From the NCBI GenBank assembly GCA_012520795.1, contig JAAYNP010000006.1:4673-68672 (forward strand): DNA of 64,000 bases. Reading direction: 5' to 3'. A program made the position numbers and the translations under genes. Under the pieces are notes generated by a model. It saw nothing but the letters and a program-made list of their open reading frames with translations. It did no database searches and was not told the DNA's origin. Source of the DNA: Bacillota bacterium (lineage in GTDB: Bacteria; Bacillota; Limnochordia; Darwinibacteriales; DTU012). Of this stretch, positions 1 to 64,000 are shown piece after piece; the first letter of the stretch is position 1, and the number at the start of each line of letters is the position of its first letter.

Positions 1-1
1 A

Positions 2-367
2 GGATATGAAATTGCCAGAATCATTCCCGGCAGCGGGCAGGAACTTTGTGTCGAAATCAGTGTCCGCAACCAAGACATAGCTTTGATTGAGACCGGGCAA
101 ACCATTATTCACAGTTTTGAGGCTCTGCCGCGCCATACCTTTGGCACGGTGAAAGGTAAAATCACTGGAATAGGCGGAGATGCCGTGGTTGTAGGCGATG
201 GAAACTTGGTGTACAGGGCCACTGCCAGCATCGAACAAACCATTCTTTGGGATCCCCATGGTAACGAAGTGGAACTTAAGCCGGGAATGGTATGCCAATC
301 ACAGGTTGTCGTTAAACGGGACAAGATTCTTTACTGGTTGTTACAGAAACTGGGGTTTATTAACTGA
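2..367 (+). CDS. HlyD family secretion/efflux periplasmic adaptor protein, C-terminal fragment (gene begins upstream of window)
   Basis: Reading frame is open from position 2. The C-terminal pattern (...TGQTIIHSFEALP..FGTVKGKITGIGGDA...LKPGMVCQSQVVVKRDKILYWLLQKL) matches the conserved HlyD C-terminus. It is followed directly by two TolC-like genes. Confidence 0.6.
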   Translation, partial: GYEIARIIPGSGQELCVEISVRNQDIALIETGQTIIHSFEALPRHTFGTVKGKITGIGGDAVVVGDGNLVYRATASIEQTILWDPHGNEVELKPGMVCQSQVVVKRDKILYWLLQKLGFIN

Positions 368-434
368 TCTGACAGACTGTTTGACAGAGGAGGCGATCTG
401 AATCAGAACTGGCAAAGCAATCAAGCTGAGTTTA

Positions 435-1460
435 TTGTTGTTGTTTGGCATTGCCTGGCTGCAGGCAGTAAGGGCAGAATCTGGATTTGCCGACCCGGCG
501 TTTATCCAAAACCGTATCCTTAGGCACAATGCTGAGCTTGCCGCTGCTGAGAAAGATGTGGAACTGGCCCGGCTCAACCTGAGGATGGCCGAGGCAGAAC
601 AACTGCGCAATGCTGATCCTGTAAAAGCCAAACTTGCGGAGCTGGAACTGTCCATGGCGGAAGAAGCAGTCGAAATCCTCAAACAGGAATTGCTCCTGCA
701 AGCGGAAGAGGTGTATTACATTTTGATTAAGAATGAACTAGAAACGCAGTTGACAGTGCAGACCAAGGAATATATCCAAACTCAGCATGAGTTGACCAGA
801 GCACAATACCAAGAAGGTTTGGCAACAATACAGGACCTGGACCGGATGATACTGGCTGTTGCAGAAATTGATCATCAGCTGCAGAAGTTGAGCCACGAGC
901 AAGAGTTGGCCCGGATACGGCTTCTGCACTTGATGGAACTGCCTTGCGATCATGAATTGGTTATCCCCGAGTGTTGTTTTGAGTTTGAAAAACCAATTGT
1001 AGAAGCAGATCTTAGGACACTGCTGATTGATAACAACCCAGAGTTGAAATATACGGCGGCACAGGTAGAAGTGGCCGCCTTGAGGCACCGGCTGTCCCAT
1101 CCCGATTATACACCGGAACTGATCCGGGAATCGAACAGCTTGGAATATGAGAAACAGAAGCTGCTCTACGGCAAAAGAGTGGATCAATTGTACCTTCAGG
1201 CACTGGAATTGCAGTACCAGGTTCAACAGCTTGAAGCACAATACCAGGAGTGGGTGCAAAGGGCAAAGATCGCTGAAGATAATCTGGCGGCTGCAGAATT
1301 GCGCTATCAGGAAGGGATGGAGCTGTCTTTGGCTGTGATGGATTCCAGGCTTGAATTAATCAGGATCAAGAACCAAGAAGTGGGTGCTTTGTTCGCATAC
1401 AATATTGCCAAGGCCAGATTTGCCAATTTGACCGGGCTTAAGCTGGGGGGAGAACGCTGA
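435..1460 (+). CDS. TolC family outer-membrane efflux protein (short paralog, 341 aa, TTG start, weak signal peptide)
   Basis: Coiled-coil and beta-barrel repeat pattern typical of outer-membrane-factor proteins. An in-frame stop at 399-401 limits the N-terminus. Its stop overlaps the next ATG (TGATG). Confidence 0.55.
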   Translation: MLLFGIAWLQAVRAESGFADPAFIQNRILRHNAELAAAEKDVELARLNLRMAEAEQLRNADPVKAKLAELELSMAEEAVEILKQELLLQAEEVYYILIKNELETQLTVQTKEYIQTQHELTRAQYQEGLATIQDLDRMILAVAEIDHQLQKLSHEQELARIRLLHLMELPCDHELVIPECCFEFEKPIVEADLRTLLIDNNPELKYTAAQVEVAALRHRLSHPDYTPELIRESNSLEYEKQKLLYGKRVDQLYLQALELQYQVQQLEAQYQEWVQRAKIAEDNLAAAELRYQEGMELSLAVMDSRLELIRIKNQEVGALFAYNIAKARFANLTGLKLGGER

Positions 1461-2761
1461 TGTTCGGCAAAGGGATGATCTGTGGATTGATTCTAGCATT
1501 TTTTACGGCCGCATCTTCCACAGCTGCGAACGAACCGGTCACCTTGGCTCGGTTTCTTGAGGACGCATTGGCATCCCACTCTGAACTGATCGAACATGAG
1601 TTTGCCCTCATGGAATTACAGGCAAACCTTGATGCCGCCAAGATGTCAAGCCCGGCGCTGAACATGCAGTTAGGGTACTCAAAACTCAATTCTTGGCATC
1701 CGGCTGGGAGCAATTGGGCGGCACGGGCAAGTTTCGAAGGTAGAGGCCGTTTCGGTTCTGAATACAGCATCAGTTATGATTTCCGCGGCAAGGCTATGCA
1801 GATTCAACTGGCGCTTCCCGTGTCTATGCCCAGAGAAATGTCCCCCCGGCAGCAGCAGGTTGCCGCTTGCGAATACAGTTATCAGAAGGAACTGATTGCC
1901 AGCCAAGTACTGCGGGAAGAAGTCTTTTTGGCGGCAGCCAAGTGTTTTCTCAACATATGGCGGCTTAAGGAAGCGGTTAACGTACGTCAGGCCATGATCA
2001 CCTGGCTTGATTCACAACTGGAGATCTTGGCTGAGGCTTGCCATACGGGCATTGCCCATGAGATTGATCTTGCCTGTGTGGAATTGCAGTATCAGATGCA
2101 AATCAACTCTATTGACGTGTTGAGAGAACAACTTGCGGCAGAACGAAGCCTGGCTGTCATGGTTTACGGAATGGCATCTGAAGCGGATTTGTTACATGAA
2201 CCGGCACAATTTGATCCGAAGGACTTGGAGTTTGTGTTAGTGCCGCAGCCGGCAGCAGGCATTGCGATGGCCAAATTGGACTATGGCCTTGCAGAAATGC
2301 ATGCAAGACAACTTCAAACGGAATTAGGAGCGCAGGGCAGGTTGAGCATCAATCTCAATTCAGATTCGGATTGGTCCGTGGAGTGGGCAGTGCAAATTCC
2401 CCTTTTTGATCAGGCTTATCGGGAAAACCAGGTTGATGCTGCCGACGCAAAACTGTCTCAGACTGCTTTGGCAGTAGAACGGGCAGAATTGGAGACAATT
2501 TGCGAACATATATATCGACAACTGCATTTGTCGGCAGCAAGCAGCAATCTCAAAACAGCTGTCCAAGCCCGGGAACTGGCAGCCCGCCAGAAAGAGATCG
2601 CTGCAGAACAGTACGAAAAAGGACTGCTCTCTTTCATTGAACTGCTTAGGGCTTGGGAAGGTGAAGCAGCCGCGTTTTTGGATTTGGTTGATGCGGAATT
2701 TGAGTACCAACTTGCCCAGATCCAACATTGGCTTTTGGACAGCAATCAGAATTGTGAATGA
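1460..2761 (+). CDS. TolC family outer-membrane efflux protein
   Basis: 433 aa with an N-terminal signal peptide (MFGKGMICGLILAFFTAASSTAA) and the two repeated TolC-like halves. Confidence 0.65.
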   Translation: MFGKGMICGLILAFFTAASSTAANEPVTLARFLEDALASHSELIEHEFALMELQANLDAAKMSSPALNMQLGYSKLNSWHPAGSNWAARASFEGRGRFGSEYSISYDFRGKAMQIQLALPVSMPREMSPRQQQVAACEYSYQKELIASQVLREEVFLAAAKCFLNIWRLKEAVNVRQAMITWLDSQLEILAEACHTGIAHEIDLACVELQYQMQINSIDVLREQLAAERSLAVMVYGMASEADLLHEPAQFDPKDLEFVLVPQPAAGIAMAKLDYGLAEMHARQLQTELGAQGRLSINLNSDSDWSVEWAVQIPLFDQAYRENQVDAADAKLSQTALAVERAELETICEHIYRQLHLSAASSNLKTAVQARELAARQKEIAAEQYEKGLLSFIELLRAWEGEAAAFLDLVDAEFEYQLAQIQHWLLDSNQNCE

Positions 2762-2854
2762 AATGCAGCAGGAAAAGGCTGGCAAACGCAGAAAAATTGA
2801 ATTAAGCGGCTTGGGAGCTTTTTTGGAATTGATAGAACGAATATCGAGGTGATT

Positions 2855-3622
2855 ATGGTGGCAAAAGCGAGTCGGCTCGGGATCATCTGTTTTCTGATCA
2901 TACTTTGCATCACCGGCCGGGTTTTGGCCGAACCTTCCTTGCAGTTCCTGTTGGAAAGTGATGCCGTCTATGAATTGAAATTCAGTTTCCTGAATCAAAT
3001 TGATAAAGATCCGCTGTCCCTATCTATTTACACTTATGACGAACAAGGCCTACTTTTGAAACTGACCCGTTTGTACAGGGGGTTGGCCTTCAACGACATC
3101 ACCGAAATGAATGTCGTCTTTGAGGCTCCAAAGGGGTTTGTCCGGGCTGAAGTAGTCATTGATGGTGAAACCGATCCCAAACAGAGGTTAATATCCTTTG
3201 CCAGACTCAATCGATTTGATCCTGACCGGAACACTGAACTGGCCAGCATGATTTTTAATGAGCAAGTCTATACAGGCTTGATTGTCGATGCCCGCGGCCT
3301 TGGATTGGAACGGGGGATGAGCCCTCGCATTTGGTCTGAGGCGGGTGAGATGATTTACGGCGGCGTTGCGGCACCCTATGATTATGTACAGGATACTGGG
3401 GTTATCCTTTATGGGACTCAGCTGTCCGAAGAATTGATGCAGCGGGTTTCAATACCCGGCATACTGTCTTATTCCTCTCCCTTGGTTGTCAAGGCTAAAG
3501 CCGTCAAAGGTCAGCCCAGGACTGGAGTTGTCGTAGATCAGGATTCGGCTGAACGGATTATTGACCTCATCAAGAATTACGACTTTTTTGCCCATTATGC
3601 TGTCGTTTTCCTAGTGGATTAG
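2855..3622 (+). CDS. hypothetical secreted protein
   Basis: ATG at 2855 with RBS cgagg. Signal peptide LGIICFLIILCITGRVLA. No family recognised from sequence alone. Confidence 0.45.
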   Translation: MVAKASRLGIICFLIILCITGRVLAEPSLQFLLESDAVYELKFSFLNQIDKDPLSLSIYTYDEQGLLLKLTRLYRGLAFNDITEMNVVFEAPKGFVRAEVVIDGETDPKQRLISFARLNRFDPDRNTELASMIFNEQVYTGLIVDARGLGLERGMSPRIWSEAGEMIYGGVAAPYDYVQDTGVILYGTQLSEELMQRVSIPGILSYSSPLVVKAKAVKGQPRTGVVVDQDSAERIIDLIKNYDFFAHYAVVFLVD

Positions 3623-3667
3623 CGCAGTTCGAATAAACGTTGAGAATGAATAGGAGGAGCAGGATCA

Positions 3668-4393
3668 GTGCATAAGTTACAACAGCAGTTCCAAGCGCAA
3701 ATCCAAGAACTGGTAGATGCCTGTGTCCGTGTGGCGGAACTGGGCTACGTTACCTCCCACGGAGGCAATCTATCGTACCGGGTGGCCGAGAATGTTGTTT
3801 TGATTACACCTACAAAGGTTGCCAAACGTAAAATAAGATTTGACGACATTTGTATTATCAATATGGAAGGCAGTGTGCTCTATGCCAAAGAGGGGCGAAA
3901 ACCGACAGGCGAAACCCCATTCCATCTACGGATTTTTGCACGCCGCCCTGACGTGAAAGGGATTGTCCATGCCCACCCACCGGTTATGACCGGCTTTGCC
4001 ATTGCCAGCACAGATTTATTGGCATTGCCCACATTGCCGGAACCTATCATTGAAGTTGGGCCCATGCTGACGGTGGAGTATGAGGAGCCGCTGACAGAAG
4101 CTCTGGCCCAAGCTTTTGACGACAAGCTGGATTATGCTAATGCATTTCTTATGAAGAACCACGGTGCCTTGGTCGTCAGCACAGACTGTGTGGAGAGGGC
4201 TTTAGATTTCTTTGAAATGATGGAGGCTGCGGCCAAATCGCTTCTCGTGGCTAAGCTGCTGGGTGGAGTAGACTTGTTATCCAGGGAAGATGTGGAAAAC
4301 CTGGAGCGGACCATGAAAACGCGGCACTTGCCGATGCCGGGTGCTCCCGGCAAGGTCTCCGGTTTGGTGGAATTGTTCTTTGGCAAGAAATAA
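3668..4393 (+). CDS. class II aldolase/adducin family protein (fuculose-phosphate aldolase-like)
   Basis: GTG start after RBS aggagg. Motifs HGGNLSYRV, HAHPP and MKNHGALVV are typical of class II aldolases. Confidence 0.7.
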   Translation: MHKLQQQFQAQIQELVDACVRVAELGYVTSHGGNLSYRVAENVVLITPTKVAKRKIRFDDICIINMEGSVLYAKEGRKPTGETPFHLRIFARRPDVKGIVHAHPPVMTGFAIASTDLLALPTLPEPIIEVGPMLTVEYEEPLTEALAQAFDDKLDYANAFLMKNHGALVVSTDCVERALDFFEMMEAAAKSLLVAKLLGGVDLLSREDVENLERTMKTRHLPMPGAPGKVSGLVELFFGKK

Positions 4394-4418
4394 ATCAAAT
4401 GGACATGGAGGGAATGTG

Positions 4419-4799
4419 ATGGGAGGCAATTGTCAAACCGGTTCCAGGGTATGGTTCATACCGGACTGCTATTGGCCTGAGATTACCAGTGGTAAACATT
4501 ATGTAAGCCATGAAGCGATCTGTGTGCTTAACCCAGGCCCAAACGATGCCAAAATCAAACTGACTTTTTACTTTTCTGATACAGAACCACTGCGAGGGTT
4601 TACCGCTGAGTGTAAAGCTGAACGCACCAACCATATTCGCCTCGATCAGATAAAAAATGAGGCAGGCCAAAGGATCCCGCAGGGTGTGCCTTACGCGGCA
4701 ATGGTCGAAAGCGATCAACCGATCATTGTCCAATACAGCCGGTTGGACACCACCCAACCTGAAATCGGCCTGATGACCACAATGGCATATCCTCTTTAG
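4419..4799 (+). CDS. sensory rhodopsin transducer (ASRT)-like small beta-sandwich protein
   Basis: 126 aa. By eye it resembles Anabaena ASRT as I recall it: VSHEAICVLNPG..FYFSDTEP..HIRLD..VESDQPIIVQYSRLDTTQPE..MAYPL. RBS ggaggga lies 4 nt upstream of ATG 4419. Confidence 0.55.
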   Translation: MGGNCQTGSRVWFIPDCYWPEITSGKHYVSHEAICVLNPGPNDAKIKLTFYFSDTEPLRGFTAECKAERTNHIRLDQIKNEAGQRIPQGVPYAAMVESDQPIIVQYSRLDTTQPEIGLMTTMAYPL

Positions 4800-4812
4800 A
4801 CAAGAAGGTTGG

Positions 4813-4862
4813 ACAGGGGGCGATTCTGTGCCAGAGTGCAGAAACGGCCCCTGTTCTTTTTT
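4813..4862. terminator. bidirectional rho-independent terminator between the ASRT-like gene (+) and the minus-strand small-protein operon
   Basis: Stem acagggggc / ggcccctgt (4813-4821 and 4846-4854) with a T-run at 4855-4862. Confidence 0.5.
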
Positions 4863-5079
4863 ACTTACAAGAGGAGTTGTTGTGCTGAAAACTCACCAGG
4901 CTGCGATAGCATTTGGTCAACTCCCTGATTGTGCTTTCCGGGATTTCTTGCTGGCGCAGTTGGGCTTCAAAAACTCTTGCTGCTTTTGATTTTTGGTAAA
5001 GCAGCCTTGGTACGAGTACGGCGCCTTTTACACCAGCCCGCATGATAGTCTTAAGAACTAACCCGAGTGTTGCGAGCAT
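4861..5079 (-). CDS. hypothetical small protein (72 aa), last gene of the ECF sigma operon
   Basis: ORF only; it sits in the sigma / anti-sigma operon context. Confidence 0.3.
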   Translation of the reverse strand: MLATLGLVLKTIMRAGVKGAVLVPRLLYQKSKAARVFEAQLRQQEIPESTIRELTKCYRSLVSFQHNNSSCK

Positions 5080-5087
5080 GTTTTTGA

Positions 5088-5354
5088 CTAACCGTTTTTC
5101 ACTTTGATATCGTCCATCATGGACCTGAGGCTGTTGAGATAGTCCTTGGCCATCGCCATTGCATCTTCCGGCTTGAACCCCGACTCGACTAACTGTTTGT
5201 AGAATGCGCCAACTGCTTTGCCCAGGTTTGCAGCTGCTTCCTCAGAGTAAAAGGCAGCCATGACATCTCTGATTAAACCAGGGACTTTTTCGGAAACTAG
5301 ATCCAGCATTTCACCAATTTCGTTTGTAGGGATTTTGTTGTCATTCATAAACAC
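5088..5354 (-). CDS. hypothetical small helical protein (88 aa)
   Basis: ORF with coding-like composition, 12 nt downstream of the anti-sigma gene. Confidence 0.4.
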   Translation of the reverse strand: MFMNDNKIPTNEIGEMLDLVSEKVPGLIRDVMAAFYSEEAAANLGKAVGAFYKQLVESGFKPEDAMAMAKDYLNSLRSMMDDIKVKNG

Positions 5355-5366
5355 ACACTCCTTTGG

Positions 5367-5684
5367 TTATCTGAGTTTTTGACACAAGCTGACCAGCTTT
5401 GGTAAGCTGACCTTAAAGATAGGGGCGAGGATTGCCTTTGTGAGATCGGTGGTGAATGCCTCAGATTTTGACGCCGTTACATTGAAGTAGACACGGGCTG
5501 CCACCGTTTGGGGTGGGGATGCCTTCACAGCTGTAAGCATTTTTGCCAGTCTTAGTTCAAGCTGCATTAGTTCACGGAAACCCGGATCTTCCATTAGCAG
5601 GTGAAATACTTCCCGTTTCTCTTCTTGTGTCAACCGGCCTTGGATGTAGGCCAAGGCAAGTTCATGATCATAATCCTCTCTCAT
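5367..5684 (-). CDS. putative anti-sigma factor (ZAS-like N-terminal domain without the zinc-binding cysteines)
   Basis: Its start overlaps the sigma gene stop. The N-terminal pattern ELALAYIQGRLTQEEKREVFHLLMEDPGFRELM resembles the anti-sigma HxxxCxxC region with the cysteines replaced. Confidence 0.45.
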   Translation of the reverse strand: MREDYDHELALAYIQGRLTQEEKREVFHLLMEDPGFRELMQLELRLAKMLTAVKASPPQTVAARVYFNVTASKSEAFTTDLTKAILAPIFKVSLPKLVSLCQKLR

Positions 5685-6157
5685 TGTTCAACCCCCTTTA
5701 ACCAGCTGCGCAGCCTGGCCCGGGCTGTATAGGCTTTGCTCTTGACAGTCCCCACAGGTATTCCCAGTATGCCGGCGAGTTCTTCGCAGGTAAACTGCTC
5801 AACATAGAGGCCGTAGATGATTGTGGCCGAGACAGCATCCAACTGGCTGAGAATCTCCTTGATAGTCAAATCTGAAGGGGACTCTTCAACGCGGATATTC
5901 TGGTCAAGTGCCACTTCCTTGTGTTTGGCTCGGCGAAGGTGGTCCACCAGCTTGTGATGGGCAATGGTAAGGATCCATGCTTTGGCAGATTGGACATTCT
6001 TACACTTATCCAAACTGCGGTATACGGCCAAGAAGGTCTCTTGCATGATCTCTTCGATTAGGTATTCGTCGTTAAGTTTGAATCTGAGGAAGCTGTAGAC
6101 ACAATCCGCATATCTGGCGTACACTTCGTCAAAGCTCATCATCCTCAACCCTTTCAC
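5681..6157 (-). CDS. ECF-type RNA polymerase sigma-70 family sigma factor
   Basis: Region 2 (FLAVYRSL, AWILTIAHHKLVDHLRR) and region 4 (ELAGILGIPVGTVKSKAYTARARLR) motifs are present. Confidence 0.8.
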   Translation of the reverse strand: MKGLRMMSFDEVYARYADCVYSFLRFKLNDEYLIEEIMQETFLAVYRSLDKCKNVQSAKAWILTIAHHKLVDHLRRAKHKEVALDQNIRVEESPSDLTIKEILSQLDAVSATIIYGLYVEQFTCEELAGILGIPVGTVKSKAYTARARLRSWLKGVEQ

Positions 6158-6235
6158 CCATATAGTCGCAAATTTCTTGGTTTCGGTTCATTTTCCTTCG
6201 GAGGTAGGATGGGGATCGTGCCAATCACCCTGTTT

Positions 6236-6264
6236 TTGACAATTCAACGTGTCTGTGCTACAAT
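6236..6264 (+). promoter_or_regulatory. sigma-A type promoter TTGACA-17-TACAAT upstream of the LeuA-family gene
   Basis: Exact -35 TTGACA (6236-6241), a 17-nt spacer, and -10 TACAAT (6259-6264). Confidence 0.45.
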
Positions 6265-6356
6265 TTAATATTAATATTACCATACTGTGACCAATCCCCT
6301 GTAGTGCAGCTTGAGGGGTTTTGATCATCCATATTGATATTAATGGAGGAGTGGGC

Positions 6357-7625
6357 ATGGCTCGTAAGAACAAGATTTTTATTATCGATGTTACTAACCG
6401 TGATGGAGTCCAAACTGCGTTTATCGGCCTTTCTAAGCTGCAAAAGACAATGCTCAACGTATATTTGAGTGAGATGGGGGTTTACCAAAGCGAGATCGGC
6501 TTCCCGGCTCTGCAGCATGAATGGAACTATATCAATGCCAACTTGAGGCTGGCGGAAAAAGGCGCCATGGGCAGCATGAGACTGCAGGGCTGGGTACGGG
6601 CTACAGTTGAAGACGTGCAGCGGGCCGTCAAATACACGGGCATCCGCATTCTCAACCTGTCTATTTCCACATCACAGATTATGACCGAGGGCAAATTTGG
6701 GGGGCGTTTGAACCGCGAAGACATTCTCAAGATGATGACAGAGGCAGTGGCTTGTGCCAAGGAAGCAGGGATCCAATCGATTGGAGTCAATGCGGAAGAT
6801 GCTTCCAGGACTGAACCATATACACATGACAAACGCTATGATGAGGACTATCTGATTAGATTTGCCATGGCAGCCAAAGAACACGGTGCGGATCGGTTCA
6901 GATATTGTGACACCCTTGGGTATGACCGGACTGTGTCGATCTACGACAGCGTTAAGCGTATTGCCGAAGCAGTGCTAATGCCTATTGAGCTGCACTGTCA
7001 TAACGATCTTGGTTACGCTGTGGCAAACTCGGTGGAAGGTGCCATGGGAGCTCTCGATGCCGGAGTGGATGCTTATATCAATACAACGGTTAACGGCATG
7101 GGTGAGAGGGCAGGCAACGCTGATCTGGTATCTGTGATTCTTGCCTTGAGAAAATCCCGCGGGATGCAGGGCCAAGATGTTCTCGATCAAAATATTGATT
7201 TGACTAAAGCTTGGAAGCTCTGCAATTATGCTGCCAGGTCGTTTGGCCTGCCGATTCCCATAAACCAAGTTGGTGTAGGGCGCAACGCCTTTGCCCATGA
7301 ATCGGGGATTCATGCCGACGGGATGCTGAAGAACCGCAAAAACTATGAACTGTATTCCCCAGATGAGCTGGGCATTGATGAGCTTGAGATCAGGCCTTTG
7401 GGACGAATCATCACTACCGGTGAATATGGCGGGATAAAGGGCCTCAAGCATGTGTATGACCAATTGGGAGTAGTATTGGAGAACGAGAGAGACATTTTAC
7501 GCCTTGTTCAATATGCTTCCCTCCATAACCAGCAGCCGTTGACTGATGATGAACTGATATTCATTGCCAAATATCCGGAAGAGGTGGAGCAGATTCTTAC
7601 AGTCGATCCCCGCGTAGTTGATTAA
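6357..7625 (+). CDS. 2-isopropylmalate/homocitrate/Re-citrate synthase family protein (short form without the LeuA regulatory domain)
   Basis: HMGL-like TIM barrel: IDVTNRDGVQ, HCHNDLGYAVANSV, RYCDTLGY. RBS ggagga. The length of 422 aa means there is no C-terminal LeuA dimerisation/regulatory domain. Confidence 0.7.
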   Translation: MARKNKIFIIDVTNRDGVQTAFIGLSKLQKTMLNVYLSEMGVYQSEIGFPALQHEWNYINANLRLAEKGAMGSMRLQGWVRATVEDVQRAVKYTGIRILNLSISTSQIMTEGKFGGRLNREDILKMMTEAVACAKEAGIQSIGVNAEDASRTEPYTHDKRYDEDYLIRFAMAAKEHGADRFRYCDTLGYDRTVSIYDSVKRIAEAVLMPIELHCHNDLGYAVANSVEGAMGALDAGVDAYINTTVNGMGERAGNADLVSVILALRKSRGMQGQDVLDQNIDLTKAWKLCNYAARSFGLPIPINQVGVGRNAFAHESGIHADGMLKNRKNYELYSPDELGIDELEIRPLGRIITTGEYGGIKGLKHVYDQLGVVLENERDILRLVQYASLHNQQPLTDDELIFIAKYPEEVEQILTVDPRVVD

Positions 7626-7639
7626 GAGCTGATTAAACG

Positions 7640-7667
7640 AAAGGATCTCGGTCAACCGAGATCCTTT
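7640..7667. terminator. bidirectional rho-independent terminator between convergent genes
   Basis: Perfect 12-bp stem aaaggatctcgg / ccgagatccttt with loop tcaa. Confidence 0.6.
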
Positions 7668-7695
7668 CCTTATGCTTTGCTGATATCTCACAATG

Positions 7696-8907
7696 CTATT
7701 TTGTCTGCAGCCTGGAAAGAAACTGCTGGTACCGTTCACGCAGATCCGGCAGGGCGACTGTTTCCAGGATGTAGTCCGTATATGCTTCATTGGTGGCGCC
7801 GTCACTGCGGCCGGTGAGCTTCACTCTACACTCAAACTGACTGCAGATATCCAGAGCCATCTGCAGCCTTTCTGCTTCCAGGTTAACACCAATATGTTCC
7901 AGCAGCATGACACTGGCTTTTATCAGGCTGCTCGGATCGGCATAGACAGCCCGGCCTTCCGCCACCATCCGCGGTGCAGAACCGTGGATAGCCTCAAACA
8001 TGGCGTATTGCGTGCCGATATTGGCACTGCCTGCGGTCCCCACTCCGCCTTGAATCTGGGCCGCTTCATCGGTTAGGATGTCTCCATATAGGTTTGGCAT
8101 AACCATAACTTCGAACTCCGAACGGCGGCTGGGATCGATCAGTTTTGCGGTCATAATGTCGATATACCAATCATCGCAGGTAATATCGGGGTATTCTTTG
8201 GCAATCTCTTTGGCGATGCTCAAAAACTTGCCGTCTGTGGTTTTGACTACATTGGCCTTGGTCACGATGGTAACCCTTTTCCTGCCGTGAAGCTTCGCAT
8301 ATTCGAATGCGGCGCGGATGATACGCCGTGAGCCCTGAGTGGTGGTTACTTTGAAATCGACTGCCAAATCAGGGGTGACATTCAATCCAAGACTGCCCAG
8401 GGCATATTCACCTTCGGTGTTCTCCCGGAAAAACATCCAGTCTATATTCAACTCCGCGACCCGCACAGGGCGGATATTGGCGAAGAGGTCGAATTCACGC
8501 CGCATTGATACATTGGCACTTTCAATATTAGGCATGCCAGTGCTTTGATCAGGAGTAGTAGTCGGGCCTTTCAACACCACGTGGCATTGGCGCAGTTCAG
8601 CAAGGACATCATCGGGAATTGCCTGCATCCGGGCAATGCGGTTTTCAATGGTCAGCCCCTCAATTGTCCGCAGTTCTACTTTGCCGGCTTTGATTTTGTC
8701 CGCCAAAAGCTCTGCCAGGATCCGATGGGCTTGGTTTGCTATATACGGCCCGATGCCGTCTCCTCCGACAATACCAATGATGATCTTGTCAAGGTTCTGG
8801 TAATCAATGAAGCCCTCATCTTGCTTCATGCGCTCGATCCGCCCGAGCTGAGCTTCGAGAATGCTTGCAAAGTGTTGTTTTGCAGCATCAATTTCTTGCT
8901 TGTACAT
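7696..8907 (-). CDS. icd: isocitrate dehydrogenase (NADP-type) / isocitrate-isopropylmalate dehydrogenase family
   Basis: 403 aa with GIVGGDGIGP and the family signature region. RBS ggagggg. Confidence 0.7.
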   Translation of the reverse strand: MYKQEIDAAKQHFASILEAQLGRIERMKQDEGFIDYQNLDKIIIGIVGGDGIGPYIANQAHRILAELLADKIKAGKVELRTIEGLTIENRIARMQAIPDDVLAELRQCHVVLKGPTTTPDQSTGMPNIESANVSMRREFDLFANIRPVRVAELNIDWMFFRENTEGEYALGSLGLNVTPDLAVDFKVTTTQGSRRIIRAAFEYAKLHGRKRVTIVTKANVVKTTDGKFLSIAKEIAKEYPDITCDDWYIDIMTAKLIDPSRRSEFEVMVMPNLYGDILTDEAAQIQGGVGTAGSANIGTQYAMFEAIHGSAPRMVAEGRAVYADPSSLIKASVMLLEHIGVNLEAERLQMALDICSQFECRVKLTGRSDGATNEAYTDYILETVALPDLRERYQQFLSRLQTK

Positions 8908-9020
8908 GGTACCCCTCCGTATTCTCTCGATAGAACATGTCGCAAATTTCCATTTTCTTCGGTATCGATCTCAATAAATCCTTTTTCTGTGGTATAATTG
9001 TGCTAGTCAGGGGGAGGAAG

Positions 9021-10196
9021 ATGACGAACCTGTTTATAGTAGTGATTTTGATCTATTGGTTTGCCATGTATGTTTACATGCCGATTCTCACCCCATACGT
9101 GGAAAGCATGGGAGCATCGTTAAGCATGGTTGGCTTGATTCTCGGTTCCTATGGCTTTACGCAAATGTTGATTCGAATTCCTCTTGGCATTTATTCTGAT
9201 CGGATTGGCAAACGCAGAATTTTCGTTATTCTGGGGATGGCTTGTTCCACCATCAGCTGCATTGGGCTGGGTATTGCCAATACACCGTGGCTGGCTTTGC
9301 TGTTTCGGGGATTGGCTGGAGTGGCTGCTGCTGCATGGGTAGTCTTTACGGTAATGTATGCCAGCTTCTATCCGGCGGAACAATCGGGCAAGGCCATGGC
9401 AGTGATTATGTTTTACACATCGTTGGGCCAACTTGCAGCGTCGGCTTTTGGGGGAGTTGCTGCCGACGCGTTAGGGTATCAGGCACCGTTTATCATTGGC
9501 GGCGGTGTGGGGCTGATTGGCCTTATCCTCAGCACCCGGATTAAAGAACCGGCAATCCGTACACAGCCGCTGAACTTGAGATCTTTGATTAAGGTGGGCC
9601 TTAATCCGCAGCTGTTATGGATCAGTACCTTGGCTCTTTTGGTACAAGCGATCAACTTCGCGACCATTTACGGTTTTAACCAATCGTATGCAGTAAGTGT
9701 TGGAGCCAATGATCAGCAATTGACTTTTTTGATGCTCGTATCCGCGTTGGCGATTGCTGTGGCATCACGGGCAAGTAATTCTGTAGCGGCCAGAATCGGG
9801 GAACGCCGGGCGCTGGTTCTTTCATTTGTAATGATGATGCTGGCTTCAGGAAGTGTTCCGTACACATCCAGCATACCGGTTTTGTATCTTACTCAGGCAG
9901 TGAATGGGTTGGGGCGTGGGTTGATTTACCCTGTATTGTTGAGCCTGAGCATCAAGTGTGTGACTCCGGACAAACGGAGTACAGCCATGGGTTTCTTTCA
10001 AGCCCTATACGGCATCGGCATGACAGCCGGGCCGGTTTTTGCCGGCTGGATCAGCGATCAGTTCGGCATGCAGATGGGATACCTAAGTGTGGCGCTTTTG
10101 GGCGCAGCGGGATGTCTGGCTGCAGCAGGCTGGCCAAGTAAACAGCAAATGGGTGACTGCAGCGAAAACAGGCCGATTGGAGAGGATAAACAATGA
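9021..10196 (+). CDS. MFS transporter
   Basis: 12 predicted TM segments and an MFS loop motif (GIYSDRIGKRR). RBS ggggagga. Confidence 0.75.
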   Translation: MTNLFIVVILIYWFAMYVYMPILTPYVESMGASLSMVGLILGSYGFTQMLIRIPLGIYSDRIGKRRIFVILGMACSTISCIGLGIANTPWLALLFRGLAGVAAAAWVVFTVMYASFYPAEQSGKAMAVIMFYTSLGQLAASAFGGVAADALGYQAPFIIGGGVGLIGLILSTRIKEPAIRTQPLNLRSLIKVGLNPQLLWISTLALLVQAINFATIYGFNQSYAVSVGANDQQLTFLMLVSALAIAVASRASNSVAARIGERRALVLSFVMMMLASGSVPYTSSIPVLYLTQAVNGLGRGLIYPVLLSLSIKCVTPDKRSTAMGFFQALYGIGMTAGPVFAGWISDQFGMQMGYLSVALLGAAGCLAAAGWPSKQQMGDCSENRPIGEDKQ

Positions 10197-12166
10197 ATAT
10201 CCAGCATTTACCGGTTATTTCCTGTAACACCGTCGTGGTGGGCAGTGGAGTAGCAGCGCTGAATGCGGCGGATCGCCTTGTCAACTATGGGCAAAAGGAC
10301 GTTGTCATCGTTACTGAAGGTATGAACATGGGAACATCGCGCAATACCGGGTCTGATAAACAAACCTATTACAAGCTGACTCTTTCCGGCGCCGAGCCCG
10401 ATTCGGTTTACGATATGGCCAGGACTTTGTCTGACGGGGGAGCCATGGACGGAGATATCGCTCTGGTGGAAGCGGCCTTGTCTGCCCAGGCCTTTTACCA
10501 CCTTGTGGATATTGGTGTGCCTTTTCCCCATAATCCGTTCGGCGAGTATGTGGGCTATAAAACGGACCATGATCCCAGGCAGCGGGCAACTTCTGCAGGC
10601 CCCTTAACCTCCAAGTACATGACGGAGAAGCTGGAGCAGCAAATCAGGGCGAAAGGGATTCCGGTCTATGACCGCCACCAGGTAATCGGTATTCTCACCG
10701 ATGCAGCGGGGAGCCGGGCTATCGGCGTGATTGCCCTGGCACTTGATGTGGATCCAACTCAGTCCGATCCGTATGTGCTGTTCAACGCTGCGAATGTGGT
10801 CTACGCTACCGGCGGCCCAGCGGGCATGTACGGGACTTCCGTATATCCACCCAGCCAGACGGGGGCCACAGGCATAGCCTTTGAAGCGGGGGTTAAAGGC
10901 AAAAACCTTACGGAAAGCCAGTTTGGGATTGCTTCGATCGCATTTCGGTGGAATTTGTCAGGCACCTATCAGCAGGTACTGCCGAGATATGTTTCAACAG
11001 CCCCTGACGGCAGTGAACCTAGAGAATTTCTGGCGGATTATTTTCCGGATCCAGGAAAAATGCTGGATGCAGTCTTTTTTAAAGGTTATCAATGGCCGTT
11101 TGATCCCCTCAAGGTGGCTGATTACGGCTCATCCTTGATTGACATACTCGTTTATTATGAGACTGTCGTCAAGGGGCGCCGTGCATTTCTGGATTTTCGC
11201 CGTAACCCATCATGGGGTTCATCAAGCGGGGAATTGGATTTCTCACTGCTTGGTGAAGAAGCATACACGTACCTTAAGAACTCACAGGCCTTGTTCGGGC
11301 GGCCGATCGACCGCCTGGCTCACATGAATCAGCCGGCCATTGATCTCTATTGTGACAATGGCATTGATCTCAGTCAGGAGATGCTGGAGATTGCCGTGTG
11401 TGCCCAGCACAATAATGGGGGCTTGGAAGGGAATATTTGGTGGGAAAGCAATTTGCAGCATTTCTTTCCTGTGGGCGAGGTTAACGGTACACACGGTGTG
11501 TACCGTCCCGGCGGCAGCGCTCTCAACTCCGGGCAGGTAGGCAGTACCAGGGCAGCCCAATATATCGCAGCCCGTTACCGGGAAGAGCCCATGGCCCGGA
11601 GCCAGTTTCTGGCCGAAGCCAAACCCCAGATTATGGCGAAGATGGAGTTGGGAAGGAAGTTTTTGGCAAAGCTTGGGGATAGAAGCAATGTTTCCGAAAT
11701 AAGGAGTCAAATCCAGGATCGCATGACCAGATCAGGGGCACATATCCGGTCATTGGAACAGGCCAAGACTGCTGCAGAGGCCGCCTTGACCCAATTAAGA
11801 AGCCTGGTTGAAGATACCAGAATCGGTTCCCCGTATGAACTGAGGCTTTGTTTCCAGAATTACGATTTGTTGCTTTCTCAGTATGTCTATCTTTCGGCGA
11901 TTAAAGATTACATTGAAAAGGGCGGAAAAAGCCGCGGTTCATACTTGATATATGATTCCGAGGGCGAGCTGCCTTTGCCGCAGCTGCCTGAACAGTTCCG
12001 GTTTTCATTAACCACAGATCCCTATTTTCACAAGCACATTCAACGGGTGCGGCTGCAGGGGTTCAGCTGCAGTTTCAGCTGGGATCCGGTCAAACCAATC
12101 CCCCGGGAATCAGGATGGTTTGAAACAGTATGGAATGACTTTTTGGCGGGCAGGATCATTCAATAA
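10193..12166 (+). CDS. FAD-binding oxidoreductase (succinate dehydrogenase/fumarate reductase flavoprotein-like, FAD_binding_2)
   Basis: N-terminal Rossmann motif VVVGSGVAALNAA. Its ATG overlaps the MFS stop (ATGA). Confidence 0.6.
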   Translation: MNIQHLPVISCNTVVVGSGVAALNAADRLVNYGQKDVVIVTEGMNMGTSRNTGSDKQTYYKLTLSGAEPDSVYDMARTLSDGGAMDGDIALVEAALSAQAFYHLVDIGVPFPHNPFGEYVGYKTDHDPRQRATSAGPLTSKYMTEKLEQQIRAKGIPVYDRHQVIGILTDAAGSRAIGVIALALDVDPTQSDPYVLFNAANVVYATGGPAGMYGTSVYPPSQTGATGIAFEAGVKGKNLTESQFGIASIAFRWNLSGTYQQVLPRYVSTAPDGSEPREFLADYFPDPGKMLDAVFFKGYQWPFDPLKVADYGSSLIDILVYYETVVKGRRAFLDFRRNPSWGSSSGELDFSLLGEEAYTYLKNSQALFGRPIDRLAHMNQPAIDLYCDNGIDLSQEMLEIAVCAQHNNGGLEGNIWWESNLQHFFPVGEVNGTHGVYRPGGSALNSGQVGSTRAAQYIAARYREEPMARSQFLAEAKPQIMAKMELGRKFLAKLGDRSNVSEIRSQIQDRMTRSGAHIRSLEQAKTAAEAALTQLRSLVEDTRIGSPYELRLCFQNYDLLLSQYVYLSAIKDYIEKGGKSRGSYLIYDSEGELPLPQLPEQFRFSLTTDPYFHKHIQRVRLQGFSCSFSWDPVKPIPRESGWFETVWNDFLAGRIIQ

Positions 12167-12190
12167 GGAATCTGTAAAGAGGTGGCAGCC

Positions 12191-13066
12191 TTGAGTATTG
12201 GTGCAAACATTAAAATTGCCATAGTAACAGGCTTGTCTGGTGCCGGCAAAACCCAGGCCATGAAAGCATTGGAGGACTTGGACTATTTCTGTATTGACAA
12301 TCTTCCGCCTTCGCTGCTGCCCCAGCTTCTGCAGATTCATCAAAAAACGGAAGAAACCAGGCCTCTTGCCGTTGCCATGGATGTGCGGGGAAAAGGGCTT
12401 TTCGCAGACCTGACTGGTGTGATCAAGTGGCTGGATGAGCATCAGGTGGATTACACCATAGTTTTTCTGGAATGTGAGGATGATGTCCTGGTCCGCAGAT
12501 TCAGTGAAACCAGGCGCAGGCATCCACTGGCTGATCAGGGCAGCCTTTACGACAGTATTGCCTATGAACGGAAGCTGTTGGCCAATATTAGAGAATTGGC
12601 ACATGTAATTGTCGATACTTCGACTATTAAGCCCGCTGAGTTGAAAGCTTATTTGAACCAGGCTCTCCTTGGTGGAGACAGTTCGCAGTTGTTATTAAGC
12701 ATCGATATCCTTTCCTTTGGTTATAAATATGGTGTTCCCAATGATGCGGACATTATTTTTGATGTGCGGTTTTTGCCCAACCCTTTCTATATTGACCATC
12801 TCAAGGATTTCAGTGGATTGGAACCGGAAGTTGCCGAATATGTATTGAGGTGGCCGCAAACCCAGTACTTTCTTGACGAGTTTTACCGGTTGATCGTCAA
12901 GCTACTGCCGGCGTACAGCAGTGAGGGAAAGGCCAGGTTGACGATTGGGATTGGATGTACAGGTGGGAAACACCGTTCGGTGGCCATCAGCTGCGAACTT
13001 GGCGCCAGGCTTACCAAGGATGGGTTCAACAACCAGGTCAGGCATAGGGACCTCAATGAGAATTAA
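12191..13066 (+). CDS. rapZ: RNase adaptor protein RapZ (YvcJ family P-loop protein)
   Basis: Motifs GLSGAGKT, DNLPP and GCTGGKHRSV. TTG start with RBS agaggtgg. Confidence 0.8.
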   Translation: MSIGANIKIAIVTGLSGAGKTQAMKALEDLDYFCIDNLPPSLLPQLLQIHQKTEETRPLAVAMDVRGKGLFADLTGVIKWLDEHQVDYTIVFLECEDDVLVRRFSETRRRHPLADQGSLYDSIAYERKLLANIRELAHVIVDTSTIKPAELKAYLNQALLGGDSSQLLLSIDILSFGYKYGVPNDADIIFDVRFLPNPFYIDHLKDFSGLEPEVAEYVLRWPQTQYFLDEFYRLIVKLLPAYSSEGKARLTIGIGCTGGKHRSVAISCELGARLTKDGFNNQVRHRDLNEN

Positions 13067-13223
13067 TTGGTGTTATGCTTGTATTCAACCACGAACTGTG
13101 GTATGCTAAGACTGCGTTAAAAGGTAGGGAAGTTTGTACACGTGCTATGGCCTCTTCGGCTGGAAACGATGCTTGCAGCTTCCACTTTTAATGAGTATAT
13201 TTTTAAGGAGGCCATAAAGGTTT

Positions 13224-13421
13224 ATGGTAGGTAAAGTAAAATGGTTCAATGCGGAAAAGGGCTTCGGTTTCATCGAACAGGAAAACGGTGAGGATGTATT
13301 TGTCCATTTCACCGCCATTCAAGGCGATGGATTCCGCACTCTGGAAGAAGGCCAGCAAGTGGAGTTCGAGATTGTGGACGGCAAGCGCGGCCCCCAAGCT
13401 GCCAATGTTGTCCGCCTTTAA
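13224..13421 (+). CDS. cspA: cold-shock protein (CspA family)
   Basis: [16 protein letters not shown] and [11 protein letters not shown] motifs, with a long 5' UTR. Confidence 0.9.
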
Positions 13422-13439
13422 CCGCTGAACAGAACCGAA

Positions 13440-13474
13440 CCCAGCCGCAGTCAATCACTGCGGCTGGGTTTTTT
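13440..13474 (+). terminator. rho-independent terminator after csp
   Basis: Stem cccagccgcag / ctgcggctggg followed by tttttt. Confidence 0.7.
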
Positions 13475-13569
13475 ATTGCAAGAGGTATGCGAACAATGCA
13501 CATATGTACAATCAAGGCGCATAATGGTATATGTGACAAAAACCTGCGGTAGGTTTGTGGGGTGGGGCC

Positions 13570-15141
13570 ATGCTCACGTCTCTCTTGACTTTAATCCAAC
13601 ATCACTATGAAACGGGGTTGGACGATTATTGGCTGCCGGCCATGATCAAGTGCTCCAACGCCGGGATCCCGGTGGGCAGGGTCAAAAACGGTGATGTGTT
13701 GATTTTTGCCTGCCGCAGAGGCGAGCGGGAAATCCAGCTTACGGAAGCCTTTGTAGATCCGGATTTTGCTCATTTTCGCCGTAAATATCTGGCAGACTTG
13801 GCTTTCTTTCCCATGATTGAGTATCACAGTAGATTTGCGAAGCACCCTGCATTGTTTCCCGTGCTGAAACCTCCAGAGCCTCTCGGAGAGGCTTTGGCCC
13901 GTCAGGGGCTAAAGCAGCTGCGGATTGCCGAGTCAGAAAAAATGGCTCATGTAACCTATTATTTCAACGGAAGAAGGGAACAGCCATATCCAGGCGAAGA
14001 CTGGATCTGCATACCCAGCGTTAAAACCGGGCTGCAGCATCATCCCCAGATGCGGACTGTGCAGATTGCCGACACACTTGTTCAGTCTCATTGTACACAA
14101 GGCTATCGATTTGCTCTGGCGAATTTTGCCGCCGGCGATGTCTTCGGGCATTTTCCCGACTTTCAGGCTCAGGTTAGCTGTGTGGAAACCATAGACTCTG
14201 CCGTTGGCACCATTACCGGGTTTTGTAAGGAATACGGCTACTGTTTGATCATCACTGCCGATCACGGACTTTTGGAGCAGGCATATTTGCCCGATGGTAG
14301 TTGGAGCCTGGGCCATACTCAAGCATACGTGCCGTTAATACTGTTTGATCCTCAGGCAGTTGGCAGCATAGAGACGTTGGCGGAAATAGGCTCTTTGGCG
14401 GATGTTGCGCCCACGATTCTGCACTTGCTGGGGATCAGACCACCAAGTGTGATGACGGGGAGGTCATTGTTCAGGCCATATATTACTGCAGCCAGAGGGG
14501 TCATTTTGCTGATCCTGGATGGGTTTGGAATTGGAGTGGAGGACCCGGAAATCAATCCAATTAGTGCCGCAAAAACGCCTAATCTTGACTGCCTGTTTGC
14601 CAACTACCCCCATGCCGCATTAGAAGCATCGGGTACATATGTCGGTTTGGCACCTCACTCCAGCGGTAATTCTGAAGCGGGGCATCTCACCCTTGGTGCG
14701 GGGCGGGTGGTGATGCAGGATGAAGTGCGCATTCCCGCCAGAATTACACCGGAAAACCTCAAACAGAACCAGGCGTTTTATCGCAGGATCAGAACCTTGA
14801 TATCAGGCCAGGCTGTCCATATCCTGTTTCTATTGTCTCCGGGAAGTTCCCACGGGAGTACTGATGAAGCTGTCAAGCTGCTTGAAGTGTTAAAGCAGTG
14901 GGGAGTGGAATCGGTGTACCTCCATGCTGTCACAGACGGGCGCAGCGCACCCCGGTTAGGGGCGGTGAAAATGCTGCTGCAGCTGCAGCACACCCTCGAT
15001 CGGTTAGGGGTAGGCGAAATCGTTACCACCTGCGGCCGCGGTTATGTGTTGGATCGCAGCGGCCAGTACCAAAAGTGTACAAAGCATGCCTATGAAGCCT
15101 TGGTTGAAGGAAATGGGATTTTTTGGCAGGGCAGTCCCTGA
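13570..15141 (+). CDS. 2,3-bisphosphoglycerate-independent phosphoglycerate mutase-like protein, circularly permuted (C-terminal part, then linker, then N-terminal part)
   Basis: Residues 1-301 carry the iPGM C-terminal motifs RIAESEKMAHVTYYF, ITADHG and LADVAPTILHLLGI..MTGRSL. After linker RPYITAAR, residues 310-523 carry the N-terminal motifs ILLILDGFG, GNSEAGH, GAGR, HAVTDGRS and GVGEIVTTCGRGY. Confidence 0.65.
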   Translation: MLTSLLTLIQHHYETGLDDYWLPAMIKCSNAGIPVGRVKNGDVLIFACRRGEREIQLTEAFVDPDFAHFRRKYLADLAFFPMIEYHSRFAKHPALFPVLKPPEPLGEALARQGLKQLRIAESEKMAHVTYYFNGRREQPYPGEDWICIPSVKTGLQHHPQMRTVQIADTLVQSHCTQGYRFALANFAAGDVFGHFPDFQAQVSCVETIDSAVGTITGFCKEYGYCLIITADHGLLEQAYLPDGSWSLGHTQAYVPLILFDPQAVGSIETLAEIGSLADVAPTILHLLGIRPPSVMTGRSLFRPYITAARGVILLILDGFGIGVEDPEINPISAAKTPNLDCLFANYPHAALEASGTYVGLAPHSSGNSEAGHLTLGAGRVVMQDEVRIPARITPENLKQNQAFYRRIRTLISGQAVHILFLLSPGSSHGSTDEAVKLLEVLKQWGVESVYLHAVTDGRSAPRLGAVKMLLQLQHTLDRLGVGEIVTTCGRGYVLDRSGQYQKCTKHAYEALVEGNGIFWQGSP

Positions 15142-15252
15142 TGGCCTATCCTGAAAATTTGGTAAGAACATCGGCGGCTGGAAATACTAGTCTACAAAGA
15201 TCATTCCAGGATATGCAGCACTTACTGCAGCCAAGAGAAAGGACGGCCGGAG

Positions 15253-16965
15253 ATGGATGCCAAACTGGCTTACTACGCGTGGTTGAACGATGAGCGCATA
15301 GATTCCAAAACCAAGCAAGAGTTATCTGGGATTGAGGGGTGCGCTCAAGAGATCTACGATCGCTTTTCTCAGCAGCTGGAGTTTGGCACAGGCGGCTTAC
15401 GGGGGATTATGGGCGCCGGTACCAACCGGATGAATGTTTATACAGTACAGCTGGCTACCCAAGCATTTGCTCAGTTTTTGATCAATCACGGGCAAAGCGA
15501 GGCCGGTGTTGTCTTGGCCTATGATTCCCGGAACCGATCCCGTGAGTTTGTTGAGACTGCAGCCGCCGTTTTAACAGGCAACAAGATTCCCGTCTATGTG
15601 TTTCGCCGTATCACACCGACACCGCTTTTGTCATTTGCTGTCAGACACTGCCGGGCGGGAGGCGGCATCATGATTACCGCCAGCCACAACCCGAAAGAGT
15701 ATAACGGATACAAAGCCTACGGCAGCGATGGAATTCAACTGCATCCAAAGGCTGCCGCTGAGGTCAGCCGCTTGATGGCAGGCTTGACGCTGGCTGATGT
15801 CAAAGTTGATCACAGCTTCCATTCGAGCCCATTGTGGCATTGGATTGACGCCGAGGTATGCGAAGCGTATTTTCAAAAACTTGCCAGGCTGGCTCCTCCC
15901 AGCAATGATTATGACATGGGCTTGCGGATTGTCTATACGCCCCTGCACGGTGCCGGAGCACAATTTGTACCGCGGGCTCTAAGCCAGGCTGGGTTCCATC
16001 ATGTGTATCTGGTCACCGAACAGATGGAGATTGATGGTGAGTTTCCTACGGTTATGATACCGAACCCGGAGGAACCGGATGCGTTTCGGCTGGCATTTGA
16101 CTACGGGTCGAAACATGGGGCAGACTTGATTATCGCTACTGATCCCGACTGTGATCGGGTTGGGGTGGCGGTCTTGCAGCACGATCACTATGTGCTGCTC
16201 ACCGGCAACCAAGTCGGAGTGTTGTTGGCGGATTTCCTGCTTACACGGCTGCCTCCGGGACAATGCCGCAACCAAGTCATTGTCAAAACCATCGTTACAA
16301 CCAACATGATCTATCCCATTGCCAGGAAGTATGGCGCAAAGGTTGTGGATACGCTGACGGGCTTTAAATATATTGGCAGCACTATCAAGGAATTGGTGAG
16401 CCAAGGCGAGCAGTTCCTGTTCGGGTTTGAAGAGAGCTGCGGGTATCTGGCCGGCAGTTTTGCCATGGATAAGGATGGAGTTATGGGTGCACTGCTGGTT
16501 GCTCAGGCAGCGGCATATTATCGAAAACTTGGTTTGACCCTTCAGGATCACCTTGATCAACTGATGGGGGAGTATGGGTATCATCAGGAAACTTTGCAGT
16601 CCTATCATTTTGGCAATCAAACCGAAGTGGAACAAGCACAGCAGTTCATCGATTACTTGCGTCAGGCAAAAATAACAGAAATTGCCGGTTGTCCGGTAAA
16701 ATCGATCAAAGATTATCTCAATGGGACCCATGTTGACTTGGAGGAGAACCAAACCTACAAGCTGAACTTTCCCCGTGAAAACGTTATTCAGTGGGAAACC
16801 ACGGAAGGAGATGTGGTTACACTGCGCCCAAGCGGCACAGAACCAAAAATGAAACTGTATATCTCGACCGTGGCCGGTGACCCCAGGCAGGCCGCCTGTA
16901 AGCTGGAGAAATTGGAGCGGGCTTGCGATGCAATGATCAACCAAGGCTTGGCTGTTATATCGTAG
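15253..16965 (+). CDS. phospho-sugar mutase (alpha-D-phosphohexomutase family, PgcA-like phosphoglucomutase)
   Basis: TASHNP catalytic loop, GFEESCGY, and the sugar-binding region. Confidence 0.8.
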   Translation: MDAKLAYYAWLNDERIDSKTKQELSGIEGCAQEIYDRFSQQLEFGTGGLRGIMGAGTNRMNVYTVQLATQAFAQFLINHGQSEAGVVLAYDSRNRSREFVETAAAVLTGNKIPVYVFRRITPTPLLSFAVRHCRAGGGIMITASHNPKEYNGYKAYGSDGIQLHPKAAAEVSRLMAGLTLADVKVDHSFHSSPLWHWIDAEVCEAYFQKLARLAPPSNDYDMGLRIVYTPLHGAGAQFVPRALSQAGFHHVYLVTEQMEIDGEFPTVMIPNPEEPDAFRLAFDYGSKHGADLIIATDPDCDRVGVAVLQHDHYVLLTGNQVGVLLADFLLTRLPPGQCRNQVIVKTIVTTNMIYPIARKYGAKVVDTLTGFKYIGSTIKELVSQGEQFLFGFEESCGYLAGSFAMDKDGVMGALLVAQAAAYYRKLGLTLQDHLDQLMGEYGYHQETLQSYHFGNQTEVEQAQQFIDYLRQAKITEIAGCPVKSIKDYLNGTHVDLEENQTYKLNFPRENVIQWETTEGDVVTLRPSGTEPKMKLYISTVAGDPRQAACKLEKLERACDAMINQGLAVIS

Positions 16966-17054
16966 CCGCATGATGTGTTTGTGGACTGCACAGATGTGTG
17001 CGTTAAAAGCAGGAAATGGCCTGTTGGGCGAGAAGTAGGTAACAAACTGACGGT

Positions 17055-17083
17055 ACTAGTCATTCCAGACTAGTTTTTGTTTT
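17055..17083 (+). terminator. rho-independent terminator after the phospho-sugar mutase gene
   Basis: Stem actagtc / gactagt followed by ttttgtttt. Confidence 0.45.
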
Positions 17084-17099
17084 GCTGCGGGGTGAGGAT

Positions 17100-17675
17100 A
17101 TGAACTGGAAGCTGTACCTACAGTTGTTCGAATCATGGTTTAAAGTCGGTCTCTTCACTTTTGGCGGCGGCTATGCCATGCTGCCCATGATTGAAAAAGA
17201 AGTCATTGATCGCCGATCCTGGGCCAGTGATGATGAGATTATGGATATCTTCGCTTTGTCGCAGTCACTGCCCGGGGCGATAGCCATCAATTCAGCAATC
17301 TTCCTCGGATACCGCCTGGCTGGTGTCATGGGAGCAATTGCAGCGGCGGCAGGTGTGGTTTTGCCTTCACTGCTGATCATACTCGTGATTGCGGCCTTTT
17401 TTGCTTCATTCATGGAAAACAGATTAATTGTTTCGGCCTTTACCGGGATTAGGGCAGCGGTTGTGGGCTTGGTAGCTGCCGCAGCGGTGAGAATCACCGG
17501 CGCAAACTGCCGCAGCATCGGTGCAGTTGTATTGGCGTTTCTTTCTTTGGTGATCAACCTCTTTACGGGCATTCATGCAATGTGGGTGATCGTCTCGGGG
17601 GCGCTTGTTGGAATTGTACTTTACTACCTGCCCCGCCGGGGCAATTCTAAAATACCTGGAGATGAGCAGCAGTGA
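17100..17675 (+). CDS. chrA: chromate transporter (CHR family) short-chain half, N-terminal partner
   Basis: GGGYAMLP motif, hydrophobic throughout, paired with a homologous downstream gene. Confidence 0.75.
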   Translation: MNWKLYLQLFESWFKVGLFTFGGGYAMLPMIEKEVIDRRSWASDDEIMDIFALSQSLPGAIAINSAIFLGYRLAGVMGAIAAAAGVVLPSLLIILVIAAFFASFMENRLIVSAFTGIRAAVVGLVAAAAVRITGANCRSIGAVVLAFLSLVINLFTGIHAMWVIVSGALVGIVLYYLPRRGNSKIPGDEQQ

Positions 17676-18223
17676 TCTATTTGGAACTTCTGATCAAGTT
17701 TTTCCGGATTGGGCTTTTCACGATTGGCGGCGGCTATGCCATGCTGCCTTTGATGCAGCATGAAATTGAAGCCAACAACTGGATTACCAGCCAGGAGTTC
17801 ATTGACATTATTGCGATCGCGGAAATGACCCCCGGGCCGATTGCCATAAATGCTGCCACTTTCATAGGCTACCGCACTGGGGGCGTGTTGGGATCGGTAG
17901 CTGCTACCACGGCGATCGTCCTGCCGTCTTTGCTGATCGTCGTCATATTATCGAGGGTTTTGGCGAAATACCGGGACCATCCATTGGTCAACAGCATGTT
18001 TGCCGGGATAAGGCCGGTGGTTGCCGGATTGATTTTGTCTGCTGCCTGGTTTATCATTGACGCAGTGCTGATCCCGGTGCAGGCCGAAAATGGGGCAGCG
18101 CCTGCCTTTGATCTTGCAAGCATGATCATAGCTGCCGCCGCTTTCTTTTTGGTGGCCAAATACAAATTTGATCCGATCAAGGTGATTGTTATGGCGGGGG
18201 TTGTTGGATTGGTTATTTTTTAG
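17672..18223 (+). CDS. chrA: chromate transporter (CHR family) short-chain half, C-terminal partner
   Basis: GGGYAMLP motif. Its GTG start overlaps the upstream stop (GTGA). Confidence 0.75.
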   Translation: MIYLELLIKFFRIGLFTIGGGYAMLPLMQHEIEANNWITSQEFIDIIAIAEMTPGPIAINAATFIGYRTGGVLGSVAATTAIVLPSLLIVVILSRVLAKYRDHPLVNSMFAGIRPVVAGLILSAAWFIIDAVLIPVQAENGAAPAFDLASMIIAAAAFFLVAKYKFDPIKVIVMAGVVGLVIF

Positions 18224-18242
18224 TAAAATTTCTTGCACTCCC

Positions 18243-18301
18243 TTGCTTTATTCAGGCAACAGGGGTATACTATTGCCAGACATGTGACTGGGTGGTCACA
18301 T
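18243..18301 (+). promoter_or_regulatory. promoter TTGCTT-17-TATACT plus palindromic operator ATGTGAC-N6-GTCACAT just upstream of the tetR RBS
   Basis: -35 at 18243-18248 and -10 at 18266-18271. Perfect 7-bp inverted repeat at 18282-18301, typical of TetR autoregulation. Confidence 0.4.
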
Positions 18302-18307
18302 AAGGAG

Positions 18308-18928
18308 ATGATGCTCTTGCCAACAGCAACTTTTCGCAATCTACCCAGAGCCAAACAAGAGGCGATCATCACTGCTGCGGTTGCCGAGTTTGCCAGGTCT
18401 CCCTATGATCAGGCATCACTGACCAAAATCGTGGCTCAAGCGGGGATTGCCAAGGGCAGTATGTACCAGTATTTTGAGAACAAGCGCGAGTTGTATCTCT
18501 ACATACTGAATATGGTCTATGCCGAAAAGAGGCAATACCTTAAAGGAGTATTCGAGGACGATAGTGACTTCTTTGCCACGCTGAAGCGGTATTACCGCCG
18601 TTCTTACTTGTTTGCCAAAGAGTATCCGCTGTATCACAGGATTATCACGCACTACTGGGATTACTGCGCAGAATTTGAAGAGGAGATAAAGTCCAGCCGG
18701 GAATTGAAGGCCAATGAGTTTATCGGCATGCTTGAGGCTGCCATCCGCACGGGCCAGGCAAACAGCGGTATCAACAAAGATGCGGCATTCTTTGTCTATC
18801 ATTCGGTTGGCAAAGAACTCATCGAGAATTTTCTCGAACTATCACAGACCGATCAACAACAGCACCTGCAGTTTATCGATCAAGTGCTCGATGTATTAGA
18901 ATCAGGATTGAGGGCAAGAAAGGAGTAA
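18308..18928 (+). CDS. TetR/AcrR family transcriptional regulator
   Basis: N-terminal HTH (AIITAAVAEFARSPYDQASLTKIVAQAGIAKGSMYQYFENK). RBS aaggag. Confidence 0.8.
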   Translation: MMLLPTATFRNLPRAKQEAIITAAVAEFARSPYDQASLTKIVAQAGIAKGSMYQYFENKRELYLYILNMVYAEKRQYLKGVFEDDSDFFATLKRYYRRSYLFAKEYPLYHRIITHYWDYCAEFEEEIKSSRELKANEFIGMLEAAIRTGQANSGINKDAAFFVYHSVGKELIENFLELSQTDQQQHLQFIDQVLDVLESGLRARKE

Positions 18929-18931
18929 AAA

Positions 18932-20431
18932 ATGCGATCCAAAACTGTATGGAAAAGAGTTTTTGAAATCAGCCTGCTTATGTTGATGTTGGTTGGCGGC
19001 ACCATTTTGGCGGCGGCCAAAGAGGAAACAATAAATATAGCAGTGCCTACTGATCCCGACAGCTTTGACCCGACCCGTTCAGTAGCAGCTGCAACTGCCG
19101 AGATCGCTTTCAATATCTATGAAGGTTTGGTCAAAAGCACTCCCGATGGGCAGCTTACCGGTGCTTTGGCCAGCCATTGGGAGATTGATTCGAGCCAGAC
19201 AGTCTATACTTTTTATCTGCGAGAGGCTTACTTCCACAACGGGACCCAGGTTACGGCAGATGATGTGGTCAATGCCCTTGACCGTGCCCGTGATCCCCAG
19301 ATCAGCCAAAGGGCCGGTAACTACCAGGCGATAGCTTCTGTACACGCCCAAGAGGGCAATCAGGTAGTAATCACACTAAAGGAGCCCTATGCGCCGCTTT
19401 TGTATGAACTGACGGAATTGGCGGCGGCAGTTTATCCCAAAGACGCAGCCGGTTTGGATAACCGCCCGATTGGCACAGGCCCTTACAAACTGGAAGAATG
19501 GCGGCCCAATCAGTATATCAAGCTGACTCGTTTTGACCGGCATTGGTCCGGGCAGCAGCCTTTTTTCAGAGATGTCTATTTCCGGATCATGCCTGATTAC
19601 AACAGTGCAGTTATCAGTTTGAAAACCGGCAATATTGACTTGATTCCCCGTTTGGAGGCGAGTTTCTTGCACCAGGTGGAAAACACCCCGAATCTGGCGG
19701 TCCATGCGGACCCAATGAATCTGGTGCAGCTGCTGGCGATAAACAACGCCCGGCCGGCCTTGAGTGATCTTAAGGTAAGGCAGGCAATAGCCATGGCGGT
19801 TAATCGTGACCAGATTATCGTTGGTGCAGCCTGGGGGCAGGGAGAGAAACTTTACTCTGGGTTAAGCCCGGCGATGCCTGAGTTCTACAATGCAGGGCTT
19901 GAGAATCTGCTTCCTTACGATCCCGCACGGGCGCAGGCGCTGCTTAATGACGCAGGCTATGCCAATCTGGAGCTGACCATGACCTTGCCGGCACCCTATC
20001 CGTTGCATGTTCAAACCGGTGAAATTATCGCCGATCAACTGCGGCGGGTTGGCGTCAATGTCAGGATTGAAATCGTGGAATGGGGCACCTGGTTGGAAAA
20101 GGTGTATACCCAGCGAGATTATGACCTTTCGATTGTTGGTTTGACCGGCAAACTGGATCCCCATACGATTTTGAGTCGTTATGTCAGCACCAACTCGCGC
20201 AACTTCACCAATTTCAACAGCGCTGAATTCGACAGGTTGATCAACGAAGGAATTAGTGCTTCCGGCCCAGAGCGGAAGTCAATCTATGATCAGGCTCAGG
20301 AGATTTTGGCCAGAGAAGTGGCAGCGGTTTTTATCATGGATCCCCTGCAGCTTAATGTGCTCAACGCTGAAATCAAGGGATGGCAGAGTTACCCCATATA
20401 TGTGATTGATGCGGCAGCATTGTACAAATAG
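18932..20431 (+). CDS. ABC transporter substrate-binding protein (family 5, peptide/nickel type)
   Basis: Signal peptide and SBP_bac_5-like architecture. Confidence 0.8.
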   Translation: MRSKTVWKRVFEISLLMLMLVGGTILAAAKEETINIAVPTDPDSFDPTRSVAAATAEIAFNIYEGLVKSTPDGQLTGALASHWEIDSSQTVYTFYLREAYFHNGTQVTADDVVNALDRARDPQISQRAGNYQAIASVHAQEGNQVVITLKEPYAPLLYELTELAAAVYPKDAAGLDNRPIGTGPYKLEEWRPNQYIKLTRFDRHWSGQQPFFRDVYFRIMPDYNSAVISLKTGNIDLIPRLEASFLHQVENTPNLAVHADPMNLVQLLAINNARPALSDLKVRQAIAMAVNRDQIIVGAAWGQGEKLYSGLSPAMPEFYNAGLENLLPYDPARAQALLNDAGYANLELTMTLPAPYPLHVQTGEIIADQLRRVGVNVRIEIVEWGTWLEKVYTQRDYDLSIVGLTGKLDPHTILSRYVSTNSRNFTNFNSAEFDRLINEGISASGPERKSIYDQAQEILAREVAAVFIMDPLQLNVLNAEIKGWQSYPIYVIDAAALYK

Positions 20432-20454
20432 GCAAGCAGTGGGGATGATGGTTA

Positions 20455-21372
20455 ATGAGATATGTTACCGAGAAGATAGTCAGTTTCGCGATCACGCTGC
20501 TGTTGGTCAGCACAGTCACCTTTTTTGGTGTAAACGTTTTACCCAGTGATCCGGCGATGTTGATTCTGGGTACTGAAGGCGATCCGGAGCGGTTGGAGTC
20601 CCTGCGGCAGGAACTGGGACTGGATCGGCATGTCCTGGCCCGCTTTGTCAGATGGCTGCGGGGCATGTTAAGCGGCGATATGGGCCGCTCCATCCGCTAC
20701 AGCGTGGAGATCGCACCTCTGATCAGGAACGCATTGCCGGTTACGCTGTTGTTGGCTGTATCTGCAGTGGGGCTGGCCTTGTTGATCAGCATTCCTCTCG
20801 GCATCGGCTGTGCTGTGAGACAGGGTTCGTTTTTGGAGACAGCAAGTTTGCTCTTGAGTCAATTGGGCATGGCCCTGCCTTCCTTTTGGCTTGGGCTGTT
20901 GTTGATCAATCTCTTTGCCCTTAGACTCGGTTGGCTGCCTCCAGCCGGGTTTACGTCTGGTTATAGCCTGATTCTGCCGGCTTTGGCATTGGCTGTTCCC
21001 CGGGCAGCTGTTTTGACCAGGATCGTCCGAGGCAGCATGCTTGATGCGCTCAGCCAGGATTATATCCGCACAGCCCGCAGCAAGGGCTTGCCGCGGCAAA
21101 TGGTGTTGTACAAGCATGCCCTGAAAAATGCTGCCGTCAGTATTGCGTCAGTGGCCGGCGTCCACCTGACCCAACTGTTGGGCGGGACAATCGTGATTGA
21201 ACAGGTTTTCAGCCTGCCCGGGCTCGGTCAGCTGCTTTTGGCAGCGGCCCTGCAGAGGGATTTGCCGCTGGTTCAAGGCTTGGTTGTCACATCAGCGGCA
21301 CTGATCTTGCTCGTTAATTTTGGTATTGATTTGGTGCTCATGGGCCTCGATCCAAGGCTTCGTTACGAGTAA
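20455..21372 (+). CDS. ABC transporter permease (DppB/OppB-like)
   Basis: Six TM segments. The EAA-like loop (IRTARSKGLP) is present. Confidence 0.8.
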   Translation: MRYVTEKIVSFAITLLLVSTVTFFGVNVLPSDPAMLILGTEGDPERLESLRQELGLDRHVLARFVRWLRGMLSGDMGRSIRYSVEIAPLIRNALPVTLLLAVSAVGLALLISIPLGIGCAVRQGSFLETASLLLSQLGMALPSFWLGLLLINLFALRLGWLPPAGFTSGYSLILPALALAVPRAAVLTRIVRGSMLDALSQDYIRTARSKGLPRQMVLYKHALKNAAVSIASVAGVHLTQLLGGTIVIEQVFSLPGLGQLLLAAALQRDLPLVQGLVVTSAALILLVNFGIDLVLMGLDPRLRYE

Positions 21373-21392
21373 GGGAGAGGGGGAGGGGTGCT

Positions 21393-22190
21393 GTGCGCCA
21401 ACGGAATCTACCACTATGGACTGGTGTTTTTTTTATAGCTATTGTGGCCGTTCCCACAATCATCAGCCTGTTTTGCACGCCGTTTGATCCGGTGGTTATG
21501 GATTTGGATGTTCGTTTTCAACCACCTTCATCAAGCAATTGGTTCGGTACTGACCAGTACGGCCGTGATTTGTTCAGCAGAGTCATGGCCGGTGGGCAGA
21601 CTTCACTGGCTATAAGCGCCGCAGCTGTCGGGATCGGTATGGCGATCGGAGGGACTCTGGGAGGATTTGCGGGATATTACGGCAAAAGATGGGATGAGCT
21701 ACTGATGCGGTTGGCAGAAGCCTTCCTCGCCTTCCCCAGCATTCTGCTGGCACTTTTGGCCGTAACGATTGTCGGTCCGGGCAAGGCTACAGTTTTGGCA
21801 GCCATAGCCATTGCCAACATCCCGGTATTCATGAAAATTACCAGGGCAAGCTTTTTGCAGCAGAGCAAGTTTGAATATGTCCTGGCAGCCCAAGCCCTAG
21901 GCGCTTCCGATTGGCGGATCATGGCCAGGCATATTTTGCCCAATAGTCTAAGGATGATTCTTGTCCAGGCATCGGCCAGTTTTGCCGGCGCTCTGCTGGC
22001 GGAAGCGTCTCTGAGCTATCTGGGGCTGGGTGTCCAGCCTCCTGAGCCGAGCTGGGGAAGGATGCTGCGGGAGGCGCAATTCTATGGCGGCAGGGCTCCT
22101 TGGACTGTGGCCTTTCCGGGCATTGCCATTGCCCTGGTTGTGCTCGGCTTTAATCTTGTAGCCGATGGGCTGCGGATAAAAGGAAAATAG
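21393..22190 (+). CDS. ABC transporter permease (DppC/OppC-like)
   Basis: N-terminal TM segment, then the conserved permease core. GTG start with RBS gggagggg. Confidence 0.75.
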   Translation: MRQRNLPLWTGVFFIAIVAVPTIISLFCTPFDPVVMDLDVRFQPPSSSNWFGTDQYGRDLFSRVMAGGQTSLAISAAAVGIGMAIGGTLGGFAGYYGKRWDELLMRLAEAFLAFPSILLALLAVTIVGPGKATVLAAIAIANIPVFMKITRASFLQQSKFEYVLAAQALGASDWRIMARHILPNSLRMILVQASASFAGALLAEASLSYLGLGVQPPEPSWGRMLREAQFYGGRAPWTVAFPGIAIALVVLGFNLVADGLRIKGK

Positions 22191-22230
22191 ATTCCCGGTA
22201 AGGAATTATTGAGCCGGGAGGTGATGCTAA

Positions 22231-23481
22231 GTGGATTTTTTGCAGGCATACCCTATACTGCGGGATGTTCTGATTATGTGCGGCATGTTAGCGGCAAGCA
22301 CAATTCTATACCATCTGACGAAGCGTTATGTGATGCGGCTGATCCTTGTTATCTTTCGGCAGACACCGTACAATTGGGACGAACGCTTGTATGAACAGGG
22401 TGTTTTTGACGATTTACCATTACTGGTCCCCGCCTTTGTCCTATCGCAGGGGTTGATTTTTGTGCCATCCATCGCTGTGATCGGCCAGCGGCTGATTGCA
22501 GTATGGGTGATTTTTGTTTTGGTCAAATTTGTAGATAAGTTGTTGTCAGGTGCCCTGGATATATACAACTCGTATGAAATATCCAAGCGCAGACCGATCA
22601 AGACTTATGTTCAAATAGTGAAGCTGTTCATCTATATTGCAGCAGTGATTTTGGCTGTGACAGAGTTGATCGGGGAATCACCGTGGCCGTATTTGAGCGG
22701 GCTGGGAGCGATCACAGCTGTACTGATGCTCGTGTTCCAGGACACAATTCTCGGTTTTATTGCCAGTGTCCAAATCAACAGCAATGACCTGCTGAGAGTA
22801 GGGGACTGGCTGGATGCTCCAGAATTCAATGCCGACGGCCATGTCATTGAAATAGCGCTGCATAATATCAAGGTGCGCAACTGGGATCGGACGATCACCA
22901 CCATCCCCGCGCATAAGCTCGTAAGCAGTTCCTTTAAGAACTGGCGCGGGATGTTTGAAGGCGGAGGGCGCAGGATCAAGCGGTCCATCTTGATTGACCA
23001 GACAAGCGTCAGATTCTGTACACAGGAGATGATCGAGAAGTACAAAAAAATCCATGTCCTGAAGGACTACATAGAGCAAAAAGAAGCGGAGATTACTCAA
23101 TATAATGCGGAACACGGGATCGATGACAGTGTAGTGGTCAACGGGCGGCGGATGACCAATTTGGGCACGTTTCGGGCTTATATCAGCGCATATTTGCGCA
23201 ACCACCCCGGTATCCATCAAGGCCTTACCTTCCTCGTCAGGCAGATGCAGCCAACCAGAGACGGGCTGCCTTTAGAGATCTATGTTTTCACCAAAGACAC
23301 CAGCTGGGCTGCGCATGAGGGGGTTCAAGCCGATATTTTTGACCATATTCTTGCAGTAGTGAGCGAATTTGATCTGAGAGTGGCTCAGGATCCCACAGGA
23401 TATGATCTACAGCGTTTAACGGATTTGGTGGGCCAAGGCAAAGGAGCTGATGGTGAATTTGGACAGCTTTCCGCGACCTGA
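22231..23481 (+). CDS. mechanosensitive ion channel family protein (MscS-like)
   Basis: N-terminal TM helices followed by the MscS beta-domain. Confidence 0.7.
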   Translation: MDFLQAYPILRDVLIMCGMLAASTILYHLTKRYVMRLILVIFRQTPYNWDERLYEQGVFDDLPLLVPAFVLSQGLIFVPSIAVIGQRLIAVWVIFVLVKFVDKLLSGALDIYNSYEISKRRPIKTYVQIVKLFIYIAAVILAVTELIGESPWPYLSGLGAITAVLMLVFQDTILGFIASVQINSNDLLRVGDWLDAPEFNADGHVIEIALHNIKVRNWDRTITTIPAHKLVSSSFKNWRGMFEGGGRRIKRSILIDQTSVRFCTQEMIEKYKKIHVLKDYIEQKEAEITQYNAEHGIDDSVVVNGRRMTNLGTFRAYISAYLRNHPGIHQGLTFLVRQMQPTRDGLPLEIYVFTKDTSWAAHEGVQADIFDHILAVVSEFDLRVAQDPTGYDLQRLTDLVGQGKGADGEFGQLSAT

Positions 23482-24670
23482 TTGTTCGGATTTGATTGTT
23501 AGAAAAGGTACAAACTGTGAAAAGTGGGATCGCCTAGACCAAGTTTACGGCAGAGATGATCTGCTGCCAATGTGGGTGGCTGATATGGATCTGCCGGTGC
23601 CGCCTGAGGTGGTAAAAGCGATCAAGCTCCGGGCCGGGCATCCGGCTTACGGTTATACATTCCGTCCTGACAGCTACTATCAGGCGTTTATCGACTGGGC
23701 CTTGAGGCGCCATGGTTGGCAGATCAACTTCGAGTGGCTGAGCGATGCGCCGGGGGTTATCCCTGCTTTGGCTCTGTGTATTAACGCCCTGACGGACCCG
23801 GGTGATCAAATCTTGATTCAAACACCAGTGTACGGGCCTTTCTACCATGTGGTGTCCAGCAACAACAGAAAGCTGGCCACAAGCCCGCTCTTGGAGGATC
23901 GGGGCTATTACCGGATGAATTATGACGATCTTGCCGCCAAGTTTGCCAAAGGGGTCAAGATGTTGATCTTGTGTAATCCCCACAACCCTGTAGGAAGGGT
24001 GTGGACTCTTGATGAGCTCAGGCATTTGGGTGAGCTTTGCCTCGCCTATGATGTGAAAATAGTGGCTGATGAAATCTGGGCTGATTTGGTTTTCCCTCCG
24101 TTTAAGTATCACCCGATGGCGGCGGCCGGTCATGAACTGGCTCGTCAGACAATCACACTCATGGCGCCAAGCAAGACCTTTAATATTGCCGGACTGCACA
24201 ATTCAGTCGCCGTAATACCTAATAAAGAGTGGAAAAGATCTTATGATCAAGCTACAAAACGGGCTTACCTGGGTTTTGCCAATGTCTTTTCCGTTACGGC
24301 GTTTACCGCTGCTTACTGTCATGGAGGGGAATGGCTGGATCAGCTGCTTCCGTATCTTAAATCCAACTGTGATCAGGTTGTCGCTGCTCTCGATGGCTAT
24401 TGCAGCCTTAGAGTCAGGCCTCCTGAAGGCACCTATCTAGTGTGGCTGGATTTCCGCGGCCTTGAATTGGATCAAGATCTGCTCATCCGTATGCTGGTTG
24501 AACACGGCAAGATAGGGCTGAGCGACGGGCGCTTTTTTGGGCGGGAAGGCGACGGATTCATGCGGATGAATGTGGGCTGCCCCCGGTCAATGGTGATGGA
24601 TGGAATATCCAGAATCAAGAAAAGCATTGCCTGTTTGAGTGGGGAAACCGAATCCGAATATGAGGTTTAA
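23450..24670 (+). CDS. MalY/PatB family PLP-dependent C-S lyase (cystathionine beta-lyase-like aminotransferase)
   Basis: GTNCEKWD N-terminal motif, PLP lysine region SKTFNIAGL. Class I/II aminotransferase fold. Confidence 0.75.
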   Translation: MVNLDSFPRPDCSDLIVRKGTNCEKWDRLDQVYGRDDLLPMWVADMDLPVPPEVVKAIKLRAGHPAYGYTFRPDSYYQAFIDWALRRHGWQINFEWLSDAPGVIPALALCINALTDPGDQILIQTPVYGPFYHVVSSNNRKLATSPLLEDRGYYRMNYDDLAAKFAKGVKMLILCNPHNPVGRVWTLDELRHLGELCLAYDVKIVADEIWADLVFPPFKYHPMAAAGHELARQTITLMAPSKTFNIAGLHNSVAVIPNKEWKRSYDQATKRAYLGFANVFSVTAFTAAYCHGGEWLDQLLPYLKSNCDQVVAALDGYCSLRVRPPEGTYLVWLDFRGLELDQDLLIRMLVEHGKIGLSDGRFFGREGDGFMRMNVGCPRSMVMDGISRIKKSIACLSGETESEYEV

Positions 24671-24675
24671 AACAC

Positions 24676-24716
24676 AATATACGTTAGGTGCCGAACATTA
24701 GCTGCGACATAATCGT
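24676..24716 (+). promoter_or_regulatory. possible PurR-type PurBox-like element upstream of the pur promoter
   Basis: CCGAACATTA at 24691-24700, flanked by ACGTT and ATCGTT words, resembles the B. subtilis PurBox core CCGAAC. This is an imperfect match. Confidence 0.25.
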
Positions 24717-24734
24717 TAATTTATCGGAAAATCA

Positions 24735-24763
24735 TTGACTGCCACTCCAGACTTTGATAAACT
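24735..24763 (+). promoter_or_regulatory. sigma-A type promoter TTGACT-17-TAAACT for the pur operon
   Basis: -35 at 24735-24740, a 17-nt spacer, and -10 at 24758-24763. Confidence 0.4.
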
Positions 24764-24803
24764 CTAAATAGGAAAAATCAAAGAGGAACCAGGGCAGGGC
24801 AAT

Positions 24804-24873
24804 GATGCCCGGAAAGGGAGAAATGCCCGGGAGGGTAGGATTCCAGCCCTACCTCCCGGGCAACATTGTTTTT
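24804..24873 (+). promoter_or_regulatory. pur operon leader: terminator-like hairpin with a competing antiterminator pairing (attenuator or riboswitch expression platform)
   Basis: 14-bp stem gcccgggagggtagg / cctacctcccgggc (24825-24861) followed by aacattgttttt. An upstream copy tgcccgg (24806-24812) can pair with ccgggca (24856-24862) and exclude the terminator stem. Confidence 0.4.
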
Positions 24874-24886
24874 GGGGGGAATCGCT

Positions 24887-25384
24887 ATGATCCAAGCGTT
24901 GGTCGGGATTGTAATGGGAAGCACCTCAGATTGGGAGATCATGCAGTTTTGCTGCCAGACCTTAAATGAACTTGAGATTTCTTTTGAGAAGCGGGCTATG
25001 TCTGCCCATCGAATTCCTGATGCTGTGACAGCATACGCCGCCGAAGCCCGGGAGCGGGGAGTGGAAGTGATCATTGCTGCCGCCGGTGGGGCGGCACACC
25101 TGCCTGGCGTTATTGCTGCCCATACAGTATTGCCTGTGATCGGAGTGCCTATGCCTACATCCGCACTTAACGGTTTGGACTCGCTGCTGTCAATCGTGCA
25201 GATGCCGAGGGAGGTACCGGTCGCCACCATGGCTATTGGCAAAGCAGGGGCGGTTAATGCGGCGCTGCTGGCAGCGGAGATTCTGGGCATCAAATACCCG
25301 GATATTCAAGCCAGGCTGACAGCCCGGCGTCAGGCTATGAAGGAAGCACTGCTGGCAGCGGCGGATCTGGCGGATGTTGATTGA
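24887..25384 (+). CDS. purE: 5-(carboxyamino)imidazole ribonucleotide mutase PurE
   Basis: Motifs [17 protein letters not shown] and PVIGVP. RBS ggggggga. Confidence 0.85.
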
Positions 25385-25442
25385 AGAGTTTAGTCAACAT
25401 AGTTCACGCATAAGCCGAGATGGAAAGTGGAGGTCGATATCG

Positions 25443-27668
25443 ATGCACAGGGAACCAACAGCTAAGGAAATTGCCGCGGGGAAGCTTTATCGGAGTTTAG
25501 GGCTAACAGATAATGAATATGAGCTTGTAAAGCAGCTTCTGGGCAGGCTCCCCAACTACACGGAAACAGGTTTGTTTGGAGTCATGTGGTCGGAGCACTG
25601 CAGTTATAAAAACTCAAAAAGGCTGTTGAAGCGCTTGCCAAGCCGGGGTGATCATGTTTTGATGGGGCCCGGTGAAGGGGCAGGAATTGTCGATATTGGC
25701 GGCGGGTTGGGTATTGCTTTTAAAATTGAATCTCACAATCATCCTTCTGCTATTGAGCCCTTTCAAGGAGCTGCCACTGGTGTAGGAGGAATTCTGCGGG
25801 ATGTATATTCCATGGGTGCGCGGCCGATGGCACTCCTCAATTCGCTGCGGTTTGGGGATCCTGCAAATGAAAGAACAAGGACTCTTATGGCCAATGCGGT
25901 TGCGGGTATCGCCAACTATGGGAATCAAACCGAAGTCCCAACGGTAGGGGGAGAGGTGTATTTTGATGACTGCTACAGCCACAATCCACTAGTCAATGCC
26001 ATGTGTGTTGGCCTGGTACGCCATGATCACATTTGCCGCGGTATCGCTGAAGGCGAAGGCAATTCCGTGCTCTATGTCGGACGCTCCACTGGCCGCGACG
26101 GCATCGAAGGGGCTACTTTTGCCTCAGCTGAGCTAAGTGACAGCGAAGAGCCGGCCCATGCCGTAGCAATCGGTGATCCCAAGGCAGGGAAAGCGTTGAT
26201 GGAAGCCTGCCTTGAGATGATCCAACTGTCATCATTGATTGGTATTCAGGACATGGGCGCTGCCGGCTTAGTGTCATCAAGTGCGGAGATGGCTCATAAA
26301 GGGGGCCATGGTATTGAAATGAACCTGGATTTGGTGCCGCAGCGGGAAGCGGGAATGACGGCATACGAAATGATGCTTTCCGAGTCACAGGAACGGATGC
26401 TGCTTGTGGTCAAGAAAGGTTTTGAACATGAATATGAAGCAATCTGTGGGAAGTACGGATTGGAGTGTGTGACGATCGGGCGGGTTACGTCCGACGGCAA
26501 ACTGCGGCTGCTGCATACGGGACGGATTGCGGCTGAAGTTCCTGTAGATGCCCTGACAGCCAAAGCACCTGTTTATGAAAGGGCTGCCAACGCACCGCAG
26601 GCGTATAGTTTCAACCAAGCACTTGAGGTTTTGGATTTGCCGGTAGAAAACCCGGCAGAAACACTGAAACAGCTTTTGGCCATGCCGTCGTTGGCCAGCA
26701 AAGAGTGGATCTATAGTCAATTCTATACTCAAGCCATGGGGAACACCCTTGTAGGCCCTGGGATGGACGCTGCTGTGGTAAAGATTCCCGGTACAAACAA
26801 AGCAATTGCCTTAACCACTGACTGCAACTCCATCTATATTGAGCTTGATCCCAGGCAGGGCAGTGCGATTGCTGTTTGTGAAGCGGCGAGGAACCTGGTC
26901 TGTACCGGAGCCCGGCCGCTGGCGATCAGCGACAACCTAAACTTTGGGTCACCGGAGAACCCGGAAGTCTTTTGGCAGTTGGAGCAATCCATCGAGGGAA
27001 TCAGCATGGCTGCGGAAAAACTGAACTGCCCGGTAGTCTCAGGAAATGTCAGCCTGTATAATGAAACCAATGGGAAGCCTATCTATCCGACACCAATCAT
27101 TGCCATGGCCGGCTTGATTGAGGATGCCGGCAGGGCGATGACCGGCAAGTACCAAAAGTCCGGCGATTTGATTGTTATGCTGGGTAGAAACTTACCGGAA
27201 CTGGGCGGAAGCCATCTGCAGAAACTGCTGAAGAAGATACCTTCAGGCCGGATACCCATACTGGACCTTGATTATGAACTCCGGGTTCAGCAGCTGGTCT
27301 TACAGGCAATCCAGGGTGGTTTACCGAGTTCCGTCCATGATGTGGCGGAAGGTGGCTTGGCTGTTGCAGCGGCAGAATCGGCCTTTGGCACCGGCCTGGG
27401 AGTGGAGTTGGATTTTTCCGATGGGCTAAGCGCTAGTGCAGCTTTATTCGGTGAGTCGCAGTCACGGTTTATTGTGAGTGTCAGTTCACGAAACCTGCCG
27501 GTTTTAGAGGCATATGCCCACGACTTGAACATCAGCTTGCAGGTGCTTGGCAGAGTTACCGGCAAGGATGTTTTCCGGGTTGTTTACAATGATCAAGAAC
27601 TGATCAACTGTTCCCGCAGCGAACTTGAATTGGCATGGAAAGAAGGGATTTCATGCTTGATGAATTGA
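25443..27668 (+). CDS. purL: phosphoribosylformylglycinamidine synthase subunit PurL
   Basis: N-terminus [24 protein letters not shown], followed by duplicated AIRS-like domains. Confidence 0.85.
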
Positions 27669-29053
27669 TCGGAACAGATCGTTTGCATGAAGCATGTGGA
27701 GTTTTTGGGATCTACGGGCATGCCAATGCGGCCAACGTCGTCTACTATGGGCTTCATTCACTGCAGCACCGCGGTCAGGAAAGCGCCGGTATTGTCGCCG
27801 CGGATCATGGCCGGTTTAACGTCCATAAGGGCATGGGCCTGGTTACAGAAGTCTTTATAAATGGAAATGGCGAGTTGTCCGGAGATGTGGCCATCGGCCA
27901 TGTGATGTATGCCAACCAAAAAAGCACTGTTATTGAAGCTCAGCCGCTGGTGTTCAAGTACCGGGGCGGGACTATAGCGCTTGCCCAAAATGGAGCCTTG
28001 ATTAACGCTCCCATGATCCGCCGCCGGCTTGAGCAGCAAGGATCGATTTTCCAGACCAACAGTGATACGGAAGTAATTGCCCATTTGATTGCCCGTTCCA
28101 GGTATGATGATCTGGAGCTTGCCCTGCAGGAGGCACTGGCGGAAATAAAAGGGGCCTACGCCCTTCTGGTCCTTGGTGAAGATCGCTTGATTGCCTGCCT
28201 CGATCCAAACGGACTGCGGCCGTTGGCGCTGGGCCGAATCGGTGACAGTTACTGTTTTGCTTCTGAAACTTGTGCCTTCGACCTGATTGGGGCGGATTTT
28301 CTCCGCCATGTCCAGCCTGGAGAGATGATTGTCATTTCCCAAAACCGGATCCGTTCTGTGCAGGTGGCTGAGGAAAAGCCGGCTCTGTGCAGCTTTGAGT
28401 TCATTTACTTTGCCCGACCCGACAGCAACCTCACTGGAACGATGAGTGTCCATCAAATACGCAAGCAGCTTGGCAAACAATTGGCGGCAGAAAAACCGGT
28501 AGAAGCGGACTTGGTTTTGGGAGTCCCTGATTCCAGTCTGTCGGCGGCCAGTGGTTATGGAGAAGCACTGGGAATTCCCTTTGAAATGGGCTTGGTCAAA
28601 AACCGCTATGTGGGTAGGACGTTTATCCGGCCTAACCGAGAAACGCGCACTCGGGATGTCAAGCTCAAACTCAGTGTGGTGCAGAAAGTGGTTGAGGGCA
28701 AAGATGTTGTCATGGTGGATGATTCTCTAATCAGGGGGACGACCAGTCAAAGGATTGTGCGGCTTCTAAGGGATGCCGGTGTAAAGTCTGTGCATGTGCG
28801 GATATGTTCACCACCGGTGGTGTATCCCTGCTTTTATGGGATTGACATATCCAGCCGTGATGAATTGATTGTAGCCCAAAAAACGATTGAACAGATCCGC
28901 ATGTTCATCAGTGCCGATTCTTTGGAGTTTCTCAGTGTTGACGGCTTGGTTCGTGCCATCACCGGGGGCCCGGATCTTAGCTCAGGCGGGTCAGGACTGT
29001 GTTTAGCCTGTTTTAGTGGAAAATACCCGGTGCCCATCGATCAACAGAGCTAA
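27653..29053 (+). CDS. purF: amidophosphoribosyltransferase PurF (with propeptide and 4Fe-4S ligands)
   Basis: The [10 protein letters not shown]-terminal nucleophile follows a short propeptide. PRT motif [14 protein letters not shown]-terminal cysteines [14 protein letters not shown]. Confidence 0.85.
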
Positions 29054-29082
29054 GCAGGTCATATCTTAAGGAGGCCAAAGGG

Positions 29083-30093
29083 ATGAGTGAAGTTTACAAG
29101 CAGGCCGGAGTTGATTTGTCCGCTGGGTATCAGGCGGTAAAAGAGATCAAGAAACTTGCTGCCCGCGCCACTAGGCCGGAAGTGTTGAGTGCTGTTGGTG
29201 GATTCGGGGGATTGTTTGCAATTCCGCTGGAGCGGTACCGGCGTCCGGTGCTGGTTTCGGGAACCGATGGAGTGGGAACCAAACTGAAACTGGCATTTAC
29301 CCTTGGTAAACATGATACGGTGGGTATTGATTTGGTGGCCATGTGTGTTAACGATGTGGTTGCCCAGGGGGCAGAACCACTGTTTTTCCTGGATTATATT
29401 GCCACGGGCAAGCTGAAGCCTGAGCTGGTGTTGGAAATCATCAAAGGGATCGCCGATGGCTGTATTGAGGCGGGCTGTGCTTTGCTCGGCGGGGAAACCG
29501 CGGAAATGCCCGGGTTTTACCAGTATGAAGAATACGATTTGGCAGGGTTCTGTGTGGGAATTGTGGAACAGGATCAGATTATTACAGGCAGGACGATTAC
29601 CGTTGGCGACGTGCTGATTGGGCTGCCCAGCAGTGGTGTTCACAGCAACGGCTTTGCTTTAGCCAGGAAGATTATCGCAGATCACCAGCTGGATTTGAAT
29701 GAAATCGGCTGGGAACTGCTGACTCCGACCCGGATTTATGTCAAACCGATTTTGAGACTACTGAACAAGTTTCCAATCGGAGGTATAGCCCACATTACCG
29801 GCGGCGGTTTCATTGAAAATATCCCCCGGATTTTACCTCCTGGAGTGAATGCCGAGATCGATCTTGGCAGTTGGCCAATTCCGCCAATTTTTGCCAAACT
29901 GCAGCATTACGGCAAGATGCAGCTTGAAGAGATGTTCAATGTATTTAACATGGGGATTGGCATGATTGTTACGGTAAAACCTGAATTGGCCGGCCCGGTT
30001 ATTGATACCCTTCAGGGCGAGGGTTGGCAGGCATACCCGATTGGAACCGTTGTTTCTGGATCCCGACAGGTAGTGTTTAAGGAGGGAGCTTAG
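29083..30093 (+). CDS. purM: phosphoribosylformylglycinamidine cyclo-ligase PurM
   Basis: AIR synthetase motifs (YKQAGVD, VSGTDGVGTKL). Confidence 0.85.
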   Translation: MSEVYKQAGVDLSAGYQAVKEIKKLAARATRPEVLSAVGGFGGLFAIPLERYRRPVLVSGTDGVGTKLKLAFTLGKHDTVGIDLVAMCVNDVVAQGAEPLFFLDYIATGKLKPELVLEIIKGIADGCIEAGCALLGGETAEMPGFYQYEEYDLAGFCVGIVEQDQIITGRTITVGDVLIGLPSSGVHSNGFALARKIIADHQLDLNEIGWELLTPTRIYVKPILRLLNKFPIGGIAHITGGGFIENIPRILPPGVNAEIDLGSWPIPPIFAKLQHYGKMQLEEMFNVFNMGIGMIVTVKPELAGPVIDTLQGEGWQAYPIGTVVSGSRQVVFKEGA

Positions 30094-30728
30094 TGGTCCG
30101 TATCGCTGTTTTTGCTTCAGGCACAGGCTCTAATTATGAGGCAATTATGAAGTATGCAGATCAACTGGCTGTTCCAGACATACAGATCAGCCTTCTGGTA
30201 TGTGATCAGCCGCAAGCAGGTGCCATTGCCAAAGCTCAGCAGTGGCAGACCCCGGTGTTTTTGGTGCAAAGACGGCAGTTTGCGGACAAAAAAGCTTTTG
30301 AACAACATATCTTGCTCCGCCTGAAAGAGGATAAAATTGAGTTCATTGCCCTGGCAGGCTATATGCGCCTGATTGGGCCTACACTTTTGAACGAGTATTA
30401 CGGCAGAATTATCAATCTGCATCCGTCACTTTTGCCTACTTTCCCTGGGCTTGATGCAGTTGGGCAGGCGCTCAGCGCAGGGGTTAAGGTGACGGGGGTT
30501 ACAGTCCATTTTGTCGATGCAGGCATGGACACAGGCCCGATTATTGCCCAGCAAGCTGTAACTGTGGATGACTGCGATGATCACGAGAGCCTGTCCCGGA
30601 AGATTCATGCGGTGGAACATGATCTGTATCCGAGGATTGTTCATCAATGTGCGACAGGACAGATATATCTTGACCAGGGACGGGTGTGCTACCGTGTACT
30701 ATCCAGTCTTCGGTCAAGTGAGGAGTGA
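30093..30728 (+). CDS. purN: phosphoribosylglycinamide formyltransferase PurN
   Basis: Motifs FASGTGSN and NLHPSLLP. Overlaps the purM stop. Confidence 0.85.
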   Translation: MVRIAVFASGTGSNYEAIMKYADQLAVPDIQISLLVCDQPQAGAIAKAQQWQTPVFLVQRRQFADKKAFEQHILLRLKEDKIEFIALAGYMRLIGPTLLNEYYGRIINLHPSLLPTFPGLDAVGQALSAGVKVTGVTVHFVDAGMDTGPIIAQQAVTVDDCDDHESLSRKIHAVEHDLYPRIVHQCATGQIYLDQGRVCYRVLSSLRSSEE

Positions 30729-30733
30729 GCATT

Positions 30734-32014
30734 ATGCGAGTACTTGTAATCGGCAGTGGAGGGCGCGAACATGCCATTTGCTGGAAATTGATGCAGGATG
30801 ATCCTGAACTAGAGCTTTTCTGTGCTCCAGGCAACGGCGGGATCGGGGAAATTGCCACCTTGGTCCCGATCCCGGTTACGGAAACGCAGCAGCTGCTTAG
30901 TTTTGCTTTGGAACATAAGATTGATATGACCATAGTTGGCCCAGAACTACCGTTGAGTCTTGGGATTGTGGATATGTTTCAGGATGCTGGTTTGCCGATA
31001 TTCGGCCCCACGCGCCTGGCGGCTGAGATTGAAACCAGCAAGGCTTTTGCCAAGGATTTTATGGTCCGCCACGGGATTCCCACGGCAGATTACCAGGTAT
31101 TTTCGGATGCTGCGGCAGCCCTCGAGTTCGTGGAGGCCTCTCCAATCCCAATCGTCGTCAAAGCAGATGGGCTCGCTGCCGGCAAAGGCGTGATTGTTTG
31201 CCACAACCGCAGGCAGGCGGAGGATGCAGTGAAGGCGAGTTTTTCCATAGACACAAAAGTTGTCATTGAGGAATTCCTGGTGGGCGAGGAACTGTCGTTA
31301 ATGGCCTTTATAGACGGGAAAACGGTAGTGCCCATGCCGGCTGCTAAGGATCACAAGCGGGTCTATGACAACGACAAGGGGCCCAATACCGGTGGAATGG
31401 GAGCTTATGCCCCAATTCCCCATATGGGCGAGGAGGTGGTTCAAGAGGCGCTGGACACAATCCTGGTGCCTGCGGCAAACGCCTTGGCTGCAGAAGGGCG
31501 CAGTTTCACCGGTGTTCTGTATGCTGGGCTGATGCTGACCGATAACGGACTTAAGGTCATTGAATTCAATGCCCGCTTTGGCGATCCTGAGGTGCAGGTT
31601 GTCCTGCCTTTGCTTGATTCTGGACTGCTTGCCATCATCACTGCATGCGTGGAACAAAGGCTGGCGGCTTATGCAGGAATTAAATGGGACCAAAGCTCAG
31701 CGGTGGTAGTAGTCTTGTCTTCCCGTGGATATCCAGGCAAATACCAAACAGGAAAGCTGATTTCCGGAGTAGTCAAAGCCAGCCGGAGTTCGGAGGTAAG
31801 AGTTTTCCATGCCGGCACAGCATATCATGGGGGCCGTCTGATAACGGCCGGAGGCAGGGTCCTGGCGGTGGTAGGGTTGGGCCCTGATCTGAAACAGGCA
31901 CAGATGTGCGCATACAGAGCTGTATCTGAAATTAGTTTCGAGAATATGCATTTCCGCAGAGACATCGCAGCCAAAGCTTTGGCAAAAACAGTTCCGAATC
32001 ATATTTCCGATTGA
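30734..32014 (+). CDS. purD: phosphoribosylamine--glycine ligase PurD
   Basis: MRVLVIGSGGREHA N-terminus and an ATP-grasp fold. Confidence 0.85.
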   Translation: MRVLVIGSGGREHAICWKLMQDDPELELFCAPGNGGIGEIATLVPIPVTETQQLLSFALEHKIDMTIVGPELPLSLGIVDMFQDAGLPIFGPTRLAAEIETSKAFAKDFMVRHGIPTADYQVFSDAAAALEFVEASPIPIVVKADGLAAGKGVIVCHNRRQAEDAVKASFSIDTKVVIEEFLVGEELSLMAFIDGKTVVPMPAAKDHKRVYDNDKGPNTGGMGAYAPIPHMGEEVVQEALDTILVPAANALAAEGRSFTGVLYAGLMLTDNGLKVIEFNARFGDPEVQVVLPLLDSGLLAIITACVEQRLAAYAGIKWDQSSAVVVVLSSRGYPGKYQTGKLISGVVKASRSSEVRVFHAGTAYHGGRLITAGGRVLAVVGLGPDLKQAQMCAYRAVSEISFENMHFRRDIAAKALAKTVPNHISD

Positions 32015-32039
32015 TAGTCCTGTCACAATCAGTTATAAT
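32011..32039 (+). promoter_or_regulatory. sigma-A type promoter TTGATA-17-TATAAT immediately after purD
   Basis: -35 at 32011-32016 and -10 at 32034-32039. Confidence 0.45.
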
Positions 32040-32099
32040 GGAATTGCATATCTTTACGGCGAATAAAATTTACACCGTCTGTGAAAGGAGGTCTATCTG

Positions 32100-32177
32100 A
32101 TGATGATGTTTCGTCAAAATGATTTTTTAGTTAGCATTGCCGGTGTAGGCCTTCCTTTGGGGTTGAGTCGGCTCTAG
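32100..32177 (+). CDS. small hydrophobic leader ORF (25 aa, MMMFRQNDFLVSIAGVGLPLGLSRL)
   Basis: Perfect RBS aaaggagg 8 nt upstream of a triple ATG. It lies between the promoter and the Mor-family gene. Not in the supplied ORF track, which has no ORF under 60 aa. Confidence 0.3.
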   Translation: MMMFRQNDFLVSIAGVGLPLGLSRL

Positions 32178-32254
32178 GTTTTATTTGGGTTTCGCAACCG
32201 AGGGAGTGCCAATGCCGCAGGATTTGATTGACCAAAAGGAGGACGTTGGCACTT

Positions 32255-32512
32255 ATGTACAAGAATGCCGCAGATATTTTGCCGCGGTCTTTGGTTGAAG
32301 AGATTCAGAAATATGTGCAGGGAAGGGAAATTTACATCCCGAAGCAGCCCAACAAACACCTCGGCTGGGGAGAACGGAACGGAACCAAGCATTGGCTCAA
32401 CAAGCGCAATCAGGAAATCAGGCAAAAATACCGCTCAGGATCCTCGGTGGAGGCATTGATGGAAAGCTACCATTTAAGTTACGACAGCATCCGCAGGATT
32501 ATCAGAGAGTGA
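32255..32512 (+). CDS. Mor/CD3324-like small HTH transcriptional activator family protein
   Basis: 85 aa, GREIYIPK motif, C-terminal HTH-like ESYHLSYDSIRRII. RBS aaaggagg. Confidence 0.5.
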   Translation: MYKNAADILPRSLVEEIQKYVQGREIYIPKQPNKHLGWGERNGTKHWLNKRNQEIRQKYRSGSSVEALMESYHLSYDSIRRIIRE

Positions 32513-32519
32513 TCAATAA

Positions 32520-32553
32520 CCTGTTGCCGGAAAGTGGCAGCAGGTTTTTCTTT
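32520..32553 (+). terminator. rho-independent terminator after the Mor-family gene
   Basis: Stem ccuguugcc / ggcagcagg (one G-U pair) followed by tttttcttt. Confidence 0.5.
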
Positions 32554-32597
32554 ATGTTATATTAGAGGTAATAATTGGGTTGTGGAGGTGTGAACGA

Positions 32598-35111
32598 TTG
32601 AATTTGGAGCAGCTGCGCGAACAGTTTTTGAACCCTGCGGACGAGTTTGGCCCCATTCCGTTTTGGTTTTGGAATGATCATCTGACTGAAGAGGAGATAA
32701 CCAGGCAAATCCAGGATTTTAAAGCCAAAGGCGTTAATGGATTTGTGATTCATCCCCGGATTGGAATCCCCAAAGAAATCGAGTATCTGTCAGACCGGTT
32801 CATGGAATTGGTGGCCTGTGCTGTGGAGGCGGCTGAAAAGTTGGGAATGCAAGTGATCTTGTACGACGAGGGAATGTATCCCTCCGGTTCCGCCCACGGC
32901 AAGGTTGTCGCCTCTAATCCCCGGTTTGCCAGCCGCGGCCTTCAACTGCGGGAGTATGCTGTTTCAGGCCATCTGGAACTTAAGCCTGAGCTGGAACCTG
33001 ATGACCGGTTGGTTTCCATTCAGGCCGCAAAAAAGATTGATGAGAAGGTACTTGATCCAAAAAGCCTGCTGATTTTGACTTTAGAGGAAGACAGAATTGT
33101 GTTTACAGCCCCTGATCAGGAGCAGTGGGTGCTGATGCTGTTTGTGGAAACATATTCCAGAGGCACCATTCGCGGGATTCATTTCGGGGAGGATGACGGC
33201 CAACCGGGAGCGCCTCCCAGTGCAGATCTGCTCAACCCCGAAGCTGTGAAGGCTTTTATTGAGTGCACTCATGAAAGGTATTATCAATACTTAAGCCGGC
33301 ATTTTGGGCACACGGTTATTGCCATGTTCACCGATGAACCAGCGATCCTCGGCCGCCGGGGCAAAAGGGGGCTGAGGCCCTGGACCGATGGATTTTTGGA
33401 GTGGTACCGTAAGTTTGGCGGTAGTGAATTGGATCTGGCAGCACTGTGGTTTGAAGCCGGTGAGGAAACCGGTAAGAAGCGCAGGCTGTACAAGCAGGCA
33501 GTGAATGCACTTCTGGAACAGTCATACTACAGGCAGATTTCTGAGTGGTGCGCCGGGCACAACATTGCCTTAACCGGGCATCCGGAACGGAGTACTGATA
33601 TTGGTGTGCTTAAGCATTTCCAGATTCCCGGCCAAGATGTGGTGTGGCGCTGGGTGGCGCCAGAGAACAATCTTGCGATTACCGGGGAGCACAGCACCAT
33701 GGCAAAGTGTTCATCAGACGCTGCCAGACATGCCGGACTGCGCAGAAACGCCAATGAGTGCTTTGGCTGCTGCGGGCCGGACGGTATTCACTGGGCGTTT
33801 AGTGTCCGGGACATGAAATGGTATATGGACTGGCTGTTCGTGCGAGGTGTAAACCTGTTGTACCCCCATGCCTTCTTTTATTCCATAGACGGCAAGGGCA
33901 GGTATGATGAGCGCCCGCCGGATGTCGGCCCCAATAATATCTGGTGGCCTCACTACCGGGTCATTGCCGATTATATCAAGCGCCTCAGCTGGCTTAATAC
34001 CGACAGTGTCAATCAGGCACAAGTGGCGGTGTTGTGTGAGCCCGATCATTTGCCGTGGCAGATCGTGCAGCCATTGTATGAGCACCAAATTGAGTTCAAT
34101 TATTTGGAGAACCGGCTGTTTGCCGAAAAGGTGAAAGTTGAGGGCGGGAAGCTGGCAATAGCGGCCCAGAAATACTCAGTATTGCTGGTTGAAGACCCTG
34201 TTCAGATTACTCCTGAAGTGGAGAGCGTCTTGACTGATTTTGCAAAGCAGGATGGAGCGGTTCTGATCTTCAATCTGGACCGGCAAAAGCTCCCATGGGA
34301 GTGGGCATGTGAAATCCGCGATTTGGGCCGGCTTGTACCGGAGCTCGAAAAACGGATCAGCCGTGATTTCTGTTTTGAACCAACCTGCAGTCAGCTGCGC
34401 TGTACTCATGTAGTAAAAGACTATTTGCACCTCTATCTCCTGGTTAACGAGGGAGATCAGCCGATTGCCGGTACAGCTGAGATTGATCAACAAGGATGTG
34501 TGGAAGTATGGGATGCCTGGTCTGGTACCACGAAAAAGGCCCCGGTGAAGATAAACTCCAGATCCAAGACATCAATCGATGTTCAGCTTGCCGGGCGGCA
34601 GAGCATGATCATTACGGTCGATCCCCGCAGGGAACCTGCAGTGGAGCAGGAAAGCCCGGCTGCAGCCGGTGCGGGCAAGCCGCGTGCGGTCATCACTGAA
34701 ACCATTACCCTTGATGGTGGGTGGAGGATTGCAGACTCACCGCTGCCCATGGACGTTGGACACCAACTGCGGTCGTGGGTTGAATTTGAGGGCATGGAGA
34801 ACTATTCCGGCACCTTTACGTATCTTAACCAGTTCGATCTTGATCCGAGTAAAGGAGAGTGTCAGCAAATCGTGCTGGATTTGGGCGAGGTATGGGAGCT
34901 TGCCGCTGTTGAGATCAATGGAGCCGATGCGGGAGTGTGTCTGCTGCCGCCTTATCAGTTTGATCTGACTGAATATGTGCAGCCGGGATCGAACCGGGTT
35001 CGAGTCAGTGTTACCAATTCCAGGGCAAATGAGCTGGCCGGTGCCAAAATCACATCCGGCATGCTTGGACCGGTGACAGTACGGGTTGTCAGGCAGGACA
35101 GCCACGGCTGA
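32598..35111 (+). CDS. glycoside hydrolase-like protein (GH106-like alpha-L-rhamnosidase family candidate) with a C-terminal galactose-binding-like domain
   Basis: The N-terminal motif PIPFWFWNDHLTEEEITRQIQDFKAKGVNGFVIHPRIG is characteristic of this glycosyl hydrolase family as I recall it. The C-terminal beta-sandwich resembles the GH2 sugar-binding type. Start TTG 32598 (alternative TTG 32580). Confidence 0.5.
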   Translation: MNLEQLREQFLNPADEFGPIPFWFWNDHLTEEEITRQIQDFKAKGVNGFVIHPRIGIPKEIEYLSDRFMELVACAVEAAEKLGMQVILYDEGMYPSGSAHGKVVASNPRFASRGLQLREYAVSGHLELKPELEPDDRLVSIQAAKKIDEKVLDPKSLLILTLEEDRIVFTAPDQEQWVLMLFVETYSRGTIRGIHFGEDDGQPGAPPSADLLNPEAVKAFIECTHERYYQYLSRHFGHTVIAMFTDEPAILGRRGKRGLRPWTDGFLEWYRKFGGSELDLAALWFEAGEETGKKRRLYKQAVNALLEQSYYRQISEWCAGHNIALTGHPERSTDIGVLKHFQIPGQDVVWRWVAPENNLAITGEHSTMAKCSSDAARHAGLRRNANECFGCCGPDGIHWAFSVRDMKWYMDWLFVRGVNLLYPHAFFYSIDGKGRYDERPPDVGPNNIWWPHYRVIADYIKRLSWLNTDSVNQAQVAVLCEPDHLPWQIVQPLYEHQIEFNYLENRLFAEKVKVEGGKLAIAAQKYSVLLVEDPVQITPEVESVLTDFAKQDGAVLIFNLDRQKLPWEWACEIRDLGRLVPELEKRISRDFCFEPTCSQLRCTHVVKDYLHLYLLVNEGDQPIAGTAEIDQQGCVEVWDAWSGTTKKAPVKINSRSKTSIDVQLAGRQSMIITVDPRREPAVEQESPAAAGAGKPRAVITETITLDGGWRIADSPLPMDVGHQLRSWVEFEGMENYSGTFTYLNQFDLDPSKGECQQIVLDLGEVWELAAVEINGADAGVCLLPPYQFDLTEYVQPGSNRVRVSVTNSRANELAGAKITSGMLGPVTVRVVRQDSHG

Positions 35112-35388
35112 CCCTCTGAAAAAACGATTCCGATTCATTTACAGCCTCGCATTCAGCAAGGCCCTGTGGTATGCTGAAGGCAGGGAGCAGGTCGATAATT
35201 ACTCCCTGGAAAGGAGTGATTCCGTTGATCACAAAGAGGTGGCTTAAAGGGTAGCTTTTAAGCTAACGCAGGTAGCTCTCCCTGGGGGCTGCCTGTGCCG
35301 CGTTCAAGAGGAAACAGCGGAGTTTGACGCAGGATATTTCCCACCTCGGCGTGAATTATTGGATAAAAGCAGCAGAGGTGGTTTTCTA

Positions 35389-36114
35389 GTGAACAGCGGC
35401 TATGAGTATTCAAGGCGTTTTTTGAACGCCTTCATCGGTATTGAACAGGCATTGGAAAAAATTGTGAAAAACAAGCGGCGTGTGCCATTTTATCAGCTGG
35501 TGGACCTGGCAGCCAAGACTGATCCTTTTGTACGGGAGATAGCCATCGAGTTAAAAGAATATGGTGATCTTCGCAATGCTATTGTCCATGAGAGGATAGA
35601 TGATAAACCCATTGCCGAACCCCATCAAGATGTCGTTGAACGTCTGGAGCGGATTCGCGTTCTGATGCATTCGCCACCTACCGTGGAAGAGTCGTTTCTG
35701 GGGCCTGTGATAACCTGCAATCTTGAGGACAGCATAAGTGCTGCTATTACCAAGATGCACGCCAACTCTTTTTCTAAGCTGCCGGTGTACAAAAGCCATC
35801 GGTTTATGGGGATCTTGACAGCAGAGGCTGTCACCTATTGGCTGGCGGATCACCTGACGGCTGAGCTCAATCTGGCCGAGGTCACAGTGGAGGCAGTGCT
35901 TCGTTATCTTCACAACCCGGACAACTACCGTTTCGTGCCTCCAACTTGTTCATTGGTGAAGGTGTTGAAGATCTTCGAGGATTTCAGCCACCGCGGCAAG
36001 AGAATCCAGGCGGTGCTGATCAGCGAGGACGGCACTGAAACCGGGACACTGTTGGGGATCATTACCGTTTTTGACTTACCGAGAATCTACCAGATCTTGG
36101 AGAAAAAGCACTAA
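35389..36114 (+). CDS. CBS domain-containing protein
   Basis: Tandem CBS motifs in the C-terminal half. GTG start after agaggtgg. Confidence 0.6.
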   Translation: MNSGYEYSRRFLNAFIGIEQALEKIVKNKRRVPFYQLVDLAAKTDPFVREIAIELKEYGDLRNAIVHERIDDKPIAEPHQDVVERLERIRVLMHSPPTVEESFLGPVITCNLEDSISAAITKMHANSFSKLPVYKSHRFMGILTAEAVTYWLADHLTAELNLAEVTVEAVLRYLHNPDNYRFVPPTCSLVKVLKIFEDFSHRGKRIQAVLISEDGTETGTLLGIITVFDLPRIYQILEKKH

Positions 36115-36128
36115 AGGCAATACTGGCG

Positions 36129-36986
36129 TCAATGGTGCCCCGCCCCATGCTGTTTACGGTATTCCCGGGGGGATAGGCCGGTGATCCGTTTAAACATTCG
36201 TCCGAAATAGGTTTGACTCTCATAACCCACCATGTCAGCGATCTCCGTGATCGTCAGCCCTTCATCTGCCAGCAGTTTTTTGGCTTCCTGGATTCGGATT
36301 GTATTCAAATATTCGATCAATGTCAGCCCGGTCACCGCCTTAAACATCCGGGAAAGGTAGCATTGGCTGATGTAAAACTGAGCTGCCAATTGCTTAAGAG
36401 AGAACGGCCTTTGGTAATTTGTCCGAAGATACCGGACTATTTTGTGTATTTTTTCATGAACCGGGCTTAAAGGCTCGTAGACGCTGGAATCGGCAGTTCC
36501 GATCCTGGTCGCGACCAATAATAGTTCAATCAGCAGGATTTTCAGGTACAGCTCGGAATTGGGCTGCGGTTTTTGGTATTCAAGGCTCAGCTTTGACAAA
36601 ATGTTTTCAACCACAATCTGATCCGCAAGTTTCAGCCTGACAACCTTCGGTTCGCTGTAAAACCGGTTCATAATCGGATGAGCGACAATATCCGGGATCA
36701 GATCTTCCAGGAACCTGTCTTGGAAATAGACCACAGTACGTTCGTGGTCACGGTTATCCGCAGCGGTAGTCCGGTGCAGGACAAAACTGGGCACAAAGAT
36801 CAAGTCGCCCTGATGGACATGGTAGATGCGGTCGTCAATGAAATAGTAGCGCTGGCCTTTTCTAAGATAGTAGATTTCATGAGGTTTGTGGCTGTGCTTG
36901 TCATCCATGTTAAAAGCACCGCGTATATGGGATTGGATCCGAAACATATAGTTGAATCTGGGAATTGGAATCACCTCCGAATTCAT
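36129..36986 (-). CDS. AraC family transcriptional regulator (cupin sensor plus HTH)
   Basis: C-terminal AraC HTH signature (LKQLAAQFYISQCYLSRMFK; ITEIADMVGYESQTYFGRMFKRITGLSPREYR). Confidence 0.7.
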   Translation of the reverse strand: MNSEVIPIPRFNYMFRIQSHIRGAFNMDDKHSHKPHEIYYLRKGQRYYFIDDRIYHVHQGDLIFVPSFVLHRTTAADNRDHERTVVYFQDRFLEDLIPDIVAHPIMNRFYSEPKVVRLKLADQIVVENILSKLSLEYQKPQPNSELYLKILLIELLLVATRIGTADSSVYEPLSPVHEKIHKIVRYLRTNYQRPFSLKQLAAQFYISQCYLSRMFKAVTGLTLIEYLNTIRIQEAKKLLADEGLTITEIADMVGYESQTYFGRMFKRITGLSPREYRKQHGAGHH

Positions 36987-37120
36987 TATAAATATAATCA
37001 CTTTGGATCGCAAGATAGGTTGAATATCCCACAAATGAGCAAATAAATATTAGATTTATACATAAATTTGCTGTAAAATGGATTTAGCACAAACTAAGAC
37101 AAGGAGGCACTCAGTTCCCG

Positions 37121-38407
37121 ATGAAAAAACACAGGTATGTTCAGGTAGGAACCGGAGGAAGAGCCCGCTTCTTTTATGAAGCCCTGGTATCGACATACAA
37201 GGATACCAGTGAGTTGGTTGCTTTTTGTGACATAAACCCGGCACGGCTCGAGCATGCGGTCAATGCCTTAAAGGAAAAGCATGGTTATGGACCCGTCCGC
37301 ACCTATTTGGCACATGAGTTTGATCAAATGATCGAAACAGAAAGGCCCGATACAGTTATTGTGACATCGGTTGACCGGACCCATCACAAGTACATCTGCC
37401 GGGCTATGGAGCTTGGCTGTGACGTGATAACCGAGAAGCCCATGACAGTGGATGCAGACAAGTGCCAGCAGATTTTGGACACGATCAAAAAAACAGGGCG
37501 CAAACTGCGGGTTACCTTCAATTACCGTTATTCTCCTTACAATACGAAAATCCGGGAGCTGATTGCCAATGGAACAATTGGAGACGTAACCTCAGTGCAT
37601 TTTGAGTGGCTGCTCAACACTCTCCACGGTGCTGACTATTTCCGCAGATGGCACAGGGACAAACGCAACAGCGGCGGATTGCTGGTCCATAAGGCAACCC
37701 ACCATTTTGACCTGGTCAATTTCTGGATCGGCAGTCAGCCTGAAACAGTGTTTGCCATGGGTGACCTCTTGTTCTATGGGCGGGAAAATGCCGAAAACCG
37801 CGGTGTGACAAAATTCTACTACCGCGGCACCGGTTCTGAAAATGCCAAAGACGATCCATTTGCCTTGGATTTGTCCAAAAACCCGTCCTTGGCCAAGCTG
37901 TACCTGGAAGCCGAGCAATATGACGGCTATCTCCGGGACCAAAGCGTATTTGGCGACGGTATCAGCATCGAAGACACCATGGGAGTGCTTGTTCGCTACA
38001 AGAACAAGGCCATTCTTACTTACTCGCTCAATGCCTACATGCCGTGGGAAGGTTACCGTGTGGCTTGCAACGGCACTAAAGGCCGGATTCAGGTTGATAT
38101 TGGTGAAAAAAGCTATATCAATGCCGGTGGGGACCAGGATATGGAAGGCACTGTGGCTATAAAGCGGATTGTTGTTTACCCAATGTTCGGAGAGCGCTAT
38201 GAAGTGCCGGTTGAAGAGGCTCCGGGTGGGCACGGCGGCGGTGATCCCCGCATGCTCGAGGATATCTTTGGTGAGCCAGAGCACGATCCTTACAACCGTG
38301 CCGCATCCCACGTCGATGGCGCCATGTCAATTCTCGTGGGTATAGCCGGCAACAAGTCAATTGCAACAGGCCTTCCTGTAAGAATTGCAGATTTGGTCCA
38401 GTTCTAA
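37121..38407 (+). CDS. Gfo/Idh/MocA family oxidoreductase
   Basis: N-terminal Rossmann motif VQVGTGGRARFF and the family C-terminal domain. Confidence 0.75.
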   Translation: MKKHRYVQVGTGGRARFFYEALVSTYKDTSELVAFCDINPARLEHAVNALKEKHGYGPVRTYLAHEFDQMIETERPDTVIVTSVDRTHHKYICRAMELGCDVITEKPMTVDADKCQQILDTIKKTGRKLRVTFNYRYSPYNTKIRELIANGTIGDVTSVHFEWLLNTLHGADYFRRWHRDKRNSGGLLVHKATHHFDLVNFWIGSQPETVFAMGDLLFYGRENAENRGVTKFYYRGTGSENAKDDPFALDLSKNPSLAKLYLEAEQYDGYLRDQSVFGDGISIEDTMGVLVRYKNKAILTYSLNAYMPWEGYRVACNGTKGRIQVDIGEKSYINAGGDQDMEGTVAIKRIVVYPMFGERYEVPVEEAPGGHGGGDPRMLEDIFGEPEHDPYNRAASHVDGAMSILVGIAGNKSIATGLPVRIADLVQF

Positions 38408-38468
38408 AACGCATCAGCAGGCAGGGACAGGAAACAGTAGATGATTATGTAACAGCTCTCCGAGATTC

Positions 38469-38505
38469 AAAAAGGCGCTTTTCTTCGAAAAGCGCCTTTT
38501 TTCTT
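38469..38505. terminator. bidirectional rho-independent terminator
   Basis: 13-14 bp perfect stem aaaaggcgctttt / aaaagcgcctttt with U-runs on both strands. Confidence 0.7.
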
Positions 38506-38535
38506 GGCGTCAAACTTGCTGTCTGTTGTTAAGGA

Positions 38536-39006
38536 TTATTCGAACTTAACCTCTACCTCGCTGATGATAGCGTCTATGCTGCCTGTGACAGTGATCTTCA
38601 AGGTATAGGTCTTTCCCTTTAGCTCCTGATTGTACTCCTCTTCGTCTGTATACTGGAGATCCGAAGGCAGTTCCAATGAAAATGTGTTAGGGACAGTAAT
38701 GCCGGGAATAATCAGGGTAGATGTATCCAGCTCATGTTCTTCATCCCAAACAGGATCTTCAGCTTCTTCTGGCTCAAACAATTCCAAGATGGCCTTGTCC
38801 AAAGTGAGGTTACCGATACCTTTGGTTGTAAAATTGACTGTAATTTCCTTTTCCTCTGTCAACTCGTCAAACGTGAAGGTTATCGGATCCGGTTCGACTG
38901 CAATTGTTAAACCAACTTTCAAGAACCCAAAACAACCTGACAGCATAACCACAACGACAGCTATCAACATTACTTTGCCGGCTGCAACAAATCTTTGCCT
39001 CCGCAT
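38536..39006 (-). CDS. lipoprotein, hypothetical
   Basis: Lipobox LSGC after a hydrophobic region. Acidic beta-rich mature domain. RBS aagggagg. Confidence 0.55.
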   Translation of the reverse strand: MRRQRFVAAGKVMLIAVVVVMLSGCFGFLKVGLTIAVEPDPITFTFDELTEEKEITVNFTTKGIGNLTLDKAILELFEPEEAEDPVWDEEHELDTSTLIIPGITVPNTFSLELPSDLQYTDEEEYNQELKGKTYTLKITVTGSIDAIISEVEVKFE

Positions 39007-39228
39007 GAGATGCGCCTCCCTTGATAGAATAACGAACCAGTTCAATTATAGAAATTCGCCACAAAATCCCGTTTTCCTGCAAATACGTTTGACATTGTGA
39101 TATTTTCACGGTATTTTATTGATATAGTCCGCCGGCAGGGGGACTGCGTGAGCGAGTTGCATTGTTGCCGGCGGTAATGGTAAAATAAATAGCAGTTTGA
39201 TTACGCAGCAGCGAGAGGATGAAAGTAC

Positions 39229-40899
39229 ATGAGTGAATATGGAGATTTGAACTTGAGGCCGGCTCACTTCATTGATAAAATCATCGCCGATGATGTAGCC
39301 GGCGGCCTTGAACAGGTGGTGACCCGGTTTCCGCCTGAGCCAAATGGGCTGCTGCATATCGGCAGCGCTTATGCCATAAATATAAGCTATTCCATGGCCA
39401 AGAAATACAGCGGCAGGTTTAACCTTCGTTTTGACGATACCAATCCAGTCAAGGAAGATATTTCCTATGTCAACGCAATTATCGAGGATATAGACTGGTT
39501 GGGTGTGAACTACGGCGGCACGCCTCTGTATGGATCCGACTACTTTGAACAGATGTATGAATATGCCGTGCATTTGATCAAGAAAGGTAAAGCCTATGTT
39601 TGTGATCTCAGCCAGGATGAGATCAGGGAGTACCGGGGCACCTTGACGGAGCCGGGCAGGGAAAGCCCTTACCGGAGCCGGCCCATTGAGGAAAACCTGA
39701 GGCTGTTTGAGCAGATGTGGGAGGGAAGGTTTGAGGAAGGAGCAAAAGTGCTCCGGGCCAAAATTGACATGGCCAGCCCCAATATCGTTCTGAGAGATCC
39801 CGTGCTGTACCGCATCATTTACAGCGAACACTACAGGACAGGGGACAAGTGGTGCATTTATCCTATGTATGACTATGCTCACCCCATTCAGGACTACATA
39901 GAAGGGATCACCCATTCACTCTGTTCCAACGAGTTTGTCAATAACCGTGCCCTCTATGACTGGGTCTTGGAGAATCTGGACCTGCCTGGACGCCTGCCCC
40001 AGCAGATTGAGTTCGGCAGGCTGAATATCAGCGGTGTGGTAACCAGCAAACGCTACTTGAAGCAGCTGGTTGACAGCGGCTATCTGGAGGGATGGGATGA
40101 TCCGCGCCTCCCTACCCTGCAGGGGCTGCGCCGCCGCGGTTACACCAGAGAAGCAATTTTTGCCTTTTTGAATGAAATTGGGGTTCCGAAGACCGAAACC
40201 ACAGTGGATGTAGAAATGCTCGAGCATTTTGTCCGCCAGGATCTGATGGAGAAAGCTGTATGCTTGATGGCAGTCTTGGATCCTGTTAAGGTGGTAATCA
40301 CCAATTTCGAACCCGGCCGGGTTGAGTACCTGGACGCCGACAACAACTACAAGACTACAGCTTTGGGTATACGCCGGGTGCCGCTGACACGGGAAATCTA
40401 TATCGAACGGGAAGATTTTATGGAAGATCCACCCAAGGGATACAACCGGCTGACCATCGGCCGCGAAGTAAGGCTCAAGCATGGCTATTTCCTCAAATGC
40501 AATGATGTGGTCAAAGATGAACAGGGCAATATTCTAGAGCTTCATTGTACCTATGATCCTGAAACCAAGAGCGGCTCCGGTTTTGCCGGGCGGAAAGTGA
40601 AGGGCACAATCCACTGGGTCAGCGCATCCCATGGCCTGAAATGCGCGGTCCGGCATTACGAGCCTTTGTTTTTGAACCCACCCGATGAGGAATCGCTGTT
40701 AGAGGCGATCAACCCCAATTCACGCCGGGACTTGACAGAATGCATAATCGAGAGTTCTATCCTGGATTTCATTGACCAAGGAATGACCCATTACCAATTT
40801 CTGCGCAACGGGTTCTATGTCCTGGACAATAAGCTGGGTTCGAAATCCGATTTGGTTTTTAACCGTATTGTACCGTTAAAGAGTTCTTTCCGGCTGTAG
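39229..40899 (+). CDS. glnS: glutamine--tRNA ligase
   Basis: Class I HIGS motif (PNGLLHIGSAY), VVTSKR (KMSKS-like), and a C-terminal anticodon-binding beta-barrel region. Confidence 0.85.
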   Translation: MSEYGDLNLRPAHFIDKIIADDVAGGLEQVVTRFPPEPNGLLHIGSAYAINISYSMAKKYSGRFNLRFDDTNPVKEDISYVNAIIEDIDWLGVNYGGTPLYGSDYFEQMYEYAVHLIKKGKAYVCDLSQDEIREYRGTLTEPGRESPYRSRPIEENLRLFEQMWEGRFEEGAKVLRAKIDMASPNIVLRDPVLYRIIYSEHYRTGDKWCIYPMYDYAHPIQDYIEGITHSLCSNEFVNNRALYDWVLENLDLPGRLPQQIEFGRLNISGVVTSKRYLKQLVDSGYLEGWDDPRLPTLQGLRRRGYTREAIFAFLNEIGVPKTETTVDVEMLEHFVRQDLMEKAVCLMAVLDPVKVVITNFEPGRVEYLDADNNYKTTALGIRRVPLTREIYIEREDFMEDPPKGYNRLTIGREVRLKHGYFLKCNDVVKDEQGNILELHCTYDPETKSGSGFAGRKVKGTIHWVSASHGLKCAVRHYEPLFLNPPDEESLLEAINPNSRRDLTECIIESSILDFIDQGMTHYQFLRNGFYVLDNKLGSKSDLVFNRIVPLKSSFRL

Positions 40900-40923
40900 C
40901 AAGAAAGCTGGATGCAATCAAGC

Positions 40924-40974
40924 AGGAAAAGTGCAGTTAAATAAAGGAGCTGCCCTTTTCCTGTTTCTTTTTTG
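40924..40974 (+). terminator. rho-independent terminator after glnS
   Basis: 14-bp stem caggaaaagtgcag / ctgcccttttcctg with one mismatch, followed by tttcttttttg. Confidence 0.65.
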
Positions 40975-41064
40975 CCGCTTTGGATTTCTGGATTACGGCA
41001 GGAGAAAGATGCCAAAACATGAATTATGATGATAGGGATGCTAGGATGAAAGGTGGAGATTTGA

Positions 41065-43653
41065 GTGTTTCAGTGGCCAAGAAGACAGTTGTCTGTTGTG
41101 ATTGCCGTACTTTTGTGCAGCCTATGGATGGGCACGGCTGTTTTTGGGCAGAATCTCAGCGTTGACCAGTGGGTAAACCTATTGGGTACTGAGAATCAAC
41201 AGGCGTTTGATTACTTTGTTGGCTTAGGGCCCGATGCCGTACCAATTTTGCAGCAGGCAATGGAGACCAAGTGGATGTTTCATGCTTACATACCGCAGCG
41301 CCACCAAGTGGTCAAGGTGATGGCGGCGATCGATGATCGGTCAACCCTACCTGTCCTGAAGATGGCCTTAACGTATGAATCGGCAATCCGGGAGACCGCA
41401 ATCGATGCAGTGCTGGCCATTCCCGGGCTTACCATAGGCGAATTGTTTGCTGAACTGCTTACGGAACAGGTTGACTATCAGACAGCTCAGCTGGAAATCC
41501 TATGCAAGCTCTATCATGACAGGCAGGATGTGGTGCCGGTGCTGGATGAAATGTTTGAGTTCTTGGCCTCATCCAGCCTCGATGCGGGCACTATCGACAA
41601 AGCGGCAGATTTGATTGCCCGTTTTGTCATTGATGACAAGGTTGTGACATCCACACCCCAACCGCTAACGCGGGAGATGATTCTCAAAGCATTAATGGAA
41701 CAACAGCAGGCCAAGGAAAAAGCAGAAGAGAAACCGGAGCCTGTCGATATCAACCCTGCGATTTTTGATTTCTTGACAGAACAATTGGACCATGCCGACA
41801 CAGGCAACCGAGTACTGGCTCTGCGGACCATTGGGCGGTTGGCTGATTTGGTGCGGGGACTGGATCTTAACCAAGAGATTGATCTGACAAGTTTCGTGCA
41901 GCATTTACTGCCCATTTTGGGTGTACCGGGTACGGACATGCGGTGCAGAATTCTTGCTGCAAAGGCTCTGGAACTGATCACCCCCCATGATCAGGTGGTA
42001 TTGGCGGCTTTTACGGAAGTGTTGCTGGCCCCGGGCTTGGATCAGGAGATTTATTGGGCGGCAGTTCGAGCCCTTGAAAATGCCGGAACAAGAGGAGCAG
42101 GATATCTGGGAGACATTTTGGATCAGATTTACACGATGGAGCCGGCCATGCGGTGGCGGTTGGCCGGTGCATATGCGCTCTGTGCCAATACTGATCCTAA
42201 GCTGATCGATAAGTTTGCAGCATTGATCAGCTCTGGTGACCCTGATCTGGCTTTGTATGCAGTCCGGGTTCTGACTGCGGTGGGGCCGCAGGCAGAACCA
42301 GTTGTGCCTGCGTTGTTGGATCAGCTGGCAAGCGAACCGGAACCCGAGTTTGAGCTGGCGGTCAAAGCGGCACTGCTCCGGATAGCGCCGGATCAAGACC
42401 AGGTTCGGCAATTTGCAGGGGAAATACCGGCCCAGTCGGCTCCTACCAAGGCGGTGGCCGCCTTTCCCGGTGCAGAAGGGAGAGGTATGCTGGCTTCCGG
42501 CGGCCGCGGCGGCGATGTTTATATAGTGACCAACATCAAAGATCGGGGAGCAGGATCCTTGCGGGAGGCTGTCAGCAAGCCTAACAGGACAGTTGTATTC
42601 GCTGTTTCAGGGACCATTGAACTCGAGTCTCAGTTGAGGACCGCAGCAAATATAACGATCGCCGGCCAGACAGCCACCGGTGACGGGATTACGGTAGGAG
42701 ATTATCCGACTTTGATCGGAGGGAGCAATTCGATTGTTCGGTACATTCGGTTCAGATTAGGTGACAGGCGGGGCTTGACCAGCTCCGATGCTTTGAACAT
42801 CGATCGAAACATCAGCAATGTAATACTTGACCACTGTTCTGTCAGCTGGGGTACAGATGAAGTGTTTTCCTCTTATGACAATTCCAATATAACAGTTCAG
42901 TACTGTTTGTTCGGCGAGGGGCTGAACTGGCTCAATCATTCTGCCGTAGGGTTGTGGGGGCCGCGGGCTACCTACCACCATAATCTGATCTATTCCAACA
43001 AAACCCGCCATCCCAAGCTGGCTTACCTCGGCGACATTGTCGACTTTAACAACAACGTGATCTATAACTGGAGAGAGCGAAACGTATATACCGGCTCCCA
43101 AGGCAGGATCAACTTCATCGGCAATTACTTCAGGCCAGGCCCTGAGACACAATCCCATCGGGGGACGCTGGTTCTGCCTGAAGGTGACGATGTGCGGATC
43201 TACATCACCGGCAATGTCATGGAGGGCAATCCCACAGTCACTGACGACAACTGGCGCGGAGTCACAGGCTCAGCCCGGAGAATGGATCAACCGTATGCAT
43301 CCTCGCCTATGACCATCCATTCTGCCGAAGAAGCGTTCCAGATCGTGCTGGAACATGCCGGTGCCAGTTTGCCCAGGCGTGATGCTGTTGACGCCCGGGT
43401 GATCAGTGATGTGATTAATGGAACCGGTAAAGTAATCTTGCGCCAGAGTGAAGTCGGCGGATACCCGATAATGAACTCGGTGTTGGCACCGGTTGACACT
43501 GACTGGGATGGGATGCCTGACATGTGGGAGATATACAACGGCCTGGATCCGTACGATCCTGAAGACCGGAATCTTGACCGGGATGATGACGGGTACACAA
43601 ACTTGGAGGAGTACTTGAACGCTATTGTAGCTGGTCATCCATTGGGGGAATAA
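41065..43653 (+). CDS. secreted multidomain protein: PBS-lyase HEAT-like repeats plus a PL1-type pectate lyase beta-helix plus C-terminal acidic Ca-binding-like repeats
   Basis: Signal peptide. HEAT repeats (RVLALRTIGRLADL, RCRILAAKALELI, WAAVRALENAG, ALYAVRVLTAVG). PL1 motifs GRGGDVYIVTNIKDRGAGSLREAV, NVILDHCSVSWGTDEV and TRHPKLAYLGDIVDFNNNVIYNW. C-terminal DTDWDGMPDMWE...DRDDDGYTNLEEY. Confidence 0.65.
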   Translation: MFQWPRRQLSVVIAVLLCSLWMGTAVFGQNLSVDQWVNLLGTENQQAFDYFVGLGPDAVPILQQAMETKWMFHAYIPQRHQVVKVMAAIDDRSTLPVLKMALTYESAIRETAIDAVLAIPGLTIGELFAELLTEQVDYQTAQLEILCKLYHDRQDVVPVLDEMFEFLASSSLDAGTIDKAADLIARFVIDDKVVTSTPQPLTREMILKALMEQQQAKEKAEEKPEPVDINPAIFDFLTEQLDHADTGNRVLALRTIGRLADLVRGLDLNQEIDLTSFVQHLLPILGVPGTDMRCRILAAKALELITPHDQVVLAAFTEVLLAPGLDQEIYWAAVRALENAGTRGAGYLGDILDQIYTMEPAMRWRLAGAYALCANTDPKLIDKFAALISSGDPDLALYAVRVLTAVGPQAEPVVPALLDQLASEPEPEFELAVKAALLRIAPDQDQVRQFAGEIPAQSAPTKAVAAFPGAEGRGMLASGGRGGDVYIVTNIKDRGAGSLREAVSKPNRTVVFAVSGTIELESQLRTAANITIAGQTATGDGITVGDYPTLIGGSNSIVRYIRFRLGDRRGLTSSDALNIDRNISNVILDHCSVSWGTDEVFSSYDNSNITVQYCLFGEGLNWLNHSAVGLWGPRATYHHNLIYSNKTRHPKLAYLGDIVDFNNNVIYNWRERNVYTGSQGRINFIGNYFRPGPETQSHRGTLVLPEGDDVRIYITGNVMEGNPTVTDDNWRGVTGSARRMDQPYASSPMTIHSAEEAFQIVLEHAGASLPRRDAVDARVISDVINGTGKVILRQSEVGGYPIMNSVLAPVDTDWDGMPDMWEIYNGLDPYDPEDRNLDRDDDGYTNLEEYLNAIVAGHPLGE

Positions 43654-43682
43654 TATGTTGGGGGGTAATTCAAGCCCTGAGA

Positions 43683-43708
43683 CTGAACTGGCGGATTCGC
43701 CAGTTCAG
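43683..43708. terminator. bidirectional rho-independent terminator between convergent genes
   Basis: Perfect 11-bp stem ctgaactggcg / cgccagttcag with loop gatt. Confidence 0.6.
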
Positions 43709-43709
43709 T

Positions 43710-44168
43710 TCACTTTACGGCGGCTTTTTCCAGTTCCAAAAGGAAGCGTTTGACAGTTAAGCCGTAGGCGAAGCCGCCCATGCCTTTTGCGGCCACAGCC
43801 CTGTGGCAGGGAATTACAATCAACAGTGGGTTGGCGCCGACGGCACTGCCTACAGCCCGGTAGCCTTTAGTCTCAAGCTGATCACCGATTTGCTTGTAGG
43901 TGGTTGTACACCCGTATGGGATTTTCTTCAGCACCTGCCAAACACGATTTTGGAAGGGAGTTCCGTCCAACCTCAGCGGCCAGGCAAATCGAACAGGCAC
44001 TCCGCCAAAGTAGCGATCGAAGTCTGCTGCAAATTCCCGAGGTAAGGCAGGGTATGCTTCGCGGCAATCACCCCCATTTGGTTTTGACAGCCAGATCTTG
44101 GTAAAGTACCCGCTCTTCATAGACAGCAAGATAGTCCCAATCGGTGAAGGGTATTGATATACTCCCAT
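43710..44168 (-). CDS. ogt: methylated-DNA--protein-cysteine methyltransferase
   Basis: PCHRAV active-site motif and a C-terminal HTH. RBS aaggag upstream of ATG 44168. Confidence 0.75.
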   Translation of the reverse strand: MGVYQYPSPIGTILLSMKSGYFTKIWLSKPNGGDCREAYPALPREFAADFDRYFGGVPVRFAWPLRLDGTPFQNRVWQVLKKIPYGCTTTYKQIGDQLETKGYRAVGSAVGANPLLIVIPCHRAVAAKGMGGFAYGLTVKRFLLELEKAAVK

Positions 44169-44236
44169 ACATACTCTCCTTACTGATACAGCGATGTTTC
44201 CTGCCGTATGCTGCCTGCTTTGCAGAAAGCTCTTTG

Positions 44237-45349
44237 TCAAGCCTGCTTGATGATGGCCGCAACCAGCTCCGCCGCCTTCGCCAAATCGGCAATCGCCACG
44301 GATTCGCGGGTACTGTGGGCGTCTTTGTAGTTCAAGCCCAAAACTACCGAGGGAAGGCTTTTGCTGTTGAGAATGCTGGCGTCGCTGCCCCCTCCGGTTC
44401 CCTTGATCTGCGGTGCAACCCCGATAGCTTCGCAGGCTTTGACTGCAAGCTGAATCACAGGATGCGATTCGGGAATTGTGAAAGCGGAATAGCAGTCAGT
44501 CATCTGCAGATCAAGCTTAGTACCAAATCTGGCGGCGCTGTTTCTGGCGGCGGTAATCATCTTTTCTGCCTGGGCTATCAGTTTGTCTGGGCTCAGGGAG
44601 CGGACTTCACATTTTACGGTACAAACCTCCGGTACAATGTTGGTGGCCACGCCGCCCTGGACCACCCCTACGTTGGATGTGGTTTCGTGATCAATTCGGC
44701 CAATATCCATGGACGCGATGGCTTCAGCCGCGATTTTGATTGCATTAATTCCCAACTCTGGACTGACACCGGCATGGGCTGCTTTGCCATAAAATGTAAA
44801 ATCAAGGTTTTGGTGGGAAGGAGCCCGGTTGATAATTGCGCCTACTTCATCATTGCTGTCCAGGAAATAGGCAAAATCTGCTTTCAGCTGTGACCGGTCC
44901 AGAGCCTTGGCGCCATACAGGCCTCCTTCTTCAGCAATGGTAAATACCAGTTCAAGGCTGCCGTGGGGGATCTCTGCTTCCTGCACTACCCGCACCGCTT
45001 CAAGGATGGCGGCAATGCCTGCCGCGTCATCCGCTCCGAGGATGGTTGAGCCGTCACTTTTGATAGTCCCGTCCTCAATAACCGGCTTAATCCCTTTGCC
45101 CGGTGCAACACGATCCATGTGAGCAGAGAACATGATGGTGGGTTTATCTGATTGGCCCGGCATTCTGGCGATGATGTTCCCGGCGTTTCCACCAATCGTT
45201 TTCCCAGCATCATCTTCCATTACGTTCAAGCCAAGCCTGGTGAGCTGCCTGCGCAGATAGTCAGCTACATCCCGTTCCTCGCCGGCAAAACTGTCGATCT
45301 GCACCAATGTTAAGAATTCGTCTACCAGTCTTTCTTGGTTAATCGGCAT
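44237..45349 (-). CDS. M20/M25/M40 family metallo-hydrolase (peptidase T-like)
   Basis: Motifs HMDRV, GADDAAGIAA and EEGGLYGA. RBS aggagg. Confidence 0.75.
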   Translation of the reverse strand: MPINQERLVDEFLTLVQIDSFAGEERDVADYLRRQLTRLGLNVMEDDAGKTIGGNAGNIIARMPGQSDKPTIMFSAHMDRVAPGKGIKPVIEDGTIKSDGSTILGADDAAGIAAILEAVRVVQEAEIPHGSLELVFTIAEEGGLYGAKALDRSQLKADFAYFLDSNDEVGAIINRAPSHQNLDFTFYGKAAHAGVSPELGINAIKIAAEAIASMDIGRIDHETTSNVGVVQGGVATNIVPEVCTVKCEVRSLSPDKLIAQAEKMITAARNSAARFGTKLDLQMTDCYSAFTIPESHPVIQLAVKACEAIGVAPQIKGTGGGSDASILNSKSLPSVVLGLNYKDAHSTRESVAIADLAKAAELVAAIIKQA

Positions 45350-45480
45350 TGAGTGATACCTCCTTTAAAATAACTATAGCTTTCTCTGTTGCAGGGCAAT
45401 GTCCTGCACGGCTTGGGGTTAAAAGGGTATTATTGCCATAACGGAGAAATGATAGTCTAGACTGGAACTCATTTCATGAT

Positions 45481-47151
45481 GTGAGGGTGACTAAAGTGGA
45501 TCGAACGATCAATGTTCAGCTTCACGGCGGCAGTATTACCATACCGAAGGGAACAACTCTGCTGGAGTTGGTCAAGATGCAGAATACAGCCGGAAAAGTT
45601 GTGGCTGCCCATGTAGACAACGTGCTTTGCAGTCTTGATTACCGGCTCGAGCGTAATTGCAGAGTGAGATTGCTGGATTTGATCACCGATGACGGGATGC
45701 GCGTTTACCGAAACAGTTTGGTTTTCATCATGGTACGGGCGGCAAAAGAAGTGCTGCCCGATTGCCGGGTTCATATCGAGCATGCCTTGAGCAACGGCCT
45801 CTACGGTGAAATCAGTGCTGAACAACCGCTGGTGGAGACCGATGTTGCCCGAATTGAACAGAGGATGATGGATATCATCCTTGCTGATGAGCCCTTTGTA
45901 AAGCATGTCTTGCCCAGAAACGAGGTCATTGCCATTTTTACCCGCCAGAATCTGCAGGACAAAGTTGAGCTTTACAGTCAGATGACGGATGAAGAAATCA
46001 TAGTCCACAGCTGCGGCGACTATTACGATACCCTGGCGGATGTGTTTGTACCTTCTACCGGCTGTTTGCTCCTCTTTAAACTTCGGTTCTATTTGCCGGG
46101 TTTTATTTTAGAGTTCCCCAAAATCAGCAATCCATCGGAGATTCCCGAATATGTGGAGCATGGAAAACTGGCCAATGTTTACTATGAGACAGAAAAATGG
46201 GGTAAAACGGTCAGTATCAGCAATGTGGCGGAACTAAACCAGGTTATAGACACGAATAGATATGGTGATCTGATTAGAATTTGTGAAGCGTACCACGAAA
46301 AACAGATAGCCAAGATTGCCGATCGCATCGCCACCGAGAGGGATCGCCTGCGGATTGTGTTAATAGCCGGACCTTCATCCTCGGGAAAAACCACTTTTGC
46401 CCAGCGGCTCTTGATTCAAATGCGGATCAACCATCTTAGTCCGGTGGTAATCGGTCTGGACGACTATTTTGTCGATCGGGACAAAACTCCAGTAGATGAA
46501 GATGGCAATTATGATTTCGAAGCCCTTGAGGCGATTGATACCAAGTTGTTCAACGAGCACTTGTCAAAACTGATCCAGGGTGAGCCCGTCAACGTCCCGT
46601 CCTATAATTTCCAGAAAGGGCGGCGGGAGTGGCACAACCGGGTTTTGCAGATTGGCCCGGAACAGCCGATTATAATTGAAGGGATCCATGGGTTGAACGA
46701 TAGGCTCACCGCAGCAATTCCCAAAGGCCGTAAGTTCAAGATTTATATCAGTGCAATCACTCAGATTAATATAGATGATCATACCAGAATTCCTACAACC
46801 GATGCCCGTTTGATCAGGCGCATTGTCCGTGATCATCAGTTCCGTGCTCACACTGCCTTGGACACCATCTATCGTTGGCCTTTGGTCCGCCGTGGCGAGG
46901 AAAAGCATATTTTCCCGTTCCAGGAAGATGCCGATGTGATGTTCAACTCCGCCATGGATTACGAATTGGCAGTGCTGAAGAAATATGCGGAACCTCTGTT
47001 GAAAGAAATACCAGGCGATGAACCGGCATTTGGAGTCGCTCAGCGGCTTTTGAAAATCCTAAGTTATTTCAAGGCTCTGCCCTCTGAAGAGGATATTCCC
47101 TGCAACTCAATTTTGATGGAATTCCTGGGAGGTTCCTGTTTTCAAGTCTAG
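45481..47151 (+). CDS. nucleoside (uridine-type) kinase fused to N-terminal ThrRS-like TGS and second-additional (SAD) domains
   Basis: N-terminal TGS-like segment. A SAD-like HxxxH...CGD region follows (HIEHALSNGLYGE ... VHSCGDYYD). P-loop IAGPSSSGKTTFAQRL of the uridine kinase/PRK family. Confidence 0.7.
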   Translation: MRVTKVDRTINVQLHGGSITIPKGTTLLELVKMQNTAGKVVAAHVDNVLCSLDYRLERNCRVRLLDLITDDGMRVYRNSLVFIMVRAAKEVLPDCRVHIEHALSNGLYGEISAEQPLVETDVARIEQRMMDIILADEPFVKHVLPRNEVIAIFTRQNLQDKVELYSQMTDEEIIVHSCGDYYDTLADVFVPSTGCLLLFKLRFYLPGFILEFPKISNPSEIPEYVEHGKLANVYYETEKWGKTVSISNVAELNQVIDTNRYGDLIRICEAYHEKQIAKIADRIATERDRLRIVLIAGPSSSGKTTFAQRLLIQMRINHLSPVVIGLDDYFVDRDKTPVDEDGNYDFEALEAIDTKLFNEHLSKLIQGEPVNVPSYNFQKGRREWHNRVLQIGPEQPIIIEGIHGLNDRLTAAIPKGRKFKIYISAITQINIDDHTRIPTTDARLIRRIVRDHQFRAHTALDTIYRWPLVRRGEEKHIFPFQEDADVMFNSAMDYELAVLKKYAEPLLKEIPGDEPAFGVAQRLLKILSYFKALPSEEDIPCNSILMEFLGGSCFQV

Positions 47152-47185
47152 GTGCCCCTAGTTTTGTTGAAGGAAGCGAAAATCA

Positions 47186-48916
47186 ATGAAGATTGTACTT
47201 ACCACCTTGAATGCAAAATACACACATCACAATCTCGCTTTGCGTTATCTGCGTGCATACTGCGGCCCAGAGTTTCCCGGCCTGATTGTCAAGGAATACA
47301 ATATAAACCAGCAGTTGGGTTTGATTTTGTCAGAACTGGTTGATGAAAGCCCCGACATCTTGGGGTTTTCGTGTTATATTTGGAACATTGAGCAAACTCT
47401 GGTATTGATCTCTGACCTTAAGAAAGTACTGCCGGAAGTGACAATTGTCTTGGGTGGCCCGGAGGTTTCATATGACGCCCGGAACCTGATGGGCCGACAC
47501 CCACAAATCGATTACATCATTGCCGGTGAAGGCGAAGAACCGCTGCTGCGTCTGCTTAAGCTGTTGGAAGCCGGCGGGATACCCGCATTAGCGCAGTTAA
47601 ATGACATCCCGTCTTTGGTGTACCGCAGCGGTGGCCGGATTTATGCCAATCCCCAAATGACGATGGATTTGAGCAGGATCCCCAGCCCATACCAAAATTA
47701 TCTGGATGAATTGGAGCACAAGATTGTGTATTTTGAAACCAGCCGCGGCTGCCCGTTCCGATGCCAGTACTGTCTTTCTTCCCGGACTGGGAAAGTAAGG
47801 TATTTTCCCATGGAACAGGTGAAGGCCGATCTGCAACGGCTGGCAGGTCTGGGAATTGACCAGATTAGATTTGTTGATCGCACTTTTAACTGTCACCCAC
47901 AGCGAGCCCTGGAGTTGATCGAATTTATGAGTGAGCTGGAAACCAGGACTCGCTTTCAGTTGGAAATCGGAGGCGATCTCATTTCTGAGGAAATGGTTCA
48001 GCTGCTGGAGCATGCGCCTGTCAACCGGTTCCAATTCGAAATCGGTGTCCAATCCACCTATCCTGTTACGCTGCGGGAGATCGGCCGCAAGGCCAACCTT
48101 GACAAGCTGGCCTTCAACTGCCGCAAACTGCGGGAGCGGACCAGCGTACGTCTCCTACTGGATCTGATTGCTGGGCTGCCCGAGGAAGGTTACGAACGCT
48201 TTGGCCGTTCTTTCGATTTTGTCTATAATCTGAAACCAACCTATATCCAGCTGGGTTTCTTGAAGCTATTGAAGGGTTCGCGTTTGCGGGAACGGGTTGC
48301 GGAATTCGGCTGTCTGTTTACGGAGCAGGCTCCCTACGAGGTTCTGCAGACTAAGAGTATCAGTTATTCCGAGCTGGCTTTCCTGAAAAAAATCGAAGGG
48401 CTTGTTGAAAACTATTACAATTCCGGCCGGTTTCAATCCAGCCTGGACTACCTGATTGCCAGGGATTATGAGCGCCCGTTTTCGTTTTTTGAACATTTGG
48501 CAGGCAAATGGAAAGAAAACAACCTGCACCTGGTGTCCCACAGCCTGGCCAGTCTATACCGGCTGTTGTGGGAGATGATGGGAAACAAAGATCCGGTACT
48601 GTTAAGTTATTTACGGTTTGATTTCCGCCTGCATGAACGGAAACAGGCGACACCAAAGTGGATGCATGGAAAGCCCGCCAGCGAATTAAAGCGGCAGGTA
48701 ATCAAAGATGGAAGGGTTTTTCACTGTCTGCCGCATCTAAAGCCGCTGCAGCTTACATCGAGAGAATTAAGCAAACGATTTGCTGTAGAGATTTTTGATT
48801 ACAATGTATATCCCTGGCGGGCAAAGCCGGAACAGCAGAGGCAGATCCTGGTCTTTGACTACTCGCGGGACAACCAGGTTAAGGTTTATGATGCCACGCA
48901 GTGGGAATCCCGGTAA
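47186..48916 (+). CDS. B12-binding domain-containing radical SAM protein (DUF4080-type)
   Basis: N-terminal B12-binding domain. Radical SAM motif ETSRGCPFRCQYC. Confidence 0.8.
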   Translation: MKIVLTTLNAKYTHHNLALRYLRAYCGPEFPGLIVKEYNINQQLGLILSELVDESPDILGFSCYIWNIEQTLVLISDLKKVLPEVTIVLGGPEVSYDARNLMGRHPQIDYIIAGEGEEPLLRLLKLLEAGGIPALAQLNDIPSLVYRSGGRIYANPQMTMDLSRIPSPYQNYLDELEHKIVYFETSRGCPFRCQYCLSSRTGKVRYFPMEQVKADLQRLAGLGIDQIRFVDRTFNCHPQRALELIEFMSELETRTRFQLEIGGDLISEEMVQLLEHAPVNRFQFEIGVQSTYPVTLREIGRKANLDKLAFNCRKLRERTSVRLLLDLIAGLPEEGYERFGRSFDFVYNLKPTYIQLGFLKLLKGSRLRERVAEFGCLFTEQAPYEVLQTKSISYSELAFLKKIEGLVENYYNSGRFQSSLDYLIARDYERPFSFFEHLAGKWKENNLHLVSHSLASLYRLLWEMMGNKDPVLLSYLRFDFRLHERKQATPKWMHGKPASELKRQVIKDGRVFHCLPHLKPLQLTSRELSKRFAVEIFDYNVYPWRAKPEQQRQILVFDYSRDNQVKVYDATQWESR

Positions 48917-50252
48917 TCTTGGCAGTGGTTTCATCAAGGGCTACCAGATCAGAACGGTCCACCTGATCGATGGACGTCTTGCCAAGTGCCCGTACCCCTT
49001 CGGCTATCTCAAGGGTGCAGGATGTGATGTACTTGGCAAGCGATACAGCTCCCTGTTTCCATTTGAACCGGCGCTTGAATTTCCCTGTTTCCCAGACAAT
49101 TTGCGTTGGCGGCTCGAAGGGCAAGGCTGAAAACGATTGAAGATGGCTCATGGCAAACAAAGCCATAGATCCGATGTATACGGCATCTGCGCCTAAGGCA
49201 AGGGCTTTGAGCATGTCGCCTGGGTTGACGAAACCGCCGGAGGCAATTAAGCTGACTTGTCCCTTAAGGCCTTGTTTTTCAAGGTGGTTGACGGCACGGC
49301 ACAGGCCGGCAAGTGTCGGCAGCCCAAAATCATCTTCAATGATCGGTGGAGCTCCCTTGGTTGCAGCTGTAGTCCCTTCAAGGGCAAGCACATCGACACC
49401 GGCTTCAACCGCTAGGTCAATATCCTGTTCGATGGTGTTGGTAAAGGCCATTTTGATTCCGATTGGGACTCCGCCGGTGATTTCCCGCAGCCTGGTTACA
49501 AGTTTGGGAAAACCGGCAGGTTCCAAAAACTCCTGATGGTATGCATTAGTGATAAGGTCCATGTGTTTTTCCAGCTTCAGTTTGGGCAGCAGGTGGGGTG
49601 GAAGTTTGTTGGCAGGCGTGTAGTGGCTGATCCCGGCGATGGCTCCCTGTCCCAGCTGGATTTCGATCATATCAGCCTGCTTTAGGATTTCCGGTTCCTT
49701 GTTCCACCAGCCGCGGTTGTATTGGATGATTAGGTTGGCAGCCAGATCTCTTTCTTCCTGCAGCCAGATGCCCTCTCCGATATTGGTTGCTGTTCCAGCC
49801 ATGGCTGAAGTTTTGGCCAGTGCCAGTTTGGCTTCTTTGGAAAGTGCAAGGGCATAAGCCATACCGGAGATGATGATCGGGGTCGACAAAACAAGCGGTT
49901 TTTTACAGCGTTTGCCAATAACCGTAGTGGTATTGATTTTGGTGTGATGCGGAGTGGGCAGGCGGGTAAGGAAGACTGGGCTGAAGGCCAAACCGTCAAA
50001 GTTGATTGTTCTGCGGGGTGAGCCCAACGGCCGGTTAATCACCGCCCCTGCTTCTGCTCTCAAGTTTGCTTCCAAGATGTTTTGGATATCGGTACGATAT
50101 GTCGCGGAAAACAATTCGGTGATGTTTTCATGGTATAGATCAGCAGTGAGGATTTTGCCAACCTGTTTTGTTATTTGATGGGTAAGCATTCTTGTTCCGA
50201 CAAACAGTCCGGCAGCGCCGCCAAGGGTTGCCAGCAGCCATTTTTTGGTCAT
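48879..50252 (-). CDS. FMN-binding glutamate synthase family protein (GltS domain-2-like) with an N-terminal membrane anchor
   Basis: Motifs LEGTTAATKGAPP and ASGGFVNPGDMLKALALGADAVYIGS. Confidence 0.7.
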   Translation of the reverse strand: MTKKWLLATLGGAAGLFVGTRMLTHQITKQVGKILTADLYHENITELFSATYRTDIQNILEANLRAEAGAVINRPLGSPRRTINFDGLAFSPVFLTRLPTPHHTKINTTTVIGKRCKKPLVLSTPIIISGMAYALALSKEAKLALAKTSAMAGTATNIGEGIWLQEERDLAANLIIQYNRGWWNKEPEILKQADMIEIQLGQGAIAGISHYTPANKLPPHLLPKLKLEKHMDLITNAYHQEFLEPAGFPKLVTRLREITGGVPIGIKMAFTNTIEQDIDLAVEAGVDVLALEGTTAATKGAPPIIEDDFGLPTLAGLCRAVNHLEKQGLKGQVSLIASGGFVNPGDMLKALALGADAVYIGSMALFAMSHLQSFSALPFEPPTQIVWETGKFKRRFKWKQGAVSLAKYITSCTLEIAEGVRALGKTSIDQVDRSDLVALDETTAKITGIPTAWHHKP

Positions 50253-50395
50253 CATTCATAATCCACCTCAAAGTATATAGTGTCCGTTTGCAGTTCACTT
50301 CAAACGGAGTTCCAGGGGGAAGGATTTGGTTTAAGAAGTGCAGAATGCAAAGATATTGCGACCAGTCTCGGTCAGCAGGAAGGAGGGTTTCATCT

Positions 50396-50926
50396 GTGAA
50401 GGCTTGCCGCATGCCGATCGGGTTTGCTGTTGTGATACTGGTGTTCACAACAGTAGTGAAGGCTGAATCAGAAAGTGATGTTAGGTTTTGCGATCCGCAT
50501 CACCTGTTTCACGTAGTGATTCCCTCCGGATGGATCTTTCAAGCCGGCGAAAGCAGTTCGCACTTATTGGTGTTTTATGGCCCTGAACACGATCAGCTGA
50601 TTTATATTGAATATTTCCCGGAAATCGCTTTCAGCGATCCGATGGATTTCGCCGCCAATGTGCTCGAGCACTACAGTGCCGATTATGGCCTGCCCAAGTT
50701 CGAACTTGTCCGGGAACTTGAACCAATTGATCTGGGCGGGGTTAAAGCCGCTCTGGCAGAATATGATTATCTTGGGCGCATAGAAAGGACTGAGTGCCGG
50801 GTTTTTGTGATCATCGATCAGATTGGCTTGACCATTACCTTGAGTGAGGCAAAGCCGCATTATGCCGTCAGCAAAGCCCAATTTGATCTGATCCTTGCCG
50901 ATTGGGGCTGGGAGGTGAGCCCGTGA
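50396..50926 (+). CDS. hypothetical secreted protein
   Basis: GTG start 8 nt after aggaggg. Signal peptide MKACRMPIGFAVVILVFTTVVKA. Its stop overlaps the next gene's start (GTGA). Confidence 0.45.
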   Translation: MKACRMPIGFAVVILVFTTVVKAESESDVRFCDPHHLFHVVIPSGWIFQAGESSSHLLVFYGPEHDQLIYIEYFPEIAFSDPMDFAANVLEHYSADYGLPKFELVRELEPIDLGGVKAALAEYDYLGRIERTECRVFVIIDQIGLTITLSEAKPHYAVSKAQFDLILADWGWEVSP

Positions 50927-52290
50927 GATTATTGGTCTTTTTGGCGGTGGGCGTGCTCCTGTTGGCAAGCGCTGCCTTTGCCAGCGACCAAAATTTGGTT
51001 ACTCGCTTTGAACGAGCTGTGGGTGAGTCTGTCAAAGAACAGCTGATTGCTACCTATGGCGGCAAAGCTCAAATCCCGCTCCATGAACATTTGAAACTGG
51101 AGGCAATCTTTAACCGGCTCACGTCGGTTGTCAGTGGAAATGAGGACTATTCACTAACTATACTGGACAGCTACGAAATCAATGCTTTCTCACTTCCCGG
51201 CGGCTATATTTTTCTCACCAAGGGTTTGTTGAAACTGGCCGGCAGTGATGAGCAGCGCATCGCCGGAGCGCTGGCCCATGAAATCGCCCATGTTGCCAAC
51301 AAACACGGTATGAATGCTCTCTGGCGCCGGCTGGGCCTTAGTGTACTGTTGGAAGTGGGCAAATTTGTGCTGGAGGTGACCATGACCGAGGCTGTCCATG
51401 CTGCAACCCAGGCATTGATTGATGTGCTGCAGTCGGGATACAGCCGGGAAGCAGAACTGGAAGCAGATTACCACGCCCAGAAATACATGATGATGGCAGG
51501 ATTTGATCCGGCGGGTCTTATTCATGTATTGTCCGATTTGCAAAGGCTGCCCCAGTCTCAAGAGGTGGGAGCGGTTTTTAGATCTCACCCGGATCCAGGC
51601 ATTCGGATTCAACAGTTGCTGGAAACACTCAGTGATTACTGGCTTTCGCCACAGCCGATAGCAGGAAATGTGGAAGCCGCCGAACCCAAGCGCGGAGATC
51701 CCTTGAACCGGTTCCTGATTGTGGACAGGAGTCCCGGCGGGGAAACCACAGCCCGATCATACACACTCTATGATCAGCAGAACCAGGACTTTGTGGGATG
51801 GCTTGATGGATTGACCGTCAATGATTTGGCTTTTGCCCCTGATGGGTCACTTATTGCCGCAGGGGTCTGGGAAAAGGGCATAGGTGATGTATGGATCTGG
51901 AACCGGCAAGGCAAAGTGGTTGAGCGCTGGAAACTGGGCTACACCAGTCCAATTGACAACCTGCACTTCGATCCCTCAAGTTCCATGCTTGTTTATCAGC
52001 TGAGAAACATGAACGGGGTTGAGATCTGGGTTGGATATCTTGGTGAGGTAACCCGGCTGAAATTGAGCTGCAGGCTGGATGCGGAACTCGTGGCTTGGCA
52101 GGAATCAGGGCTTGTACTAAAAGACAGAGCCGGCAGCTATTACCGGATTCAAGCACCACGGGCAGAGCCGATCAGGCTCGCTGATCCAATTCCTCAAGTC
52201 ATTGAACGCAAACAGCGGCTAGTACCCCAGGTTGGGCAGGATGCCAATGGCTTATTCCGGCTTACTCCTCCGGGAAACTCAGGTTTCTAA
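50923..52290 (+). CDS. M48 family metallopeptidase with a C-terminal beta-rich (propeller-like) domain
   Basis: Signal peptide. HEIAHVANKH zinc motif and the downstream EAD. The roughly 200-aa C-terminal region is beta-rich rather than TPR. Confidence 0.65.
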   Translation: MRLLVFLAVGVLLLASAAFASDQNLVTRFERAVGESVKEQLIATYGGKAQIPLHEHLKLEAIFNRLTSVVSGNEDYSLTILDSYEINAFSLPGGYIFLTKGLLKLAGSDEQRIAGALAHEIAHVANKHGMNALWRRLGLSVLLEVGKFVLEVTMTEAVHAATQALIDVLQSGYSREAELEADYHAQKYMMMAGFDPAGLIHVLSDLQRLPQSQEVGAVFRSHPDPGIRIQQLLETLSDYWLSPQPIAGNVEAAEPKRGDPLNRFLIVDRSPGGETTARSYTLYDQQNQDFVGWLDGLTVNDLAFAPDGSLIAAGVWEKGIGDVWIWNRQGKVVERWKLGYTSPIDNLHFDPSSSMLVYQLRNMNGVEIWVGYLGEVTRLKLSCRLDAELVAWQESGLVLKDRAGSYYRIQAPRAEPIRLADPIPQVIERKQRLVPQVGQDANGLFRLTPPGNSGF

Positions 52291-52329
52291 TGTATTATAA
52301 TTAAAGCACTATTGGAAAGGTGGTCTGTC

Positions 52330-53025
52330 ATGAAGAAATCATTTACTTTGGCCTACTGCATGATGATTATTCTAGCTGCGGCAGTTCAGGCTCAAGAGTT
52401 GTCGTTTCAGCATTTGGCCGCCAATGTTGAACAGCGATTGAACAGCATTTTTGACTTGCATGCTGTTATTGATCTGGAAATCGTTCAACAGGGCCAGGTT
52501 GTGATTACCACTTTCGATCTACAGTCTGGTAAGGAACAGAAACTGACGCGGCTGGAAGTGCTGGCTCCAGAGCTGGCAGCCGGCCAGATCTATCTCTTTG
52601 ATTTGGAAAACAACCAAATGAGTATCTATATACCCATGGCGGAACAGATTATCTTACAGCCTTTGGCTGGTGCCGCAGGCACATTTGGGCTGAGCCTTGA
52701 CTTTGCCAATATGGATCAATTCCTCAGCCTTGAGGATATCAAAGGTGAGATTGAAGAAGTTCTCACAACTGAACAGGGAGTGACCTACAAGGTAAAAGTG
52801 ACTGACCTTGATCAGCAAGCCCTGTTTCTCTCATCTGCATCCACCAATCCGGACCTTGCGGTGCAGTATGTGTGGGTCGATGCCAACTTTATTCCCTATA
52901 GGATGGAGTATTATGAGGGGGATGTGTGCCTGGGCAAAATGTTGATCCGCGAGTACGAGTTGAATGCCGGCATCACTGCCGAGCAGCTGCGCACTTTGCC
53001 TGATGTCCCAGTCTTACAGTTTTAG
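52330..53025 (+). CDS. outer-membrane lipoprotein-sorting protein-like (LolA/LppX fold) protein
   Basis: Signal peptide. Size and pattern fit LolA-like/DUF4367 proteins. Low certainty. Confidence 0.45.
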   Translation: MKKSFTLAYCMMIILAAAVQAQELSFQHLAANVEQRLNSIFDLHAVIDLEIVQQGQVVITTFDLQSGKEQKLTRLEVLAPELAAGQIYLFDLENNQMSIYIPMAEQIILQPLAGAAGTFGLSLDFANMDQFLSLEDIKGEIEEVLTTEQGVTYKVKVTDLDQQALFLSSASTNPDLAVQYVWVDANFIPYRMEYYEGDVCLGKMLIREYELNAGITAEQLRTLPDVPVLQF

Positions 53026-53037
53026 GGAGGAGTGTGG

Positions 53038-53802
53038 ATGCTTAAAAACGGAAAGATTCTAGTGGTTTTCATTGGCCTCGTATGTATCGTTCTGCTGCCG
53101 TCTGCTGTGGTTCAGGCGGAAGCGCGGTTTATCGTCGGTTACACTGGCGATGATTGGTTTGCCGGGATTCAAGGGGAGCATAGATCCAGGAGCCTGATGG
53201 GCTTTATAGGCTATCAGGAGGATGTCGTTTCCGGGCTGGTGGCACTGACGAACCAGGCGCCGAAACCTCTCGGGTATGTTCAAGCCGGAAGGGAAGTATT
53301 CCTGGGTAACATCAAGTATTCAGTCGAGGCTTATGGCGGCAATCCAGATTTTCACACTGATCTTCTTGCAGGAAACAGGTTAGGAATAAGGGGTGAATAC
53401 AAACAACAGACTGGAAAACAAGCTTACGGAATCGCAGGGGAACTGAATCTGCTAGGCAAACCCACGCTTAAGCTGGTGCCTTATCTAGAATGGCGCAGCA
53501 CTGGAGTGTTGAAGGCTCATTTGGAAGCAGGAACTGAGTCCATTGCTGTTGGTTTGGATTATGGCTTTGCCCTGAGCCCCCAAGCTCAGGCTGGTGTTTT
53601 CGCTGCGTATGACTTTAAGAACAAAGCTTTGGACTATGGAGCCAGGCTTACCTTTGCTGGTGGCACCTTGACCGGAGCTGTGAACACGGAGACTGGGATG
53701 AGCCTGGGGTTGGCTTGGAAAGGAGCTGAATGTCCTTTCGCAGCTGGCATTAGATGGCAGCAAAAAGTACAGTGGTATGCAAGTTATACCTGGAAGATGT
53801 GA
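53038..53802 (+). CDS. hypothetical exported beta-rich protein (possible small outer-membrane beta-barrel)
   Basis: Signal peptide and alternating hydrophobic beta-strand-like segments (AGVFAAYDF, LTFAGGTLTGAV, GMSLGLAWK). Confidence 0.4.
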   Translation: MLKNGKILVVFIGLVCIVLLPSAVVQAEARFIVGYTGDDWFAGIQGEHRSRSLMGFIGYQEDVVSGLVALTNQAPKPLGYVQAGREVFLGNIKYSVEAYGGNPDFHTDLLAGNRLGIRGEYKQQTGKQAYGIAGELNLLGKPTLKLVPYLEWRSTGVLKAHLEAGTESIAVGLDYGFALSPQAQAGVFAAYDFKNKALDYGARLTFAGGTLTGAVNTETGMSLGLAWKGAECPFAAGIRWQQKVQWYASYTWKM

Positions 53803-53814
53803 GGGCAATCTTTG

Positions 53815-53843
53815 TTGCTTTGTCAGTGAGCTTGAGTTATAAT
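53815..53843 (+). promoter_or_regulatory. sigma-A promoter TTGCTT-17-TATAAT upstream of the trmL-rnf operon
   Basis: -35 at 53815-53820 and perfect -10 at 53838-53843. Confidence 0.5.
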
Positions 53844-53882
53844 TAACTTTGGTATTGAGTATTAAAGGGGAACCGAAGCCAA

Positions 53883-54344
53883 GTGCATATAGCGTTGTTT
53901 GAGCCTGAAATCCCTGCCAATACAGGTAACATTGCCCGATTGTGCGCGGTTACAGCCTGCCGCTTGCACCTGATTCGGCCGTTAGGCTTTTTCCTGGATG
54001 ACAAGCGGCTCAAGCGTGCTGGCCTCGATTATTGGGACAAGGTAGACTTGCAGGTCCATGACAGCTGGAATGATTTCCTGAGAACCGGGGCAGCTCGCAG
54101 GCTGGTTTTTGTTGAAACCGGCAGCAGTAAGCTGTACACGGAGGTCCAATATCAAGCCGATGATTGCCTCGTTTTTGGGAGCGAAACAAAAGGGCTTCCT
54201 CTTGAGGTGCTTAGAGATTGTCCCGACAATCACATTTCGGTCCCCATGGTTAACCCTCGCTCCTTGAATTTGGCCAATACGGTTGCCATCGTTTTATATG
54301 AAGCATGGCGGCAGCTGGGTTTCATAAACGTTTTAGGTAAGTGA
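53883..54344 (+). CDS. trmL: tRNA (cytidine/uridine-2'-O-)-methyltransferase TrmL (SpoU family)
   Basis: 153 aa SPOUT fold with NTGNIAR and GSETKGL motifs. Confidence 0.7.
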   Translation: MHIALFEPEIPANTGNIARLCAVTACRLHLIRPLGFFLDDKRLKRAGLDYWDKVDLQVHDSWNDFLRTGAARRLVFVETGSSKLYTEVQYQADDCLVFGSETKGLPLEVLRDCPDNHISVPMVNPRSLNLANTVAIVLYEAWRQLGFINVLGK

Positions 54345-54370
54345 AGTAAGAAACGGGTTTGAGGTGAGTA

Positions 54371-55696
54371 ATGGTGAACTTAAAGAACTTTAGAGGTGGC
54401 GTGCATCCGGAATACAACAAGCACATCACCAGCGACAAACCGATCAAGGTTTTACCAGCGCCAAAAGAGGTAGTGATTCCACTTGCCCAACATGCCGGCG
54501 CTCCAGCTGAACCGCTCGTGAAAAAGGGTGACTCAGTCCTACTGGGCCAGGAAATAGGCAGTTCGGCCGAGCCTATCTCTGCTGCTGTACATACATCCGT
54601 TTCCGGGACTGTGCTGGCAGTGGAGCCAAGGCCGTCTATTAATGGGCGGGAAGTACTGTCCGTGGTCATTGAAAATGATGGGCAGGATGCCAAGGCCCCA
54701 ATGACCGGGCACGACGATCCGATCCAACTACCCAGAGAAGAAATTAGAAAGAGGATAGAGGCTGCCGGGATAGTAGGTCTGGGTGGTGCGGCTTTTCCCA
54801 CCGCGGCCAAATTGAGTCCGCCCCGGGGTTGCAAAATAGAGTACCTGCTGATCAACGGCAGCGAGTGTGAACCGTACCTGACTGCCGATCAAAAACTAAT
54901 GGAAGAATACACAGAAGATGTGGTTTTAGGAGCCAAGCTGCTGGCAAAGGCATGCGGCGCCGAAAAAACAATCATTGCCATTGAAGCCAACAAACCGGAG
55001 GCGCTGCGGAAAATGAAGGCACTGGCTGGATCAAATGCCATTGAGGTCGTGGCTCTGGCAGTCAAATATCCGGCTGGTGGTGAAAAACAGCTTATTAAGG
55101 CAGTGCTTAACCGGGAAGTTCCAGCGCATGGCTTACCGGCACAGTGCGGAGCCCTTGTTCATAACGTAGGGACTGCCTGGGCTGCGGCCAAAGCGTGCAG
55201 GCATGGGCAACCTCTGATTGAGCGGGTGATTACAGTTACCGGTGATGGAGTCAAAGCACCCGCCAATTACCTCGTGCGAATAGGAACACCGTTTAGGGAT
55301 ATAATTGCTGCGGCAGGCGGTTTTGCCGGCGAACCGGGGAAAGTGATTGCCGGCGGCCCTATGATGGGTTTGGCCCAGTTCGATCTCAATGTGCCCATAG
55401 TCAAAGGTGTGTCTGGAATTCTGGTCCTTTCGGACAAGGTTGCCAACGAATTTGATCCCATGCCTTGCATCAAATGTGCGCGCTGTGTCGATGTATGCCC
55501 GGTCTATTTGATGCCGGTCACAATTGAGAAGTATGCAATGAACGCCATGTGGGACGAGGCTGAAGACTATGGTGCCATGGATTGCATTGAGTGTGGATGC
55601 TGCACTTATATCTGTCCTTCGAAGCGCGCCCTGTTGAGTTGGATCAGACTGGCAAAAACTGAGATTGTGGAAGCGCACAGTCGCCATAGTAGCTAA
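54371..55696 (+). CDS. rnfC: electron transport complex subunit RnfC
   Basis: NADH-binding domain plus two CxxCxxCxxxCP ferredoxin motifs near the C-terminus. Confidence 0.85.
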   Translation: MVNLKNFRGGVHPEYNKHITSDKPIKVLPAPKEVVIPLAQHAGAPAEPLVKKGDSVLLGQEIGSSAEPISAAVHTSVSGTVLAVEPRPSINGREVLSVVIENDGQDAKAPMTGHDDPIQLPREEIRKRIEAAGIVGLGGAAFPTAAKLSPPRGCKIEYLLINGSECEPYLTADQKLMEEYTEDVVLGAKLLAKACGAEKTIIAIEANKPEALRKMKALAGSNAIEVVALAVKYPAGGEKQLIKAVLNREVPAHGLPAQCGALVHNVGTAWAAAKACRHGQPLIERVITVTGDGVKAPANYLVRIGTPFRDIIAAAGGFAGEPGKVIAGGPMMGLAQFDLNVPIVKGVSGILVLSDKVANEFDPMPCIKCARCVDVCPVYLMPVTIEKYAMNAMWDEAEDYGAMDCIECGCCTYICPSKRALLSWIRLAKTEIVEAHSRHSS

Positions 55697-55714
55697 TAGT
55701 TAGGAGGATCGACA

Positions 55715-56629
55715 GTGGAAGATTCACGCTTAGTGCTTTCGCCCTCACCGCATGTGCGCGATGAGGACACGACGCAGAAGATTATGCTGACTGTTGTAGC
55801 GGCGTTGATACCGGTATGGGCTGCTGCAACTTATTTCTTTGGGTTCAACAGCATCCGCTTGGTGTTTGTAAGTATCATAGCTGCGGTTGGATCTGAAGCA
55901 GTATTTTTGGCCCTCAGGCGCAAGCCGGTTACCGTATGGGACGGCAGCGCATTAGTAACGGGAATGCTGTTGGGGTTGAGTTTACCCCCAACACTGCCGA
56001 CATGGATGGCTGTTCTGGGTTCGTTTGTTGCGATCGTAATCGGCAAACAGGTTTTCGGGGGGCTTGGCGCCAACCCTTTTAATCCGGCTTTGGTGGGCCG
56101 GGCTGTCTTGGCAGCTTCGTTCACTTCACAGATGACTGCCTGGACCATGCCGTTTACGGATGCGGTTACGAGCGCCACGCCACTGGTGAGCGGACAAGCA
56201 TCGTACGCCGAATTGTTTTTCGGTACTGTGCCCGGCTCTTTGGGTGAGACTTCGGCGCTTGCCATTCTCTTAGGCGGAGTGCTCCTGTTTTACAGGGGGA
56301 TTTTGGATTACCGTATCCCAGTTGGTTTTATCGGTACAACCGCCATTTTATCTTTCGTTTTTGGACAAGACGTGGTTTACCAGCTGCTCAGCGGCAGCCT
56401 TCTGTTTGGGGCCGTCTTCATGGCTACCGATATGGTTACATCACCGATAACTCCCGTGGGGCGGTGGGTTTTTGGGGTTGGCTGCGGCTTGGTTTTGGTT
56501 GTAATCAGGTTCTGGGGCAGTTTGCCTGAAGGGTTGACCTACAGCATCCTGGTGATGAATGCATTTACACCGTTGATCAATCGCTGGACACGTCCCCGGA
56601 TTTATGGCCAGGTGGTGAAGCAGGTATGA
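55715..56629 (+). CDS. rnfD: electron transport complex subunit RnfD
   Basis: Polytopic membrane protein of the NqrB/RnfD family. GTG start after aggagg. Confidence 0.85.
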   Translation: MEDSRLVLSPSPHVRDEDTTQKIMLTVVAALIPVWAAATYFFGFNSIRLVFVSIIAAVGSEAVFLALRRKPVTVWDGSALVTGMLLGLSLPPTLPTWMAVLGSFVAIVIGKQVFGGLGANPFNPALVGRAVLAASFTSQMTAWTMPFTDAVTSATPLVSGQASYAELFFGTVPGSLGETSALAILLGGVLLFYRGILDYRIPVGFIGTTAILSFVFGQDVVYQLLSGSLLFGAVFMATDMVTSPITPVGRWVFGVGCGLVLVVIRFWGSLPEGLTYSILVMNAFTPLINRWTRPRIYGQVVKQV

Positions 56630-57231
56630 AGGAATCAGTCAGGATGGTCGTAGTTTTAACTGTGATTGCCATGGCTTCAGGGTTCATATTGGCACAGGTC
56701 TATCATTGGACTTATCCCACAATTCAACGCAATAGGGCACAAGCACTGGCCGGGAGTATTCTGGCAGTCTTGCCGGGTGCTGTCGAATTCAACGTAATTG
56801 AGGCGCATCCAGCAGGCGGCTTGGAAGATGATCCGACCACGCTGAGAAGCAAACCCGGCAGCGACAGTGATCCGCTGCTGTTGTACCAAGGGCTGGATGG
56901 AAACGGTAATCCTGTCGGTTTTGCGTTTGTCAGCGAGGGTGCAGGATACGGCGGGATTGTCAAGATCATGGTTGGGGTCGGTCAAACTGATCGATTGATT
57001 TCCGGTGTGGCAATCCTGGAGCATGCGGAAACACCAAATCTGGGCAGTAAGATCGAAGACGAAAGCTTCCGCAGCCAATTTGTGGGCAAAGGAATAGATG
57101 ATCCCATTGCCCTTGGGCAGGACATAGATAAGATTAGCGGCGCCACGGTATCTTCAAGAGCTGTGGCTGAGGCTGTCAGCCGGGATCTTGGCAGTGCTCT
57201 GCAAGCCTACAAGGAGGCGGCTAACCAATGA
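56626..57231 (+). CDS. rnfG: electron transport complex subunit RnfG
   Basis: FMN-attachment motif SGATVSS. Its start overlaps the rnfD stop. Confidence 0.85.
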   Translation: MKESVRMVVVLTVIAMASGFILAQVYHWTYPTIQRNRAQALAGSILAVLPGAVEFNVIEAHPAGGLEDDPTTLRSKPGSDSDPLLLYQGLDGNGNPVGFAFVSEGAGYGGIVKIMVGVGQTDRLISGVAILEHAETPNLGSKIEDESFRSQFVGKGIDDPIALGQDIDKISGATVSSRAVAEAVSRDLGSALQAYKEAANQ

Positions 57232-57860
57232 ATAAGATGATCAAAGACTTCTTAAGGGGTCTGTGGGATGAACACCCAACTTTCCGGATTATGATCGGTA
57301 TGTGCCCGACCTTGGCTGTGACTACGGCTGCCATCAATGGGTTCGGGATGGCTGTTGCCACTACTTTTGTCCTGGTCTGTTCAAGCATACTGATCAGCGT
57401 ACTGAAGAAAGTGATTCCCGGGGGAGTTAGAATCCCTGCTTATATCATTGTCATTGCGACCTTTGTTACAACCGTCGATTATATCATGCAGGCTTTTACG
57501 CCAGATCTCCACGAGTCACTGGGAGTATTTATTCCACTGATTGTAGTCAACTGTATTATATTGGGGCGAGCTGAAGCCTACGCGTCCAAAATGCCAGTTG
57601 TCTGGTCCGCATTTGATGCATTAGGGATGGGGTTAGGTTTCACCTGGGGATTGACTTTGATTGGTTCGATCAGGGAGTTGTTGGGCTCGGGAACTGTTTT
57701 TGGCTTTTCAATAATGCCTGATGGCTTTACACCGATTGCGATCTTGACCTCACCGCCTGGTGCATTCATAACACTCGGTGTTTTACTGGCATTGATGAAC
57801 GTTGTCAGCAGTAAAATATCTGAAAAAATCAAGGCCAAGCAACAAAGGGCTGCCAACTAG
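57228..57860 (+). CDS. rnfE: electron transport complex subunit RnfE
   Basis: NqrD/RnfE family membrane protein. Its start overlaps the rnfG stop. Confidence 0.85.
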   Translation: MNKMIKDFLRGLWDEHPTFRIMIGMCPTLAVTTAAINGFGMAVATTFVLVCSSILISVLKKVIPGGVRIPAYIIVIATFVTTVDYIMQAFTPDLHESLGVFIPLIVVNCIILGRAEAYASKMPVVWSAFDALGMGLGFTWGLTLIGSIRELLGSGTVFGFSIMPDGFTPIAILTSPPGAFITLGVLLALMNVVSSKISEKIKAKQQRAAN

Positions 57861-57872
57861 GGGGAGAACAGC

Positions 57873-58445
57873 GTGGAGTACTTGTTATTGTTTATTGGTA
57901 CTGTGATTGTCAATAATTTTGTGCTGGTACAGTTTTTGGGCATCTGTCCATTTATAGGGGTTTCCAAGCAGGTTTCAACCTCGATCGGCATGGGCATTGC
58001 GACCACCTTTGTCATGGTCATGGCTGCCCTGGCGTCCTGGCTGATTCAGCATTTCATACTAGTACCCTTAGGTTTGGAATATTTGCAGACATTGTCGTTC
58101 ATCCTGGTGATAGCAGCTTTAGTGCAGCTTGTTGAGATGTTTTTGCACAAGTCCATCCCCGGGCTGTACCGGGCTATGGGCATTTTCCTCCCCTTGATTA
58201 CGACCAATTGTGCTGTTTTGGGTTTGGCATTGAATGCTGTATTGCGCGATTACAATCTTGGTGAATCATTAGTCTATGGCTTTGGCGCTGGAGTCGGGTT
58301 TACATTGGCTCTAATCATGATAGCTGGAATCCGGGAAGAACTTGAATTTGCCGATATCCCGAAGCCTTTGAAGGGAGCAGCGATTGCCCTGATTACAGCC
58401 GGGTTGTTGTCGTTGGCTTTTAGTGGGTTTGCAGGAATGATCTAG
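57873..58445 (+). CDS. rnfA: electron transport complex subunit RnfA
   Basis: NqrE/RnfA family. VNNFVL motif. Confidence 0.85.
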
Positions 58446-58459
58446 GAATTGGATAAGGA

Positions 58460-59299
58460 GTGAAGGCATTGTATAATTCCCTTGTCGCATTAGCAAGCAT
58501 GGGTGGATTAGGGATTATTCTATCGGTTGGGCTTGTAATCGCCGCCAAGAAATTTTCGGTGGAAGTTGACGAGCGAATCGAAGAAATAGAGATTGCTCTG
58601 CCTGGCGTCAACTGCGGGGCGTGCGGGTTTGCCGGATGCCGCAGTTTGGCGGAAGCGATCGCCGAAGGCAAAGCGCCGATTAACGGCTGTCCAGTGGGCG
58701 GAATTGCTGTTGCTGAAAAAATCGCCGAGATCATGGGTGCTGACAGTGGAAACGCGCCTGAACGCAAAGTAGCCCAAGTTCTCTGTAGAGGTGGCTGTGC
58801 AGAAGCGGCACAGCGGGCAGAATATGATGGGCCTAACGACTGCCGGATTATGAATACAACCCAAGGCGGCGACAAAGGCTGCACATATGGCTGCCTTGGC
58901 GGAGGTACTTGTGTTGAGGTTTGCCCGTTTAATGCCATGTATATGGATGAGAACGGATTGCCGGTTGTGATTGAGGAGAAATGCACCGGGTGCGGCAAAT
59001 GTGTGGAAGCATGCCCTCGGGATATTATTATCCTTACCGGTGAGGAATATGGGGTCCATATCCGCTGCCGTTCATTAGCCCCAGGCAAGGAAGTGCGCCA
59101 AGTCTGTAAGGTAGGCTGCATTGCATGCCGGCGTTGTGAAAAGGAATGCCCTTGCGATGCAATTACTGTGACCAACAACCTTGCGGAAATCGACTATGAT
59201 AAGTGCACGGTTTGCCGCCGCTGTGTGGCAGTATGCCCAGTGCACACTATCGAAGAACAAGACGGGAAGCCAGAGATCAAAGCCAAGAAGGCCGGATAG
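58460..59299 (+). CDS. rnfB: electron transport complex subunit RnfB
   Basis: N-terminal TM helix followed by multiple 4Fe-4S cysteine clusters. Confidence 0.85.
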   Translation: MKALYNSLVALASMGGLGIILSVGLVIAAKKFSVEVDERIEEIEIALPGVNCGACGFAGCRSLAEAIAEGKAPINGCPVGGIAVAEKIAEIMGADSGNAPERKVAQVLCRGGCAEAAQRAEYDGPNDCRIMNTTQGGDKGCTYGCLGGGTCVEVCPFNAMYMDENGLPVVIEEKCTGCGKCVEACPRDIIILTGEEYGVHIRCRSLAPGKEVRQVCKVGCIACRRCEKECPCDAITVTNNLAEIDYDKCTVCRRCVAVCPVHTIEEQDGKPEIKAKKAG

Positions 59300-59318
59300 G
59301 AGTTTGAGGGATAATCCC

Positions 59319-60326
59319 ATGAAACACAGGCGTTATCTTATCTATGTCTTAATACTGCTGGCCATTGGCGGGCTGGTTGTCGGAGCGATTCTGGTCAAGA
59401 GGCCGCAAAGTGTATCGGTATCAAAATCGAAGTTCATTATGGACACAGTCGTGGAAATCAGGGCAACCGGTCTTGATCCCGAGGCGGCAATTGACGCCGC
59501 TTTTTTAGAGATGGAACGTGTAGAGCTGGTATTCTCCCGTCATCTCAAAGACAGTATCGTAACCAAGATCAACCAACAGGCAGGACAGTGGGTTACAGTC
59601 ACGGAGGAAGTGCTCGCTCTCCTGGGAAAAGCTCTTCACTACAGCGCACTGAGCAGCGGTGCCTTTGATATTACTATTGGACGGCTGGTTGACCTTTGGG
59701 GTTTTGGGACAGGTGCCAACCAGGTCCCAAATGAGATGGAGTTACGCCAGGCTCTAGGTAGCATAGGGTACCGTGGTGTGGAGGTAGATGCGAACGCTAA
59801 GCGAGTGATGATTCCTGCGGGGGCGAAGATAGACCTTGGGGGAATCGCCAAAGGGTATGCTGTTGATCAGGCGCAAAAAGTGCTGGAAGCAGCAGGAATC
59901 AAGAGCGGGATGATCTACGCCGGAGGAGACATTACCACAATTGGTGCCAAACCTGACGGCAGCACCTGGCGGGTCGGTGTCCAGCATCCCCGGGATTCTG
60001 CGAAGCTGATTGCTGTGGTAGAGTTGGAAAACAAGACAATTGTTACCTCAGGCGATTATGAACGTTATTTCATAGATAATGGGATTCGCTATCACCACAT
60101 AATCAATCCCCATACCGGGTATCCAACCCAGGGTGTGATTAGTGTTACGGTCTATGGGCCTGAAGCGGCCGATGCTGATGCATTGTCCACTGCGGTTTTT
60201 GTGCTGGGCATGGAGCGGGGATGCGAACTGATTGAGAGTCTGCCGGGTTACGAAGCAATTATTGTGGATCAGTCCGGAAACATATGGGTTTCATCAGGAT
60301 TGGCGGACGAGGTAGAACTGCGTTAG
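59319..60326 (+). CDS. apbE: FAD:protein FMN transferase ApbE
   Basis: ATG 59319 (MKHRRYLIY) with an N-terminal TM segment. ApbE family motifs (DLGGIAKGYAVD, GGD). Confidence 0.8.
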   Translation: MKHRRYLIYVLILLAIGGLVVGAILVKRPQSVSVSKSKFIMDTVVEIRATGLDPEAAIDAAFLEMERVELVFSRHLKDSIVTKINQQAGQWVTVTEEVLALLGKALHYSALSSGAFDITIGRLVDLWGFGTGANQVPNEMELRQALGSIGYRGVEVDANAKRVMIPAGAKIDLGGIAKGYAVDQAQKVLEAAGIKSGMIYAGGDITTIGAKPDGSTWRVGVQHPRDSAKLIAVVELENKTIVTSGDYERYFIDNGIRYHHIINPHTGYPTQGVISVTVYGPEAADADALSTAVFVLGMERGCELIESLPGYEAIIVDQSGNIWVSSGLADEVELR

Positions 60327-60381
60327 TCCATGTTTGCTTTGTCCGGATGCCGCGGAAATTAACGAAGTGGGAGCTGATACC

Positions 60382-61293
60382 ATGTATGATTTGGCGATTA
60401 TCGGCGGTGGTCCCGGCGGGCTCACCGCAGGGATATACAGCGGAAGAGCAAGATTGAAGACAACTGTCATTGATAAAGGGTTGCCCGGCGGGCAGATGCA
60501 GAACACTCTTGAAATCGAGAATTATCCTGGGTATAAGGTGATTACCGGCCCCCAGCTTTCAGAACTTATGTATGAACATATGCTGGAGTTTGGCGCAGAG
60601 TGGAGGCAGGCTGAAGCAGTTGGTGTCGACCTTTCCGATCGGATAAAAACAGTGACGTTGAATGATGGTTCGTCGGTCAACGCACGGGCTTTGATCATTG
60701 CCACCGGTGCCCAACCGCGTAAACTTAACGTCCCTGGAGAGCTGGAGTTTGCCGGGCGGGGAGTATCCTATTGCGCCACTTGTGACGGAGCTTTTTTCCG
60801 CAACAAAGAGGTTGTGGTGGTGGGCGGCGGCGACTCAGCGGTTGAGGAGGGAGTGTTTCTCACGCGGTTTGCATCGCAGGTAACGATTATCCACAGGCGG
60901 GATCAGCTGAGAGCGGCACCCATACTGCAGGAGCGGGCTTTTGCTAACCCCAAAATCCGGGTTATTTGGAATACGGTGGCCGAAGAAATAATCGGAGAAG
61001 CAAAGGTCAGCAAGGTGAAAATCAGGAATGTCAACACGGGTGTTGTTTCTGACTTGGATGCGGAGGGTGTATTTATCTATATCGGTTATTTGCCAAACAC
61101 AGAGTTTCTGCAGGGAACCGGATTACTGAATCCCAACGGGTATGTTGAGACTGATTCGACCATGGCTACCAAGGTTCCTGGTGTGTATGCCATAGGTGAC
61201 GTGCGCGCTGCGGCTTTACGCCAGATAGTGACTGCTGCCGGAGATGGGGCTTTAGCAGCCATGAGTGTTTACCATTTCTTGGAGTCATGGTAG
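60382..61293 (+). CDS. trxB: thioredoxin-disulfide reductase
   Basis: GGGPGG FAD motif, the CATC redox centre, and the GGGDSA NADPH motif. Confidence 0.85.
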   Translation: MYDLAIIGGGPGGLTAGIYSGRARLKTTVIDKGLPGGQMQNTLEIENYPGYKVITGPQLSELMYEHMLEFGAEWRQAEAVGVDLSDRIKTVTLNDGSSVNARALIIATGAQPRKLNVPGELEFAGRGVSYCATCDGAFFRNKEVVVVGGGDSAVEEGVFLTRFASQVTIIHRRDQLRAAPILQERAFANPKIRVIWNTVAEEIIGEAKVSKVKIRNVNTGVVSDLDAEGVFIYIGYLPNTEFLQGTGLLNPNGYVETDSTMATKVPGVYAIGDVRAAALRQIVTAAGDGALAAMSVYHFLESW

Positions 61294-61412
61294 CACCTGG
61301 AAAACGAAAACGGCCAGTCTAAAAAACAAAATATAGTAGAATAAAATGAGACGACTTAACCAATACTTTCATGTAAAGGGAAAATATTACGCATTGAACT
61401 CGGGAGGGAGCC

Positions 61413-62429
61413 ATGAAAGTCAGGTTCATCGTCTCATTGATTATCTCCATGGTGTTGGCCTTGATCATGTCAGCAAGTATTGTTGACGGGTTGGGCGCAC
61501 GTTACCTGAAATCCGGCCTGCGCGGGGAAGATGTCCGCATCTTACAGGAGTATCTTAGTGCTTTAGGCTATGACATAGCCGTGGACAGAATTTTTGGCCC
61601 GCAGACGGATAAGGTGGTTCGGCAGTTTCAAAAAGAGCAGGGCCTTGCAGTGGATGGCATTGTTGGGCCCCAAACCATTGCTGCACTGCAGCAAAGTGCA
61701 AGCTATCAGCGGATCCATGTTGTCACAAGAGGCGATACGCTGTCTCATATCGCCAAGGCTTATGATGTTTCTCTGTCAGAACTGATGGATCATAACCAAT
61801 TGACATCTACCGTGATCTATCCCGGTCTACAGCTCAGGATTCCCACAGCCGCAGTTGACCAGGAGTATATTGTCAAGCAGGGGGAAAACTTGTCTGTGAT
61901 CGCCAAAAAATTCGGCCTTACCGCATTGGATTTGGCTGCATACAACGGCATCAATGATCCAAACCGGATCAGAGTCGGTCAACAGCTGGCAATTCCTGCC
62001 GGCCCCGTTGAAGCTGTGGCGGCGACAGCAGCCGTCAACCGACCACCACGGTTCAATTGGCCGGTTTCAGGCCAGATCTCCTCACCTTATGGCTGGCGTG
62101 ATCACCCGATAACGAAGGTGCGGCACTTCCATGGTGGCATTGATATCGCTGTTCCCCAGGGAACTATTGTCAAAGCGGCCGCATCCGGAATCGTAATTCA
62201 GGCAGAGTGGATGGGCGATTACGGCTATGGCGTGGTAATCGATCATGGCGGCGGGTATACAACTTGGTATGGGCATAACACTCAACTGCTGGTCAAAAAA
62301 GGCGATGCAGTCAAAGCGAACCAGCCTATTGCCAGAGCTGGCTCGACAGGCCTTTCCACCGGGCCTCACCTGGATTTTCGGATCAAGTATAATCAGGAAA
62401 CCATCAATCCCCTTGGCTTGCTGCCATAA
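61413..62429 (+). CDS. peptidoglycan-binding (PG_binding_1 plus two LysM) M23 family metallopeptidase
   Basis: Signal anchor, a PG_binding_1 repeat, two LysM motifs, and a C-terminal M23 region (HGGIDIA, GSTGLSTGPHLDF). Confidence 0.8.
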   Translation: MKVRFIVSLIISMVLALIMSASIVDGLGARYLKSGLRGEDVRILQEYLSALGYDIAVDRIFGPQTDKVVRQFQKEQGLAVDGIVGPQTIAALQQSASYQRIHVVTRGDTLSHIAKAYDVSLSELMDHNQLTSTVIYPGLQLRIPTAAVDQEYIVKQGENLSVIAKKFGLTALDLAAYNGINDPNRIRVGQQLAIPAGPVEAVAATAAVNRPPRFNWPVSGQISSPYGWRDHPITKVRHFHGGIDIAVPQGTIVKAAASGIVIQAEWMGDYGYGVVIDHGGGYTTWYGHNTQLLVKKGDAVKANQPIARAGSTGLSTGPHLDFRIKYNQETINPLGLLP

Positions 62430-62431
62430 AG

Positions 62432-62457
62432 AAACGAGCAGTATCATCTGCTCGTTT
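62432..62457. terminator. bidirectional rho-independent terminator
   Basis: Perfect 10-bp stem aaacgagcag / ctgctcgttt with loop tatcat. Confidence 0.55.
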
Positions 62458-62505
62458 AACGTTTAGATGCGCTCATATTGAAACTATGCGAGTAGGGGGA
62501 TCCGG

Positions 62506-62772
62506 TCACTGCATAAAGCGCTTTAGTGCCTGCATGAGTTCTTCGATGGCATCGTCCTGGCCTTCTTCAATCGCCCGAAGCAGGCAGGTATGGCTGTGCT
62601 CTTCAAATATGATCATACCAACGCGATCCAAGGCAGCCCGCGCTGCAGCAACCTGCGTCAATACTTCAATACAGTTCTGTTCGTGCTCAATCATTCTTTG
62701 AATGCCCCGGACCTGTCCCTCCACTCTTTTCAGCCGCTGGATCAGCTTTTTCTTGCCTCCGTTGTCACCCAT
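62506..62772 (-). CDS. csoR: CsoR/RcnR/FrmR family metal-sensing transcriptional repressor
   Basis: 88 aa with the C-H-C ligand pattern (NCIEVL, HSHTC). Confidence 0.75.
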   Translation of the reverse strand: MGDNGGKKKLIQRLKRVEGQVRGIQRMIEHEQNCIEVLTQVAAARAALDRVGMIIFEEHSHTCLLRAIEEGQDDAIEELMQALKRFMQ

Positions 62773-62820
62773 AGCCGATTCACCTCTATGGTTTCATGAT
62801 ACCCGGTATGGGCATAGTTG

Positions 62821-63678
62821 TCAAATCGACTGATAGCGCAGGCTGAGTCCTGCTTCAGGGAGCATGCCCGATAGTGTTGACAATAGTCGCTGCAGCAAGC
62901 TGCGTTCTTTACGATATGTCCTGATGAAGTAGGAGCCTTCGATACCGGCGAGTTCCAAGGCCTTTTGCTTCGCTTCTTCCAGATCACCTATGGCATCAAC
63001 TAGACCTGCTTCCAATGCTTGCCTGCCGGTGAGAATCCGGCCATCGGCTACTGCCTCTACTTTCTCTCTTTCCAGAGCCCTTGCGTAAGCCACGTCTTCC
63101 ACGAATTGATCCCAGGCATCATGAATCAGTTCCGTCAAGAGTTCGGTTTCGGCTTCGGTAAGGGAGCGGAATGACGACAGGGTATCCTTGAATTCCCCTG
63201 ATTTAATTACTTGGATATCTACACCGAGTTTTTCATAGAGCTCAGCCAAATTGGCATTCTGCATAATCACTCCAATTGATCCGGTAAGAGTTGAACCATT
63301 GGCATAGATAAAGTCTGCGGCTGCTGCAGCGTAGTATCCGCCAGAGGCGGCTGTGTCACCCAGGGATGCCACCACTGGGATGCCCCTTTCGCGAAAGCGC
63401 AGAACTGCATGATAGAGTTCCTGGCTGGTGGCGGCAGATCCTCCTGGGCTGTTGATCCTCAGCACGACTGCCCTGATTTGCCCATCTTCTTGAGCTGCCC
63501 GCAGTTGATCCAATGCCGAATCGGCTCCTGTCAATGCTGATCCGTCAATTACTCCCTCAATGTGAATCAAAGCAATCCCAGGGCCCATCTGCACTCGATT
63601 CAGTCCCATAAGGACGACGCGAATTACTACTACCGCTAACAGCAACAGCAGGATAAATCTCCAAAACTTCCTACCCAT
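62821..63678 (-). CDS. sppA: signal peptide peptidase SppA (36K type)
   Basis: N-terminal TM anchor and a ClpP/crotonase-like fold with the serine region GYYAAAAADFIYANGSTLTGSIGV. RBS ggagg. Confidence 0.75.
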   Translation of the reverse strand: MGRKFWRFILLLLLAVVVIRVVLMGLNRVQMGPGIALIHIEGVIDGSALTGADSALDQLRAAQEDGQIRAVVLRINSPGGSAATSQELYHAVLRFRERGIPVVASLGDTAASGGYYAAAAADFIYANGSTLTGSIGVIMQNANLAELYEKLGVDIQVIKSGEFKDTLSSFRSLTEAETELLTELIHDAWDQFVEDVAYARALEREKVEAVADGRILTGRQALEAGLVDAIGDLEEAKQKALELAGIEGSYFIRTYRKERSLLQRLLSTLSGMLPEAGLSLRYQSI

Positions 63679-64000
63679 CCTGATTCCTCCGTTTAATAAT
63701 TTCCACTGCAGTTGGCAGGCTGACAGCCTTGGCATAGATCTGGTTGTTGGCGATCACGGGCTGCCAATACTGATCATGCCAGTGAATCAATATCATTTTT
63801 CCATTGACGGTGTAAATTCTGGGGATACGGCTGTTGATGGTGGTGCGGCGGGCGCGGACCTGGGCAACAGCGCCATATAAGCCAAGTGCATGTGGGTGTC
63901 CGGTCAGATCAACACAGCTTGAACCCATGGCAATTTTTCCGACGATTGGAAAATCTATGCCGTCAATCGATACTATATGAGGTGTGCGGGCTAGGTGCAG
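63671..64000 (-). CDS. metallophosphoesterase family protein (YfcE/MJ0936-like), C-terminal part only; the gene continues beyond the window edge
   Basis: Open to the right edge. The motif pattern GHLARTPHI...GSSCVD fits the C-terminal half of small calcineurin-like phosphoesterases. Confidence 0.4.
   Translation of the reverse strand: MHLARTPHIVSIDGIDFPIVGKIAMGSSCVDLTGHPHALGLYGAVAQVRARRTTINSRIPRIYTVNGKMILIHWHDQYWQPVIANNQIYAKAVSLPTAVEIIKRRNQDG

Follow-up and report, generated by a model that had tools for sequence, protein, structure and literature searches.

The window analysed here, a stretch of 64,000 nucleotides, carries on its plus strand a single uninterrupted ORF (positions 13570–15141) of 523 codons, encoding 523 amino acids, which runs from an ATG at 13570 to a stop codon at 15139–15141, exactly as an earlier note on this DNA had described it. 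All of the other features at the locus lie on the same strand. Upstream, the cold-shock gene ends in an intrinsic terminator (13437–13471; a 15-bp stem with nine GC pairs, followed by TTTTATT), which bounds the transcription unit of the ORF on its 5′ side. It is followed by a promoter-like site, TGCACA-17-CATAAT (13497–13525), which is a pattern match only (9 of 12 positions in a consensus scan), and by a G-rich Shine–Dalgarno-like stretch read from the sequence, GTGGGGTGGGG (13557–13567), directly before the ATG. Because of this stretch, ATG 13570 seems preferable to TTG 13555 as the start codon. Downstream lies a gene for an alpha-D-phosphohexomutase, or phospho-sugar mutase (15253–16965; Pfam PGM_PMM_I–III), whose product reaches no NCBIfam equivalog cut-off, and then a weak terminator-like hairpin (17055–17074; a 7-bp stem with three GC pairs). 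The gap between the two genes is 111 nt and a scan of it found no terminator, so that they may be co-transcribed. No canonical gpmI, gpmA, apgM, eno, pgk, tpi or gap gene was found within the 64-kb window.

The product of the ORF is a circularly permuted cofactor-independent phosphoglycerate mutase (iPGM), and the gene is real and intact. Every iPGM motif quoted in the earlier note is present in the translation, and the halves are swapped as it had proposed: the window protein matches the Bacillus stearothermophilus iPGM (PDB entry 1EJJ) in two off-diagonal blocks, with a whole-sequence E-value of 1.9e-81 (phmmer against PDB sequences). Residues 7–301 align with 1EJJ 218–509 (i-E-value 1e-44) and residues 309–518 with 1EJJ 4–212 (i-E-value 1.4e-33). 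Escherichia coli GpmM gave the same picture by tblastn and blastp, its residues 223–511 falling on 9–301 of the window protein and its residues 2–214 on 305–518. The Pfam families Metalloenzyme (PF01676; 170.4 bits) and iPGM_N (PF06415; 122.4 bits) each match in two stretches; in particular, residues 104–289 cover profile positions 71–250 of the former and residues 390–516 positions 3–129 of the latter. The GpmI equivalog model TIGR01307 is likewise passed in two stretches (387.6 bits for a cut-off of 330.65).

The order along the chain is thus transferase-B, phosphatase-C, junction, phosphatase-N and transferase-A, and the canonical order (phosphatase-N, transferase insert, phosphatase-C) is not found. 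Residues 1–99 (13570–13866; approximate boundaries from the Pfam and 1EJJ alignments) correspond to the second half of the phosphotransferase domain, about 1EJJ 218–310, and hold Arg50 and Arg53 (R261 and R264) as well as the clade-specific Arg49 in CRRGERE. Residues 100–301 (13867–14472; Pfam), about 1EJJ 311–509, form the C-terminal part of the alkaline-phosphatase-like phosphatase domain and by residue mapping contain Lys124, Asp190, His194, Asp231, His232 and His249. The junction RPYITAAR is located where it had been placed (residues 302–309, 14473–14496, from the 1EJJ alignment); through these eight residues the ancestral C- and N-termini are fused within the phosphatase domain. Residues 310–385 (14497–14724; about 1EJJ 4–77 in the same alignment) supply the N-terminal part of that domain, with Asp317 (D12), the nucleophile Ser368 (S62) and His372 (H66) by residue mapping, and residues 386–523 together with the stop codon (14725–15141; Pfam iPGM_N, about 1EJJ 78–212) supply the first half of the phosphotransferase domain, with His428, Arg458, the clade-specific Ser459 at the canonical Asp154, Arg490 and Arg496. 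The new termini fall in the stretch matching 1EJJ 213–217 in the transferase domain, in agreement with the loop to which they had been assigned. The structure prediction called for by the earlier note gave a confident AlphaFold model (pLDDT 94.6), which dips to 84 in the RPYITAAR block. The chain would begin midway through the phosphotransferase domain, enter the C-terminal two-thirds of the phosphatase domain by way of the second hinge, cross the eight-residue junction to the N-terminal phosphatase part and finish, after the first hinge, with the first half of the transferase domain. Only the connectivity would thus be changed, the two hinges and the two domains being left intact.

The seven residues of the metal site (six ligands and the serine nucleophile) are all present in the window protein: Asp317 (D12 in 1EJJ), Ser368 (S62), Asp190 (D403), His194 (H407), Asp231 (D444), His232 (H445) and His249 (H462). 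The substrate-site residues map in the same way: His372 (H66), His428 (H123), Arg458 (R153), Arg490 (R185), Arg496 (R191), Arg50 (R261), Arg53 (R264) and Lys124 (K336). All seven of the former and all eight of the latter are invariant in 53 of the 53 members of the clade to which the window protein belongs (hereafter G1). The metal-site roles of 1EJJ Asp12, Ser62, Asp403, His407, Asp444, His445 and His462 we take to be those given by Jedrzejas et al. (2000). The equivalents of these residues in Caenorhabditis elegans iPGM are listed in PMC5382265. The substrate site is adjoined by a signature particular to G1, with DGRD changed to DGRS, NFRxDR to CRRGERE, GGVHS to xSSHG and GRYY to GRGx. The Asp154 of DGRD, a motif present in 121 of 131 canonical iPGMs, is not kept: 52 of 53 members have Ser at this position, which is Ser459 in the window protein; Phe260 is replaced by Arg or Lys in 53/53, Tyr186 by Gly in 46/53, and the changes of Asn259 to Cys and of Gly121-Val122 to Ser-Ser are near-invariant. 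Asp154 presumably carries functional weight in iPGM, a role for which our search of the literature found no source. The serine in place of this otherwise conserved aspartate could be taken as the mark of a pseudoenzyme, an inactive relic with the fold kept and catalysis gone. We regard this as very improbable, given that the seven metal-site residues and all of the basic substrate-site residues are invariant at only about 40% identity, as is seen when an active site is under purifying selection, and that the ORF is intact in all adequately covered assemblies.

The permutation and its authenticity, the family membership, the conserved residues, the confidently modelled fold and the gene contexts are thus observed; enzymatic activity, substrate identity and evolutionary route we infer, with catalysis as in canonical iPGM. 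The window protein is most likely a working mutase of 3-phosphoglycerate (3PG) and 2-phosphoglycerate (2PG). Asp317, Ser368, Asp231 and His232, together with Asp190, His194 and His249, would form a two-metal site that activates Ser368, to which the substrate would pass its phosphoryl group. His428, Arg458, Arg490, Arg496, Arg50, Arg53 and Lys124 would hold the resulting acid as it reorients, and its neighbouring hydroxyl would then receive the phosphate back, a reaction that most probably interconverts 3PG and 2PG.

A swapped order of this kind would also be produced if a tandem duplication of an ordinary gpmI had been collapsed or mis-joined at the junction during assembly, and two public assemblies of the same organism (P0001 and P0006) do carry broken copies. 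The exact window protein occurs in 39 blocks of the sequence collection, of which we read 24 contigs (ENA, NCBI, JGI and Logan); a 3.5-Mb contig in GCA_030054815.1 also carries it. The gene is 100% identical at the nucleotide level, and intact, in six assemblies made independently of one another, with samples and pipelines that differ. The two broken copies, the only ones among the assemblies compared, differ solely by single-base deletions (one or four), at coverages of 3.9x and 1.3x, and every adequately covered assembly has an intact ORF. Moreover, more than 100 homologues (40–72% identity, four phyla) share the order and the junction length, and the permuted gene has its own upstream terminator and Shine–Dalgarno-like stretch. 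An assembly artefact is refuted by the independent assemblies and keeps practically no probability.

The gene is not the lone case that it had seemed to be, and belongs instead to a large multi-phylum family already present in databases as ordinary iPGM, the name that public records give to the permuted proteins. All 120 of the 120 best database homologues (41–72% identity) are permuted like the window protein; two further entries, 100% identical, are broken copies and were kept outside the 120. In contigs representing one genome per species, 588 stretches encode relatives of the window protein, and the best 80 of these are all colinear with it over residues ∼4–516. They come from Chloroflexota (Anaerolineae), Oscillospiraceae and other Bacillota, Kosmotogaceae and Bipolaricaulota. 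The permuted family spans at least 80 verified species of anaerobic bacteria in four phyla, and probably several hundred species. In full-text literature searches we found no paper on a permuted iPGM, in line with the earlier note, whose author was aware of none.

The G1 clade is monophyletic in 100 of 100 neighbour-joining bootstraps. In this clade the permutation most likely occurred once, anciently, with later spread of the gene across phyla. As to how it arose, the junction spacing is 29–33 residues in 107 permuted proteins, its length kept within two residues while its sequence varies, and in canonical iPGMs the tail at the C-terminus and the head at the N-terminus sum to mostly 27–35 residues. 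Since the spacing equals tail plus head, the data fit the route already suggested, tandem duplication and loss of both ends: most likely a tandem gene duplicate was fused in frame and both outer ends were then lost. Candidate relics of the lost half-domains were rejected as spurious. Upstream of two genes (L019 and L083), the matches to E. coli residues 144–220 contain stop codons and have negligible identity, and long N-terminal ORF extensions (L061, L062 and L073) show no homology. Of two possible double-length intermediates, P0188 is uninformative, its contig of 1,520 bp being closed at neither end, and P0203 (5,027 residues) is probably a run-on gene call.

A second lineage of permuted iPGMs (P0205, P0305 and P0307, also P0201) has the same breakpoints and is colinear in chain order with the window protein, with a junction of 32 residues in P0205, similar to that of G1. 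Unlike G1, it has kept the canonical motifs FNFRxDRA, DGRD and GRYYAMDRD, and its nearest relatives are canonical iPGMs (47–53% identity). Only three of 100 bootstraps united all permuted proteins in one clade, suggesting that the second lineage arose separately; permutation appears to have arisen at least twice in iPGMs. In P0205 and P0305, which lie in a housekeeping region, the permuted gene and the end of pgi overlap. We count the canonical motifs and the pgi overlap of this lineage in favour of the permutation being compatible with glycolysis.

The phosphohexomutase gene that the earlier note had reported directly downstream (as a phosphoglucomutase) is indeed there, but as lineage-specific synteny. 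It adjoins permuted orthologues at three other loci (L011, L012 and L096), is missing beside a 60%-identical orthologue (neighbourhoods without it are L098 and P0007) and was found at none of 78 loci outside the window clade. A functional partner confined to the window sub-clade was not retained, and we treat the arrangement as inherited synteny. In this sub-clade, the permuted gene follows rapZ and csp and lies beside the phospho-sugar mutase gene. Elsewhere in G1 the permuted gene usually follows HAD hydrolase genes closely, within clusters under LacI or RpiR regulation, many of them with an Afu-like transporter; G1 genes were not met with in glycolytic operons.

This setting and the clade-specific substitutions speak for reading G1 as a neofunctionalized phosphomutase, or phosphatase, that would apply the same serine and two-metal chemistry to another small anionic organophosphate, which we hold to be possible but clearly the less probable reading. 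G1 enzymes would then work with HAD phosphatases on AfuABC-like imports under LacI/RpiR control, outside housekeeping glycolysis, an assignment to which we give the same modest weight. Of the 34 other-Bacillota loci, 29 have a HAD-IA hydrolase gene no more than 3.5 kb away on the same strand, as have 35 of the 38 Chloroflexota loci, with an approximate intergenic gap of median near 60 nt. At 30 of the 38 Chloroflexota loci, the same strand also carries, again no more than 3.5 kb away, the gene of an ApgM-type mutase scoring above its own equivalog cut-off, which argues against simple redundancy, and a PRK/uridine-kinase-like kinase gene is nearby in 28 of 38. The idea that these kinases are glycerate 3-kinases found no support, since uridine kinases and phosphoribulokinases were their only PDB and NCBIfam matches. 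Genes for LacI, RpiR and a fused-permease ABC transporter are also common nearby, and the binding protein of the transporter best matches AfuA (PDB entries 4R72-75) and the PLP-binding P5PA (PDB entry 6WCE), both of which bind phosphorylated organic ligands (PMC4546632, PMC8427247). Neither pgk nor tpi is near the permuted gene at any of the 81 loci examined, and a gapA homologue lies about 8 kb away at one of them. Under this reading, one operon would join the permuted enzyme to HAD phosphatases and an AfuA-like ABC importer, with an ApgM-type mutase and PRK-like kinases added in Chloroflexota, and the near-invariant D154S, F260R/K, N259C, GV-to-SS and Y186G changes flanking the substrate site would include specificity determinants (D154S, F260R and Y186G).

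Against a shifted substrate, the residues known to bind phosphoglycerate by its phosphate and carboxylate groups are all invariant and the TIGR01307 cut-off is still passed. In the window sub-clade, which lies in a housekeeping-looking region, the HAD, ApgM and ABC neighbours are missing (none of three loci; likewise L096–L098). At one locus (L016), the G1 gene directly follows an enolase gene, the only adjacent case among the 81, which fits a route from 3PG through 2PG to PEP. Gene context alone, moreover, cannot define a substrate. The best explanation, and in our judgement a probable one, is a functional, naturally permuted iPGM of duplication–fusion origin, with 3PG/2PG interconversion as its most probable reaction. 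That G1 has a new specificity on the iPGM scaffold, for another phosphorylated acid or sugar, and that permutation at the same transferase-domain loop has occurred more than once in iPGM evolution, has perhaps half the credence of this explanation.

Central to glycolysis, iPGM is also a target for drugs against microbes and parasites, and the mechanism by which its two domains open and close has been well studied. From a natural permutant it would follow that a break in the chain is tolerated at one particular place in the inserted transferase domain, and permuted iPGMs could be useful for studies of enzyme folding and for engineering. Automatic annotation labels the permuted proteins as ordinary gpmI, since two out-of-order matches together reach the TIGR01307 cut-off. 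In metabolic reconstructions, Anaerolineae, Oscillospiraceae and biogas-reactor Bacillota may thus be credited with a housekeeping PGM, wrongly so if the substrate differs. The neighbourhood of HAD, ApgM, kinase and Afu-like transporter genes points to an uncharacterized organophosphate pathway, open to study in the cultured Levilinea saccharolytica KIBI-1, which has an orthologue of the permuted gene (L064).

Compared with known systems, the window protein is closest to canonical iPGM (1EJJ/1O98 and E. coli GpmM), with homology over its full length and 33–38% identity in the aligned halves. It would share the two domains, which in iPGM are linked by two hinge peptides (PMC5382265); it has identical metal-site, serine and Arg/Lys/His substrate-site residues, and differs in being permuted, in its clade-specific motif changes and in lacking the company of pgk, tpi and eno (one locus apart for eno). 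The archaeal-type iPGM (ApgM; TIGR00306, PF10143) has the metal core of the alkaline-phosphatase superfamily in common with it but a different inserted domain; membership of that family was rejected (29.6 bits for a TIGR00306 cut-off of 320 and no PF10143 match), as was an assignment to phosphopentomutase (DeoB), with 36.9 bits for 254 in NF009049 and 20.2 for 341 in TIGR01696. A parallel for the permutation itself is PGM3, another phosphoserine-dependent phosphomutase with a natural circular permutation, in which the connectivity is altered while the active-site geometry and the three-dimensional position of the active-site loops are kept (PMC5570346). The fold of PGM3 is unrelated and about 60 residues have moved within one domain, whereas in the window protein the shift takes in roughly 40% of the chain, with the cut inside the inserted domain.

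The gene is a single unbroken ORF of 523 codons, from the ATG at 13570 to the stop codon at 15139–15141, and the ORF, motifs and coordinates described in an earlier note all lie in the sequence where they had been placed. The swapped order claimed there was reproduced by alignment: in a phmmer search of all PDB sequences, residues 7–301 matched residues 218–509 of 1EJJ, the canonical B. stearothermophilus iPGM (i-E 1e-44), and residues 309–518 matched residues 4–212 (i-E 1.4e-33), two off-diagonal blocks whose order is reversed with respect to 1EJJ; the halves are likewise swapped in comparison with E. coli GpmM. The Pfam Metalloenzyme and iPGM_N domains are each split over two stretches of the protein, and TIGR01307 scores 387.6 bits (cut-off 330.65) with two stretches summed. 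Along the chain, the second half of the transferase domain (residues 1 to about 99) is followed by the C-part of the phosphatase domain (about 100–301), the junction RPYITAAR, which fuses the ancestral C- and N-termini (302–309, DNA 14473–14496), the N-part of the phosphatase domain (310 to about 385) and the first half of the transferase domain (about 386–523). Canonical iPGM carries its transferase domain as an insert within the phosphatase domain, so both of its termini lie in the latter. The new termini fall, as anticipated, in the transferase domain: the cut corresponds to 1EJJ 213–217, between two helices, and both hinges are retained. The AlphaFold2 model (53-sequence alignment) is confident (pLDDT 94.6, pTM 0.91), with pLDDT dropping to 84 at the junction, 72 at residues 261–270 and 61 for the last three residues.

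The exact 523-aa protein occurs in 39 collection blocks, from which 24 contigs were read (ENA, NCBI GCA_030054815.1, JGI, Logan); several of the samples come from biogas or anaerobic-digester metagenomes. In six of these contigs the gene is the same as ours at every nucleotide, with 3-kb flanks that differ by 0–3 bases, which effectively excludes an assembly artefact; a pseudogene is effectively excluded as well. Only P0001 and P0006, two database entries of shorter length, show a split ORF; their sole differences from our gene are four and one single-base deletions, in assemblies at 1.3x and 3.9x coverage, respectively. These deletions are sequencing errors and do not speak for a split gene. 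The two source loci (L009 and L010; ENA ERZ2648049 and ERZ2647956) are low-coverage assemblies of the same organism, and the truncated P0001 is the representative of its 90% cluster. It is highly probable that we are dealing with a true iPGM homologue that is circularly permuted and under selection.

The permutation is shared by a family. All of the 120 best homologues are permuted in the same way relative to E. coli GpmM, with 41–72% identity to our protein (two 100%-identical broken copies apart). A one-genome-per-species scan gave at least 600 pattern matches; among the matches listed, 588 encode relatives, and in each of the best 80 of these a single colinear match covers query residues from about 4 to 516. 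According to the record titles, the 78 of these 80 loci outside the close relatives of our gene comprise 38 Chloroflexota (mainly Anaerolineae, including the cultured Levilinea saccharolytica KIBI-1), 34 Bacillota (among them Oscillibacter, Dysosmobacter, Faecousia and Christensenellales), five Thermotogota (Kosmotogaceae and other Thermotogae) and one Bipolaricaulota. HMMER, run exhaustively over 1.84 billion representatives at 50% identity, returned 1,337 iPGM-like proteins at E 1e-30 or better; about 19 of the best 150 match as one full-length stretch and hence are permuted, the rest matching in two stretches, as canonical proteins do. The junction varies in sequence, and the distance across it from DxAPT to hhhhDGWG is 29–33 residues in 107 members. 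Public records name the permuted proteins as ordinary iPGM: our protein is entered at NCBI as MDI9419991.1 and NLL87506.1 (uncultured Bacillota), and another entry of its 90% cluster, a fragment, carries the label Limnochordia. Neither NCBIfam nor Pfam has a model specific to the permuted form, and no solved structure of one was found.

The HMMER search also recovered permuted proteins, such as P0205 and P0201, with the fully canonical motifs FNFRxDRA, DGRD and GRYYAMDRD. This second lineage (P0205, P0305 and kin) has the same breakpoints as G1, the clade that contains our protein. P0205 has only five permuted relatives (75–85% identity), the next proteins being canonical iPGMs at 47–53%. On three contigs, one of them a 512-kb contig from NCBI, its gene lies in a housekeeping region and overlaps pgi at the latter's 3′ end (L102:8001-9626, L105:8001-9626 and L106:2286-3911 for the lineage). 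In a bootstrapped neighbour-joining tree of un-permuted sequences, a weak method on sequences this divergent, G1 is monophyletic in 100/100 replicates, all permuted proteins form one clade in only 3/100, and the permutants with canonical motifs have canonical proteins as nearest neighbours in each case. On the simplest reading, this permutation has had at least two origins. The junction of either lineage is as long as the canonical C-tail and N-head together, exactly what in-frame tandem fusion followed by loss of the ends would yield; the origin proposed in the earlier note fits both. Two further matches stand apart: P0203 (5,027 aa), with a permuted iPGM match at 3861–4370 and canonical motifs, is probably not a real fusion but a run-on gene call (e.g. 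wrong genetic code), and P0188 (L104, the 1,520-bp contig JAGLHV010000347.1), a permuted-order iPGM ORF that runs off its contig at either end, may represent a permuted gene, a tandem duplicate that has fused, or an assembly that wraps around.

We restored the canonical order in 53 members of the family and aligned the resulting sequences with 1EJJ and E. coli GpmM. The two-metal site and nucleophile (D12, S62, D403, H407, D444, H445 and H462; D317, S368, D190, H194, D231, H232 and H249 in our protein) are invariant, as are the substrate-site residues H66, H123, R153, R185, R191, R261, R264 and K336 (H372, H428, R458, R490, R496, R50, R53 and K124), the residue roles being those described for 1EJJ and 1O98. 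Given this complete set and a TIGR01307 equivalog score above cut-off, together with the pgi-linked permutants, which indicate that the topology is compatible with glycolysis, and one enolase-adjacent G1 member, the most economical reading is that our protein interconverts 3PG and 2PG, and we consider this fairly probable. The main rival, a shifted substrate for G1, is less probable and has two points in its favour. The first is a near-invariant signature beside the active-site residues: D154 is replaced by S in 52/53 members and F260 by R or K in 53/53, along with N259→C, G121-V122→S-S, S124→G and Y186→G, substitutions that adjoin the substrate site; canonical iPGMs have DGRD in 121/131 and GNSEVGH in 100/131.

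The second is gene context, which outside our sub-clade is strikingly conserved and unlike that of our gene. A HAD-IA hydrolase gene is found at most 3.5 kb away, on the same strand, at 29/34 other Bacillota and 35/38 Chloroflexota loci, often as two to four tandem copies (approximate gap median near 60 nt). Under the same limits, Chloroflexota loci carry an ApgM-type mutase (30/38; e.g. L037:12740-13945, NF003160 548 bits, cut-off 468) and PRK/uridine-kinase-like kinases (28/38). Most Anaerolineae loci have one or two of these kinases, about 400 aa long (e.g. L046:2005-3201), of which roughly the first 190 aa are unmatched. In the ±10-kb Bacillota loci we found PfkB kinases (22/34, 15 of them on the same strand and at most 3.5 kb away) and an H+-pyrophosphatase (12/34, all 12 so placed). 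Regulators of the LacI and RpiR families are common, and so is an ABC transporter whose fused permease is about 611 aa long (e.g. L019:16356-18191); subsets of loci have UxaE, iolB, iolD, Gfo/Idh/MocA and sugar-phosphate-isomerase-like genes. The transporters beside many G1 genes are publicly named iron transporters. The binding protein (L033:6185-7162) best matches AfuA (4R72-75) and P5PA (6WCE), whose ligands are hexose and heptose phosphates and pyridoxal phosphate, respectively (PMC4546632, PMC8427247), which suggests organophosphate uptake. Neither pgk nor tpi was found nearby at any of 81 loci; a gapA homologue is present at one of them, about 8 kb off. At one locus, L016 (a Clostridiales MAG), an enolase gene (8513-9760, +) lies immediately upstream of the permuted iPGM (10001-11524); this enolase is divergent (35% identical to E. 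coli Eno; TIGR01060 308 bits, cut-off 300), and the two genes could form a paralogous module akin to lower glycolysis.

Our sub-clade is without the HAD/ApgM/kinase/Afu-like neighbourhood but has the same signature, and thus shares the substrate uncertainty of G1. Upstream, csp ends in a strong terminator (13437–13471); ATG 13570 is preceded by a promoter-like site and a G-rich Shine–Dalgarno-like stretch, and no terminator was found in the 111 nt between our gene and the phosphohexomutase gene that follows it. Relatives at 58–72% identity share the order rapZ, csp, permuted iPGM, (phosphohexomutase), chrA, tetR etc.; beside P0007 (60% identical) the phosphohexomutase gene is absent. In our window rapZ and then the cold-shock gene occupy 12182–13454, and the rapZ–permuted iPGM adjacency is still kept in a 47%-identical relative (L013); the expected partners of rapZ in Bacillota gene order are yvcK and whiA. 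Upstream of rapZ, and conserved there in related genomes, lies a gene for a 657-aa FAD_binding_2 flavoprotein (10193–12166, +), below every NCBIfam cut-off (best models TfrA, NadB and SdhA-like, 60–90 bits). The 64-kb window contains no further PGM gene, and eno, pgk, tpi and gap are likewise absent from it.

The permuted enzyme would be of greater interest if the substrate has indeed shifted. Full-text searching of the literature turned up no account of a permuted iPGM, in agreement with the earlier note, which knew of none. Among other enzymes natural circular permutants are well known, the phosphomutase PGM3 (PMC5570346) being one; what appears to be new here is the occurrence of such a permutation in iPGM.

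Follow-up and report, generated by a model that had tools for sequence, protein, structure and literature searches.

An open reading frame in the 64,000-nucleotide stretch of DNA analysed here (the window) encodes an 862-aa protein composed of a predicted signal peptide, a HEAT-type solenoid of about 420 aa, a PL1 parallel β-helix lyase and an acidic C-terminus. Taken as a whole, it is probably a Sec-exported galacturonan lyase of the PL1_2 type carrying a non-catalytic HEAT accessory adaptor. The frame was recovered exactly where the preliminary description had placed it, as were all of the motifs quoted there, including GRGGDVYIVTNIKDRGAGSLREAV, ILDHCSVSWGTDEV (containing D589/H590) and TRHPKLAYLGDIVDFNNNVIYNW (containing R648, P650 and N663/N664). 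The position of the GTG start matches the N-termini of 11 homologues in alignment. The features of the gene are as follows.

41051..41058, + strand: Shine-Dalgarno-like AGGTGGAG, 6 nt 5' of the GTG, read directly from the sequence
41065..43653, + strand: ORF of the HEAT-PL1 protein, 862 aa, GTG start, read from the sequence
41065..41148, + strand: putative Sec-type signal peptide, aa 1-28 (MFQWPRRQLSVVIAVLLCSLWMGTAVFG, followed by Q), with basic n-region and hydrophobic core, by inspection and conservation
41149..41649, + strand: N-domain half A, aa 29-195, predicted helical solenoid with the clade-specific KW.FHAYIPQR (AF2, Foldseek)
41650..41748, + strand: charged Q/E/K-rich connector, aa 196-228 (alignment; block-mean pLDDT 54-62)
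41749..42399, + strand: N-domain half B, aa 229-445, about six PBS-type HEAT-like repeats (HEAT_2 and alphaRep profile matches)
42400..42459, + strand: interdomain linker, aa 446-465 (pLDDT <50 in both AF2 models)
42460..43269, + strand: PL1 subfamily-2-type parallel β-helix catalytic core, aa 466-735 (phmmer, family profile, AF2, Foldseek)
43006..43008, + strand: codon of Arg648, the predicted Brønsted base of the R-x-P motif (aligns with R220 of 9buj_A)
43270..43494, + strand: helical adornment at the C-terminal side of the PL1_2 module, aa 736-810 (aligned by profile with ~317-430 of 9buj; AF2)
43495..43614, + strand: two acidic loops of Ca-binding type, DTDWDGMPDMWE (811-822) and DRDDDGYTNLEEY (838-850) (alignment, conservation)

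The proposal of a PL1 lyase in the C-terminal half was borne out by sequence, model and active-site residues. A single-sequence phmmer search of the PDB returned 9buj (PfPL1) at E 2e-44. A family profile built from 58 relatives matched 9buj at E 1e-104 and 354 bits over chain residues 23-449. The same profile matched 6fi2, 1pxz, 1qcx, 3zsc, 7bbv, 1idj, 1vbl, 1air and 1pcl (E 1e-104 to 3e-4, with 9buj included), and the named proteins matched are VexL, Jun a 1, pectin lyases A/B, PelC and PelE. The AF2 prediction of the lyase alone, from a 58-sequence alignment, shows stacked β-strands at pLDDT 94.6 and pTM 0.92, with the helices of the C-terminal adornment modelled at pLDDT >95. Foldseek aligned this model with 9buj at TM 0.81/0.78, and the next 25 matches were all PL1/pectate-lyase structures.

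R648 aligns with R220 of 9buj, the Arg proposed to abstract the proton in PfPL1 (PMC11229556). The catalytic Arg is thus retained, and it is invariant in 58/58 diverse modules, as are D589, H590 and N664; P650 is kept in 57/58. Three residues beyond the catalytic Arg, position 651 is K here and R in PfPL1, and is not treated as critical because it varies across the family (R 33, K 11, A 5). A second active-site residue, ‘Arg235’, has been named for PfPL1 (PMC11229556); since our alignments show a residue other than Arg at position 235 of the 9buj chain, we make no claim on its counterpart.

The expected match to the Pfam Pec_lyase_C/Pectate_lyase_4 family (PF00544) did not appear above the gathering threshold, with no match for the whole protein at E<=1 or for the lyase segment at E<=10. 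Relatives score 17-22 bits against a threshold of 24, and we read the miss as low sensitivity of this model for subfamily 2 rather than as evidence against PL1. The best NCBIfam match was PelZ (NF041900; 109 bits, E 2e-31); the score is far under the equivalog cutoff of 840 and the match is partial, its best stretch covering model positions 22-170 only. PelZ of Dickeya dadantii, which lacks a HEAT domain and is not an orthologue, is listed as a member of the same subfamily, PL1_2 (PMC11229556). By sequence and fold, the lyase module is predicted to belong with the PL1 subfamily-2 type, its closest characterised relatives being PL1_2 members and 9buj leading the PDB matches by a wide margin; the named relatives are PfPL1, PelZ and BT4115/4116/4119. 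PL1_2 has been described as the largest PL1 subfamily, with few characterised members and one structure (PMC11229556).

That structure, PfPL1 of Pseudoalteromonas fuliginea PS47 (PDB 9buj), provides the closest comparison. PfPL1 is active on pectin and apiogalacturonan, and its parallel β-helix bears a C-terminal helical adornment (PMC11229556). It shares with the module described here this combination of β-helix and adornment, the catalytic Arg in S/T-R-x-P, the xDH motif and a C-terminal DxDxDGxxDxW loop. PfPL1 differs in being a single module (signal peptide plus lyase) with no HEAT domain, in coming from a pectin-utilisation locus, that of a marine gammaproteobacterium, and in ending ~9 residues past the aligned region, without the second loop and the helix DRDDDGYTNLEEYLN; identity across the whole lyase module is only 28%.

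The acidic tail had been described as Ca-binding-like, with a possible thrombospondin-type-3 or dockerin character, of which the second part does not hold. Loop 1 (D811-W821, DxDxDGxxDxWE) aligns in the family profile with DKNKDGINDRW at the C-terminus of 9buj, where a Ca2+-binding pseudo-EF-hand ends the helical adornment of ~125 aa (PMC11229556); loop 1 was mapped onto this Ca site by its C-terminal position, not from coordinates. D811 is present in 58/58 modules, D815 and G816 each in 57/58 and W821 in 53/58. Loop 2 is conserved in its GYTNLExY part and variable in its acidic part. Loop 1 lies 216-277 residues past the xDH motif in 64/120 listed homologues, whatever other domains these carry, and AF2 places it within the catalytic module, with pLDDT 96-98. 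Dockerin (PF00404) gave no match in any Pfam scan, including one of the tail alone at E<=10, and TSP3_bac (PF18884) stayed below threshold (9.5 bits vs a cutoff of 25, E 1.2). The tail consists of one canonical and one degenerate loop rather than an array, so that its resemblance to TSP3 is at the motif level only. A dockerin or cellulosome reading was rejected, as there is no profile match and the loops are integral to the lyase fold. On alignment and model, the acidic loops are predicted to be part of the PL1_2 catalytic module and not a separate appendage, and for annotation the DxDxDGxxDxWE...GYTNLExY segment is best read in this way, not as dockerin or TSP3. A phmmer search of the C-terminal 132 aa against the PDB had returned only designed Kelch proteins (SAKe) through a chance DG.PD...DPE match, as well as weak EF-hand and lanmodulin matches; all were set aside as uninformative, and the family profile settled the question.

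The N-terminal region of ~420 residues, earlier described as HEAT-like repeats, is a predicted HEAT-type α-solenoid by both sequence and model. Pfam HEAT_2 (PF13646) scored 30.5 bits with the whole protein and 35.0 bits with the N-domain alone, against a gathering threshold of 27.7. An N-domain profile (A3) matched alphaRep designed proteins over positions 278-445 with E down to 7e-12; the alphaRep library consists of consensus-designed HEAT-like repeats. The more specific assignment to the PBS type holds in part. HEAT_PBS (PF03130) fell below threshold (12.1 bits vs 20.9, E 0.32), and the PBS type is supported indirectly by the alphaRep matches together with weak matches to CpcF/NblB. PBS-type HEAT is recognisable by sequence only at ~275-445, and residues 29-270 are assigned to the solenoid by fold prediction only. 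Repeat motifs of half B include R..LAA.ALE, AAVRALE.AG and MRWRLA.

The AF2 model of the N-domain is all-helical, with 23 helices over residues 33-448 and block-mean pLDDT mostly 80-93. Foldseek matched it to importin-α, β-catenin, karyopherin-β2 and the PP2A core enzyme (probability 1.00), and also to a designed repeat protein. The full-length AF2 model, from a 12-sequence alignment, reproduced the HEAT half well and collapsed the lyase half (pLDDT 22-60), and so gives no interdomain information. The connector between the two halves is mostly deleted in one homologue (P0012). Natural PBS-type HEAT proteins such as CpcE/F and NblB are cytoplasmic bilin lyases or adaptors. The N-domain shares the repeat consensus and spacing of this type (HEAT_2/HEAT_PBS; CpcE/F, NblB; alphaRep) in ~275-445, but it is attached to a CAZyme, is predicted to leave the cytoplasm and is strongly acidic (pI 4.45, net charge about -30), and its first ~240 residues match no family.

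The HEAT module is also autonomous. In two related loci (L011 and L013/14), a stand-alone copy that has a signal peptide of its own sits immediately 3' of the fusion gene, a further downstream copy is split into two ORFs (L005/6), and the closest outgroup, P0122, combines CBM96, HEAT and PL1_2. The window's own clade has no adjacent stand-alone copy, and no paralogues were found within the window.

The protein had also been described as exported, and the n-h-c features of a signal peptide are indeed present on inspection and conserved in 12 homologues. The n-region is basic (R6R7), the hydrophobic core spans residues 8-18 with a Kyte-Doolittle window mean of up to 2.84, and the putative cleavage site follows the core, between V-F-G and Q. 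Q29 (+1) is invariant in 12/12 full-length homologues, and small residues at -3/-1 are kept in all 12. A canonical lipobox is absent on inspection of the N-terminus. On this inspection and conservation, the HEAT-PL1 protein is predicted to be Sec-exported. Two TolC-like OEP genes lie within the window, and a homologue search with the TolC-like protein returned only 2 proteins. These genes suggest that the host is possibly diderm, in which case the HEAT-PL1 protein could be periplasmic.

The surroundings of the gene contain the GH106-like hydrolase and the Gfo/Idh/AraC module that had been noted upstream.

32580-35108: GH106-like protein, 49.5 bits vs a cutoff of 29
36129-37034, - strand: AraC-type regulator, upstream of the HEAT-PL1 gene
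37121-38404: Gfo/Idh/MocA oxidoreductase, upstream of the HEAT-PL1 gene

The immediate neighbours encode a glutaminyl-tRNA synthetase and an O6-methylguanine methyltransferase. The gene does not lie within a polysaccharide-utilisation cluster; it is surrounded by housekeeping genes in conserved synteny. Among the relatives' loci, L005 contains a GH43 gene, L008 has an ABC sugar-binding protein and permeases after the fusion gene, and L012 has a GH2 gene after it. A promoter and terminator scan gave counts no better than those of shuffled sequence. By eye alone, a candidate hairpin with a long loop and a T-run can be made out behind glnS (about 40933-40975), for which we make no claim.

We propose that the lyase module (aa ~466-862), a right-handed parallel β-helix, most likely cuts α-1,4-linked galacturonan by β-elimination, with pectate, pectin or decorated homogalacturonan as its likely substrates. 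In this pathway, Arg648 would abstract the C5 proton, and the conserved acidic residues D575, D589 and D598/E599 would help to place the substrate, possibly via Ca2+. A structural Ca2+ in the C-terminal DxDxDG loop may pin the helical adornment onto the β-helix. The acidic solenoid, joined to the lyase by a flexible linker of ~20 aa, would be a non-catalytic accessory module, and our best guess is that it serves as an adaptor, binding other proteins to tether or organise the enzyme beyond the cytoplasm, perhaps in concert with the free-standing secreted paralogues of sister genomes. The 9buj matches, the partial PelZ match, the AF2 and Foldseek results, the invariant R648/D589/H590/N664, the conserved putative signal peptide, the HEAT_2 and alphaRep matches and the autonomous copies of the HEAT module all speak for this reading, as does the catabolic context of GH106-like and AraC genes upstream and of GH43, sugar ABC and GH2 genes in the relatives' loci. 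Counting against it are the PF00544 miss and the low PelZ score, the housekeeping neighbours, the possible diderm host, in which a periplasmic location is conceivable, and the fact that VexL, which ranks second among the structural relatives, breaks down a bacterial capsule and not pectin. For the adaptor idea in particular, we found no partner, cohesin, SLH domain or sortase signal, and the lack of an adjacent stand-alone paralogue in the window's clade also weighs against it. The net charge of the HEAT domain argues against plain electrostatic binding to pectate or an anionic wall, and says nothing positive.

A direct pectin-binding role for the HEAT domain is less likely than that of an adaptor. 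The solenoid could be a new α-helical carbohydrate-binding module that directs the lyase towards pectic polysaccharide, with Ca2+ perhaps bridging the acidic surface of the solenoid and galacturonate, but we regard this as unlikely. Other PL1_2 relatives carry classical CBMs or Ig/FN3 domains in the corresponding position (P0060 and P0066-72 have CBM6-type heads), the closest outgroup pairs CBM96 with the HEAT domain, and W70, Y75, R79, Y138, W364 and R365 are invariant aromatic or basic residues of the domain. However, most of the invariant residues in half B belong to the structural consensus of PBS-type HEAT (R..AA.AL) rather than to a binding site, the domain is acidic while its ligand would be a polyanion, and the outgroup, even with its HEAT domain, needs a CBM as well. 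The great majority of described CBM families have β-sandwich folds, and none is known to be a HEAT solenoid.

It is quite improbable that, instead of feeding on plant pectin, the lyase breaks down or trims an acidic exopolysaccharide or capsule of bacterial origin, the organism's own or a neighbour's, with the HEAT domain docking it to the envelope or to a secretion machine. Helical-repeat scaffolds do hold exopolysaccharide-modifying enzymes, as in PelB-PelA and PgaA-PgaB. VexL, the Vi-antigen lyase of Achromobacter denitrificans (PDB 6fi2, PL1_13), acts on such a polymer and is the second-best match by both sequence and fold, sharing the PL1 β-helix and the R-x-P motif, with neither the C-terminal adornment of PL1_2 nor a HEAT domain; the conserved housekeeping synteny, in place of a sugar-utilisation operon, and the TolC-like genes, which hint at a periplasm, fit the same idea. 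Yet the match to PfPL1 is far stronger (354 vs 87 bits; TM 0.81 vs 0.50), and the best NCBIfam match is PelZ. Glycoside hydrolases or sugar ABC transporters occur near the gene in the window and its relatives, and no exopolysaccharide biosynthesis genes were seen in the flanks.

The strong negative charge of the N-domain, and the disordered linker just before the AFPGAEG start of the mature-type lyase, would suit an intramolecular inhibitor or pro-domain, a polyanion mimic that fills the basic groove of the substrate and, after export, is set free or is cut at the linker. Such a role is very unlikely, as stand-alone secreted paralogues occur without any lyase, a pro-peptide of 420 aa would be very large, neither a protease site nor a partner is apparent, and the full-length model offers no usable interdomain information.

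The fusion itself, another claim of the preliminary description, was upheld. The identical protein is recorded in 12 member sequences and on 8 contigs, and 11 further clusters at 50-75% identity each have one unbroken ORF with the parts in the same order, which together place the fusion far beyond chance. Purifying selection is evident on both halves. The source is a metagenome-assembled genome; even so, the idea that the fusion arose in assembly or annotation, or that the gene is decaying, is virtually out of the question and was rejected, given the identical ORF on independent contigs from different samples, the conserved homologue clusters and the selection on both halves.

Beyond the adaptor reading of this one protein, a broader interpretation is tentative and unlikely: acidic HEAT solenoids of this exported kind may represent a type of non-catalytic module not recognised before among extracytoplasmic CAZymes, used both fused (HEAT-PL1, CBM96-HEAT-PL1) and free (the secreted neighbour). 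Pairing of the fused and free copies could then tether enzymes to the envelope of uncultured digester Clostridia, or assemble them there, independently of cohesin and dockerin; or else the solenoid may be a first α-solenoid pectin-binding module. The genomes carrying the fusion are presumably from anaerobic digesters, judging by their AS-prefixed MAG naming. If the solenoid tethers or targets, it would be a new module type among extracellular biomass-degrading enzymes and a handle on pectin attack by uncultured Clostridia; should it merely space or stabilise the enzyme passively, the gene would simply join the other modular pectate lyases. In the literature searched, we found no exported HEAT-type solenoid attached to a polysaccharide lyase.

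The fusion is confined to a tiny uncultured lineage, being carried by 3 of 185,579 species genomes. In an exhaustive HMM search, half A was found, among the matches listed, only in the same clade and its fragments. Half B matched 871 library proteins at E<=1e-10, nearly all of the 150 listed matching half B only. Among the matches listed, the full-length HEAT domain is limited to the small clade, the one CBM96-HEAT-PL1 relative and the stand-alone secreted paralogues. The module is intact in 12 clusters at 40-62% identity; across the sequenced loci, identity in the lyase half is 65-89%.

In most homologues of the lyase, the signal peptide nearly abuts (about 6-66 residues) a module starting AFPGAEG. 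Modular PL1_2 lyases (P0013-P0120, with Ig, FN3, CBM, pectinesterase or T9SS parts) share the catalytic module with its acidic C-terminal loops, but their Pfam-recognised accessory modules are β-rich or catalytic and mostly C-terminal. No HEAT match appeared in Pfam for eight further PL1_2 proteins whose N-terminal regions are long or unannotated; where Pfam recognises anything in these heads, it is a weak Ig-like or β-sandwich match.

The HEAT-PL1 fusion is encoded by one uninterrupted frame, in agreement with the preliminary description, and all the motifs quoted there were found in the protein at their reported positions. The upstream GH106-like, AraC and Gfo/Idh genes were likewise recovered.

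32580-35108, GH106-like gene (843 aa), upstream of HEAT-PL1
36129-37034, minus strand, AraC regulator, upstream of HEAT-PL1
37121-38404, Gfo/Idh/MocA oxidoreductase gene, upstream of HEAT-PL1
39229-40899, glutaminyl-tRNA synthetase (GlnRS), immediate neighbour of HEAT-PL1
41065-43653, plus strand, HEAT-PL1 gene, single 862-aa ORF with GTG start
43710-44240, minus strand, O6-methylguanine methyltransferase domain protein, immediate downstream neighbour of HEAT-PL1

Inspection of the sequence places AGGTGGAG 6 nt 5' of the GTG start. The protein begins with MFQWPRRQLSVVIAVLLCSLWMGTAVFG|QNLSV, in which a basic n-region is followed by a hydrophobic core of 11 residues and, at the end, a small-residue cleavage motif; every full-length homologue keeps the +1 Gln. 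Its identification as a Sec-exported PL1_2-type lyase, with export predicted from the sequence, is well supported.

The assignment of the C-terminal half to PL1 was borne out. The Pfam pectate-lyase model did not detect the window protein, but the NCBIfam model PelZ matched it in part, and a phmmer search of PDB sequences recovered PfPL1 (PDB entry 9buj, PL1 subfamily 2, PL1_2) with E 2e-44 and the Vi-antigen lyase VexL with 6e-12. A profile built from 58 diverse relatives of the lyase half (A2) matched 9buj with E 1e-104 over chain residues 23-449, and further matched VexL, Jun a 1, pectin lyases A and B, PelC, PelE and others. Using the A2 alignment as input, AlphaFold gave a confident model of the lyase half (pLDDT 94.6, pTM 0.92), which superposed on 9buj with TM 0.81/0.78 in Foldseek; the next 25 matches were all PL1 or pectate-lyase structures. 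PfPL1 is grouped in PL1 subfamily 2 with PelZ and BT4115/4116/4119, and the residue named as abstracting the proton is its Arg220 (PMC11229556). Sequence and profile alignments pair this residue with Arg648 of the window protein. The arginine is kept in 58/58 relatives, and so are N664 and the xDH-motif residues D589 and H590. Since 9buj is matched and Arg648 is invariant, neither a missing PL match nor a lost catalytic base, the outcomes named as counting against a lyase, was found. The catalytic module adds a new, ordinary member to PL1_2. It is predicted to cleave galacturonan by β-elimination, with Arg648 as the base; a rival reading is that the enzyme targets an acidic bacterial polysaccharide, as VexL does.

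The two acidic loops of the C-terminal tail had been likened to thrombospondin-type-3 or dockerin-like repeats, a proposal that Pfam scans did not uphold: no dockerin was matched in the window protein, and TSP3_bac remained sub-threshold in the tail (9.5 bits vs 25), leaving a resemblance to TSP3 at the motif level only. A DxDxDGxxDxWE motif lies 216-277 residues past the xDH motif in 64 of 120 among the homologues listed, with either nothing after the module or Ig, FN3, CBM or T9SS domains following. In the tail, D811, D815, G816, D819 and W821 show little or no variation, and the same holds for the GYTNLExY segment further on. Loop 1 aligns with the C-terminal DKNKDGINDRW of PfPL1 in the A2 profile alignment, and the entire tail is modelled within the lyase module at pLDDT 96-98. 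The C-terminus of PfPL1 is a helical adornment with a Ca2+-binding pseudo-EF-hand at its end (PMC11229556); loop 1 was mapped to this published site by C-terminal position, not from coordinates. Because of the motif conservation, the PfPL1 alignment, the model confidence and the negative TSP3 and dockerin scans, the tail is an integral part of the PL1_2 module, probably Ca-stabilised, and we reject both a dockerin and an independent TSP3 repeat domain. The C-terminal Ca-type loop would be structural. PfPL1 ends just past loop 1, so the second loop and helix are an extra common to the wider group.

For the N-terminal half, described as PBS HEAT-like repeats, HEAT_PBS was below threshold in the Pfam scan of the window protein (E 0.32), but HEAT_2 was above it (30.5 bits for the whole protein and 35.0 for the domain alone, vs 27.7), and the solenoid model and alphaRep matches also favour HEAT-like repeats. 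The AF2 model, from a 12-sequence alignment, contains 23 helices over residues 33-448 with block-mean pLDDT mostly 80-93, and Foldseek matched it to importin-α, β-catenin, karyopherin-β2, the PP2A core enzyme and a designed repeat protein. The N-domain profile (A3) matched alphaRep proteins in the PDB, which we take to be consensus-designed HEAT-like repeats, with E down to 7e-12 at profile positions 278-445. The HEAT domain has a strongly acidic composition (pI 4.45; D+E 62 vs K+R 32). Identity to the window protein is 40-62% for the N-domain over 12 clusters and 65-89% for the lyase half in sequenced loci; judged by sequence, the HEAT domain is the faster-evolving of the two. The N-terminal solenoid is real and conserved, and it forms an autonomous extracytoplasmic module.

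An exhaustive A3 search of 1.84 billion representative proteins returned 871 at E<=1e-10; of the 150 listed, almost all match positions ~275-450 only, so only this stretch is generic HEAT. Among the matches listed, the full-length HEAT domain was confined to the window's clade (P0007 and fragments), P0122, and the stand-alone proteins P0123 and P0141. P0122 (locus L012, 1157-4108; 983 aa; GCA_048625135.1), with a signal peptide, CBM96-like domain, HEAT domain and PL1_2 lyase, was the only more distant relative among them to carry both HEAT and lyase. An identical protein is annotated as hypothetical in the 'Bacillota bacterium' MAG GCA_030054815.1. The full HEAT-PL1 architecture was found in only 12 clusters among 5.8 billion, and the N-domain in only 3 of 185,579 species-representative genomes, all three of them MAGs from uncultured Clostridia or Bacillota. 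Polysaccharide lyases commonly carry additional modules. A literature search for HEAT repeats with pectate lyase gave incidental co-mentions only, and as far as our searches show the HEAT-PL1 architecture is undescribed.

The immediate neighbours of the gene are housekeeping, and the order GlnRS to HEAT-PL1 is kept among relatives down to 59% identity. In more distant loci (L005/L006, L011, L013/L014), a stand-alone HEAT paralogue that has a signal peptide of its own lies directly 3' of the fusion.

L005 10498-11795, stand-alone secreted HEAT paralogue (~395-400 aa)
L011 2596-3798, the same
L013 542-1729, the same

In L005 the copy is divided between two ORFs, of 161 and 275 aa, suggesting a frameshift or an assembly error. 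Next after the paralogue come DJ-1/PfpI and an ODP flavoprotein gene; in the window's clade the methyltransferase gene occupies its place, and the 64-kb window holds no HEAT paralogue. Favoured over the rival readings of a carbohydrate-binding or an autoinhibitory solenoid is a role in protein docking or tethering, because protein binding is the classical role of HEAT repeats, free, secreted copies are encoded beside the fusion, and the domain has an acidic composition.

Carbohydrate genes near HEAT-PL1 are loosely linked to it. In the window they are the GH106-like and AraC genes, in L005 a GH43 gene; in L008 an ABC sugar-binding protein gene plus permease genes lie 3' of HEAT-PL1, and in L012 GH2 lies 3' of P0122. 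The 32580-38404 block, which also encodes a CBS-domain protein between the GH106-like and AraC genes, is syntenic in L005, with GH43 added there, and might serve as a small module for using rhamnose or pectin side chains.

At the window start, adjacent plus-strand ORFs (435-1457 and 1460-2758) match Pfam OEP, the TolC-like outer-membrane efflux protein, at ~50 bits each, although the genome carries the label Bacillota; a homologue search with the TolC-like protein found only two relatives. Given these two genes, the host may be a diderm Firmicute, in which case the 'exported' HEAT-PL1 protein might be periplasmic. An Rfam cspA thermoregulator match at 13128-13471 on the plus strand (87 bits vs GA 78) covers a 65-aa cold-shock protein gene (13224-13421), so conservation of the csp mRNA and its coding sequence is the most likely cause of the match. 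The stretch 54371-60323 resembles an Rnf complex operon: several short ORFs in a row lie between an RnfC-like gene (54371-55693) and one for an ApbE flavin transferase (59181-60323). Such an operon would suit an anaerobic lifestyle.
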